Position numbers and translations under genes: made by a program. From NCBI GenBank assembly GCA_001662655.1, contig KV460246.1: a stretch of 64,000 bases of DNA; one strand, given 5' to 3'. Positions 1-64,000 of this stretch are shown piece by piece. Source of the stretch: Pseudogymnoascus verrucosus (Eukaryota). A model generated the notes under the pieces. It made no database searches and had not been told where the DNA came from. It saw only the letters and a list, made by a program, of their open reading frames with translations. The number at the start of each line of letters is the position of its first letter. The stretch's first letter is position 1.

Positions 1-260
1 TCGTGGCATTGTTGACTATAGTCACATTGACGCGTTTTGGTGTTTTGGTGGGCCACTCGTTCGGGTGGGCCACTCGTACGGGAAATACGTTATGTATACT
101 GTATATCAGGATATCGGGATATATACGCTCTCCTCCCACCTCCCACTCTCCTACTCCACCCAAAAACCCACAACAAAAGCACAACCATACGCCAAAACCG
201 CAACGCTACACCCAACTCCCAAAAAAATCCATCTGTTAAACCTATGCTACCTCCCGCAGT

Positions 261-2966
261 CTAGCCAAACCTCAACCCCGCACTCGGATCCCACACCCCA
301 GCCTGTGGCTGCTGCTGTCTCTTCCCATCCCCCTGCGGGGCCGGCGACCCGCCAAAACGAATCCCCATCTCCGGGTTCCACATTCCTGCCACAGGCCCTG
401 CTGGGAGCGGAGGCTGCTGCTGTTGTTGCTGCTGGGGTTGTGGTAGCGGCGCGGGGTTGCGCGTCGCGATGGGGGCGGGCATTGGTTCTGCTTGCTGGGC
501 TCGTGACGGGGCGTGTGAGGCGGGTTGTTGCTGTTGTTGTTGCTGTGCTTGGTTCTGCAACGATAAAGAAGAGAGAGGTGGGAGTGATAGATCCCTAGAA
601 ACCCGTTAGCCATAGCCCTTCAAAACAAAAGGGACACAGAAAAACTCACGACTCAAGTCCCGCAGCCTCCGCCCGTCGGCTATACCCAAACTCCCTCGCC
701 TCCTCGCGGAACCTGCCCACAATCCGGCTGAGATCATTATAAAACGTCCTCCCCATCTCCAACTTCGCAACTACGTCTTTATACCCCACCCACGCCCCCT
801 CTAGTTGTTGTAACGCCTTCTCCCTCTCCCCACCCCCCTCCCCACGACGCGCACGCACGAAATCCGCATTAGCGCGCTCAACAGCACGGAGTAAAGTAGC
901 CTGCTCCTCCGCCTCGGCTGCAACAGCCGCAATCTCGGAGTCATATCTGCTCCCGAGCCTAGCATCGAAGAAGGCCTCGAAATGCGCTGTTACGATAGTG
1001 ACATCGGGCCTCTCGCGCTCTAGTCTCGCCGCCTCAGCCAAAAGGGCGGGATGCACATCATCCCCCCTCGCTGCCTCGCGAAGCGCCTCAATCTTGCGCC
1101 GCCGCCTGCTCTCGAGGCGCGAAATATCATTGAGGCAAGTACGCAGCGCCGACGCCTCAGCCTCGAGTTTCGGCGGAATAACAGCGCGGCGCGACGCCGG
1201 TACGAAGTCCGCGAGCCCGCGATCGGGGCCAGCGAGGATGCGGAGGAGAGGGGCGAGGTTGCGGTAAGTGTTGCGAACGAGATCATCGCTCGCAGCGGCG
1301 CTGGCAAGGTAGCTTTCGATTTCCGCGATCTGAGCGTGGAGTTTGGGCGCTGCTTCGCGGGACGGAGGACGGGTCCAGCGGAGAGTACCGAAGCGAGCGC
1401 GGAGAGCGGCGTCTTCGGCTTCCTCGGCGAGGAGGGCGTCGCGGCCGGAGGCGAAGGTAGCGGTATCTGTTGCCTTGAGCTTGGCGGTGTCGGCGAAGGA
1501 GCGGTCAAGGCGGGCTATGGCATCGGATTGGCGGAGTTCTTCGGCGTGGGAGAGGAGGGCGGGGGGGATGCCGAGGGGCTTCTCAAGGGCTTGGAGGGAG
1601 CCGGGGAGGGAGAGGGCGGAGAGGGTGCTGTGGATTGAGGCGGTTAGGGAGGAGAGGGGGCCGGTGAGTTGCGTGCTGACTAGACGGTCGCGGCGCTCTT
1701 CGTAGATGCTGGCGGCGAGGTGGACGGCGAAGGGGACGAGTTTGGAGAATAGCGGTGGGCCGAACATGGCGTTGTCGCCGAGGTGGTCGAGAGGGGATGC
1801 GACATCTGGGGGCACACGGGCTACTACCATGCCAGCGCGCTCGAGGGTCTTGAGCTCGGATTTTGGCGGTACGGGGTTGAGATAGATGATATCATTATCC
1901 TTCTCTGCGCGCTTGAGATCTTCGGAGACCTTGTTCTTGAGGCCGTTCAGGTCGCTCAGCACAGTCTTGTTGACGTAGCGAGCCTCCTTCAGCGCGTCGT
2001 TGACGCAGAGCATGCTGTCCCGCAGCCGCGCCACCTCCTCACCGTACTTGCGCTTCTCGAGACAATCGCACGCCTGCCTGTACTGAGCCGCGGCGGCGAA
2101 GTGGTGGTGCTTTGCGGCCATGTGGTGGATCCACTCGGAGCTTATGGCCTCACTCTGCACTGCCCAGTCTCCGGCCGTGCTATATAGATCCGAGACCCGC
2201 GCAGCAAGCTTCGCAATCGACGAGTCTTTATACCCGTCCATAACGGCCTTCTGCCAGAAGCACTCTTGTCCCTGGGCGAGGAGTAATTCCTGTAAAGATT
2301 CCAGTGTCACGATATCCATATCCTCGACTGGCGCCGTGCGCAGCTCTGGCACAACCTTGTCCTTGATGTGTGAGATGACCCCGGCGGCGAGGCAGAAGTA
2401 GTTCGCGGCAGACTTCAACCCATCGGGCGAGCTGAAGTTGACAGAGACGGCAAGTTGGGAGTAGAGCGCCGCGAGGTTGAAGAGGACGTTGCATAGCTCG
2501 AACTTGAGGTTGTCCTGGGATATCGGGCGCTTCGTGTTATATCCTAGCGCGGGGAACCATGTGAAGTCGGCGCCAATCTGTATTGAAGTAGAGTATCAGT
2601 ATATATTATTCCAGCCATAAAATAAATTATCCCGCTCAAAAAAATACTCACATCTATAGGGAACTTCCCGCCCATCCACACGAGCTGAGCGGCATAGGCA
2701 GCAATCTTCTTGAGACCGCTAATATGGGGTTCGCGGACGTTGATTGCTTCCCGGCGCAGACTGTCAATGACCTCGAGGTCCTGCTTGAACATGTCCGGAT
2801 GTTGGTCATATTTGCCAGAGATATATTGCCTGATGGCATCGGATAGGACGAGGCTGTGGGCTTTGCGGAAGGGGAGGAAGAGGATGTTGCTTGGGGTTTA
2901 TTAGCTTGTGTTTTATGAAAACATAGGGGGGGGTTGTGGAAGAGGAAGGGCTACTTACGAAGCCAT
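261..2966 (-). CDS. palA: pH-response regulator PalA/Rim20 (BRO1 + ALIX V domain), 4 exons
   Basis: Spliced N-terminus MASNILFLPFRK...KYDQHPDMFKQDL. BRO1 motifs NLKFELCNVLFNLAALYSQLA, LAQGQECFWQKA and AEKDNDIIY. ORF 646..2418 plus a Q/P-rich last exon ending at 261. Canonical GT-AG introns. Confidence 0.93.
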
Positions 2967-3286
2967 ATTGAAAGCTGAAGTGTCTTCGTGGTGGAATGGT
3001 GGGAGCTATAGAATATTGAAGCCTTCAGCTAGGCACTTTCTCTGTTTGGGTCAGTGAGGTACAGTGAACGGAGCGAAGTGGGATGGATGTCTTAGTGTCA
3101 GGGTCAGCGATGAAGTCATTGTTGCCTGAGGCTGCAACGTCAAATAGGTACGTACTATTGTATATAATTTGGGCCTGAGGCAGCAGCATCAAATAGGATA
3201 CTGGATAGGTATGTACGTACTGTTAGTAATAATATGAGCCTGAGGCATCAATTATCATGGGGGCCAAGGGAGCTTGGGGATGCTTA

Positions 3287-3323
3287 AATCGAGAAAATCG
3301 AGAAATCGAGAAATCGAGAAATC
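3287..3323. repeat. Short tandem repeat, (AAATCGAG) x4
   Basis: aaatcgagaaaatcgagaaatcgagaaatcgagaaatc in the palA/kinase divergent intergenic region. Confidence 0.7.
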
Positions 3324-3871
3324 ACATGCTGACGATGAGGGGCATGGGGATGGGAAGCTAAGCGAGAAATAAGTACATCAGCCATAGGTACACAAGTACT
3401 CTTCTTCCAACCAGACTGTGTAAAGTTACACGATGAGGAGTTTGGGTATGTCTGGGATACAAAACTGTCGTCATCAATAGACAGGCAGATAATCAATTCT
3501 AACGTTAAAAGAGATAATTAATTGATTAGAGATAAGGAGGATAGCTGACAGCAGAGCCTCTATAATCATCGTATCCCTCTCCTTCTTTCTTCATAGTTGA
3601 GCCTCATACATATATCCATCTGTCCATCAACCCATCATCTATCATCTATCATCCATATATCCATCTATCTGGAGCTGTATATCCCTCTCTTGTCTTTCAA
3701 TACCCCACGAAATACCCCATACAACGCGGTCTCAGTCGTGTCCTCACTGCCCCATACTACTCCATACTGTTCCATACACCTCCCCCTCTATCACCGTCAC
3801 TGTGAAACTCTTCGATACTTTGTCCTCCACTGCACCGGACCGTGAACACCCTGACTCTGACTGGCCGGGTA

Positions 3872-4063
3872 ATGGAGGAAACAAGCCAGCGACATCCATA
3901 CACCCATCGACAGGATCGCCGCATAGCCAACGGCAGCCGTTGCAGTACTACCCAAGACAGGTAAGTATGGCAAGCCCTCCATGCCATCATACCATACAAT
4001 CCCTACTAATATGATATTCTCTACTATAGTGCAGCACCAGTATCACCACCAGCATCAAACTAA
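3872..4063 (+). other. Putative spliced small ORF / uORF (40 aa) upstream of the kinase
   Basis: ATG at 3872; intron 3961..4029 (GTAAGT...CTAAT...TAG); TAA at 4061-4063. Spliced product MEETSQRHPYTHRQDRRIANGSRCSTTQDSAAPVSPPASN. Confidence 0.4.
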
Positions 4064-4836
4064 ACCCCTCCCAGTCAATCATACGGAATAAGGCCATAAA
4101 CAGTCTGGGGAAAGGTCCCTTGGCGCCTCTCGACCTCTCTCGACCCTTCTCGTCCCTCGTCCCTCTTCCCCGACTTCTGCGCCTTTCTCCTCATTCTCCC
4201 CCCATTCTGCTCCGGATACTTTTCGCTGCCTCATATCCACTTCCTCCGCAATCCATCCTCGGGACTACCTATAACGGAGTAGCGACACTGGGAGACACCT
4301 GTAGCGGCCTGTAACGAAGCTCTTCTCTTCCACTGTTTACCACTTTTCGCCCCGCCTCTGACAAGGTCACTCGGTAAATCAACAACCGCCCGCCGCTACC
4401 ACATATTACGAGACTACTTACCTAAGGTGACTCCAACCCATCCCGCCGGGAACGAGAAAAAAGGCACACGACTCACCTGTCTTGACTTCGTGCACCGCTT
4501 CTATATTCTCAATCCTCACTTCTCTCCGCCGCTCCTTTACATTGTTGCTTTGGACTTACGACTGTTCCCCTCGTGACTCCAAAGATCCGCTCGCCAATTC
4601 CTTTCTCTGGAGCTTAATTGGCTACGATAAACTACCGGCCCTCAATTAGCCTCGGCACTCGCCAGCCTTTTGCCCTCCATTCGCCCTCACATCTCGCCCC
4701 CAGCAGCCTCGCAACATACTCAACTACATTTACGTGTAAATACAAGTCACGACGCGCGCGACAGTCATCACGGAGACGTCCAGCTGAACAAAACTCATTG
4801 CGCAGTGGCCCGAGGGCCCTAAAACCAGCAGCGAAT

Positions 4837-6330
4837 ATGTCGTGGAAGAAGTCGGACCGCTTGATGGAGACCATCAAGCACTACTCAGCCTTCCCTGCCA
4901 CCGGCGTAAGCTTGCGCCAGATGGTACAGTTTGGGGAGAGGCCTTCTGTCGGTATGTTCCACCACCTGAAGCCAAAGCCAAACGCGCCTTACTAACGCTG
5001 AATCCCCAGGAACCCTCTTCCGCGCGTCACAATTCCTCTCGGAAGAGCTACCCATACGGCTTGCGCATAGGGTGCAGGAGCTGTCCGACTTACCAGATGG
5101 GTTAAATGAGATGACCTCGATACAGAGGGTGAAGGATTGGTATGCGCAGTCATTTGAGGTATGAAAGGTTACTATTTGGGGGGGTTGTAGGTTGAGTCAT
5201 ATACTGACGGCACGACAGGAAATCACAGCACTTCCCAGGCCGGAACTCTCGAAAGAGGTCAAGGAGCGCCTCATGAGGCCGAACAAGTTCAATGCCAAGC
5301 ACTCTAAAATCATCTCGGAAACGACGTACAATCCTAGTGTGCCCAAGGGAAAGTACACGTCGGCCTACTGGCCCAACGAAAACGGTAATGGCAACGGGGA
5401 GGGCAAGAAGGGCTTCTCGCGCCGCTATTTCGCGACAGTAGAAGATACAGGCGACTGGCCACCTGAGCTATTCGACTACAACAAGCGCTTCGCCGAGACG
5501 CTCAACACGATCAAGAGGCGGCACGATGGCGTCGTCACAACCGTCGCCCAGGGCATCCTCGAGTACAAACGCAAGCGGCAACGCATGCAGATCGACCATA
5601 ACATCCAAGCATTCTTGGACCGATTTTACATGTCGCGCATCGGAATCCGTATGCTGATCGGTCAGCACATAGCGTTGACGGACCAGAACCACAACAAGGA
5701 CCCCAACTACGTGGGCATAATCTGCACTAAGACCAATGTGCGCGACCTAGCCCAAGAGGCCATTGAGAATGCGCGCTTCGTGTGCGAGGACTTCTACGGC
5801 CTCTTTGACGCGCCCAAGGTTCAGCTCGTGTGCCCGCCGGACTTGAACTTCATGTACGTCCCGGGGCACTTGTCGCATATGCTCTTCGAGACGCTGAAGA
5901 ACTCGCTTCGCGCGGTCGTCGAGACGCACGGGCAGGATAAGGAGGAGTTCCCCATCACGAAGGTGGTGGTTGCTGAGGGGAAAGAGGACATTACTATCAA
6001 GATCTCCGACGAGGGCGGTGGCATCCCACGTAGTGCTATCCCGCTCGTGTGGACATACATGTACACCACCGTCGACTCAACGCCAAGTCTAGACCCAGAC
6101 TTTGACAAGAGCGATTTCAAGGCGCCAATGGCCGGTTTCGGATACGGATTACCGATATCGAGATTGTACGCGAGGTATTTCGGAGGGGATCTTAAGTTGA
6201 TCAGTATGGAGGGGTAAGTTCTTCCTCCTTTCCACCCATCCCAAAACCGCACTAACAAACTCCTAGTTACGGCACAGACGTCTACCTCCATCTCAACCGC
6301 CTATCCTCCTCCTCCGAACCCCTCCAGTGA
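4837..6330 (+). CDS. Mitochondrial pyruvate dehydrogenase kinase-family protein kinase (BCDHK_Adom3 + GHKL), 4 exons
   Basis: GVSLRQMVQFG, FLSEELPIRLAHR, FLDRFYMSRIGIRMLIGQH, ETLKNSLRA, DEGGGIP, AGFGYGLPISRLYARYFGGDL; last exon GYGTDVYLHLNRLSSSSEPLQ*. Confidence 0.92.
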
Positions 6331-7371
6331 CAACCAACCCCCCCCCTCGAGACCGGCGGTCCCTCCCGCTCCCGCCACCACAGCAGCTCGGGCAACCTGA
6401 CCCTAGACATGCGCTACAAGCAGATGCACCTCAAGAACCCCCGTGCCCGACGCGAAGTGACGACGCGCAAGCAGGTCGGCGACGCGGAGAGCATGGTGAA
6501 CGAGGGCGAGTCCTCGGCGGGGCGGAGTGGTTTTTTTGGACGGGGGGGGGAGGTGTGAGAGCGCTGCTGGCGGGGAAGTGGGGGGGGATACTGGCGGCTT
6601 GTGCTTGTTTCTGTAGTCCCCTTCTTGTCCTGCTGCCGCTGCTGGAGTTGGTGTCGTGATGCGGTCGTGCTGGAATGAGCCGACGCGTCCGTTCCTCTCC
6701 CCCCTGAGAACAATAAATCTACTGGTGAGGGTGAAAATGGCGAGGGGGGTGTGTGCGTGTGTTTGCACATAAATGAAGAAATCTTCAAATGGAGACGAAA
6801 AAAATACAAAACCTTCTATTTCGAAGCGGTTTTACTAGCGATGGGGGATTGGTGGTGCATGCATCATAGGTGGAATGGGAAGGGATAGAATATACATTTT
6901 GCCACGAGGGGGGCATGATAAGGAGGAGGGACATTTCTTTGAGCGGCTATTTCATTGCTCACGAGGGCACGGTGGGTGTATGGCGCGTCAAGGCAGGTCG
7001 GGGGGGTTGGTTGTAACATATACGTGGGATCTCGTACGCCTGCGCCGTGGTTTTCTTTTTGCATAGCATTGGTTTCCTGGAAGGCGAGACCAGAGGAGGT
7101 GGTAGAGATGGGTGGGGTATTCGCCCCTGTTTGGAAGATTTGTTGGAGGGTAGAGAAATAAAGATCATGATTGTTTAAATATTTGGATTTGAGAAATGCA
7201 CGCGTTGTGATTTGTGACGTGCGTAAACGGGGGATGGATAGAGACTGAACTAATAAATGAATGAATATTTCCTTGTGTATCTCTCGCCCATCGGGCACGC
7301 CTACACTATAGTAATACCTTACAACGCCTCCCTCCCCACATACGTATATACACCCCTCCTCTTCCTCACAT

Positions 7372-9190
7372 CTACGCCTTATAAAGCGTATCCAAAAAAC
7401 CCCCCGCCAACTCCACCACAACACTCTTATTCGGCAAGCTCCCCGCAACCCCATAAAGCGCCGCACTATCCCCCCTCGCCTCCCCCTTCTTCCGTCCATT
7501 CACCCCCCTCTCGCGCTCCTTCTCGCGCTCCGCCTCCACCACCGCCTCGAGGTCGGTAATAAACTTCTGCCACACCTTTGCGACGGGTAGCGTGACGGCC
7601 ATGTGCACGGCGGGCGGGTTTTGGAGGGCGTTCAGGTGCCACCCCTTCCCGGACATGCCGTCGGCGATGTCGTAGATGTCGAGGGTGGAACTGCGCACTG
7701 CGACGACGCTGACGAGGGGCTCGCCTACGATTTGGAGGTCTGTGGAGAGGGAGGGGTTGGTGCGGACAGCCTCAGCGATGGAACGCGCGGCGCCAACAAT
7801 CTCGTGTGCCGAAGCGATGTAACCCGCCTCACCGACACGCATCAGACTAGCCCAGCACCCGGCAATCAAGGCACCGGGGCGGGATCCCGCCATGTTAGGG
7901 GAGGCGTAGACGCCGCCCGACCAGTCTGGCGCGATGAAGTACTGGTATGTGCGCAGCTTCGCGGAGCGGTAGAGGATGGTGCTGTTTCCCTTTGGCGCGA
8001 AGCCGTACTTGTGTGTGTCGCAGGAGATGGAAGTGACGCCGCGGAGGCGGAAGTCGAAGAGCGGTGCGGGGAAGCCGGCAGCGCCGAGGAAGGGGACGAG
8101 GAAGGAGCCGAGGCAGCAGTCGACGTGGAGGGGGATGCGGCGGGCGACGGCGAGCTTGGAGAGCGCGGAGATGTCGTCGATGATGCCGTGGGGGAAGTTG
8201 GGGGCGGAGCCGACGAGGAGGATCGTGTTGCCATTTATGAGGCGCGAGACGGCGGGGATGGAGACTTGGTAGGATGGCGCGGGGCAGGCGACGAGGTGGA
8301 CCTTGATTCCGAAGTAGTGGCCGGCTTTGTGGAACGCGGTGTGGCCAGTGTCTGGGAGGATCCTGTGAGGGACGTTAGTATGTGTGTTTGGATGGAGGGC
8401 GGGTGAGTGGGTGGCTTACATCTCGGGTTCAGTGACACCACGCTCAACGTAGGCTTTTTGTCTGGCGCTGAGGCAGGCCATAAGGATCGACTCGGTGCCT
8501 CCGCTTGTGGTGGCACCTGCGGCTCCGGGCGGCGCATTGAAGATCCCGAGGACCATTGCGACGATCTCGGCCTCCATCTTTCGGACGCCAGGGAACACAT
8601 CCGGGTGGATGGGGTTGGCGACGGTGAACTTTCCAAAGGCCTCCGTCTGCAGCTTGATCAGGTCGTCACCACCGTGGTACACAGCACCAGACACGTATCC
8701 GTCTTCCCACTTGGTATGATCCATATTCGCGAGGGTCTCCAGCTCCTTCTGCACTGTTTCGTCGGTCCAGCCCTCCTTTGGAAGGGTTAGGTGTCTCGTT
8801 ATGCCAGGTCCAGATTGTATAAGCTTCGCCTGCAGCTTTGTGATTGCCTCATTGACCTGTTTCTGCACCTGAGTGCGCACACCCGGCGCCCTCAGGAAGA
8901 GCCCATAGAGTGTCCGTCGGACCGAAACGTAGCCATCGATAGTCGAACCAGCGAACCCCCTACCCTTGAGCTTCAAGTATGCCTTCTTCGTCCACCTCCA
9001 CAGGAATAGGAAGAAAATGATATTGCGCAGCCTAAACTAAAGCGTTAGTATCGGAATCGTAGCTCCACGCGAGTTATCACCGAGGCACTTACAGGTCGAT
9101 GTTCAGCGAGAGCAGCTGGGTACCCGAGCCGCCGGCCCTCGCCGCAATAGTGTTGCGCAAGCTGATAGGCATCCTCGAAGTCCCCGGCAT
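7372..9190 (-). CDS. DPL1: Sphingosine-1-phosphate (sphinganine-1-phosphate) lyase, PLP-dependent, 3 exons
   Basis: VSGAVYHGG, ANPIHPDVFPGVRKMEAEIVAM, TTSGGTESILMA, HVDCCLGSF, SCDTHKYGFAPKG (PLP lysine), AGSRPGALIAGCWA. Confidence 0.92.
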
Positions 9191-10193
9191 GGTGATATTT
9201 GAACAATTGAAGCTTCACTTCACAGTTCGTTGATGGAGGGTGCGACGTTCGAGAGATGCTGGGGCGGCGATACAGCGACCGACCTCCACTTTACGTCGGA
9301 GCTCGGCTTGTGGCTTGTGAAAGGGAGTGGGGAACGTCGCAACAGCACACTTGGGTTACTCCGGCCGACGTAACCTGAGGAGTAAGGTTGCGATTCTTGG
9401 CCAGATTGGGATGGCTTCGGTTCAGGGAGTACGAAGTACGAAGAGAGTAAAAAAAAGGCGATGGAGCATAAAACCCACTACAAAACATTTCATCGCACCA
9501 CTTTACTCAAACTCTATCTCTATCTGAACGTTCACAGAACATTAGCTATGCATAATACGGATATTTGCACGCAAATTACGCCTAAAACTCCAATATCAAA
9601 GGCTAGATATGCCGCCAAACTGGCTGGTGAACGAGTACCAGCGGTCTCTACTGCACCCAGCCGTGTGCAAATATACGATGGTAGGCCGGGTCGAGTCAAA
9701 ACCTTGGCCTCAAGACACCTTGTCTTCCAGATCCAAACCCCGGGCAATTTGAATCTCAGACGGACGAAAGGATAGCTTCCTTTCTAACTATCCTTTTATC
9801 CAAAACAATGGTTTGGCTTGGGGCAACAAGGACTTCACGATAGTTGGCCATGCCCAGACATACCGGTACGAGTAAGTTCTACGAAGAAAACCTAACTTCG
9901 TCGTTTCCAAGCTTCATCTATTTCCTTATTGGCGATGTTGGCAAAACACAAGGGGGACTAAACCCGCTCTGTTTCCACCTTTCCTCTTCAGCCTTGTCCT
10001 AAACGCCACTTTTCGCGGGGAGTCGGCCAACCAACGTCACTCATAAATGTCCAGTCCATCTTTTTACGTCATTACTATATTCAGTACCTCCGCGAGATGA
10101 TCTGTTTCTTTCTAACTTGAGTCTCCAATTCTTTTACTTATTTTTATTCCTCCCTTCACAATACTCTATCCCTCTTGCCCTACGCCTTCCATC

Positions 10194-11426
10194 ATGGCGT
10201 CTGTGATTCAACTGGAGAGTCATGTCAATAATCACGCGTGGGGGAAGAAGGGACAGTCGTCCCTAGCCGCCCGGTATGCGGATGCCACACCGGGCAAGGA
10301 GTTCAAGGTAGAGTCGGGCAAAGATTACTCGGAGATGTGGATAGGCACAAATCCAAACAATGCATCACACATCCTGTCAACTGGACAGAAGCTCCAAGAA
10401 TGGATCGACGGCAACAAAGAGAAGCTGCTCGGGCCGGCTGTCATTGAGAAGTACGGTTCGGACCTGCCATTCCTACCAAAGGTCATCTCAATTTCGAACG
10501 AACTCCCCCTCCAAATACACCCGGACAAGGAGCTCGCGACCAAGCTCCACAAGCACAACCCTTCGAAATTCGGAGACCCAAATCACAAACCCGAGCTTAC
10601 AGTAGCTCTGACCGACTTCGAGGCCTTCGTTGGCTTCAAGCATGTTGATGATATCGAAGCTCTCTTCACCGACATACCCTTTCTCAGGGACCGATTCACC
10701 ACCCAGCCGAAAACACCCTTCACCAGCTCAACCCTCGTCAAAAACATCGTCCACAAGCTGCTCTCGCTCTCGGAGGAAGAAGTCGCCGAAGTATACTCCG
10801 CGCTCCGCGATGCCCCGCGCTCCGAATACGGCGACCAGAGCTACATCCTGATGCTCCTCCCCCGCATCGCCAACCAGGACGGCGCCACCGACCCCGGCTG
10901 CCTCGTCTCGCTCCTTACCATGAACTTCCTCACCCTCAAGAAGGGCGAGGCGCTCTACATCCCCGCGGACGGCATCCATGCCTTCCTCTCCGGCGACATC
11001 ATCGAGTGCATGGCGCCCTCGGACAACGTGATAAACTGCGGTGTCTGCCCAAGCGCAAACCCGGAATCGATCAACCTCTTCACCTCGGCGCTGACGTTCG
11101 ACTACAAGGACCCGCAGTCGATGGTGATGAAGCCGAAGGTGAGCACGAAGGGACTGAAGGGGCATACGAGGGTATATGCGCCGGAGGGTAGCGAGTTTGA
11201 TATGCTGGTTACGGAGTTGAAGAGCGGGGAGGAGGAGCATATTGCGGGCTTGCAGGGCCCGGGCATTGTGGTTGTGACGAAGGGGGAGGGGAAGCTACAT
11301 GCCAAGGACGTGGATTTGGAGTTGAAGGAGGGCTATGCGTTTTTCGTTGGATATGATACCGATCTTAAGCTGGTGGCGAATGGGGGCGAGGGGCTTGATA
11401 TTCACATGTCGTTTTGCGAGGCGTAA
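10194..11426 (+). CDS. Type I mannose-6-phosphate isomerase-like protein (divergent paralogue), intronless
   Basis: 410-aa ORF with WGK, EMWIGT, LPFLPKV, LQIHPDK, DPNHKPEL, HAFLSGDIIECMAxSDN; Zn ligands Q/H/E/H present. Confidence 0.85.
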   Translation: MASVIQLESHVNNHAWGKKGQSSLAARYADATPGKEFKVESGKDYSEMWIGTNPNNASHILSTGQKLQEWIDGNKEKLLGPAVIEKYGSDLPFLPKVISISNELPLQIHPDKELATKLHKHNPSKFGDPNHKPELTVALTDFEAFVGFKHVDDIEALFTDIPFLRDRFTTQPKTPFTSSTLVKNIVHKLLSLSEEEVAEVYSALRDAPRSEYGDQSYILMLLPRIANQDGATDPGCLVSLLTMNFLTLKKGEALYIPADGIHAFLSGDIIECMAPSDNVINCGVCPSANPESINLFTSALTFDYKDPQSMVMKPKVSTKGLKGHTRVYAPEGSEFDMLVTELKSGEEEHIAGLQGPGIVVVTKGEGKLHAKDVDLELKEGYAFFVGYDTDLKLVANGGEGLDIHMSFCEA

Positions 11427-11500
11427 TTGGGAGGTGACAAGGGATAATTGTTGCCGCTAGGGAGGGATATTGATGAAGTGATGAATGGGGGTGCGGGTTG

Positions 11501-13425
11501 TCAAATGAGGATTGCTTCATTATTTATATACGGATCGTCTAAATACATTGAGCTATAGCCATGGACTGTGTCTGGTTCGGTGTCCATTATCATCTCTGCA
11601 TCTTCTTCCAGCTCTTCCTCCACAATGCTTGACTCCCAAGATTCGCGCTCGTATAAGATATGCTCGTCTCCATCTCTCCGTTCGAAATCCCCAGTTGAAA
11701 ATATGCTGTCCTCTTCTCCAGCATCTCTGGTACCGTCTTCATGCACTTCTTCGCCCTTCATCAGCATACTTGAGTCCCCTCCTCCACTCCCAAAAAGCAT
11801 ACTACAACTCCCCCCCTCTCCCCGATTCCGCAGAATCTCAAGATCGAAGAGCATATCCATCTCTCCATCCGACAACAACTCCTCTCCAAACAAATCCTCA
11901 AATCCTTCATCCGCATCCACCACCTCCTCCGACGCATTCTCGATGTCCACCCGAGCCGGTCCACTATCCTCACGATCCCGACTAGCAGGCCCGCTTCTCG
12001 TTTCCTCTTCCCCACTTTCCTCAATAACACTGGGTCGAAGACGGCGGCTTGCGATCGGTTCGTAGAGGGTGGTCTGCATCATTCGGAACACGTGGGCTTG
12101 GAGTGTTTGGTTCAGTCGGGGAGGGTGCGTTTGGGCAAACCGGGCTGGGGAGTTTTCGTGGATGGTGGAAAGTTTCTTTTGGAGGCTTGGGAGTTGACTG
12201 GTTTTGGAGAGGGAGGAGAGGGTGCTTGAGATGGTGTTTATGAAGGCAGAGCGTTCGTAAATGGCCTGCGATGGATATGTCAGTTTCATCAATTCGGTTG
12301 GATACAGGCAGACATACATTTTTGAAGCCTGGACTCCATATTAGAGGCATAATGCTTGATAGAGGGCGCTTCGGACGTGGCTTGCGGACCTTGATGTTTG
12401 GCGTAAATTTCGTCTGTCGCCCACCAAGCAAAGTCCTGAGTGCCACATCCGTTAATTGCTTTGCCGTTGCTAAATTTAACGAGGATTCGGTAATGAGGTT
12501 ATTTGAGGAATCATCTGTGGAATCAAGCATGCTTGTGTCCTGTTGGTTATTGAAAGTCATAGATGCTTCGGGAGTCGGTAGATGGACGCTGCTGTGATCA
12601 GTTCGGTATAGCAATGTATTATCGTATCCATCAGCATAGTATTGGTCTTCGACAAAACCGTGATCCTCCCATGACTTGCCTTCCAATACGGAGCTGGCAT
12701 CAAATGGGGCTTCGTGGCGAGGCGTCGAAGAATCAAATGCTTCCAAGTCCATGATATCTTCAAACAGGTCTGGATCACTCTCGCAGCCATCTTCGAAAAG
12801 CATGTCATCTTCTGTTGCAGTTTCTTTTGTTAGTATTGGCAGTGGAGTATCGCATGTAGGCTCAAAGGTAAAGAAGAGCTTGATTCCCATAAGCCTGATG
12901 TCTGGAACGTATTCCGGGACATGTAGATCGGCGATTGGGGATTCTTCTGGATTCGGATGCCCATTTGAATGTAGACTTGGTAAAGTGTCATGTAACTTGA
13001 TAGAAAACGTTGGTCCCACATCAGGGCATATGGGAGAAGAAAAATTGAGAGAAGGAGAAACTGGGAGTTGTTCCCACCACTATGCTGGACTTCAGTGAAA
13101 CGGAAACAAATATGAGAGTCACGATGCACGCTGAACTCACGGGTGCTCCAAGAACAAATCGGCGAAGCTGTTCGACCAGAGCTTTCTCAGCAAGCCCATT
13201 TGATTGCAAGTTCTTGAATGAAAACCCGAATCCAAGGTCGCAGCCTGGTCCTCGGCTGATACAGACCTTCCCACTCTCCATCATATGTAGGAGCTCATCA
13301 GAACGCACCCGCCGAAAACGGTCATCTTGAGGCCGGAATGCGGCTGACGACGTCACGAGAAGCTTTATTCTTTCTTCTGGGCATGATAGCTTCAGAGCCT
13401 CAAGTTTTAAAGAAACGTCGGGCAT
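11501..13425 (-). CDS. Hypothetical acidic protein, ~603 aa, 3 exons (true start may lie further upstream)
   Basis: Three ORF segments join in frame through canonical introns 13140..13080 (GTGAGT..TAG) and 12317..12266 (GTATGT..CAG); no recognisable domain. Confidence 0.6.
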
Positions 13426-14949
13426 ATCGACGGCCCCTCATTGTGACACCTCGACCAAGGAACTCTCTATCACTGACAAGAGGGGTGAGGGAAGTTTATA
13501 GCAGGACAGACATGAAAAGCAAGAGACAATATGCACAGTGCAAGACCAGGTGAGACGGGATTACCAGGTCATAGAGTATAATGTTATTCGCATACATAAT
13601 GAAGTTCTTCAACCTTTTGAGGTTCTGGGAGAGAGTTGTGGGTGATCGGTTTATTTGCCGTCGGACACCGCTGTCATTTATGGCCTAACGTTGGATCTAC
13701 ACGAAATAAGTGGGTCAATAACCCACAGGGTTTCTGGGCGGCGTAGCAATTGAACTCATTTCAATTCCACCTGGAAGATCCGGAACCTGCATCTGGGCTG
13801 CCTTTGGAGTCGTCAGGAGCTCAATTATCACCAAAACCAGGGAGACCAGCTACGGAGTCTTATTAATACATTTCCTGCGCTTCAGCGTCCGTCTTGCGAT
13901 CATGGCACTCAGCAACTTCGGATCCCTCATTCTCAACCTCCTTATCTTCATAACCACATTGGTGAACTTCAGCTACGCGCTCACGGCTCTCGAACCACTC
14001 GTTCTACTCGGACTGTATGCAATCACGAAAATCTATATGATACCACCGGAAGAGGGAGTTATATCAATGAGCGGCTTGGGCTACCTCTTCGAAGTGTCAT
14101 GAGAGTGCGACATCGATTCCTATGAATGGATAAACTTCAAGAAACGGATACACACATACTACTCCACACCCAGACTTGCAATGTGCTTGTGGGGGTAGAC
14201 AAGCCTCTCTCTAACCAGATTCCACGGGCCAGAAACGAACGCCAGATGCTCGATCAACGGGAAAGAAGGGGCAGACAAGGACGTGATGCTTAGTTACAGT
14301 ATGAGTACCTGACCTCAATGTCGACTAATCCGATATCTGACACTTTGCAGTTTAGTCGTTAATAAAGAAACACTATGGTTCTAGAGCACATCTCTTAGGC
14401 GCTTAGAACGCAAGCCGGCTGTACAGCATATACTCGTTCTAGCGTGGTCCGTTACAACATATACAACATATACGATATATGGCACAGGGTGATAGTACTA
14501 GGTTGAGATGGGTGAATAATGGGGATTCTAAGGCAGATATATGAGCACCTCACATGAGGAAGTGTAAACTATTATAGAGATCGGGCATTTGTTTATATGT
14601 TAGGCTGATCAGATTATTGTCCGTAGCTGGATAAGGATCCCGACAAGCATGGGCCTACAGCTATTAATGGACAGTGGTTTGAGTTTCCCTCTCGCCATAT
14701 ACTGTAGAATACTGTGTATATTCAAATAAAAATTAATTACACTCCATGCCATCGTACTCGAGATGTCTCACTTGATCATCATAAAACCGGAACCTTGGGG
14801 TTTCGCCTCGGCTCCACAATTATGGCGTCTTAGTCTCGGCGATAAGTGCCCGCTCCTGGGGTTTATTCGGATCGGATAGGTACAGGTATTCCACGACATC
14901 GTGTGCTCCTGAAGCTGTTTAAATAAAGGTGCAACTGTATATATACAAA

Positions 14950-16605
14950 ATGTCTGGCACAACTCTCTCCAACTCTTTCCCGCGATCCGATAATGCCACA
15001 GCGGTAATCATCCCAGGGCCTACGCCCCTCACGATATCCTATGGGGAGCTCACTCGTCTCGTTTCGTCGTTCCAATCCAGGCTCGCCCAGTTAGGGATTA
15101 CTCCTCAGTCCGCGGTCTCAATTGCCCTCCCGAATACCATCGAATTTATTGTTTCGTTCCTCGCCTCTTCGTGGCAGCGCGCCATAGCGGCCCCCCTCAA
15201 CTCTGCGTACAAGCAGGAGGAGTTTGAGTTCTACATCGATGACCTGAAGTCCGCCCTGGCACTGGTGCCAAAGGGCGAGTTCGCAAAGGATGGTCCGGCC
15301 GTGAGAGCGGCGAGAAAATACCAGGCTGCGATTGCTGAGTGCTATTGGGATGGGAACAAACGGGAGGTTGTGTTGGATGTGAAGGACCAAGGGAAGCTGA
15401 AGGGCAAAGGCGGACGAAATGTCGAGAAGGCACTGCCAGACGACGTCGCTTTGGTGTTGCACACCAGCGGGACGACAGGGCGACCAAAGGCTGTATGTAT
15501 TTGTTCAACATAAAGCATGACGGTGCATCAAACTAACTTGACGCAGGTACCCTTGACACACAGGAATTTGACAAGGACGATGAGTATGCAAATCCGCCAG
15601 CGGGAGATTCGCAATTGCTAACAGTTGACAGAGAACATTCAGGCAACATACGAGCTGAGCCCTGCTGACCGAACCATGCTCGTCATGCCTCTTTTCCACG
15701 TCCACGGCCTGCTCGCCGGGTTCCTCGCCCCTCTTCTTTCCGGAGGATCTGTCGTTGTCCCTGCCAAGTTCAGCGCAACTACCTTCTGGGAGGACTTCAT
15801 AACGCACAGAGCCAACTGGTACACTGCTGTGCCCACCATTCACCAGATCCTTCTCAGGAACCCACCTCCGTCCACCAAACCCAACATTCGATTCATTCGC
15901 TCTTGCTCGTCGCCTCTCTCGCCAACAACCTTCCACCAGCTTGAGGAGCAGTACAACGCCCCTGTCCTCGAGGCCTATGCCATGACTGAGGCCGCTCATC
16001 AAATGACATCCAGCCCTCTCCCACCTGGAAAGCGTCAACCTGGCAGCGTTGGTATCGGCCAAGGTGTCGAGATCAGAATCCTCGACCAGGCGGGCAAAGA
16101 GGTTCCCCAGGGCGCCGAGGCCGAGATCTGCATCCGCGGCGAGAATGTGACAAAGGGTTACCTGAACAACCCTGCTGCAAACGAGAGCAGTTTCACCAAA
16201 GACGGCTTTTTCCGCACCGGTGACCAAGGAAAGCTGGATAAGGATGGATATGTATTTATTACCGGTCGCATTAAGGAGCTCATTAACAAGGGTGGTGAGA
16301 AGATCAGCCCTATCGAGCTGGACAACGTGTTGGCTCGCCACCCGGCCGTGAGCGAAGCTGTCAGCTTTGCCATCCCCGACGAGCTGTATGGCCAGGACAT
16401 TGGCGTGGCGATTGTTCTCAAGCCGGAACAGAAGCTCGGGGAGGATGAACTTAGGGGGTGGGTCAGCGAGAAGCTGGCGAAGTTCAAGATACCCAAGAAG
16501 GTGTATTTTACGGAGGTCATGCCGAAAACAGCTACTGGAAAAATCCAGCGCAGAATTGTGGCAGAGCAGATGCTAAAGAGTGAGAAGCCGAAGTCGAAGC
16601 TATAA
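14950..16605 (+). CDS. PCS60: Peroxisomal acyl-CoA (oxalyl-CoA) synthetase, PCS60/FAT2-like, 3 exons
   Basis: AMP-binding LHTSGTTGRPKAVP, MPLFHVHGL, LEAYAMTEAAHQM, FRTGDQG, GRIKELINKGGEKISP, PKTATGKIQR; C-terminal PTS1 SKL. Confidence 0.9.
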
Positions 16606-17160
16606 AGGACAGGTGCGTGTATATGAGTAGTGAGTCGGATTTAGATATTACAAATATATATCGAGGATCTATTACGAGTTGTATATTCATCTCCTCCAAG
16701 GAATCCGATTTCCGCCACCATGAGGCGCCCATATAAATACAGCAACTCAACAGGTGTTAAAGCTTCTTGGATACTGGCGAATAGATGTGTAACGAAATTG
16801 TCTGTTCAACTATTTTCAATTTACAGCTCCCAGCCCTGGATATTGCTATGTGAGGCTTCCTTGTGCATAAGGGGCTCACGGGGGACTGGCCGAGAAGTGT
16901 TTTGGGACAATTCCCAGCGCCTCTTGGAGCCTTTTCAGTTATTGTACCCATTCCGATGCGATTAAGTCTCCAATCCTAGTGATTCGCATCGGACCAGCAG
17001 TTTTGTGGCTGAAAGACACAAAACAAACTTTTCGGCTCTTTTACTCCTTCCCAACACGACCATTATTACTAACCAAAGGCGACATCATAAATAAATCCTG
17101 GCGCTTTGGGTCCGGGTTTATGTGTAAAATTCGAGTGGGCGCAATTCAACACGGCAATAT

Positions 17161-17167
17161 GGCTAAA
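17161..17167 (+). promoter_or_regulatory. Possible XlnR/Xyr1 binding site GGCTAAA upstream of the AA9 gene
   Basis: Exact GGCTAAA about 430 bp upstream of the ATG; a short motif that can occur by chance. Confidence 0.25.
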
Positions 17168-17597
17168 GGCAACAGGCGTGCCCTGATTTTCTTTAACCGG
17201 ATTTCAGGTATATTGATAACTCCAGGTAAGTGGGCACCAAAAGTCTGATTCTGGGTCATCTGCTGACGTTTATATATTGGAAACTGCTGCCATTGGGTAT
17301 GTCAGCCTGGAGAAGTGCCGATTGAAGGCGTGGTGTTTCTCGGCATTCTTACACCCTATGCGTCACTAGGACACCGACGCCATCGATAGATCTAAGAGGA
17401 AGTCAATATAGCAGATCATAGGAAGTTGTATTGAAGATCAATGCAAATCCTCATATGTTCCATCTATCTGCTTCCCGTGTTCCCGACACCGATCCTATGC
17501 CAAGCAGGCATATTGCTGTATAAGAGTAGGCAGATCTCCTTCTTTACGAAATGATGTTCAGCTCCCATCATTCTCATTCCATATCCAGTAATCCACC

Positions 17598-18402
17598 ATG
17601 AAATCGGTTGTTCTTCTCGCGCTTGCTGGTGCAGCTTCTGCGCATTATACCTTTCCCGCTCTCATATCCGGAGGGACGACGTCTGCCGATTGGGAGTATG
17701 TACGTGACTGGACTGGTTCATACACATACAACCCCGTCGAGGACGTATCCTCCCTCAACATCCGCTGCAATGTAGACGGTTCGACAAATTCCGCCGGCAC
17801 TCTGTCGGTTGCCGCTGGCTCTGAGATTGGCTTCACTGCAAGCCCCAACATCTACCACCCTGGCCCGGTTCTGGCATACTTGGCGAAGGTGCCATCCGGA
17901 CAAACCGCTGCAACCTGGGATGGAAGCGGTGACGTTTGGTTCAAGATATATGAGGATGGACCATCGGGACTTGGTACCCAGCTCGTCTGGCCCTCAAACT
18001 GTAAGTGGCCCAGTTGTTTTGCCAGTGATTGTGCTGGTCGTTTTTGCTAACAGTTCTCATGAATAGCGGCTTCAACTGTGGGCTTCACCATTCCAGCTGC
18101 CACACCTGACGGCGATTACTTGCTCCGCGTGGAGCACATTGCCCTCCACGTTGCGCAAAGCTCTGGAGCTGCACAATTCTACCTCTCATGTGCGCAGATC
18201 ACTGTCACTGGCGGTGGAAGTGGAACGCCAGGTCCACTTGTTGCATTCCCTGGAGCGTATTCCGCGTCAGACGCAGGAATCCTCATCAATATCAACTACC
18301 CTGTTGTAAGTTTCTGTTCTTTTGGGTTGAGCAGATGGTGAACTAACAATCGTGTAGCCCACAAGTTATACTCCGCCGGGACCGGCCGTGTGGTCGGGAT
18401 AA
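17598..18402 (+). CDS. AA9 lytic polysaccharide monooxygenase, secreted, no CBM, 3 exons
   Basis: Signal peptide followed by N-terminal His (HYTFP), [43 protein letters not shown]. Confidence 0.95.
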
Positions 18403-18834
18403 GGTAGGGAGTAGTAGACAGACACAGAATAAATGTATACACGGGATAAATAAACTAGAAGATAAATTGAACAATGGTACACAAGCTTACGTCATTTCTG
18501 ACTGTTTTATGCATAACGTCCTCCTAATTAACTGGTATTCGGAGGAACCGGAACTCCGTTTTGATCCTTTCATAAAAACGAGTCGGAGTTAACACAATCC
18601 CTAAATACGGGAATATGAGAACTGTATCTTGGAAACCTCAGTTTTGGCCCGGTATGCTTCGCTCTTCGGCGTTACGATTTATAATCCATACGGATTAGTA
18701 GATTTTATAGCTAGCTTCATATTAGAAAACTGATACTTAAACCGCTTGATTTACGGACAGGTACCCAATTGCAAAATACAATCAACAATATCCTCGATCA
18801 CATCACTGCCAAAGACACTCATAGACTCGCTCAA

Positions 18835-19761
18835 ATGGCAGACAAGCAAAGCCGCAAAATCGCCATCGTCGGAGGAAGTGGTAGCGTTGGCTCCCCAACA
18901 GTTGAGGCTCTTCTTTCCCATGGCATCCACACGGTTACCGCAATCTCGCGCAGTGAATCAACAGCAATATTTCCTTCCGGTGTCACTATTAAGAAAGGAT
19001 CTTACAACGATGAAGAATTCCTTGTCGAGGCTCTCAAAGGGCAAGACGTGCTGATCCTCCAACTCGGGTACATGGCACTCGACTCTCAAATCCCTCTCAT
19101 CAGCGCCGCTGCGAAAGCAGGGGTCCCGTGGGTGATTCCTTGCGAGTATGCATGCGACAATAAACATGAGAAGTTAAACGAGGAAATTGGTTTGATGGTC
19201 ATGAAAAACAAGTACAGAGCCCAAATTGATAGTTTGGGCGTCAGCAGCTGGATCGGTATTGTCAACGGTCCATGGTTCGATTGGAACTTCGAGAAATCTT
19301 TCATGGGCATCGATATCAAAACACGAAAAGCCAAACTCCTTGATGGCGGGGTTAAATTTAACACCTCTACGCTGAGTAAAGTGGGTAAATCTCTTGCGGC
19401 GCTACTCAGCTTGCCAGACTCCAAACTCTCCGCTTTCAAAAACGACTTCGTGTACTTCAGCTCTTTTCTCGTGAGCCAACGCGACGTCTTTGATAGCATC
19501 TTCAGTGCGACCAGCACCAAAGAGTCGGACTGGGCCATTGAGAGGGAATCCCCGGACAGGGCTGCCGAGGCAGCGAAAGAAGCTATTCGGCAAGGGAATG
19601 GGATGGGGAACGTTGATTTGCTGTTTACAACCCTGTCCAGGGTAGGATACGGAGGAGATTATGAAGCAAAGGTGATAGGAAATGATTTCCTGGGGCTGGA
19701 GCAGGAAGATTTTGACAAGGTGGTGAAAGGTCTTGTGGAGAAGATGGAACAAAGCAAATGA
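18835..19761 (+). CDS. NmrA/isoflavone-reductase-like atypical SDR oxidoreductase (CipA-like)
   Basis: Rossmann motif IAIVGGSGSVG, LKGQDVLI, AAAKAGVPWVIPCEY, FNTSTLSKVG; first ATG at 18835. Confidence 0.85.
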   Translation: MADKQSRKIAIVGGSGSVGSPTVEALLSHGIHTVTAISRSESTAIFPSGVTIKKGSYNDEEFLVEALKGQDVLILQLGYMALDSQIPLISAAAKAGVPWVIPCEYACDNKHEKLNEEIGLMVMKNKYRAQIDSLGVSSWIGIVNGPWFDWNFEKSFMGIDIKTRKAKLLDGGVKFNTSTLSKVGKSLAALLSLPDSKLSAFKNDFVYFSSFLVSQRDVFDSIFSATSTKESDWAIERESPDRAAEAAKEAIRQGNGMGNVDLLFTTLSRVGYGGDYEAKVIGNDFLGLEQEDFDKVVKGLVEKMEQSK

Positions 19762-20592
19762 TCGAATATAGACCCTAAATCAAAAGTTATAACTCTCGCA
19801 TCGATTTCACAGCCACATAAAACCATGGTTTCTATCATAGAATAATGGAAAGAATAGAAATCAATATCCTAATTTTGTCTTTGCAAAATTAAAAGCTCTA
19901 TAGATTTCCCCAGTGACTAAAAATAATATCCAGACCTGCGGGGTAGCTCGGCCTGACTGTAACTCAGATCCTGCAGGATTTAGATAGATAGTTAATCACG
20001 ATCCAACATAATTTGTAATAATAGAAACACAGCTATTCCAAGCTAACCAATCACTAGAGATTCGTCAGCACCAATGCATGTTGGGGTGTTAGGGTTCACC
20101 AGTAATATGCGCTAAAAGTGTTCTTATTCGTCAATCAAACTTCAAAGAGCGGCACACTGTAACAGAGACTGGGGGCTGATCTGTTCCTTAGAATAGGGTG
20201 GGTGCGTTTTTGTGTGAGAAAGTAGAGATCTGTGCTTCATTTGTTAAAGTGTTCGTAGTGGGGCAGTGTCGTATTTTGTCACCCGAGCTTGGCCATGCAC
20301 TGTAGGCGCGCTGTTGGATATAGAGAATCCTCCACTCACAGTCTCCCAACACTATGATTATACGGGAGTCTTCGGGCTAATATGCTTCAAACCAACAAGG
20401 CGATGAGTGAGGTAGATTTGACCCCCAATCTACCGGATATGCACGAGTGTCAGCGGTGTATAAGAGTTACTGGAAAGTACGATTACGCTTTCTTTCGATA
20501 CCACCACCATTCTTGAAGTAAATACCGAATCTCTCCAACTTCGTCAACTTGTCGGCCACCAACCCAAACAAATCCGGCCAATTACATCAAAT

Positions 20593-20905
20593 ATGCGTTC
20601 TGTCATTCTCATCGTTTCTGCCTTGTTCTCTCTAGCAGCAGCTGCTGCAATCGGTAAGTTACATACCTTATATAATGCGTAATTTACAAGCAAGGCGGCA
20701 ACTGACTATCTGCATAGATTCTAACATCTTGACAAAACACGCCAACACTGGCAGAGCACAGTGCTACTGGATTGGAAGTGCTCCGATATGCAGGCCCTCT
20801 AATTGCCCATCCGGGTATCAAGCCTGCCAGGAGGACTTTTGCGGTGATGGAGTGTGCTGTGGGACAGGCAGGAAGATTAAGTGTTGCCTGGGTGGCTGCC
20901 TCTAG
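20593..20905 (+). CDS. Small secreted cysteine-rich protein (82 aa, 10 Cys), 2 exons
   Basis: Signal MRSVILIVSALFSLAAAAAI; intron 20654..20717 (GTAAGT..CTGAC..TAG); mature CYWIGSAPICRPSNCPSGYQACQEDFCGDGVCCGTGRKIKCCLGGCL. Confidence 0.85.
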
Positions 20906-21514
20906 TCCGACTTTCTATAAAAGTCTTACGACAGTGAGAAAAGTGCAGTCGGCGTGGATGCTACTATAATCGTCATACATAGTGACAAAGATATTGAATA
21001 AATATATGGTCCATTCTCCTGCTGTGGCCGTAATATCTTATAGATCCGCCCAGGGCCCAAATTAAGGCGGGGTAAGATCCAATAACAGGCTAAGGATCGG
21101 TGATCGCTTGTCCACACGCTGGAGACTGACAAGCCCACGTGCACTGATAGGCCGTGGCTGCCCGGGCCGTACCGCTCAGTCCCCCGAAACGCCAAAAATA
21201 TTCCGAACGAACAGGAGGGGCAAGAAGGCGGGGGGGCTATGATGGCAAACTTCATCTCCACAGTGGATATCCCGGATTTTGTCCATCTCGGGATAGTAGG
21301 GGCTCTACGATATACTTATACTTTCTAGAAGTTTGAGGAGTGATTTCTGCAGGTATGGATCCATATAGAGGTCGATGGAGGTGATTAAATCATAGCCCTC
21401 ATTGACGATGAGGGGAGTTTTATGTCGGCAAAAATTTATCAACCACCGACGGCCTTATCGATAAGCTGGCTAATCTGAACTATGGCCTGCTATTTCGGGT
21501 ATAGCAGGGCATAA

Positions 21515-21609
21515 GAAGAGATGGCAGTCTTCTTATGGGAAGAATACGACGTCCTCGTGTCATCGTCTAGCATCAACAGGGCACTCAGGTCAATTAATTA
21601 GTCGTAAAG
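21515..21609 (+). mobile_element. Degenerate Tc1/IS630-like DNA transposase fragment
   Basis: Translates EEMAVFLWEEYDVLVSSSSINRALRSIN*S*, matching the fungal Tc1-like HTH motif EMxxFLWDEFxxxVSxSSISRALxxxGWSKK; a stop (TAG) sits at the expected Trp. Confidence 0.7.
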
Positions 21610-21645
21610 CTAACTTGTATATTTGGGGATCGTGTTACTACTTGA

Positions 21646-22306
21646 CTACCACTCAGACTTGATATCGAATGCCATTTCCCACTCAGCATGCACTACAGAA
21701 TCATCATCGGCAAATTTATGTCTCGAGGTGTAGCTTCCACGAGAGAGCATCCCGGAAGGGGCTTCTTCCCATCCATGGCCTTAGGGAAATTAGTCTTTAA
21801 CCTTAATCTCAGAATCGCGATACAGCACTTACGGGGAAAAGTAACCTCGTGTAGCTTAGACTGTGGCGCAAACGAACCCTGTTGGTTTCGTTATAAGCTC
21901 CTCTATTCAATAGCCATCATAATGCTGTAACTTACCAGCATCTGCTGGTCCTTCGCGACACGTAATCCTTTTCTGAAAGTCGAGGTTTGGCTTGTAAGAC
22001 CAGAGATAATGTCATGTTGCACTCTGAATGTTACCCTGATCTTATAGTGGCAGCCCTCTTTGAGTATATAAGGGCTCTTAGCCGCCTTCTCTATCTCCTC
22101 AGGCGACGTAAGGGGATACACGATGTCCCCTCCAGGTCGGTTCTCGAAGATAATCCTGACTTCTTCAAGGATCATCCTAGGGCTAGGTGTAGGTGCTTCT
22201 ATAATAATTGTGATCAGAACTGTAGCCAGAGGGCAAGGAATATAGATTTGTAGCAGGGAGATATCGTAGATATCTTGACAGCCATTGACTTACCACTTTC
22301 TGCCAT
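21646..22306 (-). CDS. Rho GDP-dissociation inhibitor-like protein, Ig domain only (~151 aa), 4 exons
   Basis: Exons 22306-22294, 22198(or 22219)-21936, 21878-21833, 21779-21646 splice in frame. Motifs LKEGCHYKIRVTFRVQHDIISGL, RKGLRV, MLGSFAP, EEAPSGMLSRGSY, FADDD, FDIKSEW*. Confidence 0.88.
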
Positions 22307-24135
22307 GGCTTAAGGAATAGTTGTATGTATAGGCTGTGTTGGAGTTGAAAGCTATAAAAGGAGCAGCAAGGAGACCTTGAACTTGAATAAGAGCAGAATG
22401 AAACCACAGAAGATTCGACTGTAGCGTTAATCGACACTACAGCACAAATCAAGAGAGGTATGGTCTATATATGCTTATAGACGCTACCCCTCCTTTGTCC
22501 AGATACCTCTGACACCGACAAAGATCCAGACCTCCATTCTTTTGCATTGTGTGACATGCCGAGGGCATTACTGACAAGGAAATGATGAGCATCATGTCCA
22601 ATCGGAAAATCGTAAATGTGCCGGCAACGACTCAGGACGTGCAGTAAAAGAAAGCGCCGTATCCTCAGCTACGAAAGACTGGCAGTCACGTTGTGAAACA
22701 TCTGCTGTGCATCACAATGCAGGCAGTGAGGGGAGAGGCGGTGTGGTTATGCAAAATGACCGTCGACAAGGGCAATACAAATAATTAGGTGAAGCTTTGT
22801 CCGTAGCCATTATATTGAAGGAATTTAAATTCATTCTGCTACTTATACATCCCCGTATGAAGTAGTGTCGTTTGGCTTCACTTAATAGATTTAGCTAGCG
22901 GAAGTGATAAGCATTGAAGCGATAAGGCCACAAATGAGGGATCGGGTCGTCCTGCGTCGATCGACGTGGTGGTTCTGATACCTATTGTCCACTAACGCGC
23001 TATTTATGCTGAGTGTTTAGACATGTAAGTATATTGGGTTAGATGGGCCGGGAACCCTAGTTAAGAGCAAGGTAGAAGTTCCAGTCACCACACACGAAAG
23101 AAAAGGTGGTTTTGCCCACAACTGTATGCCGTGCTGTAAGTACAGTACGAATAGGCTTAGCATGCCATTGTAATACATATCTGGAGCCTTCGAAAGAGGC
23201 ACTTGATGATTGAGATGGCCAGGTACTGCGCTTAGCCGCATTTGGACAGTAGTCCGAGAACCCGTGGTCGGCAGGAAGTTAAAAAATTTAGGGCAGGGGA
23301 AGCCAGCCGTGCAAACAGCTGTACTAGGCCGCCACACACAACCACAGCTCAACAGCCACCTTTTATTGCCAAGGGATCCCAACTTTGGAGGTATCAACTC
23401 ATATGGTAATGTCGCATGACACAGCACTCCCTAGTCCCCACAAGGCTGAAAATTATTTTTCAGCGTCATAGTGAGGCTCGGAAACCCAGATCAAAGTGTT
23501 AAATGAGTTGGAAAGGCGTAATGAGCTTGTGGTGATGCTGTAGGTCAAGGGGTTCTATCATACTACGAATTGACGCCCTCCGCAATCAGGCGCGACGGCG
23601 ACGACGTGATAGTAAATCTCAGAGTAGCTGGAGTTTGGACTGCTCAGGAGTGATCACACAACATAATTAATATAAAATACTGGAATTTTCAATGGGTTCA
23701 CAAATTTAGAATCAATTAAATTCAAAGTACCAATATTTGTCGCAGGGATGCACACATTATATTTGCAACTAATATTATCGCTCCCTCCAACTTAATTATT
23801 TAGTAACAACAAGTAATGGAAAAAAAATAGTTCCTAAAGAACTAAGAATCCATATTTAATTTATAGTTGCTATGAAAAAATTAAGAAACAGTAGGGTTTA
23901 TAAGCCACTTTGAGCCCCTATGGTGGTTGCATATAGAGTCCTATCCCTAATTATCTGGGTGCACGAGATAACTCAGTTGCTTTCAAATTTAGTCATCTAC
24001 CGACGAAGTGGACTCAACAACAAGCGCTCTGTTTCCTAGCATATTTCTAAGGTATCTAAATCGTAGCGCCCTTTCATGGTTGTTGAAACTACAATTGGTC
24101 TTAGTAGTTATCATGCCGCATTCACACCAGCGTCT

Positions 24136-25115
24136 CTACTCCCCCTTCTTCTGATTCTCGAAAGGCAACCCTGCCTCTTGTCTCACAGCGCCATAAATCG
24201 CCGCTATATCCCCCTTCTCCCCGCTATACTCCTTCACCTTCACCAAATGCCTATCCGCTGTCTCTACATTCTCTAACCGAGTTCCTGCCGTTTCCGCCAG
24301 GTTCATCGCATGCCTCGCATCCTTCCTCGCTAAATCAACGGCAAACAGAGGCTCCTCGCGCGTGTAGTATACGCCAGTCATCATGCGGTTTGAATAGTCT
24401 GTATAGACACCTGGAAAGATCGCCTCGATGAATTTATGTAGCTGCTCAGATCCCAGCCCCGACTTCTCAGCCAGCACGTGACCCTCTGAGAGCTGTTCGA
24501 CCATGTTGACAATGAAGGTGTTCCCGATGATCTTGAGAGTCGACGCAGACTCGTAGGGCTTATCGGAGAGGTCGATGACGGCACGGCCAACGGCGTGGGC
24601 AATGGGGAGGGCGAGCTTGACAGAGGAGCGCGGGCCGGCCGGGACGCAGATGAGGGCTCCTGCATCTGCCATTGCTGGCGCTCCAAAGACAGGCATGGCG
24701 ACGAACTTGTGGCCTGCGGCTGTGACGAGAGACGAGATGGAAGCAGTGGTAGAGGGGTGGACTGTAGAGCAGTCTATGAAGAGAGTTGGGGATGGGGAAT
24801 ATGAGAGGATGGACTCGATGGTGGCCAGGATGGCAGCATCGTCAGCAACGCATGTGATTATGATAGAAGCTGCGGAGACCTCTTCAAGAGTGGCCACGGG
24901 GGCGACTTTGGAAGATGGGAGTGTGGCAGCGAAGGATTGGGTGCGAGCAAATGTGCGGTTGTTGATTATGAGGGGTGATTGAAGCGGATATTTCTCGACG
25001 ATGTTGCGGACCATGCCCTGGCTGGGGCGTTAGAATTTCTGTGTTTCTCTATGAGGATGAGAGAACCTACCCGGCCCATATTCCCGAGTCCAACCCAGGC
25101 AACTTGTTCGGTCAT
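24136..25115 (-). CDS. beta-hydroxyacid dehydrogenase (6-phosphogluconate / 3-hydroxyisobutyrate dehydrogenase family), 2 exons
   Basis: VAWVGLGNMGRGM, NRT, FIDCSTVHP, PVFGAP, LKIIGN, FAVDLARKDARHA. Confidence 0.87.
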
Positions 25116-25639
25116 GATGGGCGTTATTTGCTGAATTGCAAACTATGGGGATTGATGAGGGGTTTACAGAGAACAGTGCGGGGCTACAGTACTCGGGGGA
25201 TCGAAGTGATTATGATGACACAATGCTTAGTACTCGAAGTATGTCATGTGACCTAAGGAACAGCAACTCTCCAGCTTATATGTCCCAACCGACTCTAGGA
25301 TCCATAATGTTGTTATTAGTATATGAACTGAAGACAATGGTTATAACTTACATTTAAATTGGTTTGTTGCGACATATTTGCAATGGGTTAATAATGGCAT
25401 CTAACACAGCCTACAGCGTATGCTGTGGTGTACAGTGACTAAGCAAAAAGGGGTTCCCGCTTGATCGCATAAGTCGGTTATAAGAGACACCGATATCGGG
25501 ATTTTGGATGTTTCATAGGGATTAATTAAGCTAATAATGAGCACTTGAAACAGCTATTAAAATAAGGAGACGGAGATATTCCCAGAACCCCATTCCACTC
25601 AAGATCGACTTTGGTTTCCCACCAAGCAAGCACAAGCCA

Positions 25640-27816
25640 TCATACATCAGCTTCCTTGTCCCTGCCGACAATCACATCGCTGCTGTGATTATTCCCAAAT
25701 GCTGTATCACCATCGAATATAAACGCCACCTCCTCAAGGGTCTTCCCCTTGGTTTCAGGGAAAAAGAAAAAGACGAGGACTACTTCCACAGCAAGGACAC
25801 AGATGTATACGATGTAGTATCTCCAGGAAATAGCCTCCATGGCCACGGGATTTGCGTAGCCGTTAAAGATCAGCACGCAAGTTGCTGCGATTTGCATGAT
25901 ATTAACCCCTTTCTGATCGTTTCGTTAAGAGTTAGCGAAGCTCTAATTCACTGTATCAAAATTTGTGAGGATAGACTTACAGCCCGGAGGTGCGTTGGGA
26001 GGATTTCGCAGACATATAACCAAGGCGGGCCATTCAACCCCATGTTGTAGAAGAGGTAGAAGAAGAAGATCATTGAGATAACGCCGCTGCCGAGAGAAGT
26101 GTCTGCGAAGCCACGTTGCTCATTGATTGCTGAAAGCACCGTCCAGATAATGAAAGACCCTAGCATACCGACAGTGGAGATTAGGAACAAACGGCGTCGT
26201 CCCGCTATCTCCACAAATGATGCTAGTATGATGGAGATGCCGAAGTTGTAAACCATGAGCCCACCGTTGATACGGAGCTGCGCTGGTGCAGAGGTGTATC
26301 CAATCGAATCAAGAATCAAATGGAGATAGTAAGAGACGAGCCCGTTTCCGCTTAACTGCATCATCACAGGCACGATCTGTCGTCGAAGAATACCTGTTAG
26401 TATGGGTTAAAAGTAGGGGAGCTATGGGGATATATTTGAAGAAGGGGGTCCCTCGGCGTGGGGGTTAAAAAATAAGGCCTCTTAGCATGGAATTAAAGAA
26501 GAAGACCCGTAGGAATGATCTGGTATCGGAGATAACAAGAAGATAACTTACACAGATGAGGAACAGGCGGTGCCTGTTGCCCTTAGTCCTCCAGAATTCC
26601 AAATAGCCTGTTCCAGATATGTTCTTTGACTCCTCAATCTGTAGCGTGATTTCTTTCATCTCAAACTCCACAAGAGGCGAGGCCTCGTCTCCACCGGCGT
26701 GGTATTTCACAAGGACTTTTCGTGCCTCGTCATGTTTTCCCTTCAGAATTAGGTATCTCGGAGACTCGGGAAGTAGGTAAACGAAGAGAACTTGGATAAG
26801 TGGCATGAATCCTTGGAGTATTGAGGGGATTCGCCACGCCCACGAGTTGTTATGCCCCATCCAATATCTATAAAATGTTAGTAAACTATGCAATAAGAGA
26901 ATAAAAGGCGAACATACGTTCCGTACGTGACCCACGCTGCCACTATCGCGCCTAGATACCAGAGGTTGTTGTAATATGCCGTTATAACTGGGCGGTGCGT
27001 TGGGTAAGCCAGCTCACTGATGAGCAAAGGAGACGGTTCCACGGCGATTAGACCTCCAAAACCGATTATCATTCGTGAAGCGAGGAACATTCCGTAGTTC
27101 TGAGCCGCCCCCTGGAGAATGGCACCAAAGACAAGCAGTGCAGAGCCCAAAAAGATTGGGAACCGTCTCCCTGTGTGATCACATAGCCACGGCACAACTG
27201 GGAAGGCGAGAATTTGTCCGAAGATGGTGCCGTTTGCGAGGGAACCTAGCCGGGTTCCTGTGGGAGAGCCGAAGTAATTCTGCCATTGGTCCATTGATTG
27301 TAAACCTATAGGAAAATAATTAGAAATGTAATAGCTGATGGTACTCATGCGGCCTAAAAGTCCGAAGTAGGGGCTGTCTGGGACTGAGAATTGATTCTAG
27401 TTAAAATATGACAATTGTAGCCCTGAGTGATTAAGCGCATTTGCTTCAATCGCAGTAGCTGTAAATACTCGCTGGCATGATAGTGTAGCTGTGAGCACCA
27501 GCCAGTATCATGGCAGCTGTAAATGCTCGCCGACATGATAGCAGCTATGAACCCTCGTTGGATGTACACTCCTCGTTCGGACGTTTGGGCGGTATGAGGA
27601 ACTCAGCAACTCACCGTTTAACATAGAACCATCGTAACCATTAGTTGTACTCGAGAGGGCGGGGATTATCATGGCCAGGTTGAGAAGTATGAGATGTCGT
27701 TGCTTGTACCACGGCGGGGAGTCTTTAGGAAGCACATCGCGAAGATTCCAGTCGCTGGGAATTGCCTTGTCCTCGGTGACCTGCGTCGCAGATTTCTCGT
27801 TGATTTCTTCGGCCAT
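25640..27816 (-). CDS. MFS sugar porter, lactose-permease/cellodextrin-transporter-like, multi-exon
   Basis: SSTTNGYDGSMLNGLQ, DHTGRR, LLISELAYPTHR, WRIPSILQ, PESPR, QLSGNGLVSYY, EILPTHLRA, FPETKGKTLEE. Confidence 0.9.
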
Positions 27817-28591
27817 GTTGTCGGTAGCACAGGCGCTGCGAGGCGTGTTGCCTTGTTCAGGTCTTGGCGACAGCAGACGAGAGAAGATCGATCGTCGGTC
27901 TGTTGATCTGGTTCTGGAATATCGGTGACCCACGTTGTGGTTATATACTCTGCAGAAATCCAATACGTGCTTCGGCAAAAAAGATGCCCACGAGGGTAGC
28001 ACAGAGCTGTCAAGTGCGTTGATCTGTCAATTGCGGGCCGTTTGTCCCCCTTTATTCCCCGCACCCCGCATACTCGAGCAGCTTTCGGCCCTACTCTATA
28101 GGTGGCTGTTGCTTCCCCGCAAGTCGGGGAGTCCCTTACTTTGAATTATCTGTGGGACAAGTGGGATTGCTGTCACAGTCCGAGATTCCGCGAACGAGAA
28201 ATCACACAGGACGCGCAAGGGTAGCTCCAGGATGGGATTGGGAGAAACACGCCTATCCCGTACTAATCAGAATAGGGCCTTTTCCTCCGAGTTTGCCGAG
28301 TTGCAGCCCAGAGTTTCAGTGATACGCCTTGCTTAAATAGGAAGCTGCCCCGATAGAAGGCGGGGGGTGTGGCGCTAGAACTGCCACAGTAGGACCCCAG
28401 TAGCACCGGCACTGTTTTGTCCGCAACTCCGCTGATTATATGTAGGGAAAGGCTTGCCATTTCTTGTGTCTAAGAACAATCACGACCAACCACGTGGAAC
28501 CCATCGACTAACACGCTACCGATACGCTGTGGGTAGCGGATAGCGACACTCAGCGCTCGCGCTCGCGCTAGTCGAATCGAAAACCGAAACT

Positions 28592-30719
28592 ATGGAGATG
28601 GAGTATATTGTCCACCCAAGTGATATCCAGGAATCCCCGGGCACCACGCAGATCCAGACCCAGCCCAAGACACCGACCCTGTCCCTTGCCTCGTCAAACC
28701 CTAAATCTGACTCTCATCAGCCTACTAGCCCCGCTGCTGTAGCTACGAAGCCGCCGCGGAAGCGCCAACACTCCAGGGCTGAGGCCGCGTATCCGCGAAA
28801 ACGTGCGATACAGGCATGCCGGACATGTCGCCTGCGTCGCACTAAATGTGATAATTCGCGACCAGCATGCGGAAAGTGCGCGGGCTTAGGGGTAGAATGC
28901 ATCTATCAGGAAAATGATCACTCCACGTATGTACATACAGGAGAGTCTGGTGCGGGCCTATTTTGACTTGGATGCAGGTTTGATCCAGCCAGTTTGACCA
29001 TCCTTCAGCGGCTGGATGACTTGGAAGAGCTTCTCCGGAAAAATGTTACGACTGTTTCTCAAGACCAGAATGATAGCCTGACCTCCCCCTCCGTGTCCCT
29101 GTCCATCCCCAAGACCCCTGCTCCTGCGTCACTAGAGAGGCCTGCGGAATGGCGGCCATCTTATATCAACATAGAAACTGTTCTCACTTGGCCTGTCTTC
29201 GATGACCAGAACTTCGATGAGAGGCTGGATTTGAGGTCTCTCCTCCGATCAGACAAGAGCAATGCCGCTTCACCGACTTTACCTATTCCTGCAGATTTCG
29301 GACTCTATGCGGCTGGCCAGTTGCTACAACAATTCTTGGATAATGTTCACATTTTCAATCCTATTCTCGAGGAAGCTAAAGTGCGGGAGTATATGAGAGC
29401 AGCGAGCTTCAATGGACTCGGATGGGACGCACAGTCGTGCTTACTGGTAACTAAATCGCCGAATCCTGACGGGAGACAAGTGGGCTTACACTAGTAGCTT
29501 CTGATCTACGCTCTTGGTTCCATAGCAGACCCATACGGGAATTTACCCAAGATCACGGCTTCAGGCTTTCGGCAGTCACCCGAGTTCCTTCAGGCGGAGT
29601 CCTTCTTCTTTGCAGCTCAGAACCGGATGGGTATGCTGCTATGTGGTAGCGGCGTCATAGAAGCACAATGCTTTTTCCTTGCTGGCGTCTATCTCATGGC
29701 AACTTTACGACCAATTGAGGCATGGAAGATGTTTGTTCAGGCCCTGGCGTGTTGTCAAGCTTTCTCTCCACACCTCTCCGTCCGGGACGCTCGAACTGAA
29801 GAAGAGTCCAGAATGGAGCAAAGCATTTACTGGACGTGCTTCAAGTCTGAATTGTAGGCCCTCCCACTACAGCCACTGAGAGCAAACTTGTTCTAACGGA
29901 GTCCGTAACAGAGAGCTTCGATTGGAGCTAAATGTATCTGAGAAGAGCGTGTGGGACTTGACATATCCCGCCCTCTTCCCGTCACCCCCGGAAGGACTAA
30001 AGTCTCAAGGCGAAGCGATGTGGTTCTTCTATTTGGCCGAGATAGCCTTACGCCGCCTAGGTAATCGCATACTAAACTACATCTACCGATACGACTCCTC
30101 CGTCGACTCAGACTCCAACATCGAAGACGCAATCCTCGATTTCGAAGGCCAAGCAGACGGCTGGTATGTCTTCCATCTCAACCCTTTTATTCACTGTAAC
30201 CCTCACTAACCCCCCCTTCCTAGGATCCAATCCCTCCCTGCAGCCCTTTCTCTCGAAACCACCAACCCAGAGCACAAGCAATACGCCGCCCTTCGCTTTA
30301 TCCTCCACGGCCATCTCCTAGACTGCAACGAGATGATGTACTGGCACTTTGTTGTTGACGCTGTGCACGGCCGCGCTCGCGGTAGCTCCACCGAGGCTTT
30401 CGTGCGCAAGGGCCTGCAGGTGTGCGTACAGCGCGTCGAGATCAACGAGGATGGGTTCTACCACCGGCACCACGGGACGTGGCTTATGTTACGGTCATGC
30501 ACGCGTAGTGCGCTTGTGCTTCTGGCGACGGCGAGATGTGCGGACCTGGCACCGCTGATGCCAGAGGGATGGGAAAAGGCTGTGGCGAAGGTGATGGCTA
30601 TGTTAGGGTTTTGGAAGGGGGAGTCGAGGGATGTGATGGATCGATTGCAGATCTTGGAGACGCTGGCGGGGTTTGTGGCACCGGGAATTTTGAAGAACCA
30701 CGTATATAGCCCTGAGTGA
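28592..30719 (+). CDS. Zn(II)2Cys6 transcription factor resembling the CLR-1/ClrA family, multi-exon
   Basis: YPRKRAIQACRTCRLRRTKCDNSRPACGKC..C, FDPASLTILQRL, IYWTCFKSE, WFFYLAEIALRRL, HRHHGTWLMLRSC. Confidence 0.88.
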
Positions 30720-30840
30720 TTGAGCGCCTTTATTTTTAATCACAGTTATTATGCACACCGATTGCTATCCGCAGTGTCATGAATACGTTAAATTGAATCC
30801 TATGGTTCGTAAAGCTACCTATATGCCCCTTACTCTACCT

Positions 30841-33513
30841 CTATAGTCCCCGCCACCATTTCGACTCTTCAATCTCAAAGCTTGCCTTCAGCGGCGTCTC
30901 TGCACTAGTCGTCCCCACCAAAACATCGTACGTATCCTTCTCCGAGACCCATGTATCCCTCTCCTCGTCCCAGTAGCTAGTAGCATACTTCGTCTCGATA
31001 GTGACTGTGACGACCTTCGACTGTCCAGCCGCAATATTCTCCTTTGTGAATCCCTTGAGTTCCTTCAGGGGTCTCTTGACACAAGGAGCACGCTGCGCGA
31101 TGTACACCTGCACGACCTCTGACCCATCTCTGTCACCAGTATTCTCAACGAGCACTTGCACAGTTAAGTTTGTCCCGTCGTTGGTAACCGCAAGTTCGGA
31201 GAGGCGGAAGGTGGTGTACGAGAGACCGTGTCCGAATGGGAACTGTGTGGCCTTCAGGGTTGCTTCGTAGAAGCGGTATCCTACGTAGATATCCTCGCCG
31301 TACAGGACGCGGCCATGCGATGATCGGTAGTTGAGGAAGGCGGGGTTATCTTCGTTTCTAACGGGGAACGACAGCGGCAGCTTTCCTGATGGGTTAACAT
31401 CTCCGAACAGCACATCAGCGATGGCGTTGCCAGTCTCGTTGCCACCATACCACGCTTGCGCCAAACTCGAGACTTTGTCGGCCCACGGCATCCGGACTGG
31501 GCATCCAGACTGGATAACGACGACTGTGTTAGGGTTGGCATCTGCAACCGCAGAAATCAGGTCATTCGTGCGGCCGGGAAGATCCATGTGCTCCCGATCA
31601 TGTCCCTCTTGCTCCCAGTCCTTGTTAAGGCCAGCGCAGATCACGACTTGATCGACGCTCTTGGCTAACGCTACTGCCTTCTCAATCTCCTCTGTTGGGT
31701 CAATCACTTTGGCGCCACCGATTCTTATCCCACCGCCTCCAAACGATACAACGCCGTCAGAATCTGAGAGCTTGGAGGTGACGCCACTGGCGTATTCGAC
31801 TTTGATTTTATAAGTCTGCCCAGCCTTGAGGTTCTTCACGCCCACTTCTTCTACTGTACCGACATTAAAGAAGCTTCCACCGCTTCGCTGCACCGTTTCA
31901 TTATCAATCAGAAGTTCGTCGTCCAAGAAAAGTTTGCCGGTTCCGTGGACTGTCAGGCCAAATTCAAAGTCTCCGTCCTCATCTGGAGTGAAGAAGCCTT
32001 CAACCTCTGTCCAGTAGAGATCTTCCGTGAGTTTCGGGTGGTAATAATCGACGAGATACATGTAAGTATCAGCAAGGTGGATGACATCGACCGGCTCTCG
32101 GTCACTGACTTCAACGGGGTCGGTAAAGGCTTTAAATGTGACACCAACTTTTCCATCCGCTGTTTTCAGATTCTGACCAAGCAGTGGGAGGAGGACGTGA
32201 GAGTAGCACCCCACCGAGTATTTTGTTTCACTTGCCTTTGCCGCAATCCCATCGAACGGCGTTGTAGCGTAGTATGGGAGTAGCGTAGCTGAGCCACCAC
32301 CACAGTAAGCTGCTATCTTCGCATTTGGACCAATAACGGCGACCTAAAATTAAGTAAGCATTAGAAGCGGTCGCTTGCGGAAAGATAGCAACAAAGCCGA
32401 TGACTTACTGTCTTAGACTTATCCAATGGGAGTGCCTTGTTGTCATTCTTGAGTAAAACAATGCTTTCCCCGCCAATTTTCCTTAGGAGTGCTGATGTCT
32501 CTGGGGTATCTCTCGATCCCTCTGGGGCATTCCCAGGGACTCCGGTTTTTGCAACTCGGCTCACGAGCCGTAGAACTTCGCGGACTCTCGCATCCAGAGT
32601 TTGCTTTGAGATCTTATTGGCCATAAGAGCATGATTCACCAACTGTCCTCGCCATCTCGACGGACCAGGCATTTCCAAATCTAAACCTGCGTTCATCGCC
32701 TCGCTTGTTGAGTATGTCCCGTACCTATTGATATATGATGAGTTTCAATGAAGCTACACGCGATATTCTTTGAATATCTGGGAAGATGACTTACCAGTCG
32801 CTCATGATTAGTCCCTCCCATCCCCATTCCTTCCTCAGAATATCATCCAGGATGCGAGGATTCTCACTAACATGTGTCCCGCCGAGCTTGTTGTATGAAC
32901 TCATAAACGAACCAGGCTTTGAATCTCTAACAGCAATCTGGAAGGGAAGCAAATATATCTCTCTCAGTGCTCTCTCAGTAATTATTGAGTCAACCGCCAT
33001 CCTCTGGTGCTCCTGGTCGTTGGCGATAAAATGCTTGATTGAAGCAACGACACCGGTCTCTTGGATTCCGTTAACTATGGCGGCAGCAGAGCTTCCTGCG
33101 AGCACGGGGTCCTCTGAGAATGACTCAAATCCCCTTCCTCCAAGTGGGCTTCTCTGCATATTCACTGTAGGTCCTAAAATCACGTGCGCGCCTTTCGCAA
33201 TGGTTTCCTTGCCCATCAGAGTACCTGCCTCCTGGAGCAGTGGGACATTCCATGTTGCACCAAGCGCGGTACCACATGGGAGACAGGCTGCTGGCACGCC
33301 GTTGAAGAATCGAGTTCCTCTGACGCCGTTGGGCCCGTCAGTAAACCGAAGTGAGGGGATTCCATGCTTTGGAATTGCCTTTGTGTGCCAAAAATCAATT
33401 CCAGCCAAGAGATCAACTTTCTCACTTGTACTAAGCTTCGCGAGTACCGCCTCAATGTCGAGGGTTTCAATCGGCGACGGTGGCGTCGGTGGTTCTGTGT
33501 TTTCTTGAGCCAT
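30841..33513 (-). CDS. Intracellular GH3 beta-glucosidase with PA14 and FnIII domains, 3 exons
   Basis: [39 protein letters not shown] (nucleophile Asp), [34 protein letters not shown]; no signal peptide. Confidence 0.93.
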
Positions 33514-34650
33514 TCTGTATAGTAATTATTGCCCGTAGGATTGATTTATGTATTTTAAGAAGGAGAAAGGGCCATTGAAGTACGATATTTATTCCCCCAC
33601 GAGCTGGAACTTCTCCGGCCTTAGTTTCGGCGTGTTATATTCAACCCCGCCACAGGGCCGATCCACCGATACCGCGGAGTTTCGGATGCTGCGTTGGAGT
33701 GCCATTTGTAGCGTTGTCCCCACACCATTTATAACTAAAAATTGAAGGAATGACCACTGAGTGGTGTGATGACAGCCCCGGGATTTGAGCGAGACAAACA
33801 AATGCGACGCGCCTCGTCCTTTCGGCGATGCCAGCTTCCATATTTACTTAGTGCGGATCTACCCCACGGTTCCGATGTTTCCCCAATCGGTAATCATCGT
33901 CACCAGCCCGTCCCATGAGGCGTTTCATCTCATGCACATCCCAGTGAGAAACCCATACTGACTTTGGATTTGACAGCAACAGGTAGCATGGATGGAGAGG
34001 ATAGGCAGTCCAAAAGTAGAACTGCAGAATAGTAGCTGTAATGGATGGATGGAAGGACAGATACGAGCGGAGATTGCTCCAGCCCATTATGTATGATTAC
34101 ATAAGCGCATAGGGTAGAAGAAGCCCGGAAGCAGCCCGGTTTCGGGGACTATGAGTAAATTGTAGCACACAATCTGTAGCGTATAACATATAATACCCAT
34201 CTTTTAATGATATGAACATGTTGCCTTCGACGGATGACCGAGATTGTTCATTGTAGCGGAGTCATCGTCGCTGTCTTTGGTCAGTACCGACTGTCTTTGT
34301 TAAATCCTCTCCTTCCACATTGGTCCCGACTCCATATTTCGGAACTTGATCACCAATAGCCACCTATATGATACGTTTTACGCCTTGCTTCATGTGGTGA
34401 TCCATGGGTCTTTGCAGTGCGGACACTACTTCGTAACGTTATCGGTAAACACCCTCTTCATGGGCGGCTAACAGAACCTCTTCTTTTTTCCTTAGTTTAC
34501 ATATATCAGGATGAGATATTTCCCAATTTCTAGTTGGTATGGTTGTTATATAACACAATTAATAAAACTAGTAGTCACATTCAGTGATAATAAAAGCGCA
34601 GCCGGCCGGAGTCCGGTGGGAAAGGACTCACTATCGGGATTAAAGCTATC

Positions 34651-34946
34651 TGTAAGAACACAGGGAATACGGCTCTCTGTAGGTGCATGTAGGAGTGCGA
34701 GTTGGAGGTAATGCTGTATTCTATCCTATAGGTCTACTACGAAGGATACAAAAAAGATGAAGGTATAACCCTCTATTCCTGTTTCCTTAAATACCTGAAA
34801 CCCCGACTCTGCTAACTCCCTGTTTGCCTAAGGCTTCCTTGCGCTGCGTGCCTTAGGCTTGCAGTCGCGATTAAACCGTAACGGCCCGAGTCTCGAGGGC
34901 GCCACGTGACGGCCGTAACTAACCTGAGTAAGGAGGCATCCATACA
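34651..34946. mobile_element. Solo LTR (~296 bp) with 5-bp TSD CTATC
   Basis: TGTA...TACA termini; CTATC at 34646-34650 and 34947-34951; internal hairpin gcctaaggc..gccttaggc and CACGTGA. Confidence 0.75.
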
Positions 34947-36056
34947 CTATCGAGATTAAAGCTACCGACATTGCATTTCTGTTGGACGAGTATCGGTGGC
35001 AATACCACGAGGGCTTACCAGAGGCATCATTTTAACGAATCACATAGTGTGTCGAAATTAATGGCGATGGTTGCATACTTACTCCACGGGACAGTCCCCC
35101 TGCCACACCAAAGTCTCGGCCCGGTCCCTATAGTACTTTAGCTGCCGCATGCTGCATAACGCTTACAATTGATAGTTCTTCAGCTTCTCGTTCATCATTA
35201 ACTACTAGTCTTTACATCTCAGCCTTATGTGTGAGTTGTGATAAAGACTCCGAAGTTGCTCGTGGCTCAACACCCCTGAAATATGCGCTATGGTGGGTCT
35301 CGAAAAGAGGAAGAATGGGTCCGAGAAGACTAGGATCCGTTTCAGACCCCATTTAAGTCTAAATGAAAAGCATGGGGCATTCTATGAGTAGGACGCATTC
35401 CGATTAGCTAGGGAATCTCTTAACCGCAACTTGCCCTTTAATAGCGGCGATTACTGAGACCCGCGGGTGCATCCCAATTCTCAGATACACCAGGTCAGCC
35501 CAGCCCCCCAATAAGAATGTGCGGTTCTGATATTGGATGCAAGCACTGCGATGACAGCCTCGCGCCCCGCATCTTTATTGGTATATGCAATATAAGTTTC
35601 GCCATTTAATTACCATCTGATTATAACCGAGGTATAGATACTGAGGCCATGCACCGGGTATCCTCTTCGAGCATTCAACAGACATGGAGCATTTCACCCG
35701 ATTGCTTAACCATCTTGGCAAAAACCACCTACCCAACCAGCTGCCAATGCGAGTGCCTCCTCTGGCCAGACCGAATGATAGACACCGACCCGTTAGAATG
35801 TAAGGCTTGTCCACGGGGATCACCAGGGCGGATGCTGTAATCGACCTGCATTGCGTTGCAGCTAAATATTGAATTCGAAAAGGGTGGGGTGGAATAAGCT
35901 TACGGCTAAGAGCTTAACGGTTCTCATCGCTGTGTATATGAACAGAGCATATAAAAGGCCCAGATTCTCTCATCGCCGACTTCGACTATAGTCTCTGTGA
36001 AGAACTGCACGGACTACAAAACACATCCATCATCAACAATTCAAGCCTCATACAAA

Positions 36057-36769
36057 ATGAAGCTCTCCCTACTCACCCTCTCATCCCTCATCCTCGCAAC
36101 CACAGCAACCCCAGTATCTCTCGACTTCCCCTCAGGCGACGCCCCCCTCGAGAAACGCGCCACGGAGACTGTCTACCTCTCAAACTGCAACGTATTTGGA
36201 ACTCCGTTTTACTCCCAGATGAACGTTCGTTATCCCCCTCCCCCTTCTTCCATTTCCATTTCCATTTCCTTCCCCACCTCCCACCTCCCACCTCCCACCC
36301 CACCCCCTTTTCATCCCCCAACTCCGCTCCGACTCACCCGCTAAACACAACACTAGTACTACTCCAACGGGGCCAACTCGCAAAACGGCGAGCAACCCGA
36401 TGACACCTGCTACCTCGACCTCTCCGGCTACGTGAACTGGGAGGGCAACGCCATTAGCGGCACTTTCAGCGGTGGTACGACATTCACCTCTCACATCGAC
36501 TCTACTGCTCAGAGTCGCGCGTTGTATAGTTACTCCGGGTACGTCCTCCCTAAAGTGGATGAAAACCTAAGTCGGGTCTCATGCTAATGTATATCAGGTG
36601 GGGAACAAATACTTATCATAACTTCAACTGTTATAAAGATAACTATCGCCTTCTTTACTCGTTTGGGTCTTACCCTGTTAAGTGCTATAGTATTTACTAT
36701 TGCCTCCCTGTACGGCTCTTCCTTCATCCCGGAAAACATGGGCTTGCTGATGTGGATATATAGGCATAA
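36057..36769 (+). CDS. Small secreted protein (~155 aa) with a Kex2-type prodomain, 4 exons
   Basis: Signal MKLSLLTLSSLILATTA, LEKR site; exons 36057-36224, 36357-36538, 36598-36709, 36764-36769; WEG..GTF and FNCYKDNYRLLY..CYSIYYC; TATA box at ~35950. Confidence 0.82.
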
Positions 36770-37269
36770 ATTACGAACGGAGATTCTGTGCAGACTTGCC
36801 TAAAGGTAGGACGCTGAAACTCGTATTGGCGAGTTCAGTAACCATGAAAGGGATGGTTGTGGAGAGATGCCCAAGTAACAAAGGGGAAGAAGGGGTATTA
36901 ACGAAATTATAGATCGGATAGTATCTATAGCGCAGAAATATCATATAAGTTATCGACAGCTCCAAGTTTGACTATCCATCTTCCGCCTTTTATGTATTAG
37001 ATTATATATCAAGCAAGTTATGATCCGTGGACACATCCATTTGCCAAATGGAGATCAGCAGACATTGTGCTGCCTAACACGTTTGATTTCCTATCTCTAC
37101 ACAGACAATTTACGAAACTTCTCTTGACAAACCTTATACCATAATCTCTACTATCAATCAATACTCCTACAACCACCCCATTAGTACTCACAGAAGGTAA
37201 TACAATCCCACAAGCAACGCCCCTCCCTCCAAAACAACTCCCAGCCACCTCAACACCCCACCCCCCACA

Positions 37270-40032
37270 CTACCGCACCACACTCCTCTCCAACACCTCA
37301 TCCGCAGCCCTCAACGCCCTCTCCCTCTCCACCCCTTCCATAACCTGCGCCTGCTTCATAAAATCCACCGTGCTCTGCCTCAACGCCATCACATCCGCCA
37401 TGTGACTCTTTTCGCGGCCACTCCACGTCTTATACTTCTCTCTGCGCTTCGCACGGTTGATTTTTGCCCTCGCCTCTGGCCTGAAGAGATCGTCACTTGT
37501 CTCTTTCCTCCCACGGAGATCGTCCATGCTGCCCCGACGAGGAATGTTGGGGGCATCGGGGATCCCTTGGTATATCGGTTTACTGGTCTCGGGGCGTTGA
37601 TATTTTTGGGTCGCACCGCGACGAGGGCTGCGAGAGAGTATATCTGCCTTGAGATCTCCCAGTTCCTTGTCTGCACTTGAACTCGAGTGGAGACCATATG
37701 CTGTGTCGGTGGACGCTTTGTTTTGTTTGGTGAGAAATCTGTCAAACGACGTCCGAACTTTCGCAGTCAGCCTTCCAGGAAGACGCTGGCGGAGAGATTC
37801 CTCCTGATGATTTTGCTGCGGGTTCTTAGTAGTGGAGGCATCTCCATGTAGTCCGTCAAGTAGCTCCCTGATAGCGAAATCAGATCTGGCAACGACATCG
37901 TCGTGCTCAGTACTCCCACGACGGCTTTCACGCCTGTGGCTCGGGAAATTAGCCCAGGACTCTGGGGGTATCACAACACTCGACCGATTGCTTCGAGAAG
38001 AGCGTCTGGATCTATCTGTTTCATCGGTCAATGTCTGTTCGTTTCTCTTCGTATGTTTATTATTAGTCTTTCCGTCAAGCTTGCTTCGTTTTCCAGTGGG
38101 ACTTGACTGCCTTACTCCAGATTCGGCACCACACGAGTTTCCATCGATTGATTGACGGAACGCCTTCGTCCACATAATTTCCGTGCTTTCCATTGAATAA
38201 CTTTTCGCGCGGTCCAAGGATACCGATTCCTTTCTCGATGCGGTTCGAACGGGAGTTCCATTTTTAGCAGGTCTCGCTTTATTATGACCAGATTGACGGT
38301 CAGTGGTGACTGAATCGAAAGGGTCTTCGCTATCAAAGCTTCCAGTGAGCCTTCCAAGCCCCGAGAGCCTCATTGCTGATAAAACCGATGACCGAAAGCT
38401 GGATTTAGAGCCTGGTTCGTCGAAGTCTTCTGAGAATTTGCTAGTTAATGGCGTAGAGGGCTGACGCTTATTCATCACAGGTGAATTGGGAGCTCCTGAG
38501 CACACTGGGTTTTCCATATATTCGTTCACGTCGGCTTTGGGTGAAGTGGAAGGTAGAGGGTATCTCATACGGCTTTTGCTTTCCCTTGATGAGTAGCCTT
38601 CTCCGCTGTGCTGCTGGTGTCTTCTGATCACGGGGTTGATTTCATCGATCTCCTCGTCCGGCTTGGTTATTACAATACGCGGAACTAGAGAATCTCAGAA
38701 TCAATAAATTGCACATGTTAGTGAAATCAAGCCACTCTCACCCTGCAAATAACTTGGTACGATATTCTGTCCTTGCATAATGGTTAGCGATAGCTGCGGT
38801 CCTGGTGATGATTTGTAAGTTTGCCCGGGACTATCTTCATCGTCTGGTTTATGCGATGATGAAGTTCCATCGCCCAGAACCTGACCCCACGTTCTTGGAA
38901 CCTTGCTTTCACTAAAGGCTGAGCCAGAAATGTTGCAAAAATATCGAGATCTTCTGGTGTTAATTTCTCGAAACCCATCTTCGGGACTTACAGGTTCGCC
39001 GTCAAGGGTTATGTCTTTGTACTCAGATGACTGCTGTTGTGGAATGTAAGTGCCTGCAGACGCCAAGCGTTGGGAGATTTGCATCTCATGAAGTGGGATT
39101 GCGGATGCCTTTTCCGGAATGTGAGGTCCTGCAGTTAGTTCACCTGAAGTTGCACTGGAATGTTGAGCCTCCAGAGACCGTCGGTATCCGCTGTTCAGCC
39201 ATCTCTTCTTCTTGCCAGGGGAGGGCGGATGCTCAGAGGTAGGCACTGTCAGGTTGGCATTGTTTGTGCTCTGGTCTTCAGGATTGGACAAGCTAAGCGC
39301 TCGCAAACACCTGGCTCGCTGCGGAGATGTAAATGATAGTCTCCAAGAGGTACGCCCAATTGATGTATCGCCGATATTAGGGGTATTCTGGGGGTTCAGA
39401 ACGGGAGGCAAGGGGGTTTCCGGGTCCTCAAGGGCCGAATCCGACCTGTTTGGTGTATCGACGGCCATTTTGCGAGATGGGAGCGGTTGATTGTCACCGG
39501 GATCGACACGATGGCTGGAGTAAGCATTGATAATATCATTTACTGAATCGTCTTGAGAGGTATCATCTGAATCATTAGCTGCACCTTTCGATGTCTGTCC
39601 GAACGGGCTGGCGCAAAGAGGTGTCGCATCCTCGTCGTAAACACGTATGTCCCCGAGTTCTTCTTGTAATCTCTTAGCGCGGATACGCTTCACCTCTTCA
39701 CGGCGTGCGACCTCCTCCTCGCTAATCGCAACGGTCGACGTTGGGGATCTCTGGTTTGTGAGTGTCAAGTCGCGCGAGAAGCGTTTTTGTAGCTTTGACC
39801 CGCCAGCACGTCGTTTCTTCAAATTTGAATCATCCCCATCATCGAGATTGTCACCTTTAAAAATAGCATGCAGTTCCGCAGCGTCCTCGGATTTTGAAAA
39901 TCGGGAACTCCACGACACCATGCGTGCATTTCCCGATGCCTGCGGATGCACCGAGACCGGATTGACTTGGCGAGGTGGCCTGCCGTCTGGTGAAGGAGAC
40001 CCACGAGCAATGCAACATGTATTGCCTCTCAT
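37270..40032 (-). CDS. Large Ser/Arg-rich, likely disordered hypothetical protein, 2 exons
   Basis: ORFs of 443 and 453 aa join in frame through intron 38741..38685 (GTGAGA..CTAAC..TAG). Confidence 0.72.
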
Positions 40033-41110
40033 GGCTCAATTTGAAGATGACAGACGACAAAGAAAACAGTGAGAATAGAGCTCACAAAAAAAGCACAGAG
40101 AAGAAGCTGGATGGGTCATGGACAGAGAGAAAGGGACCAACGAAGCTACAGACGTCACAGTAGGGGACATCACTGTACTGGCAGGAACGAACGAGCAGTA
40201 CTCCTTCCATTTTCATGAAATATTGTATTCTATTGTATCGATCGTACTTGCCATAACAGCAATTGGGAAACTTGAGAGGGTCGTTCCTGCCCTTTTCGGG
40301 CTTTTAGGGCTTTTGAGGGCATATCGGAGATACTTTAATACTACTGTAGTACTGTCTGTACGTATCTCGATGATCGGAGGGTGAACTGTCTCACTCGTAC
40401 ATATTTCAGAAACGACTGTGCGTATTAACGGTTGACCGTTAATCAACCACAACTACTTTTGTTTTATGTGTGTGGTCATATTTACACCACCAAACTCCAA
40501 ACGCACCAAGAGCCTCTTTCAAACCCGATAAAGCTTCATCACACGATCGGACTACAGACCAGCTTTACAGCTCATACCCATACCTTAACCTGTCCTAATA
40601 AAACGTTTTTTGAGCGACATCACCCCTCCAACCAACCCCTCCCATACCTTCCAACCTACCATAGCCCTCAAACACCCCACAACCCCTCCACCCCTCCTCC
40701 CATGTATCCCGATACACGGGGCATTTCTTCATTATTTAACGGGTATCGGGCATTTTGACGAATCACGCCATCACCCCGCCCTCTCGCCTCCGACCCAGGA
40801 GCCAAAAAGACCCCACCATCACAGTAACCAAAACAATTACCCCTCCGAAAATCAAAATCTAGTCTACTCTACTCGTCTACTCGCATCTCACCGCCCCGCC
40901 CCCTCTTTCCTCTTCTACTTCTTCTCCTTCTTTCTCCCTTATTCTCCCTCTTCTTTCATCATCTCCTCCTCCTCCAAAAAAACCCTCATCTACTCTTCAT
41001 AAAGTCAGATAGACTTTTGACATCTATCTTCCTTACTACTACAGGAAGTAGAACCCTTCAGTCTTCTTCACAAACCCTTCACCTCTCTCTCTTCACAACC
41101 CACAGCCAAG

Positions 41111-43550
41111 ATGGTTCAATCGTATGTTAACTTACCCCTCTTCTCCCATCCATCGAGATTATTTCAAAGACCAACTGCTAATGACAAGTCTACAGAGCTA
41201 TCCTCGGTTTCCCTCGCATGGGTGCGAACCGTGACCTCAAGAAGGCCACCGAGAACTACTGGGGTGGAAAGATCACCCAGGATGAGCTCCTCGCTGAGGC
41301 CAAGCGCCTCCGTCTTGCTCACTGGAAGATCCAGAAAGATGCCGGTGTCGACATCATCCCATCCAACGACTTCGCTCTCTACGATCAGGTCCTTACCCAC
41401 ATCCAGGACTTCAACGTAAGCACAAATTCCCATACCTTCGAGCTCTTGTTACAGCTGCTAATCCATCCAATCAGGCTGTCCCAGAGAGGTACACCAAGTA
41501 CAAGCTCAACGCTGTTGATGAGTACTTCGCTATGGGCCGTGGTCTCCAGAAGGAGGGCGTCGATGTCCCATCTCTGGAGATGGTTAAGTGGTTCGATTCG
41601 AACTACCATTACGTCAAGCCAACCCTCCAGGACAACCAGGAGTTCAAGCTTGTTGAGAGCCCAAAGGCTGTCAACGAGTTCGTTGAGGCCAAGGAGGCTG
41701 GCATCACCACCCGCCCCGTCCTCGTTGGACCAGTTTCTTTCCTTGCCCTCGGAAAGCCAGACCGTAACCAGACCGTTGACCCAATCTCTTTGATTGACAA
41801 ACTTGTCCCAGTTTACATTGAGCTCCTCAAGAAGCTCAAGGCTGCCGGTGCTGAGACCGTCCAGATCGATGAGCCAACCCTGGTCTTCGATCTCGCACCA
41901 AAGGTCAAGGCTGCCTTCAAGCCAACCTACGAGAAGCTTGCCGCTCTCGGAGATGCCATCCCCAAGATCGTTCTCGCCACCTACTTCGGTGACATCGTCC
42001 ACAACGTCGATGCCCTTCCCCAGGACATCTACGGTCTCCACATCGACCTTGTCCGCAACCCAGAGCAGCTCGATGAGGTTGTCAAGGCCCTTGGCCCAAA
42101 GACCATCCTCTCTGCCGGTGTTGTCGATGGTCGCAACATCTGGAAGACCAACCTCAAGCGTGCCATTGAGGTCGTTGAGTCCGCCATCCAGAAGGTTGGC
42201 AAGGAGCGTGTCATTGTCGCCACCTCCTCTTCCCTCCTCCACACCCCTCACACTCTCGCCAGCGAGAAGAAGCTTGACGCTGAGATCGCCGATTGGTTCT
42301 CCTTCGCCGTCGAGAAGGCTGCTGAGGTTGCCATCATCGCCAAGGCCGTCACCGAGGGCCCAGACTCCGTCCGTGAGGCCCTTGAGGCCAACGCCAAGTC
42401 TGTCCAGGCTCGTGCTACCTCCAAGCGCACCAACGACCCCGCCGTCAAGGACCGCCAGTCGAAGGTTACCCCAGCCATGTACAACCGCAAGTCTGAGTTC
42501 CCTGTCCGTATCTCCCAGCAACAGGAGAAGCTTGGCCTCCCAATGTTCCCCACCACCACCATTGGTTCCTTCCCCCAGACCAAGGAGATCCGCATTTACC
42601 GTAACAAGTTCACCAAGGGCGAGATCACCGCTGCTGAGTACGAGAAGTTCATTGAGAAGGAGATCGAAGAGGTTGTCAAGATCCAAGAGGAGCTTGACCT
42701 CGATGTCTACGTTCACGGTGAGCCGGAGCGTAACGACATGGTCCAGTACTTTGGTGAGCGTCTCGATGGTTATGCTTTCACCACCAACGGATGGGTTCAG
42801 TCTTACGGTTCCCGCTGCGTTCGCCCACCGATTGTTGTCGGTGATATCTCCCGCCCAGCCCCAATGACCGTCAAGGAGTCCAAATACGCCGTCTCCATCT
42901 CCAAGAAGCCAATGAAGGGAATGTTGACTGGCCCAATCACCTGCCTCAGATGGTCGTTCCCCCGTGACGATGTTCACCAGTCCGTCCAGGCTGAGCAGCT
43001 TGCTCTTGCTCTCCGTGATGAGGTTGTTGACCTCCAGAACGCCGGTGTGTTCGTCATCCAGGTCGATGAGCCCGCTCTCCGTGAGGGTCTTCCCCTCCGC
43101 GCCGGCAAGGAGCGCGTTGCCTACCTCGACTGGGCCGTCAAGTCTTTCCGCCTGTCCGTCGCCGGTGTTGAGGACTCCACCCAGATCCACTCTCACTTCT
43201 GTTACTCCGAGTTCCAGGACTTCTTCCACGCCATCGCCGCCCTCGATGCCGATGTCCTCTCCATCGAGAACTCCAAGTCCGATGCCAAGCTCCTCAAGGT
43301 CTTCGTCGACGAGGCCTACCCCCGCCACATCGGCCCAGGTGTCTACGACATCCACTCTCCCCGTATCCCAAGCGAGCAAGAGATCAAGGACCGCATCGAG
43401 GAGATGCTCCAGTACCTCAAGCCAGACCAGCTCTGGATCGACCCCGACTGTGGCCTTAAGACCCGCCAGTGGGCCGAGACCAAGGCCGCCTTGGTCAACA
43501 TGGTCAACGCCGCCAAGTTCTTCCGTGAGAAGTACGCCAAGTCCACTTAA
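41111..43550 (+). CDS. MET6: Cobalamin-independent methionine synthase, 3 exons
   Basis: MVQSAILGFPRMG, EMVKWFDSNYHY, PTTTIGSFPQT, HGEPERNDMVQYFGE, WVQSYGSRCVRPP, HSHFCYSEF, WIDPDCGLKTR; strong codon bias. Confidence 0.97.
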
Positions 43551-43981
43551 AGTGGCAGTTTGATACATAATTATATGATAATAGTAGTTGTGATCATTAT
43601 GAAGGGGACGATCTCAACATCGGCGTTCTCTGGGTTTTGGGCAAGAGGGTCTAAAAAGATACTATGGGTGGGATTTCAACAGCATTGTGGGAAGCGGTAT
43701 AAGGGTGTCCATCAACCGGGCAGACCCAATCAGGCGTTTTGATCTTTTTACCTCAGCGGATTTATTTGACTTTCTCATAGATGGATTTCATCTGTTGTGT
43801 AGAAGGTTGGCGGGGAAGTAGTTAAAAAAAATACAAGCCCATTCAACCGGGAACAGTTGATTTGTCTCTTGATAATGTGATATGTTCTATCCCAAGTGCT
43901 ATCGTGCTGTTGGTATTGTTGTTGTATGAATTTAGTGGAAAATGCTTCCGCTTCATAGTGCCTGCCTCTTAGCAGCCCCAA

Positions 43982-45268
43982 TCATATGAAGGAATATCCG
44001 TCGACACGCGGTAGTTGCAAATACTCACGGTCTATCACATAGTAATGTATTGTTCTCCTTTTCAGTTCATCAACTCCCCACAGGTCCAAGATACACTGCG
44101 TGATTTCATACACCCAGTTGATTTTCTTCCCAGTTCCCTCTGCAACCACATTGCACCAGACTAAAAGCTTCCAGCAGTACTTCAGATACTTGCGCAGCTC
44201 CTCAGAATTCTCCGGATGCAACGGATCATCAGCAATTGGTAGCCGCCGCCGTGGTATATACTCTGCATGATCCAGGACCTCTGGCGCAAGTTCGAGGGGC
44301 AATCCTTTCTGCTGTAGGTACCGGGTGACAACGGGTATATCTGACCTGAGCGGCATATATTCATGGAGGTTATGAGTCTCTAGTACGGGCATGGTGGGGT
44401 TGCTATCTCGCCAATTCTGGTCAACGGATCCATCTGGACCGACCCCAAAGAACTCTTGGTGAGGATAAAGATGCACACCATATGCAGCACGAGCAGTGCA
44501 TCGTTTCAGCATCCTCTCATAGCCCTCCGCCTTACGGTAATCGAGATCCTCTGGCTTTGTTGGCGGGTTTCGGTGCTCCTCCCTCAAGTATGCCGCGCGG
44601 GCTGTGGCGTCGTATGTTTCTGGCTTGAGGAAAGATACGTTTAGGCAGATGTAGGACATGAGAGTTGACCGCATCAGCTCGCCCCAGCCAATCTGCCCCC
44701 TGCAGCATACTGGCGCCCATATAATCTCTATACTGGCAGATGGCTGTGCGGCGATGCGGAGGAGAGCGTCTATTTGGCCGTGGAGGAGGAGGGTTTTAAA
44801 TAGCTCCGTGGAGTCGTGGTGGGGAGAGGGATATTCCACACACTGGTTGAGATTATCCTCGAGTTTCCATGGTAATATAGACCTATCCACTGGGGAAAGC
44901 GGACAAGTGCATCCGTGCATGTAGGTTACAGGGCAAGGCGAAGGGCAGTAGCCCCTCTGTTTTCCCCGAGTAATTGCCATGCGATATCTTCGAACCGTAT
45001 TCCTTATTTTAGACTCCGTAACATCGTCGATGAGAAGGTCGTTAGACCCAGTCACATCGTAGGACGATGGATAGTTCTCTCGCTCAGTTCGTGACATAGA
45101 CTCCACAGCTTGAGCAAAGCCGTGAGCAAAATACATCAGCTCCTTTCCTTGTGCTGGATTCTTGCGAGGAAACAAATTCGTTTCATCTCCGTGTCGTGCT
45201 GATTTAGAGGTAAACTTGAAGTTGGAGGATAGGACACCCCACGGGATGGCGTGCGCCTGGTGTGCCAT
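43982..45268 (-). CDS. Hypothetical protein (~428 aa), intronless
   Basis: Long ORF starting at the first ATG (MAHQAHAIPW); C-terminal LPLELAPEVLDHAEY..DPLHPEN.EELRKYLKYCW helical motif. Confidence 0.7.
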   Translation of the reverse strand: MAHQAHAIPWGVLSSNFKFTSKSARHGDETNLFPRKNPAQGKELMYFAHGFAQAVESMSRTERENYPSSYDVTGSNDLLIDDVTESKIRNTVRRYRMAITRGKQRGYCPSPCPVTYMHGCTCPLSPVDRSILPWKLEDNLNQCVEYPSPHHDSTELFKTLLLHGQIDALLRIAAQPSASIEIIWAPVCCRGQIGWGELMRSTLMSYICLNVSFLKPETYDATARAAYLREEHRNPPTKPEDLDYRKAEGYERMLKRCTARAAYGVHLYPHQEFFGVGPDGSVDQNWRDSNPTMPVLETHNLHEYMPLRSDIPVVTRYLQQKGLPLELAPEVLDHAEYIPRRRLPIADDPLHPENSEELRKYLKYCWKLLVWCNVVAEGTGKKINWVYEITQCILDLWGVDELKRRTIHYYVIDREYLQLPRVDGYSFI

Positions 45269-46156
45269 AATAGGACGAGGAATGATACCTGTGGGATTCA
45301 CATGTGCTTTTCGGTTTCGAGGGGTCGTGCGGGGACAGTTATTAGGGGCAGGGGATCGCTGGGCCAAAAATAGGGTTTATAATAGACTAGTCACATGATA
45401 GTAGTCCTTCACGACACACTGTTGGATGGATTTGAAGAGATCAATTCGACTGCCTATTCTACTGTGGGGATAAGCCCTAGTTACTGTGCACCTTGGTAAT
45501 TCTTGGTAATCCCGGGTCTCGTAGTTACGACGTTAACGATACAGTTTGGCTGTATCAAACCGGATGGCCAACGAACAAAGTCGGCGAATGTGGGCCGTAG
45601 GCCGGACTGGAACAATTTGTTGGATTAATCTACAATCCGTATGAGGAAATGTTCACGAGATCAAGACTCCTGGATAGGATATGTATAACGGAAATTGTTT
45701 ATGCATCAATTAACGTTTATGATAGCCGCTTGTTGTTTCTGCCTTGTAGAAATTTGCTCCCTTCCTTTCATAATTTACTTTACAGCAATTTAGTAAATTA
45801 TGAAAGGAAGGGAGCATTATCAGCCTATTATCGGTATCCTATGATTTCTTGCATATGCATTGTGTGTTACGGTGCTTTATCCTAGTTCGAGCCATTAGAA
45901 TGGTTACGCTTGCGGAGCTTATCTCTATTTATTAGGCTATTCTTCGGTTCTCCGCATTTCTACTCTGGATACCCTGCCGCCTGCTAGCCATGCAAAGGAC
46001 GGAATGCAGCATCAATGATATAGTGATTAGGAAGTCGGGCCGGTTTGGTCAGTGTCCCTAAAACATGAACGAGAATATATAAGAACTTCATGTAGCAGGA
46101 TGAACAACGACCCTCGAACATTAAGACGTTTATTAAGTTTACTATCATTTGCTATT

Positions 46157-47935
46157 ATGATGTATGTTGCTGCTATTCTCTGCGCTGCGTTGCCTTTTGT
46201 GTATGGGCAAGCAGAAATCTGGTTCCAATGTAAGTATTTCATTGCCTTCGAAAAATACAAGCTAATTCTTTTAGGTGGCGGAGCTGGATGGACGGGAGAG
46301 ACTTCCTGCGTTGTCGGCATCTGTTGTATCGCATCGAACCCTTGGTATTCTCAATGTCTTCCATGCCCTGAAAGTACAAGCATCCCTTCGTCAAGCATTG
46401 CCGTAACAAAGCCTCCAGCAACGTCAACTACCTCAACTAAAACGGACACTCAGCCAACTGGAGTCTTCACCAACCCCGTAATCTATGAGGACTTCGCCGA
46501 CAATGATATATTCCTCGGTCCAGATGGTGCCTACTACTTCTCAGCGTCGAATATGCATTACTCCCCAGGGGCTCCCATTCTTCGGTCTTATGACTTAATA
46601 AACTGGGAATTTATCGGACATTCCGTTCCTACCTTGGACTTCGGCGATGCTTACAATATGGTTGGAGGCACTGCCTACAGAAGAGGTACCTGGGCCTCGA
46701 CGTTAAGATACCGAAAAAGCACCGGATTGTGGTACTGGTATGGATGCATTGATTTCTGGAACTCCTATGTCTACACCGCTCCTGCAGTGACCGGTCCATG
46801 GAAACAGGTAGCAAAATTCGAGGCAACATGTTTTTACGATTGTGGTCTCCTCATCGACGATGATGATACGATGTATATCGTATACGGCAGCAACGATGTC
46901 AGCGTGGCGCAGCTTTCGAGCGATGGCCTCACCATTGCGAAGACAGAGAAAGCGTTTTCGTACCCGTCTCCCTTTACCGGTATTGAAGGAAATCGCATGT
47001 ACAAGAGGAATGGGATATATTACATCCTTGACGACGCACCTGCTGAGGGCGCAACACTGATCTGGAAGTCCACTAGCCCATGGGGCCCTTGGACCGAAAA
47101 GACACTTCAAACGGCTATTCCTGGGCCGTCTGAGCTTGGTGGAGGCACGCCCTGCCAAGGAAGTTTAGTCGAGACCCCCGAAGGCGACTGGTATTTCATG
47201 TCATTCATCTGGTCATATCCGTCAGGCCGACTTCCCGTTCTCGCTCCTATTACTTGGGGCTCGGACGACTTCCCCATTTTGACGCAAGTTGGTGGGAAAT
47301 GGGGCTCGTCATACCCAAACCCCCTACCCTCCCACCCGCTCGCATCCTGGCTAGGCACCGACACCTTTCAGGGAACCAGCCTCGGCACTGATACGACGAA
47401 GTATACCGTTAACAATGGGCTAACGCTATCTACTGCTACTGTTACCAACGATCTGTTCGAGGCACGTAACACGCTCACGCACCGCGTATTCGGTGCTGTC
47501 TCTATTGGCACCGTTATCTTGGATACAAGTAACATGGCCGACGGAGACGTCTGCGGCTTAGCTGCCTATCGCGACTGGACCGCCTACATCGGCATTTCTC
47601 GCAACGGGAGCACGTACACGATTTCTAACGTGCAGGGCATGAAGCAGGATTCGGCGAACAACTGGGTGACGCTTACGGATGGGACAACGACGGCCAGCGC
47701 GACGATTACGAAGGGGAGGGTCTGGCTTAGAGGCACGGTGCAAGCTGCTCAGGTGAGCTCGCACGGGGTATCTTTTGAGTACAGCCTCGACGGGACTACC
47801 TTTAAGCCGCTTGGGGGGAGTTACACGATGAATACTGATTATAGTTACTTTATTGGGTATAGATGGGGGATTTTTAACTTTGCAGAGAAGGCGCTAGGTG
47901 GATCGGTGAAGGTGACATCATTTACGCTTGCGTAA
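46157..47935 (+). CDS. Secreted GH43 (beta-xylosidase/arabinofuranosidase-like) with N-terminal CBM1
   Basis: Signal peptide; CBM1 WFQCGGAGWTG..C...NPWYSQC after removing intron 46230..46274; S/T linker; [51 protein letters not shown]. Confidence 0.9.
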
Positions 47936-49273
47936 TGAAGAGATTTTGCCACAGTATATATCTTCGTTATTTACATAGTCATATTTGTCTCTAGCCTAAA
48001 TAGCAGGAGGAGACTAAACTTTCACCTGGGTGCAGATAAGACTACAGTAGGCATAGCGTAGTACTATAATATGTTATTAGAAACTAAACGGACTAGAATC
48101 ATTAGGCTTCGCGGAACTCCTACACTTGCCACCCTTTCGGGTCTCTACCTAGCACTAATGAGACCAACTACCATGAGCAGGGTCGTTAGACGGGGAAGGT
48201 AGTCTCCGAGACACCTAGTCTTTCCATGGTGAGCGCAACCTAGTGGAACAATTCCTTTCCGAGTCTCGGGGCATATGTCCCTCCGCCCCACCGGACTCCA
48301 GTGTCATCCGTAGAGACGGGGGTCTCGGGACTGTCAACTACTTTAGTAGTGTTTGGCATGGGTAGCTACCTGAATGGATAAAATATCCTCGTCTGCCAGT
48401 TGCTACTAGCGGCGGTGATTTATCCTTAGATCCTTAGATCCTTGGTTCCGTTAAGTGCAGAGTTCGGCGATGTGGGGTGTGGGGTGCGCGGGGTGTGTGT
48501 GGGGTATTAGTTCCCCTTGTAGTGATACAACTCCATGCCTCGAAAGAGTCTCGAAACGATATTACAGAACAGAAATATGATTCCGCGGGGCAAAAAAACA
48601 CGCGCCTTTCCACAGTACGCCGACGTTTGCCCGAAGTATTGCTATAGTATAGGCCGAGATGCTGAAGACATTGTATTTGTGTCGTGGCGCGGGGATAGAC
48701 ATCTAGGTCCGCGTAGATGCCACCTTCTGCATGGACAATTACCAGCCTTACGGGGTCGGTACGTTAGGCTGTTACAGCTAATTGTGAAAAGCACACATAC
48801 CGCCTGAGCGCCATACAGTTTAGTTGTCGTTTATATCAAATCCCATTGCTTCTAGTGCTGCAAGAAGCTACTTCCACAAACGAGTGATAAGACTTTGTCT
48901 CTCAAGAGAGTCTTCTTTAATACATTACTATGATCTAGTTCCGCTTGCCAACGTGCGATCAAACAGATGCATGGCTAGCTGAATATGTGAGGAACTTATA
49001 GGGTTCGTCTATTATGATGCTCAAGGGTTCTATGAGCGAAAGACCTGAGTGAGTAATGACGTAAGTGAAAATGCGAGAGATATTTACCATAACTCTATAG
49101 CTTACTTTACAGAATATCACAAGAAATAGTAGCTAGAACCGTCATTACAAAGTGACTTCTTGAGGTGATAGTGTGAATCGAATTCTTTGTATTAACCGCT
49201 TATTTGAAAGCTAATCACCCATCCCCTTGTAAGCGCGCCATTTTTCCTTCTCCTATAGACATAGGGTCGTTGT

Positions 49274-50329
49274 TCAAAAATTAAAGACCAAAGGTTCCTC
49301 GCCACGCCTCGCGCGCCAATAATTCGTTGACTTCTGCAATTCTATGCATCCCTTAACGGTCCAGCCCCAATTCCTCAAGAAGGTGTCACTAACCTCCCAA
49401 CCTGCGGGATCCCAAGGTTCACCCCAAACAGTGAGACCTGTCTGCTCGTTCGGAATATCTTCGAACTCCACTAAATCATTACATAACTGATCTTCATCAT
49501 AGGAATCCCCAGCTAGCAGTAGGTTATCCCTCATCATTGGTATAGGCCAGAGATCAATCCATGGATGATGCTCAATTGTTCGTTGGAGGTCGGTCGGGCG
49601 CAGGGCTTGTGGACATTGAGGCTCGATGTTTTTGGGATGATTATTCCACGGGGATAATATATCATCGGAACTTTCGAGCCATCCCAGAGACCATCCCATG
49701 GTGCGAGTATTGCTAATGAGAGCACGGAAGACATTAAATTGAATGAGTGTGAGAAGCTGATCAACTCGTGGTGAGCCTAACATATAATCTCGATAAGCCA
49801 TCTCTTCGAACTTGGCCATAATAACTTCAAGTTGACCCCGACTTATACTAAGCGGGCTGTGTTCTATCAACCGATCATTGCTGGCCACAGCACCTAGTAA
49901 CCTAGATTGGGTGCTGCGAGGTCTTTGAGGATTGCCATCTTCATATTGCGCCTTGATTATATGTTCAACGGCAGCAATGAGGCCTCTGAATTTGCCACAA
50001 AGGCGAGTTGTCTGTGGCGATATCACAGCGGCAGGGCGTTCATTATTCTTTGAATTCGGCGTACTTGGTTTAGCCGCACGTCGTCTTCCTGTAAAGCAGA
50101 AGGTGATATATTAGTTGACGAAACTCATAGCTGGGGGTAAGAAGCTGGCAGTAGTGAAATTAGGATACCTACTGTAGGTCCTCTGATGTAAACGGTTTTG
50201 CAGCTTTCTTCGTTCAGCTGCATTGGTGATGCCTGTCCAATCGTCTTCGGGGCCCCTCACTTCCACCTGGTGTTTCATTTGTGTTAGCTCGACTGCGGGG
50301 GGCATTTCATTTCGGTCTCCGACAAACAT
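49274..50329 (-). CDS. bZIP-like / DUF3425 transcription regulator, 2 exons
   Basis: DDWTGITNAAERRKLQNRLHQRTY(R) basic region; LIQFNVFRA, LRPTDLQRTIEHHPWIDLWP.P.MRDNL, VWGEPWDPAGWEVS..FLRNWGW, STNYWR..RGE. Confidence 0.87.
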
Positions 50330-50898
50330 GATTGAGTTGCGTAATCTTGGGCTTAACTACAGGCTATCTCATTACTGGTATGGAAATGGGAGCGGCACAT
50401 ATATCGGAACGCGGTCGTTGATAAGCAGTGGGGCATGTAGAAGTTTAACTGCAGCCTGCTTATTATACGTCATCGCCTAAAAAAAAGTATGTGTGGCCAG
50501 GCTCACTAATCACCTAGCTCGTGCATAATATTAGCATAAGAGACGCTACTACAGGGTTAAGGAAGCCACTGGCTAGTCTCGAACGGTTTTAGCTTTAAAT
50601 TCAACCACTGTCAATCTAATGTATCGTAGAGTATTGATGTTGTCTTAGCTTACTCTTTCTGGGTTTTGACAACCTAATGGAGCACTTTAGAAAATGGCCC
50701 CTAATGTTTAGCAAGCCGACGACGGAGTTAAGACTCTGTCTTACCGAAACAATGTAGCTCCCTACAGCTACAAACCTTTCTCCTCGAGCCTATATAAGCT
50801 CATCCCACCGCTGGCACACTGAGCATCTTTCACACCTTTTGATATTATCACCAGGCTCTCAATACCCTCGATACACGACTACATTTGTATTTGCAAAC

Positions 50899-52065
50899 AT
50901 GTCACCTCCATATTCAGCACCACCACCACCAACATGCCCCCTCTTCCGTCACCGCCAGCTTAGTCCGACCGCCAATGTTCGAGTTTCTCCAATATGCCTC
51001 GGAGCCATGAATTTCGGCGAGGCTCACAAGGAGCGCATGGGCGAATGTAGCAAGGAAACGGCCTTTAAGATCCTTGACACCTTCAAAAACTGTGGGGGGA
51101 ATTTTGTTGATACAGCAAATGGGTATCAAAATGGCGAGTCTGAGGAATGGCTTGGGGAGTGGTTGGGTTCACGCAACTGCCGCGATGAGATGGTCATTGC
51201 TACCAAATTTTCCAGTGCTTATCGAACGCACGAAAAGGAGAAAATTCAGTCCAACTTCGGGGGCAATGGAACAAAATCCCTTCGCGTCTCTGTTGATAAT
51301 TCGCTCAAGAGGTTGCAAACCTCTTACATTGATTTGCTGTATCTACACTGGTGGGACTACGCGACCACCATCCCCGAACTGATGCACAGCCTCAACGATC
51401 TTGTCGTCTCTGGGAAAGTCATGTATCTCGGCATCTCGGATTCACCAGCGTGGGTCGTTGCGAAAGCCAATCAGTACGCACGTGATCATGGCCTCCGCCA
51501 ATTTGCCGTCTACCAGGGAATGTGGAATGCAGCTATGCGAGATTTCGAGCGTGATATTATTCCCATGTGCAGGGACGAGGGAATGGCTTTGCTACCTTAT
51601 GGCACCCTGGGACAAGGACGTTTCCAAACTGAAGCTTCTTTTAAAGAGCGTGAGGAGAGTAACCCTGGTCGGAAGGGCAAACCATCTTCTATCGAGCGGG
51701 CTGTTTCTAAAGTAATGGAAGAGCTCGCCTCCGCTAAGAATACAGAAATCACCAGTATTGCAATGGCGTATGTCATGCATAAGGCAGCATATGTCTTCCC
51801 ACTCGTTGGAGGCCGGAAGGTAGATCACATTAAGGGCAATATTGATGCGCTCACTGTTGATCTAACTGATGAGGATATTGAGAAGATTGAAAGGGCTTAT
51901 CGTTTTGATCCAGGATTTCCGCATAACTTCCTTAGCGGCTCACTCTGGGATGATGAAGATGACACACCCAAGGTCGCGCAAGGCCCTGAAGATGTATGGT
52001 TGACTAATATTTTGGGTACTTTTGATTGGGTAAAGGGCTCGAAGCCTATCAAGGCTTTTAAATAG
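50899..52065 (+). CDS. Aldo-keto reductase, aryl-alcohol dehydrogenase / norsolorinic acid reductase-like
   Basis: VRVSPICLGAMNFG, GNFVDTANGYQ, VIATKF, YIDLLYLHWWD, YLGISDSPAW, YQGMWN, RDFERDIIPMC. Confidence 0.9.
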   Translation: MSPPYSAPPPPTCPLFRHRQLSPTANVRVSPICLGAMNFGEAHKERMGECSKETAFKILDTFKNCGGNFVDTANGYQNGESEEWLGEWLGSRNCRDEMVIATKFSSAYRTHEKEKIQSNFGGNGTKSLRVSVDNSLKRLQTSYIDLLYLHWWDYATTIPELMHSLNDLVVSGKVMYLGISDSPAWVVAKANQYARDHGLRQFAVYQGMWNAAMRDFERDIIPMCRDEGMALLPYGTLGQGRFQTEASFKEREESNPGRKGKPSSIERAVSKVMEELASAKNTEITSIAMAYVMHKAAYVFPLVGGRKVDHIKGNIDALTVDLTDEDIEKIERAYRFDPGFPHNFLSGSLWDDEDDTPKVAQGPEDVWLTNILGTFDWVKGSKPIKAFK

Positions 52066-52277
52066 TAGAGGGTGATTGTGAGGATGAGGCGTATCTACTA
52101 TAAGTCATGAGAGTGGATAATTATATAGTAACGAAAATTCAGATAAAAAGATAATCACGTTATAATTTGCTTAGCGTCTAATTCTATACTAGAATTCCGC
52201 AATACATAGTTTTCATTTGCGTCTTTGGCCCTGAGCTTTGCTACTATCATATGAGAATCGATTTTGATGCAGCATAT

Positions 52278-52996
52278 TTAGATCGCTTGGATCTGAACCC
52301 AGAATCTGGTATCATCCGTGAGACCAGTTGGATCTGCTTCTATTTGCGCCTGGATCCATTCGATGCCGGCTTTGTAATCTGTGCAATTGGTCAATACTGT
52401 ACAGAGAGGGGGATTGAGAATAAACTTACCCACGATCACTTCCAGTGTTGGATCAGCTAGCCCAGTAGAGCCATCACGGTGTCCACCGAACCACTTGTCA
52501 ACACCATAGTACAACCGACATTCGTTAAGGCATTCAATGTCGGCATTCAAATCAGAGCTTGCCGTAAAATCAGTCAGTCTATCCAACTAAAAAAAGGGAC
52601 ATAACTCCTGAACAAGTTGGAAACTCACTTCAAAACAGCCCCGTTGTTCCACTCGACTTCCGTCTGACCCTGGAACTGTGTGCAGCACTCTCTCAACATT
52701 CCCCAGTTCTGCTTAAAAATGCCGAAGTTAGAGGCGTCATCTTGCTTATTATCGCCATAGGCATAGGTGGTTGACATGTCATCCGTCTCGAGCATGGCGA
52801 CGGCGAGCGCAAATGTGTCGGCACCAGCACCGGTTACTTCTTGTTTCCTGGCCCCCAGGCCGGAAACAGTGTAGCTTCCACGGGGATCGTCAGCAGGGTC
52901 GGCACGGAACGCAAGCTTCGTCAGCGAGACGGTAGGGATAGCCGAGGCCAGAGACAAAGTCGAGACGACGGCGATGATTGTTCCTGAAGCCCTCAT
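52278..52996 (-). CDS. Secreted GH134 endo-beta-1,4-mannanase (Man134A-like), 3 exons
   Basis: RGSYTVSGLGARKQ, AVAMLET, YGDNK.DDASNFGIFKQNWGMLR, WNNGAVLNSD, KWFGGHR.G, DDTRFWV.I.AI. Confidence 0.88.
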
Positions 52997-53751
52997 TTTC
53001 GGTATTTGTGGGACTCGAATTTTTTTGATGTTATAAAAGTAGTAGAAATGGAATGTGATTCTTTTTCTTGCTGTCCTTTTGTCTGTTCATCTCCTGGGGG
53101 AATTAAACCCTTATATACCCATCATGTCTCTACGTTCGTAACCGTTAGTTCTGAAGATCAACAGAATTCTTATTCCTGGATCTCTCTAGAATTAATCTCA
53201 GACCATATTTGTGTTTCGAATAAGTATTTTAATGCTGCGGAGTAGAGGCATTTCCAACCAAAAAACAATAATAAAGCTGTATGCACCCCCTAATTATCCC
53301 TACTTTTTAATATTGAGCATTGATCTTCACTACATAGATGGAACACGTTAATATATAATGCCTTTCGCTAAATGTCAAGAATGGTGGGACGGATGCGCAG
53401 GTACCACTATAGGAGCCGAACTATTTCAACGCCAAAAGATTTTCCCAAGACCTGCTTGGGCTACTATATGAAACCAGAAGCCCACATCCGTCATTTGTGT
53501 TGTGGAATGAGTCTCTTGGTTCTACGGGTAGGACCATATTCGCACAATATGCAATAAGTCTTTCGGCAGCTATGTGCACCCCGCAATCCCCCCACAACGC
53601 CCCTAACATTACCCCTATCCTTAACGTCACTTCACTGATCTTGGCGGGGTAGTTATAATACAGCAATATACAGTGCACGTAAAATTCTCTCTAACGTGAG
53701 ATAGCTACTCACCATTGAGGACTAATAAAGGCAGGACGGATGCGGAGGCAC

Positions 53752-54010
53752 TGTAAAGCGTAAGCCTAGGGTCTCACGGGAGTCCAAGGAACCGGGTCAG
53801 GAGGCAGGGAGGGTGTCGTATTCAGTAAGCACAATAGGTCTACGTAGATACAGCGACTATTGACTGGAGTCCTCCACTGAGGCTCCAGCCCCTGATATAT
53901 CTTCCTATCCCGTGAACCCTAATAATCGGGCTATACCCGAATGACAGCTCCACCGTAGGGCTGCCTTCGGCGTGGCACCTCACGTGCCATCACGTGAGGA
54001 CCGCCTTACA
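53752..54010. mobile_element. Solo LTR (259 bp) with 5-bp TSD GGCAC
   Basis: Termini TGTAAAGCG / CGCCTTACA (8 of 9 inverted match); GGCAC at 53747-53751 and 54011-54015. Confidence 0.85.
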
Positions 54011-56105
54011 GGCACCGTGTAATGGAGTCCTGGCTAAACAGGGTAGTACTGACATAAAGGCGGAACATATGTGTAGATTCCTCTTACTGAATATGGACAC
54101 TGGGCCAGCGATCCTCCTTTTGGAAGCCCTTGAGCGGGATATGGCCTGACTTCCTTTTAGCTGATTGCGGCAGCCTACACCTAACATAGGTTCTAGAGCT
54201 TGAACACGGAAGTCGCAGTACAGCTCTTGATGCGTAGTAAACCGAACTAGTTAGTAAGGAGTCTAATGGACGTTAACGAGCTCTAGAAAGCCATTCCATT
54301 GGCACTCGTCTCGAAAGAGAAAACTTCCATATGGTGGTGCAGAGCCTGTAACGGATCTAGCCGATTGGGAAGCAGATCTGGAACATGTAAAGCTATGCGA
54401 GAACAGTCCTACAGACTGGAGGAGAAACGCTGTTCACAATAGAGTTATCACCGTGGACATTTGCGATGGAGTTTGGAACGGCCTTGCCTATGCAGCATAG
54501 GCAACAACTAATATTAACGATTGTAAGAACTAGACTACGGCCGAATCGACCCACCCCAGAGGCACCTGATGTTGCAAAGACAATATGAATGATGTTCGTG
54601 TCTAGATCTCCGGCGATTTCCAGGGGCAGATGAGGATTGCGGGTGGTTGTGTGATACAGAGGAGAAGAAGCAATGCGAGATATGGTCAGTTCCGAACCGA
54701 GGCGAGACCGCACCTAGCTTGTATCGGATCAGCGCCTAATAAGGCTACACGGCGCAGCTCTGATGCGTGCAGAAATAGGCAATTGATGAATCAGGGGGTT
54801 AAGGGGGGAAAGAATGCGTGATGGATCTGTTGTAGTTTAACATCTGGAGGTGGCGGGTAGCATCCCAGTTTATCAATCCAATGAATTTTTGGGGTAGTGT
54901 GGGGTATTGTGGGGTTTGGGACAGGGGTGGTGTTGAGCTAACTGTATTGGGAAACCGGAGAACGTGTTCCGCAGGAGAGCACCAAAAGGAAGGAACTAAG
55001 TTTGGTTAGACACAGAAACCGTTTCTTCTCCGCAAAATAAAATCAGCGGATTTGGGCAGGAGTGAGGAGAAGGCGAAAAATGTAACTAATAGAGGAGAGG
55101 GAGAGTAAGGGGAGACTGGAAGCGAATGTAGAGCGATAGAGGCATACCAAAAGAATTTGAGGATGTGCCACGCGTAGATTCTTGTTGCGCCTTGTGGCAG
55201 CATGGTGATAAAAAGCAGTCGGAAAAAGAACCGTCCGCTCTTTGGCTGAAATCTGCAATAGTATTGAACTGACAATAAGGTGACGGTGAAATGGCTATGA
55301 TAAAATGCAGGTGCTAATAAGAATTACCGACGTGTGCAAACAGTGAGATTCTGATAGATTCTCAGAGGAAAGCTGGAAAAGCGAGATGATTCATACGGAA
55401 ATTATACTGGTAAATGCGATGTATCCTAATGCAGACTCTTCTAGTAGATGTTATGTCACTTTATTATCCCTCCTCATGAACTACACTTTCTCCCTTGGCC
55501 CTGGTACACAGTTCCCTATATGGCCATTCCCATGTAACCCCTCCTCCCCCTCTAACTCACCCACGCCGTGTACTCAACTCTCAACCCAAAGCCACCTATT
55601 AGCCGCTTGTCCACTCAGCTCTCCCACGCCCTCATATATACCTCGTACCAAAATCTGTCTCTTTTTTCCAAATAGGGGTAGTAAGCCTTCAGAAGGGTTT
55701 GCCATTATAATAACCCTGGCTAGATATTGATGGTTTACCGCGCTGCCTCGTGGTACGCCATACCATCCATTGGGCATTGCCCATACTATCTAGTTAGAGG
55801 GTGACTATTTTTGCCATCAACACGACTTTTGTAGTCAGAGCCAATGCTTGGACTACGCCGTTCAAAGTATGTTCGAGATGCATAAATTTGTGTCCTGTAT
55901 CATTCCTAGCAACCCTGCTGACAGTTGGCCGATTTCTTTGGGCAGGTAGCCTAGTAATGTTCTATTCTGTTTTAGTTAAGTAACGTAAACCGAACGAGAC
56001 TCTTTCGAACACCAGATAAACTGAAATGGAGGAACTGCCACGGCTAGGTAGCACATATTTTCTGTGAGTAATTATTATCGAAAGAATGCTCCTACATATA
56101 CCATC

Positions 56106-57288
56106 TCACTTGCTGCAGTCTACCTCATAATTATGCCGGCTTTCAAGCTCAACGGAAAGTGTGCTGCTCCGAAACATGACACGTGTGCTTGCCGGGCGGT
56201 CGTGATCTTGGTAATCTTGTGGTCGTGTATTTGTTTTGATAAGAGCCCGCAGGACGGGTATTGAAGCAGCCATGATTGATGTAGCCCCTTCTGCAGTGCC
56301 GAAGATGAACAAGCTCACATTTGTGGCTGTGGCAAGTTAGTCATATGTCACGATATTATCAAGGGCCTTTCACTTACTGTTTTCATCCCCAATAGATGTA
56401 ATAGTTCTGATTTTTAAAAAAGACACAATACCAGCGCTATAACGTCAATTTAGTAAACTCCACCGAATTAGATTTTCAATTAGAACTTACATGACACCCA
56501 TGCTCATGGCTATCAGCACGCCGATCGTCTCCCTTTTATTAGTTACGATTGGGCTAATGATCTTCCATGGAAGTAATGCAAGTAAGATGTCCACGAAACC
56601 AGAAAAAGCTGCACATAATATTAGTAATCTGATTTTAAGGCTGTCCATCGATCGTATCACTCACCAGCTACAAAAATGTTGTAATCTTGGATAATTTCGT
56701 ATGACCAACACCTGCCTTTGATCCACGTATGCCAGAGCTTTTCCACAGGCCAACATTGAATCCATTGGATTATAGCATTGGCACCTAACACAAGGTTTGT
56801 CGAAACAATGATGAACCAAACCAACCACTTCATCCAGCCGTTGGAAACTCGTAGTAGTGTTACAGCAAAAGACGTCTTGCTCCAAACTGTAGCTAAGATG
56901 GAGAAAAACCCTGCGGCGTAAGAGAAAAGTGATACTTTCTCTTTATCCTGCATATCTTCATAGTGTTTCCCAAGTCCGAATTTAATTCCCGCCGACTGTA
57001 ACGACGTCGATGCAACGAGGGCAACCTATAGAATGGGCCTGTTAGTCAATACGGCCTCATGTAACTACATTTTCGACAGCGGGTATAATGCCTTACCCAA
57101 GCAGCAATCAGGATATAGTCATCCCACCACAGTGACCTATGCCGGTACAGTTTTGAATACAATCGCAACCCTAATAGTGTCCCTGCGAGCACAGCCAAAA
57201 TCCATATTGAGCGATTCAGGTACGGGCCAAGATCATTATCTGCGTGCACTGGCAGCTCCTCATACCGCGTTAAATTACTAGGGGCCAT
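56106..57288 (-). CDS. PTH11-like (fungal rhodopsin-domain) integral membrane protein, no CFEM, multi-exon
   Basis: LGLRLYSK..R.LWWDDYILIAAW, GLGKH, WSKTSFAVTLLR, QCWPVEKLW, DILLALLPW, EGATSIMAASIPVLR. Confidence 0.88.
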
Positions 57289-59665
57289 GGGCGGCAGCAG
57301 AATATGGAATGTATGGCGATTCTGGTGGACAATGCGATGTGGTCTCTGGAGCAATTGACGCGAGTTGGATTTTGTGAGCAGGGACGTTTATATTAAGTAG
57401 AGGCACAGGCCATGTGGAAAGTGGAGGGCTGTCAGCCAGCCAACACGAATGTGAGGTTTCCCTTGGGCTGGGGCCCTTCCGATGCTTCATTGCCGCTTTT
57501 CTGGGGTGATGTCGGTTTAGCTCATAGTCGACTAGACTAAGCCCACCATTTCCATGGGGAAAATATAGGTAGCTTTACATAGTAAATTGTATGCAAAGAA
57601 ATATTGAATACATATATCGGAAAGTACCAAGTGGGAATTGTGGCATATCGAACCAGCCAGATCAGAGAAAATTGCCAAGTATAAATGTATCAGCGACTTT
57701 GGAAAGCAGCGCAATTCATTAGTTGTTTGGCGTGGAGAAACCTTGCTTCTTATCCCCTCATGCACGCTCCTCGGCAGGGGCCTAGAACAGATGCACATTT
57801 ATTTTAGCTACAGTCGGCCACTAGAGAGCGGCTGGTTCCTACGAAGTACGAAGTACGTCGTCTACACCTTGTACCGGCATCAGTCTAACATTCTCGCAGA
57901 AAATGCAGCATAGTATTTTGTCGAAGCAACACCTTTAAATGTAGGTCCCGGGACGGTCTTGAAACGTTCTGAAAACTGACTGCGATCTGGCCCTAGTAAG
58001 CCCCTGCCCATGCCCGCTTGCCTCCATGGCCCCATGCCGGAATCGATCGTGCCGTAACAGTTTGCCACCCAATCAACATCCTGCGCAATGGATTGGCTAA
58101 GAAGGTGGTTCGAGTGAGTTGAGCTAGAATTTCACGGGTTACTCTCCAGATAAAAAAGACGATCGCCAGGCTCGTATGTCTCATATGTCGCGCCTGTGTT
58201 CGGACACTGAACAAGAGTCTAAAAATTTGGTTCTTTTTTTCAGACGCCGCTGGTTTGAACCCTACCACATGCCAGTGAAATATATGCCATACGGAACCTA
58301 TCACTCCATCGAGTGAATGCCAGACGACTCCCTGAGCATCATGGGCAGGTTCCACTAGCCCTGTATGATGATTAGTTAAGGTGAGTAAACGTTGCATCTA
58401 GGTTCTAACTAGGTCCCCTCCCTGCACGCTCCTCTAGTTCTTTCCTTCGTGTAAAAGCAGTTACAGCATCCCGCATCTCGTACAACAAAGTATTGATATT
58501 TAATTAGCTGAAATAGGGTTCAATGATGTTTTTGTGCCTGTGATACGCCGTAGAGTTTGCGGAGATGATGTGCGCCGGGTTTCTCCACTAGGTGGGGTAA
58601 AGCGGGGCACAACACAGTAAACAACACAGTAGCCATCCCCTTTGCGGATGTCGGATGGGTTTTCGCCGTATATCGCGGCCCATTAAAGCATCTTCCCCAG
58701 GTCTCGGAGTCGACCGCCCCGCTAGCGGCTGCCTACATTTAGAACCCAAGTCAACTCGTGAGTTCTAGGTACATTAATTTAGAAAAATATTAGGCACAGA
58801 CGGTAAAGGTTTGCAGAAGTCCAATTGGTATTAGTGTTACATAATATTGAATTGAATCTAGTTTAGTATTAAATGGACTTTTTCACAAAATAGAACGAAA
58901 ATGCTCGCAACTTACAAGAACGCAATTCCTACAGATTCAATATCTCATATAATATCATATATATATCAAACAAAAAGGCCAAGCCTTAGCTACGATAAGT
59001 CTAGATTGGTAGAATATTTGTGTTCTGCAACTATCTCCACAAGCTAAGTAATATCTGCCCTATAACTCTCAAAACTTTTCGGATGAAGCTGGATATTCTA
59101 CGAGAAAATGCTTAAATTGTTAGGCCAGGTGTATACACAAGATATAACAAAAGAACACGTCGAAGCCAAATCGGCTTTATAAAATAGAGTAGATATTAGG
59201 AAGGTTTAAATCTCGCACAAAGTGTAGGAGTAGATGTGCAAAACTTGCTTTAACATCTGAGGAGAATTGGCTCTTGTAAAACTGGGGGCGGACTGTTGAA
59301 CTATGATTACGACAAATTTGGATCTCATTTTGATACTACACCCTAGCCGGTTATATGCTACTAATGGGGGAGGGGTTAGTGGGCGGGTGGAATCTTGCTT
59401 GTTTCTAACACGAGTAAAATGACCTCGGAAGATGTTACTGTGCCGCAGCTCATATAGTGATTCTATATTACAGATAAAAACGACGCCACAGCCTAGCTTC
59501 GAGGAGGCGTCCGATATAGTATAGTCAATATACTCAACACCTGTTCATGGAGGATCGAACTCCGTGGAAATACTGCTGGGCGAGTATATTAGGAGCGTTT
59601 GCTGCGTCGAATCTTCTTCATCTCAACAGCATCGGCATTCCATAAGTAACCAACCAAATCTCGAG

Positions 59666-61191
59666 ATGAAGTCCACGTACGCTGCTTCTGGAATTGTAGC
59701 GCTCGCTGGTGCTGTTTCAGCCCAGCAGACTCTCTGGGGACAATGCGGAGGGATTAACTATACCGGCCAAACCTCATGTGTTTCTGGATCCAATTGCAGT
59801 TACCTTAATGACTGGTATTACCAGTGCATACCAGGTTAGACTATGAAAACTATACTTTCTTCAATCTTCTAGGAGCCAAACTAAATATTAGTTCAGGGGC
59901 CACTACATCGACACCGTCAACACAGCCAACATCCAGTGCCTCCACCTTCAAGACCTCGACAGCTACTTCGACTTCAAGTAGGCCAACTAGCACCGGGTTT
60001 TCGAAGGCGATTGGCACTAAGTTCAATATCGATGGCACAACCAAGTACTATGCCGGCACCAACAGTTACTGGATCGGCTTCTTAACCAACAACGCTGACA
60101 TTGACAAGGCGCTAGACGATATCAGAGCTTCTGGTCTTAAGATTCTCCGAGTATGGGGCTTTAATGACGTCACGTCAATCCCTGGCAGCGGTACTGTCTA
60201 CTATCAGTACCTTTCGTCCTCTGGATCAACAATTAACACAGGCGCCAACGGACTTCAGCGCCTGGACTATGTAGTCTCGAGTGCTGAGTCCCGTGGGATT
60301 AAGCTGATTATTAACTTCGTTAATAATTGGGCCGACTACGGCGGCATAGACGCTTATGTCAGAGTCTTCGGTGGCACTCATCAGACATGGTACACCAACT
60401 CGGCCGCACAGGCGCAGTACCAGAAGTACATCGCCGCCGTCGTGGGCCGATACAAGTCCTCGTCGGCCATCTTTGCCTGGGAGCTGGCGAACGAGTCTAG
60501 ATGTAACGGCTGCGACACTAGTGTCATATACAAGTGGGCCACGACGACTTCGGCTTATATCAAGAGTCTTGACCCTAACCACATGGTTACCCTCGGAGAT
60601 GAGGGCATGGGTTTGGCCGGCGATGGAAGCTATCCTTACCAGTATTCCGAAGGCGTTGACTTTGTCAAGAATCTAGGTATCTCGACACTCGACTTTGGCA
60701 CTCTGCATCTCTACCCAAGCCAATGTATGTTATCTCGCACAACTTCTGATAGAAGAAAACTAACAACTATCCAATAGGGGGAACAAGCAATGATTGGGCG
60801 AACTCATGGATTGCCACTCACGCTGCAGCATGCCTGAAGGCTAATAAGCCCTGCTATTTTGAAGAATGTAAGTCATCACTAATCCACATGCATATCTCAA
60901 CGGAGCAGTATTGTGAGGATAAGCGGGGCTTGGGGCTGAGGAAGAAAAGCAAACGACGTATGGCTAATTTCTCTCCTCATAGATGGCGTTACGTCCAACC
61001 ACTGCTCGGTCGAGTCGGTTTGGCAGAAAACTGCGCTGGGTCTTGCGAACAGCGGCATGGGGGGCGATTCGTTCTGGCAATTCGGAGACAACCTCAGCAA
61101 TGGAAACACTCCCAACGATGGCTACACCATCTACACTGGAACCTCCGACTGGACGTGCCTAGTCACTAACCATATTAATGCCATCGGCTAA
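59666..61191 (+). CDS. Secreted GH5_7 endo-beta-1,4-mannanase with N-terminal CBM1, 4 exons
   Basis: [12 protein letters not shown]...[63 protein letters not shown]. Confidence 0.93.
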
Positions 61192-61801
61192 GCCTCCCGT
61201 CACAGGGCTTAGAGCACCTCTCTGCTACGGCCTGACTATGACTAGGTGCAGTATGATGACTGATTTAGCTTCTCATTATGGGAAGGAGTCTCATTTTACT
61301 TTCCAGCTGAGTTTTATTGACTTGCTAGACTAAATACCGAGTTCTATTGTTTTTATACAAAGCTAGTTGTTGTCTAACGGGTTCGATTTTACAACCTTTC
61401 AAAACTACCGATTTTACCTTTGAATTACCTGCCTTATTACGTAAATGAGTCTATGCTGTATTTGAATTGTCTATATACCATTGTAATATACGTAGAAACT
61501 CGTGGACCAATTATCAAGCACCGTTCTCATACTGCAGCTTCAACGGGGGTTTACTCCGTGCTTGCGGCTGCCATATTTTCCTGTGAGTGGGAATACTACG
61601 GGGGAAAGTTTTGACAATGGATATAATAGATATATCGTAAGCAAGAGAGGAGCAAGTTACAAGGCGATCACTTGGTGCTAGGTGCTGCGAAGGTATGGTA
61701 GAGGACACCAAAGCTACAATATTAGATTAAATTTCAAATGTGATAATTGAAACTTTCTATTTCAGTTGAATCAAGTAGCTAGACTCAATGCTCCATCCAT
61801 C

Positions 61802-62307
61802 TCACATGCCGCAGATTTTGGCATCAATCTGTGTTGCTTGTGCATCTATTCTACCTAATTGAACCGCCTGGTTATTTGTAAGCGCATTCATGGCTCCCTG
61901 TGCGATGTTGAAGCCGGCGTCGGTGTGGTCGATGGCGAGCACATTGATGCTCCTGCCCTTGTAGTCGAGTCTCCAGCAGGTACCACAATTGGCAGAGTTC
62001 CATCCTGCGATGGCCTGCGCACCGCCGATATATGGGGTGGGAATGTCGCCCTGCGTTTTCCAGTGCTTGCGGGTGATGAGGCCGTTTGGTCCATCGGAGC
62101 AGGAGACTGCGGTGAGCGAGCGCGCGCGGTTGTCATAGCCATTATCGTAGGAGACTAGAGGCCACCAATATTTGTTAGAAAACCTTCTGTCTTGGTGCAA
62201 TAACCTCCTGATAGAGAGTTGTGCTATATTTGAATCCAAGGCTTACCAGTTATGGCTGATATAACAGAGGCGAGGGCTGCAAGGCTAAGTATCTGGGATA
62301 AATGCAT
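61802..62307 (-). CDS. Cerato-platanin family secreted protein (SnodProt1/Epl1-like), 2 exons
   Basis: Signal MHLSQILSLAALASVISA; VSYDNGYD..RSLTAVSCSDGPNGL, GWNSANCGTCW, VLAIDH, GFNIA..AMNALTNNQAVQLGRIDA. Confidence 0.93.
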
Positions 62308-64000
62308 AATGGCGATAGGGTTATGCTTTAACTTCTGTAGAAATATATATTAGGGGCGTTGTAGCGCTGTTGTATAACTTAAATGTTGGCTCAACGGCTG
62401 CCTTTATAACCTATGGTTGAACTATGGTTGGTACCTTTTTTAGCCAACTTATAAATAAATAGAACATATAGTAGAAGATATAATATGATGTAATATATGT
62501 AGATCTTACTAATTATAGTGTCATGTGGTTGCTAAACCCGTATAGCATGTCTTAACCTGTTTAGGTGAGACACCGTATACGAACGCTTCTGTGCATGCCA
62601 CTAGATTCGGTGTGAATAATGTTGAGATCTTCGCTCCACTATAAGGTATTATTGGCGCAATGACAAGACAGTCCTCGTATCTCACCCCAGCTGACCCATA
62701 TACTATAGCATCCTGCCACAGTTTCCGAACGAAACATCCCCCATGACATTCCTCTGCTTCTCGTATACTACACTTCAAAGAACTACCGACATATGTAGGC
62801 AGTGAGCATCTAATCGAATGGATACGAGACGGAGGAACCTTGTCTACTACCTAAACAGCTGGAATCAACACTTGTAAGGCTAATCGAGAGCCACTCCCTC
62901 ATATTCCCCTACCACGCATTCGTTCGCAAACATATTGACGAATGCAGGTCCAGCGGCACAACCGATGGTGGCTATATAAGGAAGGCAACCCTGGCCTATT
63001 TAGTGTCACCACCAAACTGACATGCTTAATCTTACTCACTCTGATCATCCCCCTGCCCACCCTCGCCTTACCCGAAGAATACCCTCACGGGGGTAAGCGG
63101 CTCAGATTCCACGTCATATTCACTGGCACGATTGAGACTATCGTCCAGGTGTTATGCAAGCTTGTGTATGGCAGAGCAGACGCGATGCCCAATTCTCTCG
63201 AGTCTATGGTCATAGAGGCTTGCAGGTCTCTACCATAGTAGGATATGAGTGATAGAGATGCGATGGTTACCACTATAGTCTCTAGCTTCGTTCCAACATA
63301 TATCCTAGGTGGTGGAGTGTAAGTGTCTATATCATAACGCCAAATTTATAACACAGACGTTGCTATAACCCAGACCAATCTCAACCCCAGAACCCAGCAT
63401 GGTACTGTAGTAGTTCGCCCTCGACCTCTAAATGTCACCGTCGTCCAGCAATAATCGCACCCCGCCTCGCCCCTGAGTAGCTGTGATTTCAGATTTTAGT
63501 CTTCCATTCATCCATTCATCTATCCGCCTGGCCATAATCAGGCGATCGTTGATACAGATAATGACGGGGTGAAGAGACATGACTGCGCGGTTGTGCAGGG
63601 CTGTAGTGAGATGCTTCCGAGAAGCATCACCTTGCGACAGTCCAAGGATCTCCTTGACGTTTCGGACTTGATCATAAGTCCATAAGTATCTAGGGGTTTG
63701 ATTTCCTGGAGTCCTCGACTTTTAATGCCGATGTGATAATTGGATTTTGACGCTTTCGCGATATTTGTGTTTTGCCAAGGGATCACTACAATTATGCAAT
63801 GTCCACCACCTCGGCTGCCATTTTCCCTTGCAAAATCCTCGGAACTAGGGCCGTTAGATCTAATAACTCATGTAACTCAGATGGTTTTTGTACTTGATCA
63901 TCTTGGTTAGATTCGAAAATTGGGATGTCAAGCCATCGAAAAGGAGAGATGGGAAGATCTGATTCTGCCATTCGCCGCCGCAATGTTTCCAGAAGCGTGG

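What the first reader, a model, noticed from the sequence alone, without database searches (positions are those of the whole stretch)
21646..22306. Arm-less RhoGDI that looks amoebozoan rather than fungal: candidate horizontal transfer and prenyl chaperone
Seen: four exons with canonical fungal introns splice to an intact ~151-aa protein (MAESEAPTPSPRMILEEVRIIFENRPGGDIVYPL...MLGSFAPQSKLHEVTFPRHGWEEAPSGMLSRGSY...FDIKSEW). Upstream are a CT-rich leader and a TATA-like element at ~22466, and I see no exon for the ~60-aa N-terminal arm. Established: in RhoGDIs the arm blocks the GTPase switch regions and the Ig domain binds the geranylgeranyl group; Dictyostelium GDI2 is a known arm-less form. Inference, from memory: ascomycete Rdi1 has MxGSYAPNT..KP.Y.KKF..EEAPSG, whereas GSFAPQ...H.V..PRHGWEEAPSG and RPGGDIxYPL resemble amoebozoan GDIs. 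This suggests a second, possibly horizontally acquired copy that binds prenyl groups without inhibiting nucleotide exchange. It sits in an accessory region beside a transposon relic.
Basis: partly seen in the sequence, partly recalled or inferred. Interest (0 to 1): 0.78.

Follow-up and report, generated by a model that had tools for sequence, protein, structure and literature searches.

The report
Slime-mould-type armless RhoGDI gene in fungus
A soil/cold-loving ascomycete carries an intact small gene for only the lipid-binding half of a Rho GTPase regulator, and that gene is related to slime-mould versions (and to odd copies in Streptomyces bacteria) rather than to the fungus's own kind, so it was most likely acquired by horizontal transfer.

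Summary
On the minus strand, four exons (22306-22294, 22198-21936, 21878-21833, 21779-21649) with three GTAAGT...AG introns give a 151-aa protein. It matches only positions about 56-193 of Pfam Rho_GDI, so it is the Ig-like geranylgeranyl-binding domain without the switch-binding arm. No arm exon was found anywhere in the window.

Annotated orthologues of 150 and 140 aa exist in Pseudogymnoascus sp. VKM F-103 and Oidiodendron maius. One contig from a related strain joins exon 3 to exon 2 exactly as predicted.

ML trees place the protein far from canonical ascomycete Rdi1. It sits inside a Physarum-containing (Eumycetozoa) clade and groups with short RhoGDI-like proteins of one Penicillium and of Streptomycetaceae. 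AU tests reject placement with Dikarya Rdi1 (p 0.0099). Grouping with all fungal Rdi1 gave p 0.074 and 0.029.

Horizontal origin is well supported; donor and direction are open. Function is inferred only. The protein cannot be a GDI, and a prenyl- or lipid-binding role is plausible. However, human GDI1 lacking 58 N-terminal residues loses Rac1 binding, and recent constraint looks weak (omega about 0.55). I could not test whether the genome also has a canonical RDI1.

The parts
22294..22306 (-). Exon 1: ATG plus 10 nt (MAES + first base of Glu5). An in-frame TAA lies two codons upstream.
   Evidence: The annotated orthologue P0003 has the same N-terminus.
22199..22293 (-). Intron 1, 95 nt, GTAAGT...TAG, phase 1. 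It lies at the boundary where relatives join the arm to the Ig domain.
   Evidence: A phase-1 intron lies about 2 codons away in a distant protist relative, L008; homology of the two introns is not shown.
21936..22198 (-). Exon 2: residues 5-92, the first half of the Ig-like domain (RPGGDIVYPL, LKEGCHYKIRVTFRVQHDIISGL, RKGLRV).
   Evidence: Pfam Rho_GDI positions 58-138 of 193, E 6e-17. PDB RhoGDI chains match at E about 1e-9.
21879..21935 (-). Intron 2, 57 nt, GTAAGT...CAG, phase 0.
   Evidence: One 151-nt contig of run X3 joins 21878 directly to 21936.
21833..21878 (-). Exon 3: GSFAPQSKLHEVTFP plus the first base of an Arg codon.
21780..21832 (-). Intron 3, 53 nt, GTAAGT...AAG, phase 1.
21646..21779 (-). 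Exon 4 and stop: (R)HGWEEAPSGMLSRGSY...DDD...FDIKSEW, then TAG.
   Evidence: Pfam Rho_GDI positions 155-192 of 193, E 2e-12. The Glu163/Glu164, DDD and Trp192 equivalents are kept.
22340..22478 (-). Putative promoter and leader: TATAAG/ATATATAG at 22478-22463 and a CT-rich stretch at about 22410-22340.
   Evidence: Sequence read only. No transcript start was mapped.
21412..21601 (+). Neighbour, not part of the gene: a short transposase-like relic or repeat downstream of the stop.
   Evidence: HTH_33 hit at E 0.07, below the cut-off. Depth is 72 against 16 at 21414-21470 in the assembly of relative X4.

Best explanation
The locus is a real, intact gene for a 151-aa stand-alone RhoGDI immunoglobulin-like domain, the geranylgeranyl-binding half of a Rho GDP-dissociation inhibitor. 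The N-terminal switch-binding arm is absent. In at least one close relative the gene is transcribed and spliced.

It does not derive from the fungal Rdi1 lineage. It belongs to a eumycetozoan (Physarum-like slime-mould) branch of the family. It forms a clade with short RhoGDI-like proteins of Oidiodendron, a second Pseudogymnoascus paralogue, one Penicillium and Streptomycetaceae. It therefore entered a Leotiomycete ancestor by horizontal transfer and has since acquired host-like composition and fungal-type introns.

Mechanism (inferred). Without the arm it cannot clamp switch I/II, so it cannot inhibit GDP release or GTP hydrolysis. It keeps the Ig-domain residues that in human GDI1 dock the prenylated, polybasic C-terminal tail: the Tyr110, Glu163/Glu164, DDD183-185 and Trp192 equivalents. 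It most likely acts as a cytosolic, low-affinity binder of isoprenoid or prenyl tails, in the manner of PDE-delta, independent of the GTPase nucleotide state.

Shown: gene structure, domain identity, absence of the arm, phylogenetic position, one splice junction. Inferred: ligand, partners and physiological role.
For: Structure and domain:
- Searches give the gene model and the Pfam match.
- No arm exon was found.
- Independently annotated orthologues have the same exon junctions: P0003 (150 aa, 95% identical over 148 aligned columns; exon 2 alone 93%) and P0005 (140 aa).
- An AlphaFold model of P0003 (pLDDT 81) superposes on RhoGDI Ig domains at TM 0.87-0.90 (normalised to the target) and rmsd 1.6-2.0 A over 141 columns.

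Transcription:
- One contig of run X3 joins exon 3 to exon 2. Its 15 loose letters equal 21863-21877 and carry the three X4-type variants.

Origin:
- The best full-length relatives share 60-65% identity. These are JGI metagenome proteins and Physarum (62%).
- Ascomycete Rdi1 representatives share only 38-41%.
- Careful IQ-TREE, 88 rows x 148 columns: Leotiomycete clade 100/98; with the Streptomycetaceae+Penicillium clade 97/90; inside a Physarum-containing clade 98/97. Canonical ascomycete Rdi1 (100/96) sits with Mucoromycota and metazoa.
- The topology recurs with 8 further bacterial sequences added: 98/90 and 96/93.
- Neighbouring rows are Ceratiomyxa, Clastostelium, Acanthamoeba, Vermistella, Cochliopodium and Nematostelium, all Amoebozoa for the three looked up and Physarum.
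- AU tests: with Dikarya Rdi1 p 0.0099; with all fungal Rdi1 p 0.029; whole arm-less clade with fungal Rdi1 p 0.004.

Residues:
- The Y110, E163, E164, D183-185 and W192 equivalents are conserved. Their roles come from passages of PMC8253491 and PMC8622166.

Host integration:
- Neighbours are ordinary fungal genes.
- GC 0.49 and GC3 0.51 fall within the neighbours' range.
Against: Phylogeny:
- One AU test did not reject grouping with all 14 canonical fungal Rdi1 rows (p 0.074).
- Only 148 columns are available.
- When the very long Dictyostelium purpureum arm-less row is added, resolution around the Physarum-like group collapses. The fungal-bacterial sisterhood is then unresolved.
- Most nearest relatives are unnamed metagenome proteins.

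Function:
- Human GDI1 deltaN58 lost RAC1 binding completely in vitro (PMC8622166). An arm-less domain may therefore not hold Rho GTPases.
- The Gln130, Asp140 and Tyr144 equivalents differ. They also differ in the full-length amoebozoan kin.

Constraint:
- Against a roughly 97%-identical relative (X4) there are 10 nonsynonymous and 5 synonymous changes, giving omega about 0.55.
- Exons are no more conserved (15/453) than introns (4/205) or upstream DNA (18/694).

Expression and genome:
- Transcription evidence rests on one low-depth contig from a run whose RNA label is the tool's guess.
- The presence of a canonical RDI1 in this genome was not tested.
Confidence: 0.65

Rival explanations
1. 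The gene entered the fungus from a Streptomycetaceae bacterium, which had itself taken it from a slime-mould-like eukaryote. On this reading it did not come directly from an amoebozoan, and the three introns were gained afterwards.
For: - The Leotiomycete clade is sister to a Streptomycetaceae+Penicillium clade: 97/90 and 98/90.
- Rho_GDI-domain ORFs occur in 17 of 401 sampled genomes of that bacterial family above the Pfam cut-off, and in 0 of 14 control genomes.
- They sit on genuine bacterial contigs of 66 kb to 8 Mb.
- Both groups are soil organisms (general knowledge).
Against: - The fungal sequences are sister to the bacterial diversity, not nested within it.
- They are 60-65% identical to Physarum-like proteins but only 44-50% identical to the bacterial ones.
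- There are three spliceosomal introns in 453 nt.
- The sisterhood is unresolved.
- The topology (Leotiomycetes,(Penicillium,bacteria)) fits a fungus-to-bacterium transfer equally well.
Confidence: 0.2
2. It is an ancient fungal RhoGDI paralogue, or a fast-evolving duplicate of Rdi1, inherited vertically and lost from nearly all other fungi. On this reading the likeness to Amoebozoa is retained ancestral sequence or an artefact.
For: - AU p 0.074 for union with 14 canonical fungal rows.
- Host-like composition and fungal-type introns.
- Two paralogous lineages within Leotiomycetes: window+P0003 against Oidiodendron+P0114, supported 95/96. This implies long residence.
Against: - The clade nests within a Physarum/Ceratiomyxa/Clastostelium-containing clade with starred support.
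- AU p 0.0099, 0.029 and 0.004.
- Among fungi, only Pseudogymnoascus, Oidiodendron and one Penicillium appeared in searches of 5.8 and 1.84 billion proteins. The first search is word-limited. The second lists only the best 150 of 885 hits, and only 20 of those representatives were named.
- Canonical Rdi1 is highly conserved across Pezizomycotina, at 67-99% identity among the 120 listed.
Confidence: 0.1
3. The gene is a decaying or nearly neutral passenger. It is an acquired half-domain with no present function, still open by chance in these strains.
For: - Omega about 0.55 from only 15 substitutions, which I judge compatible with neutrality; no test was run.
- Exons are no better conserved than flanks.
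- The second copy in VKM F-103 (P0114) keeps only Pfam positions 107-191.
- Human deltaN58 GDI1 does not bind RAC1.
Against: - The ORF and all splice sites are intact in the window and in VKM F-103.
- The X4 allele's only indel in the coding exons is an in-frame 3-nt deletion.
- Oidiodendron's copy is 69% identical yet keeps every family motif.
- The model folds confidently.
- A spliced contig exists.
Confidence: 0.2
4. It is an ordinary full-length RhoGDI whose arm-coding exon(s) were simply not recognised.
For: The transcript 5' end is unmapped, and exon 1 is only 13 coding nt.
Against: - No arm-like ORF was found in 64 kb with 8 full-length queries.
- There is an in-frame stop just upstream of the ATG.
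- Annotated orthologues are 150 and 140 aa.
- Relatives in intron-free bacterial genomes are also short: their Pfam matches start at positions 56-70, except P0100, which starts at 31.
Confidence: 0.04

Closest known systems
Canonical RhoGDI (human GDI1/ARHGDIA; fungal Rdi1), Pfam PF02115
   Same: The Ig-like beta-sandwich is the same: Pfam E 3e-38 for orthologue P0003, 36-38% identity and TM 0.87-0.90 to human RhoGDI Ig-domain structures. The Tyr110, Glu163/164, DDD183-185 and Trp192 equivalents are kept.
   Different: It lacks the roughly 55-residue N-terminal arm that binds switch I/II and gives GDI activity. It is not in the fungal Rdi1 clade.
Eumycetozoan/amoebozoan full-length RhoGDIs (Physarum polycephalum transcript P0016; Ceratiomyxa, Clastostelium, Acanthamoeba)
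   Same: These are the nearest sequence relatives of the Ig domain. Physarum shares 62% identity and the same PRHGWEEAPSG and RPxGDIVY motifs. The window protein nests among them in the trees.
   Different: They are 195-206 aa and carry the arm. Their Pfam matches start at positions 3-7 for P0007, P0016 and P0052.
Arm-less RhoGDI of dictyostelids (Dictyostelium purpureum DICPUDRAFT_91251, P0183; D. discoideum GDI2 as recalled, primary paper not obtained)
   Same: It is a stand-alone Ig domain of 134 aa without the arm. In the FastTree run it fell in the same 14-row group.
   Different: It is very divergent (branch 2.2), and its place is unresolved under the mixture model. That GDI2 is functionally silent is recollection only.
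Streptomycetaceae and Penicillium Rho_GDI-domain proteins (e.g. Kitasatospora P0074, Streptomyces P0097/P0100/P0101, Penicillium sp. IBT 35674x P0148)
   Same: They are short (141-183 aa), carry the HGWEEAPSG-type motif, and are the sister clade.
   Different: Identity is only 44-50%. They have no introns. One (P0100) still keeps part of the arm: Pfam starts at position 31, and LQKYKEEM aligns with LRKYKESLL. Arm loss was therefore probably repeated, not shared.
PDE-delta (PDE6D) and UNC119 lipid-binding chaperones
   Same: They have an arm-less beta-sandwich of the same fold class that shelters prenyl or acyl tails. Foldseek gives TM 0.5-0.6. This is the functional analogy.
   Different: Identity is 9-15%, so the protein is not a family member. 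Their cargo release by Arl2/3 has no known counterpart here.
Engineered N-terminally truncated human GDI1 (deltaN58; crystal forms such as 1RHO, 1FSO)
   Same: The boundaries are essentially the same as in the natural protein here.
   Different: The truncated human protein lost RAC1 binding and membrane extraction in vitro (PMC8622166). This cautions against assuming a Rho chaperone role.

Membership tests
RhoGDI (Pfam PF02115 Rho_GDI) | Sequence match to the family profile above the gathering score | tested here: met
   Exon 2 scores 62.2 bits and exon 4 scores 47.6 bits against a cut-off of 26.5. Orthologue P0003 scores 131.9 bits.
RhoGDI (Pfam PF02115 Rho_GDI) | Ig-like beta-sandwich fold of the C-terminal domain | tested here: met
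   This was tested on a model of orthologue P0003, not on the window protein itself. pLDDT is 81. Matches to RhoGDI chains have TM 0.87-0.90 (normalised to the target) and rmsd 1.6-2.0 A.
RhoGDI (Pfam PF02115 Rho_GDI) | N-terminal regulatory arm (switch-binding helix-loop-helix, with Asp45 and Leu55/56 in human GDI1) | tested here: not met
   The profile match starts at position 56-58. No arm-like ORF was found in the window. The residue roles come from passages of PMC8622166.
RhoGDI (Pfam PF02115 Rho_GDI) | Ig-domain residues that contact the GTPase C-terminal tail and the lipid (Tyr110, Gln130, Asp140, Tyr144, Glu163/164) | tested here: inconclusive
   Y110, E163 and E164 are kept. Q130 is T, D140 is A and Y144 is Q, but the full-length amoebozoan kin also differ at these three positions. 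The residue list comes from passages of PMC8253491 and PMC8622166.
RhoGDI (Pfam PF02115 Rho_GDI) | Binds geranylgeranylated Rho-family GTPases, extracts them from membranes and inhibits GDP dissociation | not testable with these tools
This needs biochemistry.
Fungal Rdi1 orthologue group | Branches within the Dikarya/fungal Rdi1 clade | tested here: not met
   AU p is 0.0099 for Dikarya. For all fungal Rdi1 it is 0.074 and 0.029.
Fungal Rdi1 orthologue group | Pezizomycotina signature around GSYAPNT...KKF..EEAPSG (as seen in the aligned sequences) | tested here: not met
   The window has GSFAPQSKLHEVTFPRHGWEEAPSG, the amoebozoan form.
PDE-delta / UNC119 lipid-binding chaperones | Sequence or close structural membership | tested here: not met
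   Only a fold-level likeness was found: TM 0.5-0.6 and 9-15% identity.

The most novel reading that the evidence does not exclude
A slime-mould RhoGDI gene has crossed both kingdom and domain boundaries. It moved from Eumycetozoa into Pezizomycotina fungi and into Streptomycetaceae, in an order still unknown, and shed its GTPase-clamping arm repeatedly. It persists in bacteria that have no Rho GTPases. This would mean the Ig domain has a Rho-independent job, such as binding free isoprenoid or other lipid ligands, and that the fungal copy shares that job.
Probability: 0.25. Interest if true: 0.8.

Novelty: new variant of a known kind. Interest (0 to 1): 0.6.

Why it matters
RhoGDI is regarded as a eukaryote-specific regulator that works only together with prenylated Rho GTPases. 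Here a natural, stand-alone lipid-binding half of the protein, of slime-mould type, is kept in a few ascomycetes. Its nearest kin sit in about 4% of sampled Streptomycetaceae genomes.

If the transfers are confirmed, this is a clean case of a eukaryotic signalling domain moving between Amoebozoa, fungi and bacteria. It would also give a natural experiment on what the RhoGDI Ig domain can do without its arm, including whether it acts on non-GTPase lipid ligands.

For fungal biology it adds a possible extra layer to Rho/Cdc42 handling in Pseudogymnoascus and Oidiodendron. If the gene proves to be a neutral passenger, the matter is only an evolutionary curiosity.

I found no paper describing this. 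I searched 'RhoGDI' + 'horizontal gene transfer' (12 papers listed), 'RhoGDI' + 'Streptomyces' (25 papers, 10 listed) and 'Pseudogymnoascus' + 'Rho GDP' (0 papers). I saw listings and abstract starts only, and subscription journals are not covered.

Tried and rejected
- Whole-genome search for a canonical RDI1: no genome is held for this window. The third listed only the best 120 of 1350 Rdi1 proteins, none from Pseudogymnoascus. The 'second copy' claim therefore stays open, and the longer and shorter length classes were not searched.
- RNA evidence: no RNA holder was listed. Runs X1 and X2 cover only DNA downstream of the gene, with X1 reaching 21679 in exon 4. The 5' end is unmapped.
- Metagenome scan: it returned only 44-59% relatives (13 loci from 29 pattern matches). 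Intron positions in one protist relative (L008) lie near window introns 1 and 2, two codons away in each case, but are not identical to them. I treat this as inconclusive.
- Adding Dictyostelium purpureum's arm-less protein to the tree: its branch (2.2) collapsed local resolution. I could not decide whether the dictyostelid arm-less form belongs to the same clade.
- Gene neighbourhoods of the bacterial copies (L001, L003): there is no conserved partner, only unrelated enzymes and IS transposases.
- Primary literature on Dictyostelium GDI2 and two RhoGDI reviews: not held under the ids I tried. Searches gave nothing usable. That point is recollection.
- Earlier notes of this scan: none.
- Complex prediction with a Rho GTPase: not attempted, because no Rho GTPase sequence was available from session sources.
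- Compositional anomaly as a transfer signal: none was found. With an old transfer this is expected, and it says nothing either way.
Full report
**What is in the sequence.** The minus strand of 21646-22306 holds a four-exon gene.
- Exons: exon 1 is 22306-22294 (ATG plus 10 nt), exon 2 is 22198-21936, exon 3 is 21878-21833 and exon 4 is 21779-21649. A TAG stop follows at 21648-21646.
- The three introns are 95, 57 and 53 nt, and each runs GTAAGT...AG.
- An in-frame TAA lies two codons before the ATG.
- TATAAG/ATATATAG at 22478-22463 and a CT-rich stretch precede the gene.
- Exon 2 matches Pfam Rho_GDI positions 58-138 of 193 (E 6e-17). Exon 4 matches positions 155-192 (E 2e-12).
- Exon 2 also matches the Ig-domain chains of human RhoGDI in the PDB at E about 1e-9.

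**The arm is absent.** tblastn with eight full-length relatives plus the short orthologue found the four exons and nothing else in the 64 kb at E below 0.097. The similarity to full-length relatives begins at APTPSPR, which aligns with APKDDPRR, the linker just after the arm.
- Two independently annotated orthologues are equally short. Pseudogymnoascus sp. VKM F-103 V499_01331 (P0003) is 150 aa, 95% identical over 148 aligned columns, and has the same MAESEAP start and the same junction residues. Oidiodendron maius OIDMADRAFT_136160 (P0005) is 140 aa and 69% identical to P0003.
- Pfam matches start at position 56 for P0003 and 64 for P0005. Full-length kin start at positions 3-7.

**Expression.** No run on record as RNA holds the stretch (reported only as tried). 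When four coded runs were laid, run X3 gave two 151-nt contigs that lie on exon sequence (plus 22 nt of 3' flank), with no cover of the introns. The tool labels X3 'RNA?' as a guess.
- One X3 contig covers 21935-22070 and has 15 loose letters before it.
- Those letters equal positions 21863-21877, the end of exon 3. They carry the same three variants that the DNA-like contig of run X4 shows at 21863, 21864 and 21868.
- That contig therefore joins 21878 to 21936 and removes intron 2 exactly as predicted.

This is one low-depth contig from a related strain. It is a hint of transcription and correct splicing, not proof, and it says nothing about the 5' end.

**Who the relatives are.** With P0003 as query, 86 proteins passed E 0.001 among 97 candidates.
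- After the Leotiomycete copies, the best hits are full-length proteins of about 196 aa from JGI metagenomes, at 60-65% identity.
- Next come Physarum polycephalum (62%), Acanthamoeba (53%), Guillardia (52%), Kitasatospora (47-48%) and Mucoromycota (45-48%).
- No ascomycete Rdi1 was in that word-limited list.
- The exhaustive representative search found 885 proteins at E 0.001. Pezizomycotina Rdi1 representatives reach only 38-41% identity: Diaporthe P0133 at E 3e-22 and Neurospora P0195 at E 8e-19.
- Cluster look-ups named further rows. Ceratiomyxa, Clastostelium, Vermistella, Cochliopodium and Nematostelium are EukProt Amoebozoa. P0148 is Penicillium sp. IBT 35674x. P0183 is Dictyostelium purpureum. 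P0114 is a second, partial copy in Pseudogymnoascus VKM F-103. Several short proteins come from Kitasatospora and Streptomyces (lineages).

**Trees.** I built four trees on the Ig domain.
- FastTree, 217 rows. This included every fetched protein of 125-320 aa, except that only 8 of the later canonical Rdi1 hits were kept.
- Careful IQ-TREE (LG+C20 PMSF), 88 hand-picked rows x 148 Ig-domain columns. I left out P0183 and P0114 from this set.
- 58 rows, with P0183 and P0114 added.
- 65 rows, without P0183 and with 8 extra bacterial ORFs.

In some searches the results agree.
- Window+P0003+P0005 (plus P0114) form a clade at 100/98.
- Its sister is Penicillium plus Streptomycetaceae, at 98/87 and 97/70.
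- The union scores 97/90 and 98/90.
- That union sits inside a clade with Physarum and its metagenomic kin, at 98/97 and 96/93.
- The Ceratiomyxa/Clastostelium group joins next (98/95); that join is unresolved.
- Canonical ascomycete Rdi1 (100/96) lies with Mucoromycota and metazoa on the other side.

In one search the very long D. purpureum branch (2.2) attaches in the same Physarum-like region. The local forks, including the fungal-bacterial sisterhood, fall below 80.

**AU tests.**
- Short Leotiomycete proteins held with the 8 Dikarya Rdi1 rows: p 0.0099.
- Held with all 14 canonical fungal rows: p 0.074, not rejected at 0.05.
- Held with 5 canonical fungal rows in the 65-row set: p 0.029.
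- The whole 21-row arm-less clade held with fungal Rdi1: p 0.004.

Some of these groups were defined after trees had been seen.

**Reading of the origin.** The gene sits among ordinary fungal genes: AMP-binding ligase, AA9, NmrA-like, a dehydrogenase, a sugar transporter, a Zn2Cys6 factor and GH3. Its composition is host-like (GC3 0.51 against 0.50-0.67 for neighbours). It is not contamination.

Two paralogous lineages exist in Leotiomycetes: window/P0003 against Oidiodendron/P0114 (95/96). The gene has therefore been resident for a long time. Horizontal acquisition of a eumycetozoan-type RhoGDI is the best reading. An ancient paralogue with massive loss is much less likely.

The donor and direction are open. 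The sister position of the Streptomycetaceae+Penicillium clade allows three scenarios:
- slime mould to fungus to bacterium;
- slime mould to bacterium to fungus;
- parallel transfers from an unsampled donor.

Streptomyces sp. SBC-4 (P0100) still keeps part of the arm. Its Pfam match starts at position 31, and LQKYKEEM aligns with LRKYKESLL. The common ancestor probably had the arm, and the arm was lost more than once. Arm-lessness is therefore not good evidence for a single transfer.

**How it may work.** A model of P0003 (pLDDT 81) superposes on RhoGDI Ig domains at TM 0.87-0.90. It resembles PDE-delta and UNC119 at fold level only, with TM 0.5-0.6.

According to passages I read, the arm binds switch I/II. 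Asp45 bonds Thr35 of the GTPase and so stabilises GDP. The Ig domain takes the geranylgeranyl group. Tyr110, Gln130, Asp140, Tyr144 and Glu163/164 hold the polybasic tail (PMC8622166; PMC8253491).

In the window protein the Tyr110, Glu163, Glu164, Asp183-185 and Trp192 equivalents are kept. Gln130, Asp140 and Tyr144 are not, but they are also different in the full-length amoebozoan kin.

The protein cannot be a dissociation inhibitor. I infer a cytosolic binder of prenyl or isoprenoid tails that ignores nucleotide state, in the manner of PDE-delta.

Several results weigh against a strong Rho role.
- Human GDI1 deltaN58 lost RAC1 binding entirely.
- Against the X4 allele there are 10 nonsynonymous and 5 synonymous changes (omega about 0.55).
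- Exons are no better conserved than introns or upstream DNA.
- The related bacterial proteins live in cells that, by general knowledge, have no Rho GTPases.

The last point suggests that the conserved job of this clade, if there is one, does not depend on Rho.

**Comparison with what is known.** The protein is a member of the Rho_GDI domain family by sequence and fold. It fails the defining arm feature of a functional RhoGDI, and it is not a fungal Rdi1 orthologue.

The nearest known analogue is the arm-less RhoGDI of dictyostelids. I could confirm only that D. purpureum has a 134-aa arm-less protein. What is known of D. discoideum GDI2 is recollection, because the paper was not obtainable.

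I found no publication on RhoGDI transfer to fungi or actinobacteria (listings only).

**Verdict.** The 'amoebozoan, not fungal' inference and horizontal origin are supported. The 'prenyl chaperone' function and the 'second copy' and 'accessory region' claims remain untested. The Streptomycetaceae and Penicillium kin are a new and unexpected part of the picture.

Noticed in passing
L001-L003, L017-L023, L027 (Streptomycetaceae genomes G001-G397): Rho_GDI-domain ORFs occur in 17 of 401 sampled genomes of the family of G001 above the Pfam cut-off (18 at E <= 0.001), and in 0 of 14 control genomes. All matches start at profile position 43 or later. There are two subfamilies. One is an HGWEEAPSG type close to eukaryotes. 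The other is a very divergent LGDFRHGGPYE..LPPERVPSG type that nests within the first in the tree (stem length 1.9).
   Followed up: partly
P0100 (Streptomyces sp. SBC-4, 183 aa): This bacterial copy keeps a remnant of the second arm helix. Its Pfam match starts at position 31, and LQKYKEEMG aligns with LRKYKESLLG. This implies repeated arm loss within the clade.
   Followed up: partly
P0148 (Penicillium sp. IBT 35674x N7451_000708, 141 aa, on a 4.6-Mb contig): This is another ascomycete with an arm-less RhoGDI-like protein. It sits on a long branch at the base of the bacterial clade (98/87, 97/70).
   Followed up: partly
P0114 (Pseudogymnoascus sp. VKM F-103 V499_08915, 156 aa): This second copy in a close relative keeps only Pfam positions 107-191 and has an unrelated C-terminal tail. 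It groups with the Oidiodendron protein rather than with the window's orthologue, so there are two old paralogues, one of them possibly decaying or mis-annotated.
   Followed up: partly
window 21412-21601 (+): Short ORFs here resemble the N-terminal helix-turn-helix of a transposase (HTH_33, E 0.07, below the cut-off). The segment 21414-21470 has about 4.5-fold depth in relative X4's assembly, which suggests a dispersed repeat relic.
   Followed up: partly
window 22081 and exon positions listed: Relative X4 has an in-frame 3-nt deletion (KAAK becomes KAK, as in VKM F-103) and 10 amino-acid changes, including H109Y in the HGWEE motif and F106I. The locus is collinear from 21413 to 23000.
   Followed up: partly
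L008 (also L007, L009, L010), metagenome contigs of an unnamed protist: This full-length RhoGDI gene has a phase-1 intron between the arm and the Ig domain and a phase-0 intron just before MLGSF. Each lies two codons from a window intron of the same phase. This is suggestive of inherited introns, or of exon loss as the way the arm was lost, but it is not demonstrable.
   Followed up: partly
P0090 (IMG contig of 203 kb, 196 aa): This RhoGDI-like protein has an internal duplication of the PRHG(R/W)(K/E)E(A/V)PSG segment. Pfam reports two stretches.
   Followed up: no
window 14900-32350: The flanking genes look like a carbohydrate-use neighbourhood: an AA9 lytic polysaccharide monooxygenase, a GH3 beta-glucosidase with a PA14 domain, a sugar transporter and a Zn2Cys6 regulator. 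There are also an acyl-CoA ligase, an NmrA-like protein and a 3-hydroxyisobutyrate-dehydrogenase-like gene.
   Followed up: no
L003 7365-8273 (+) and 9713-10453 (-): IS4/IS5-type transposase genes lie within 1-4 kb of the Kitasatospora RhoGDI-like gene.
   Followed up: no
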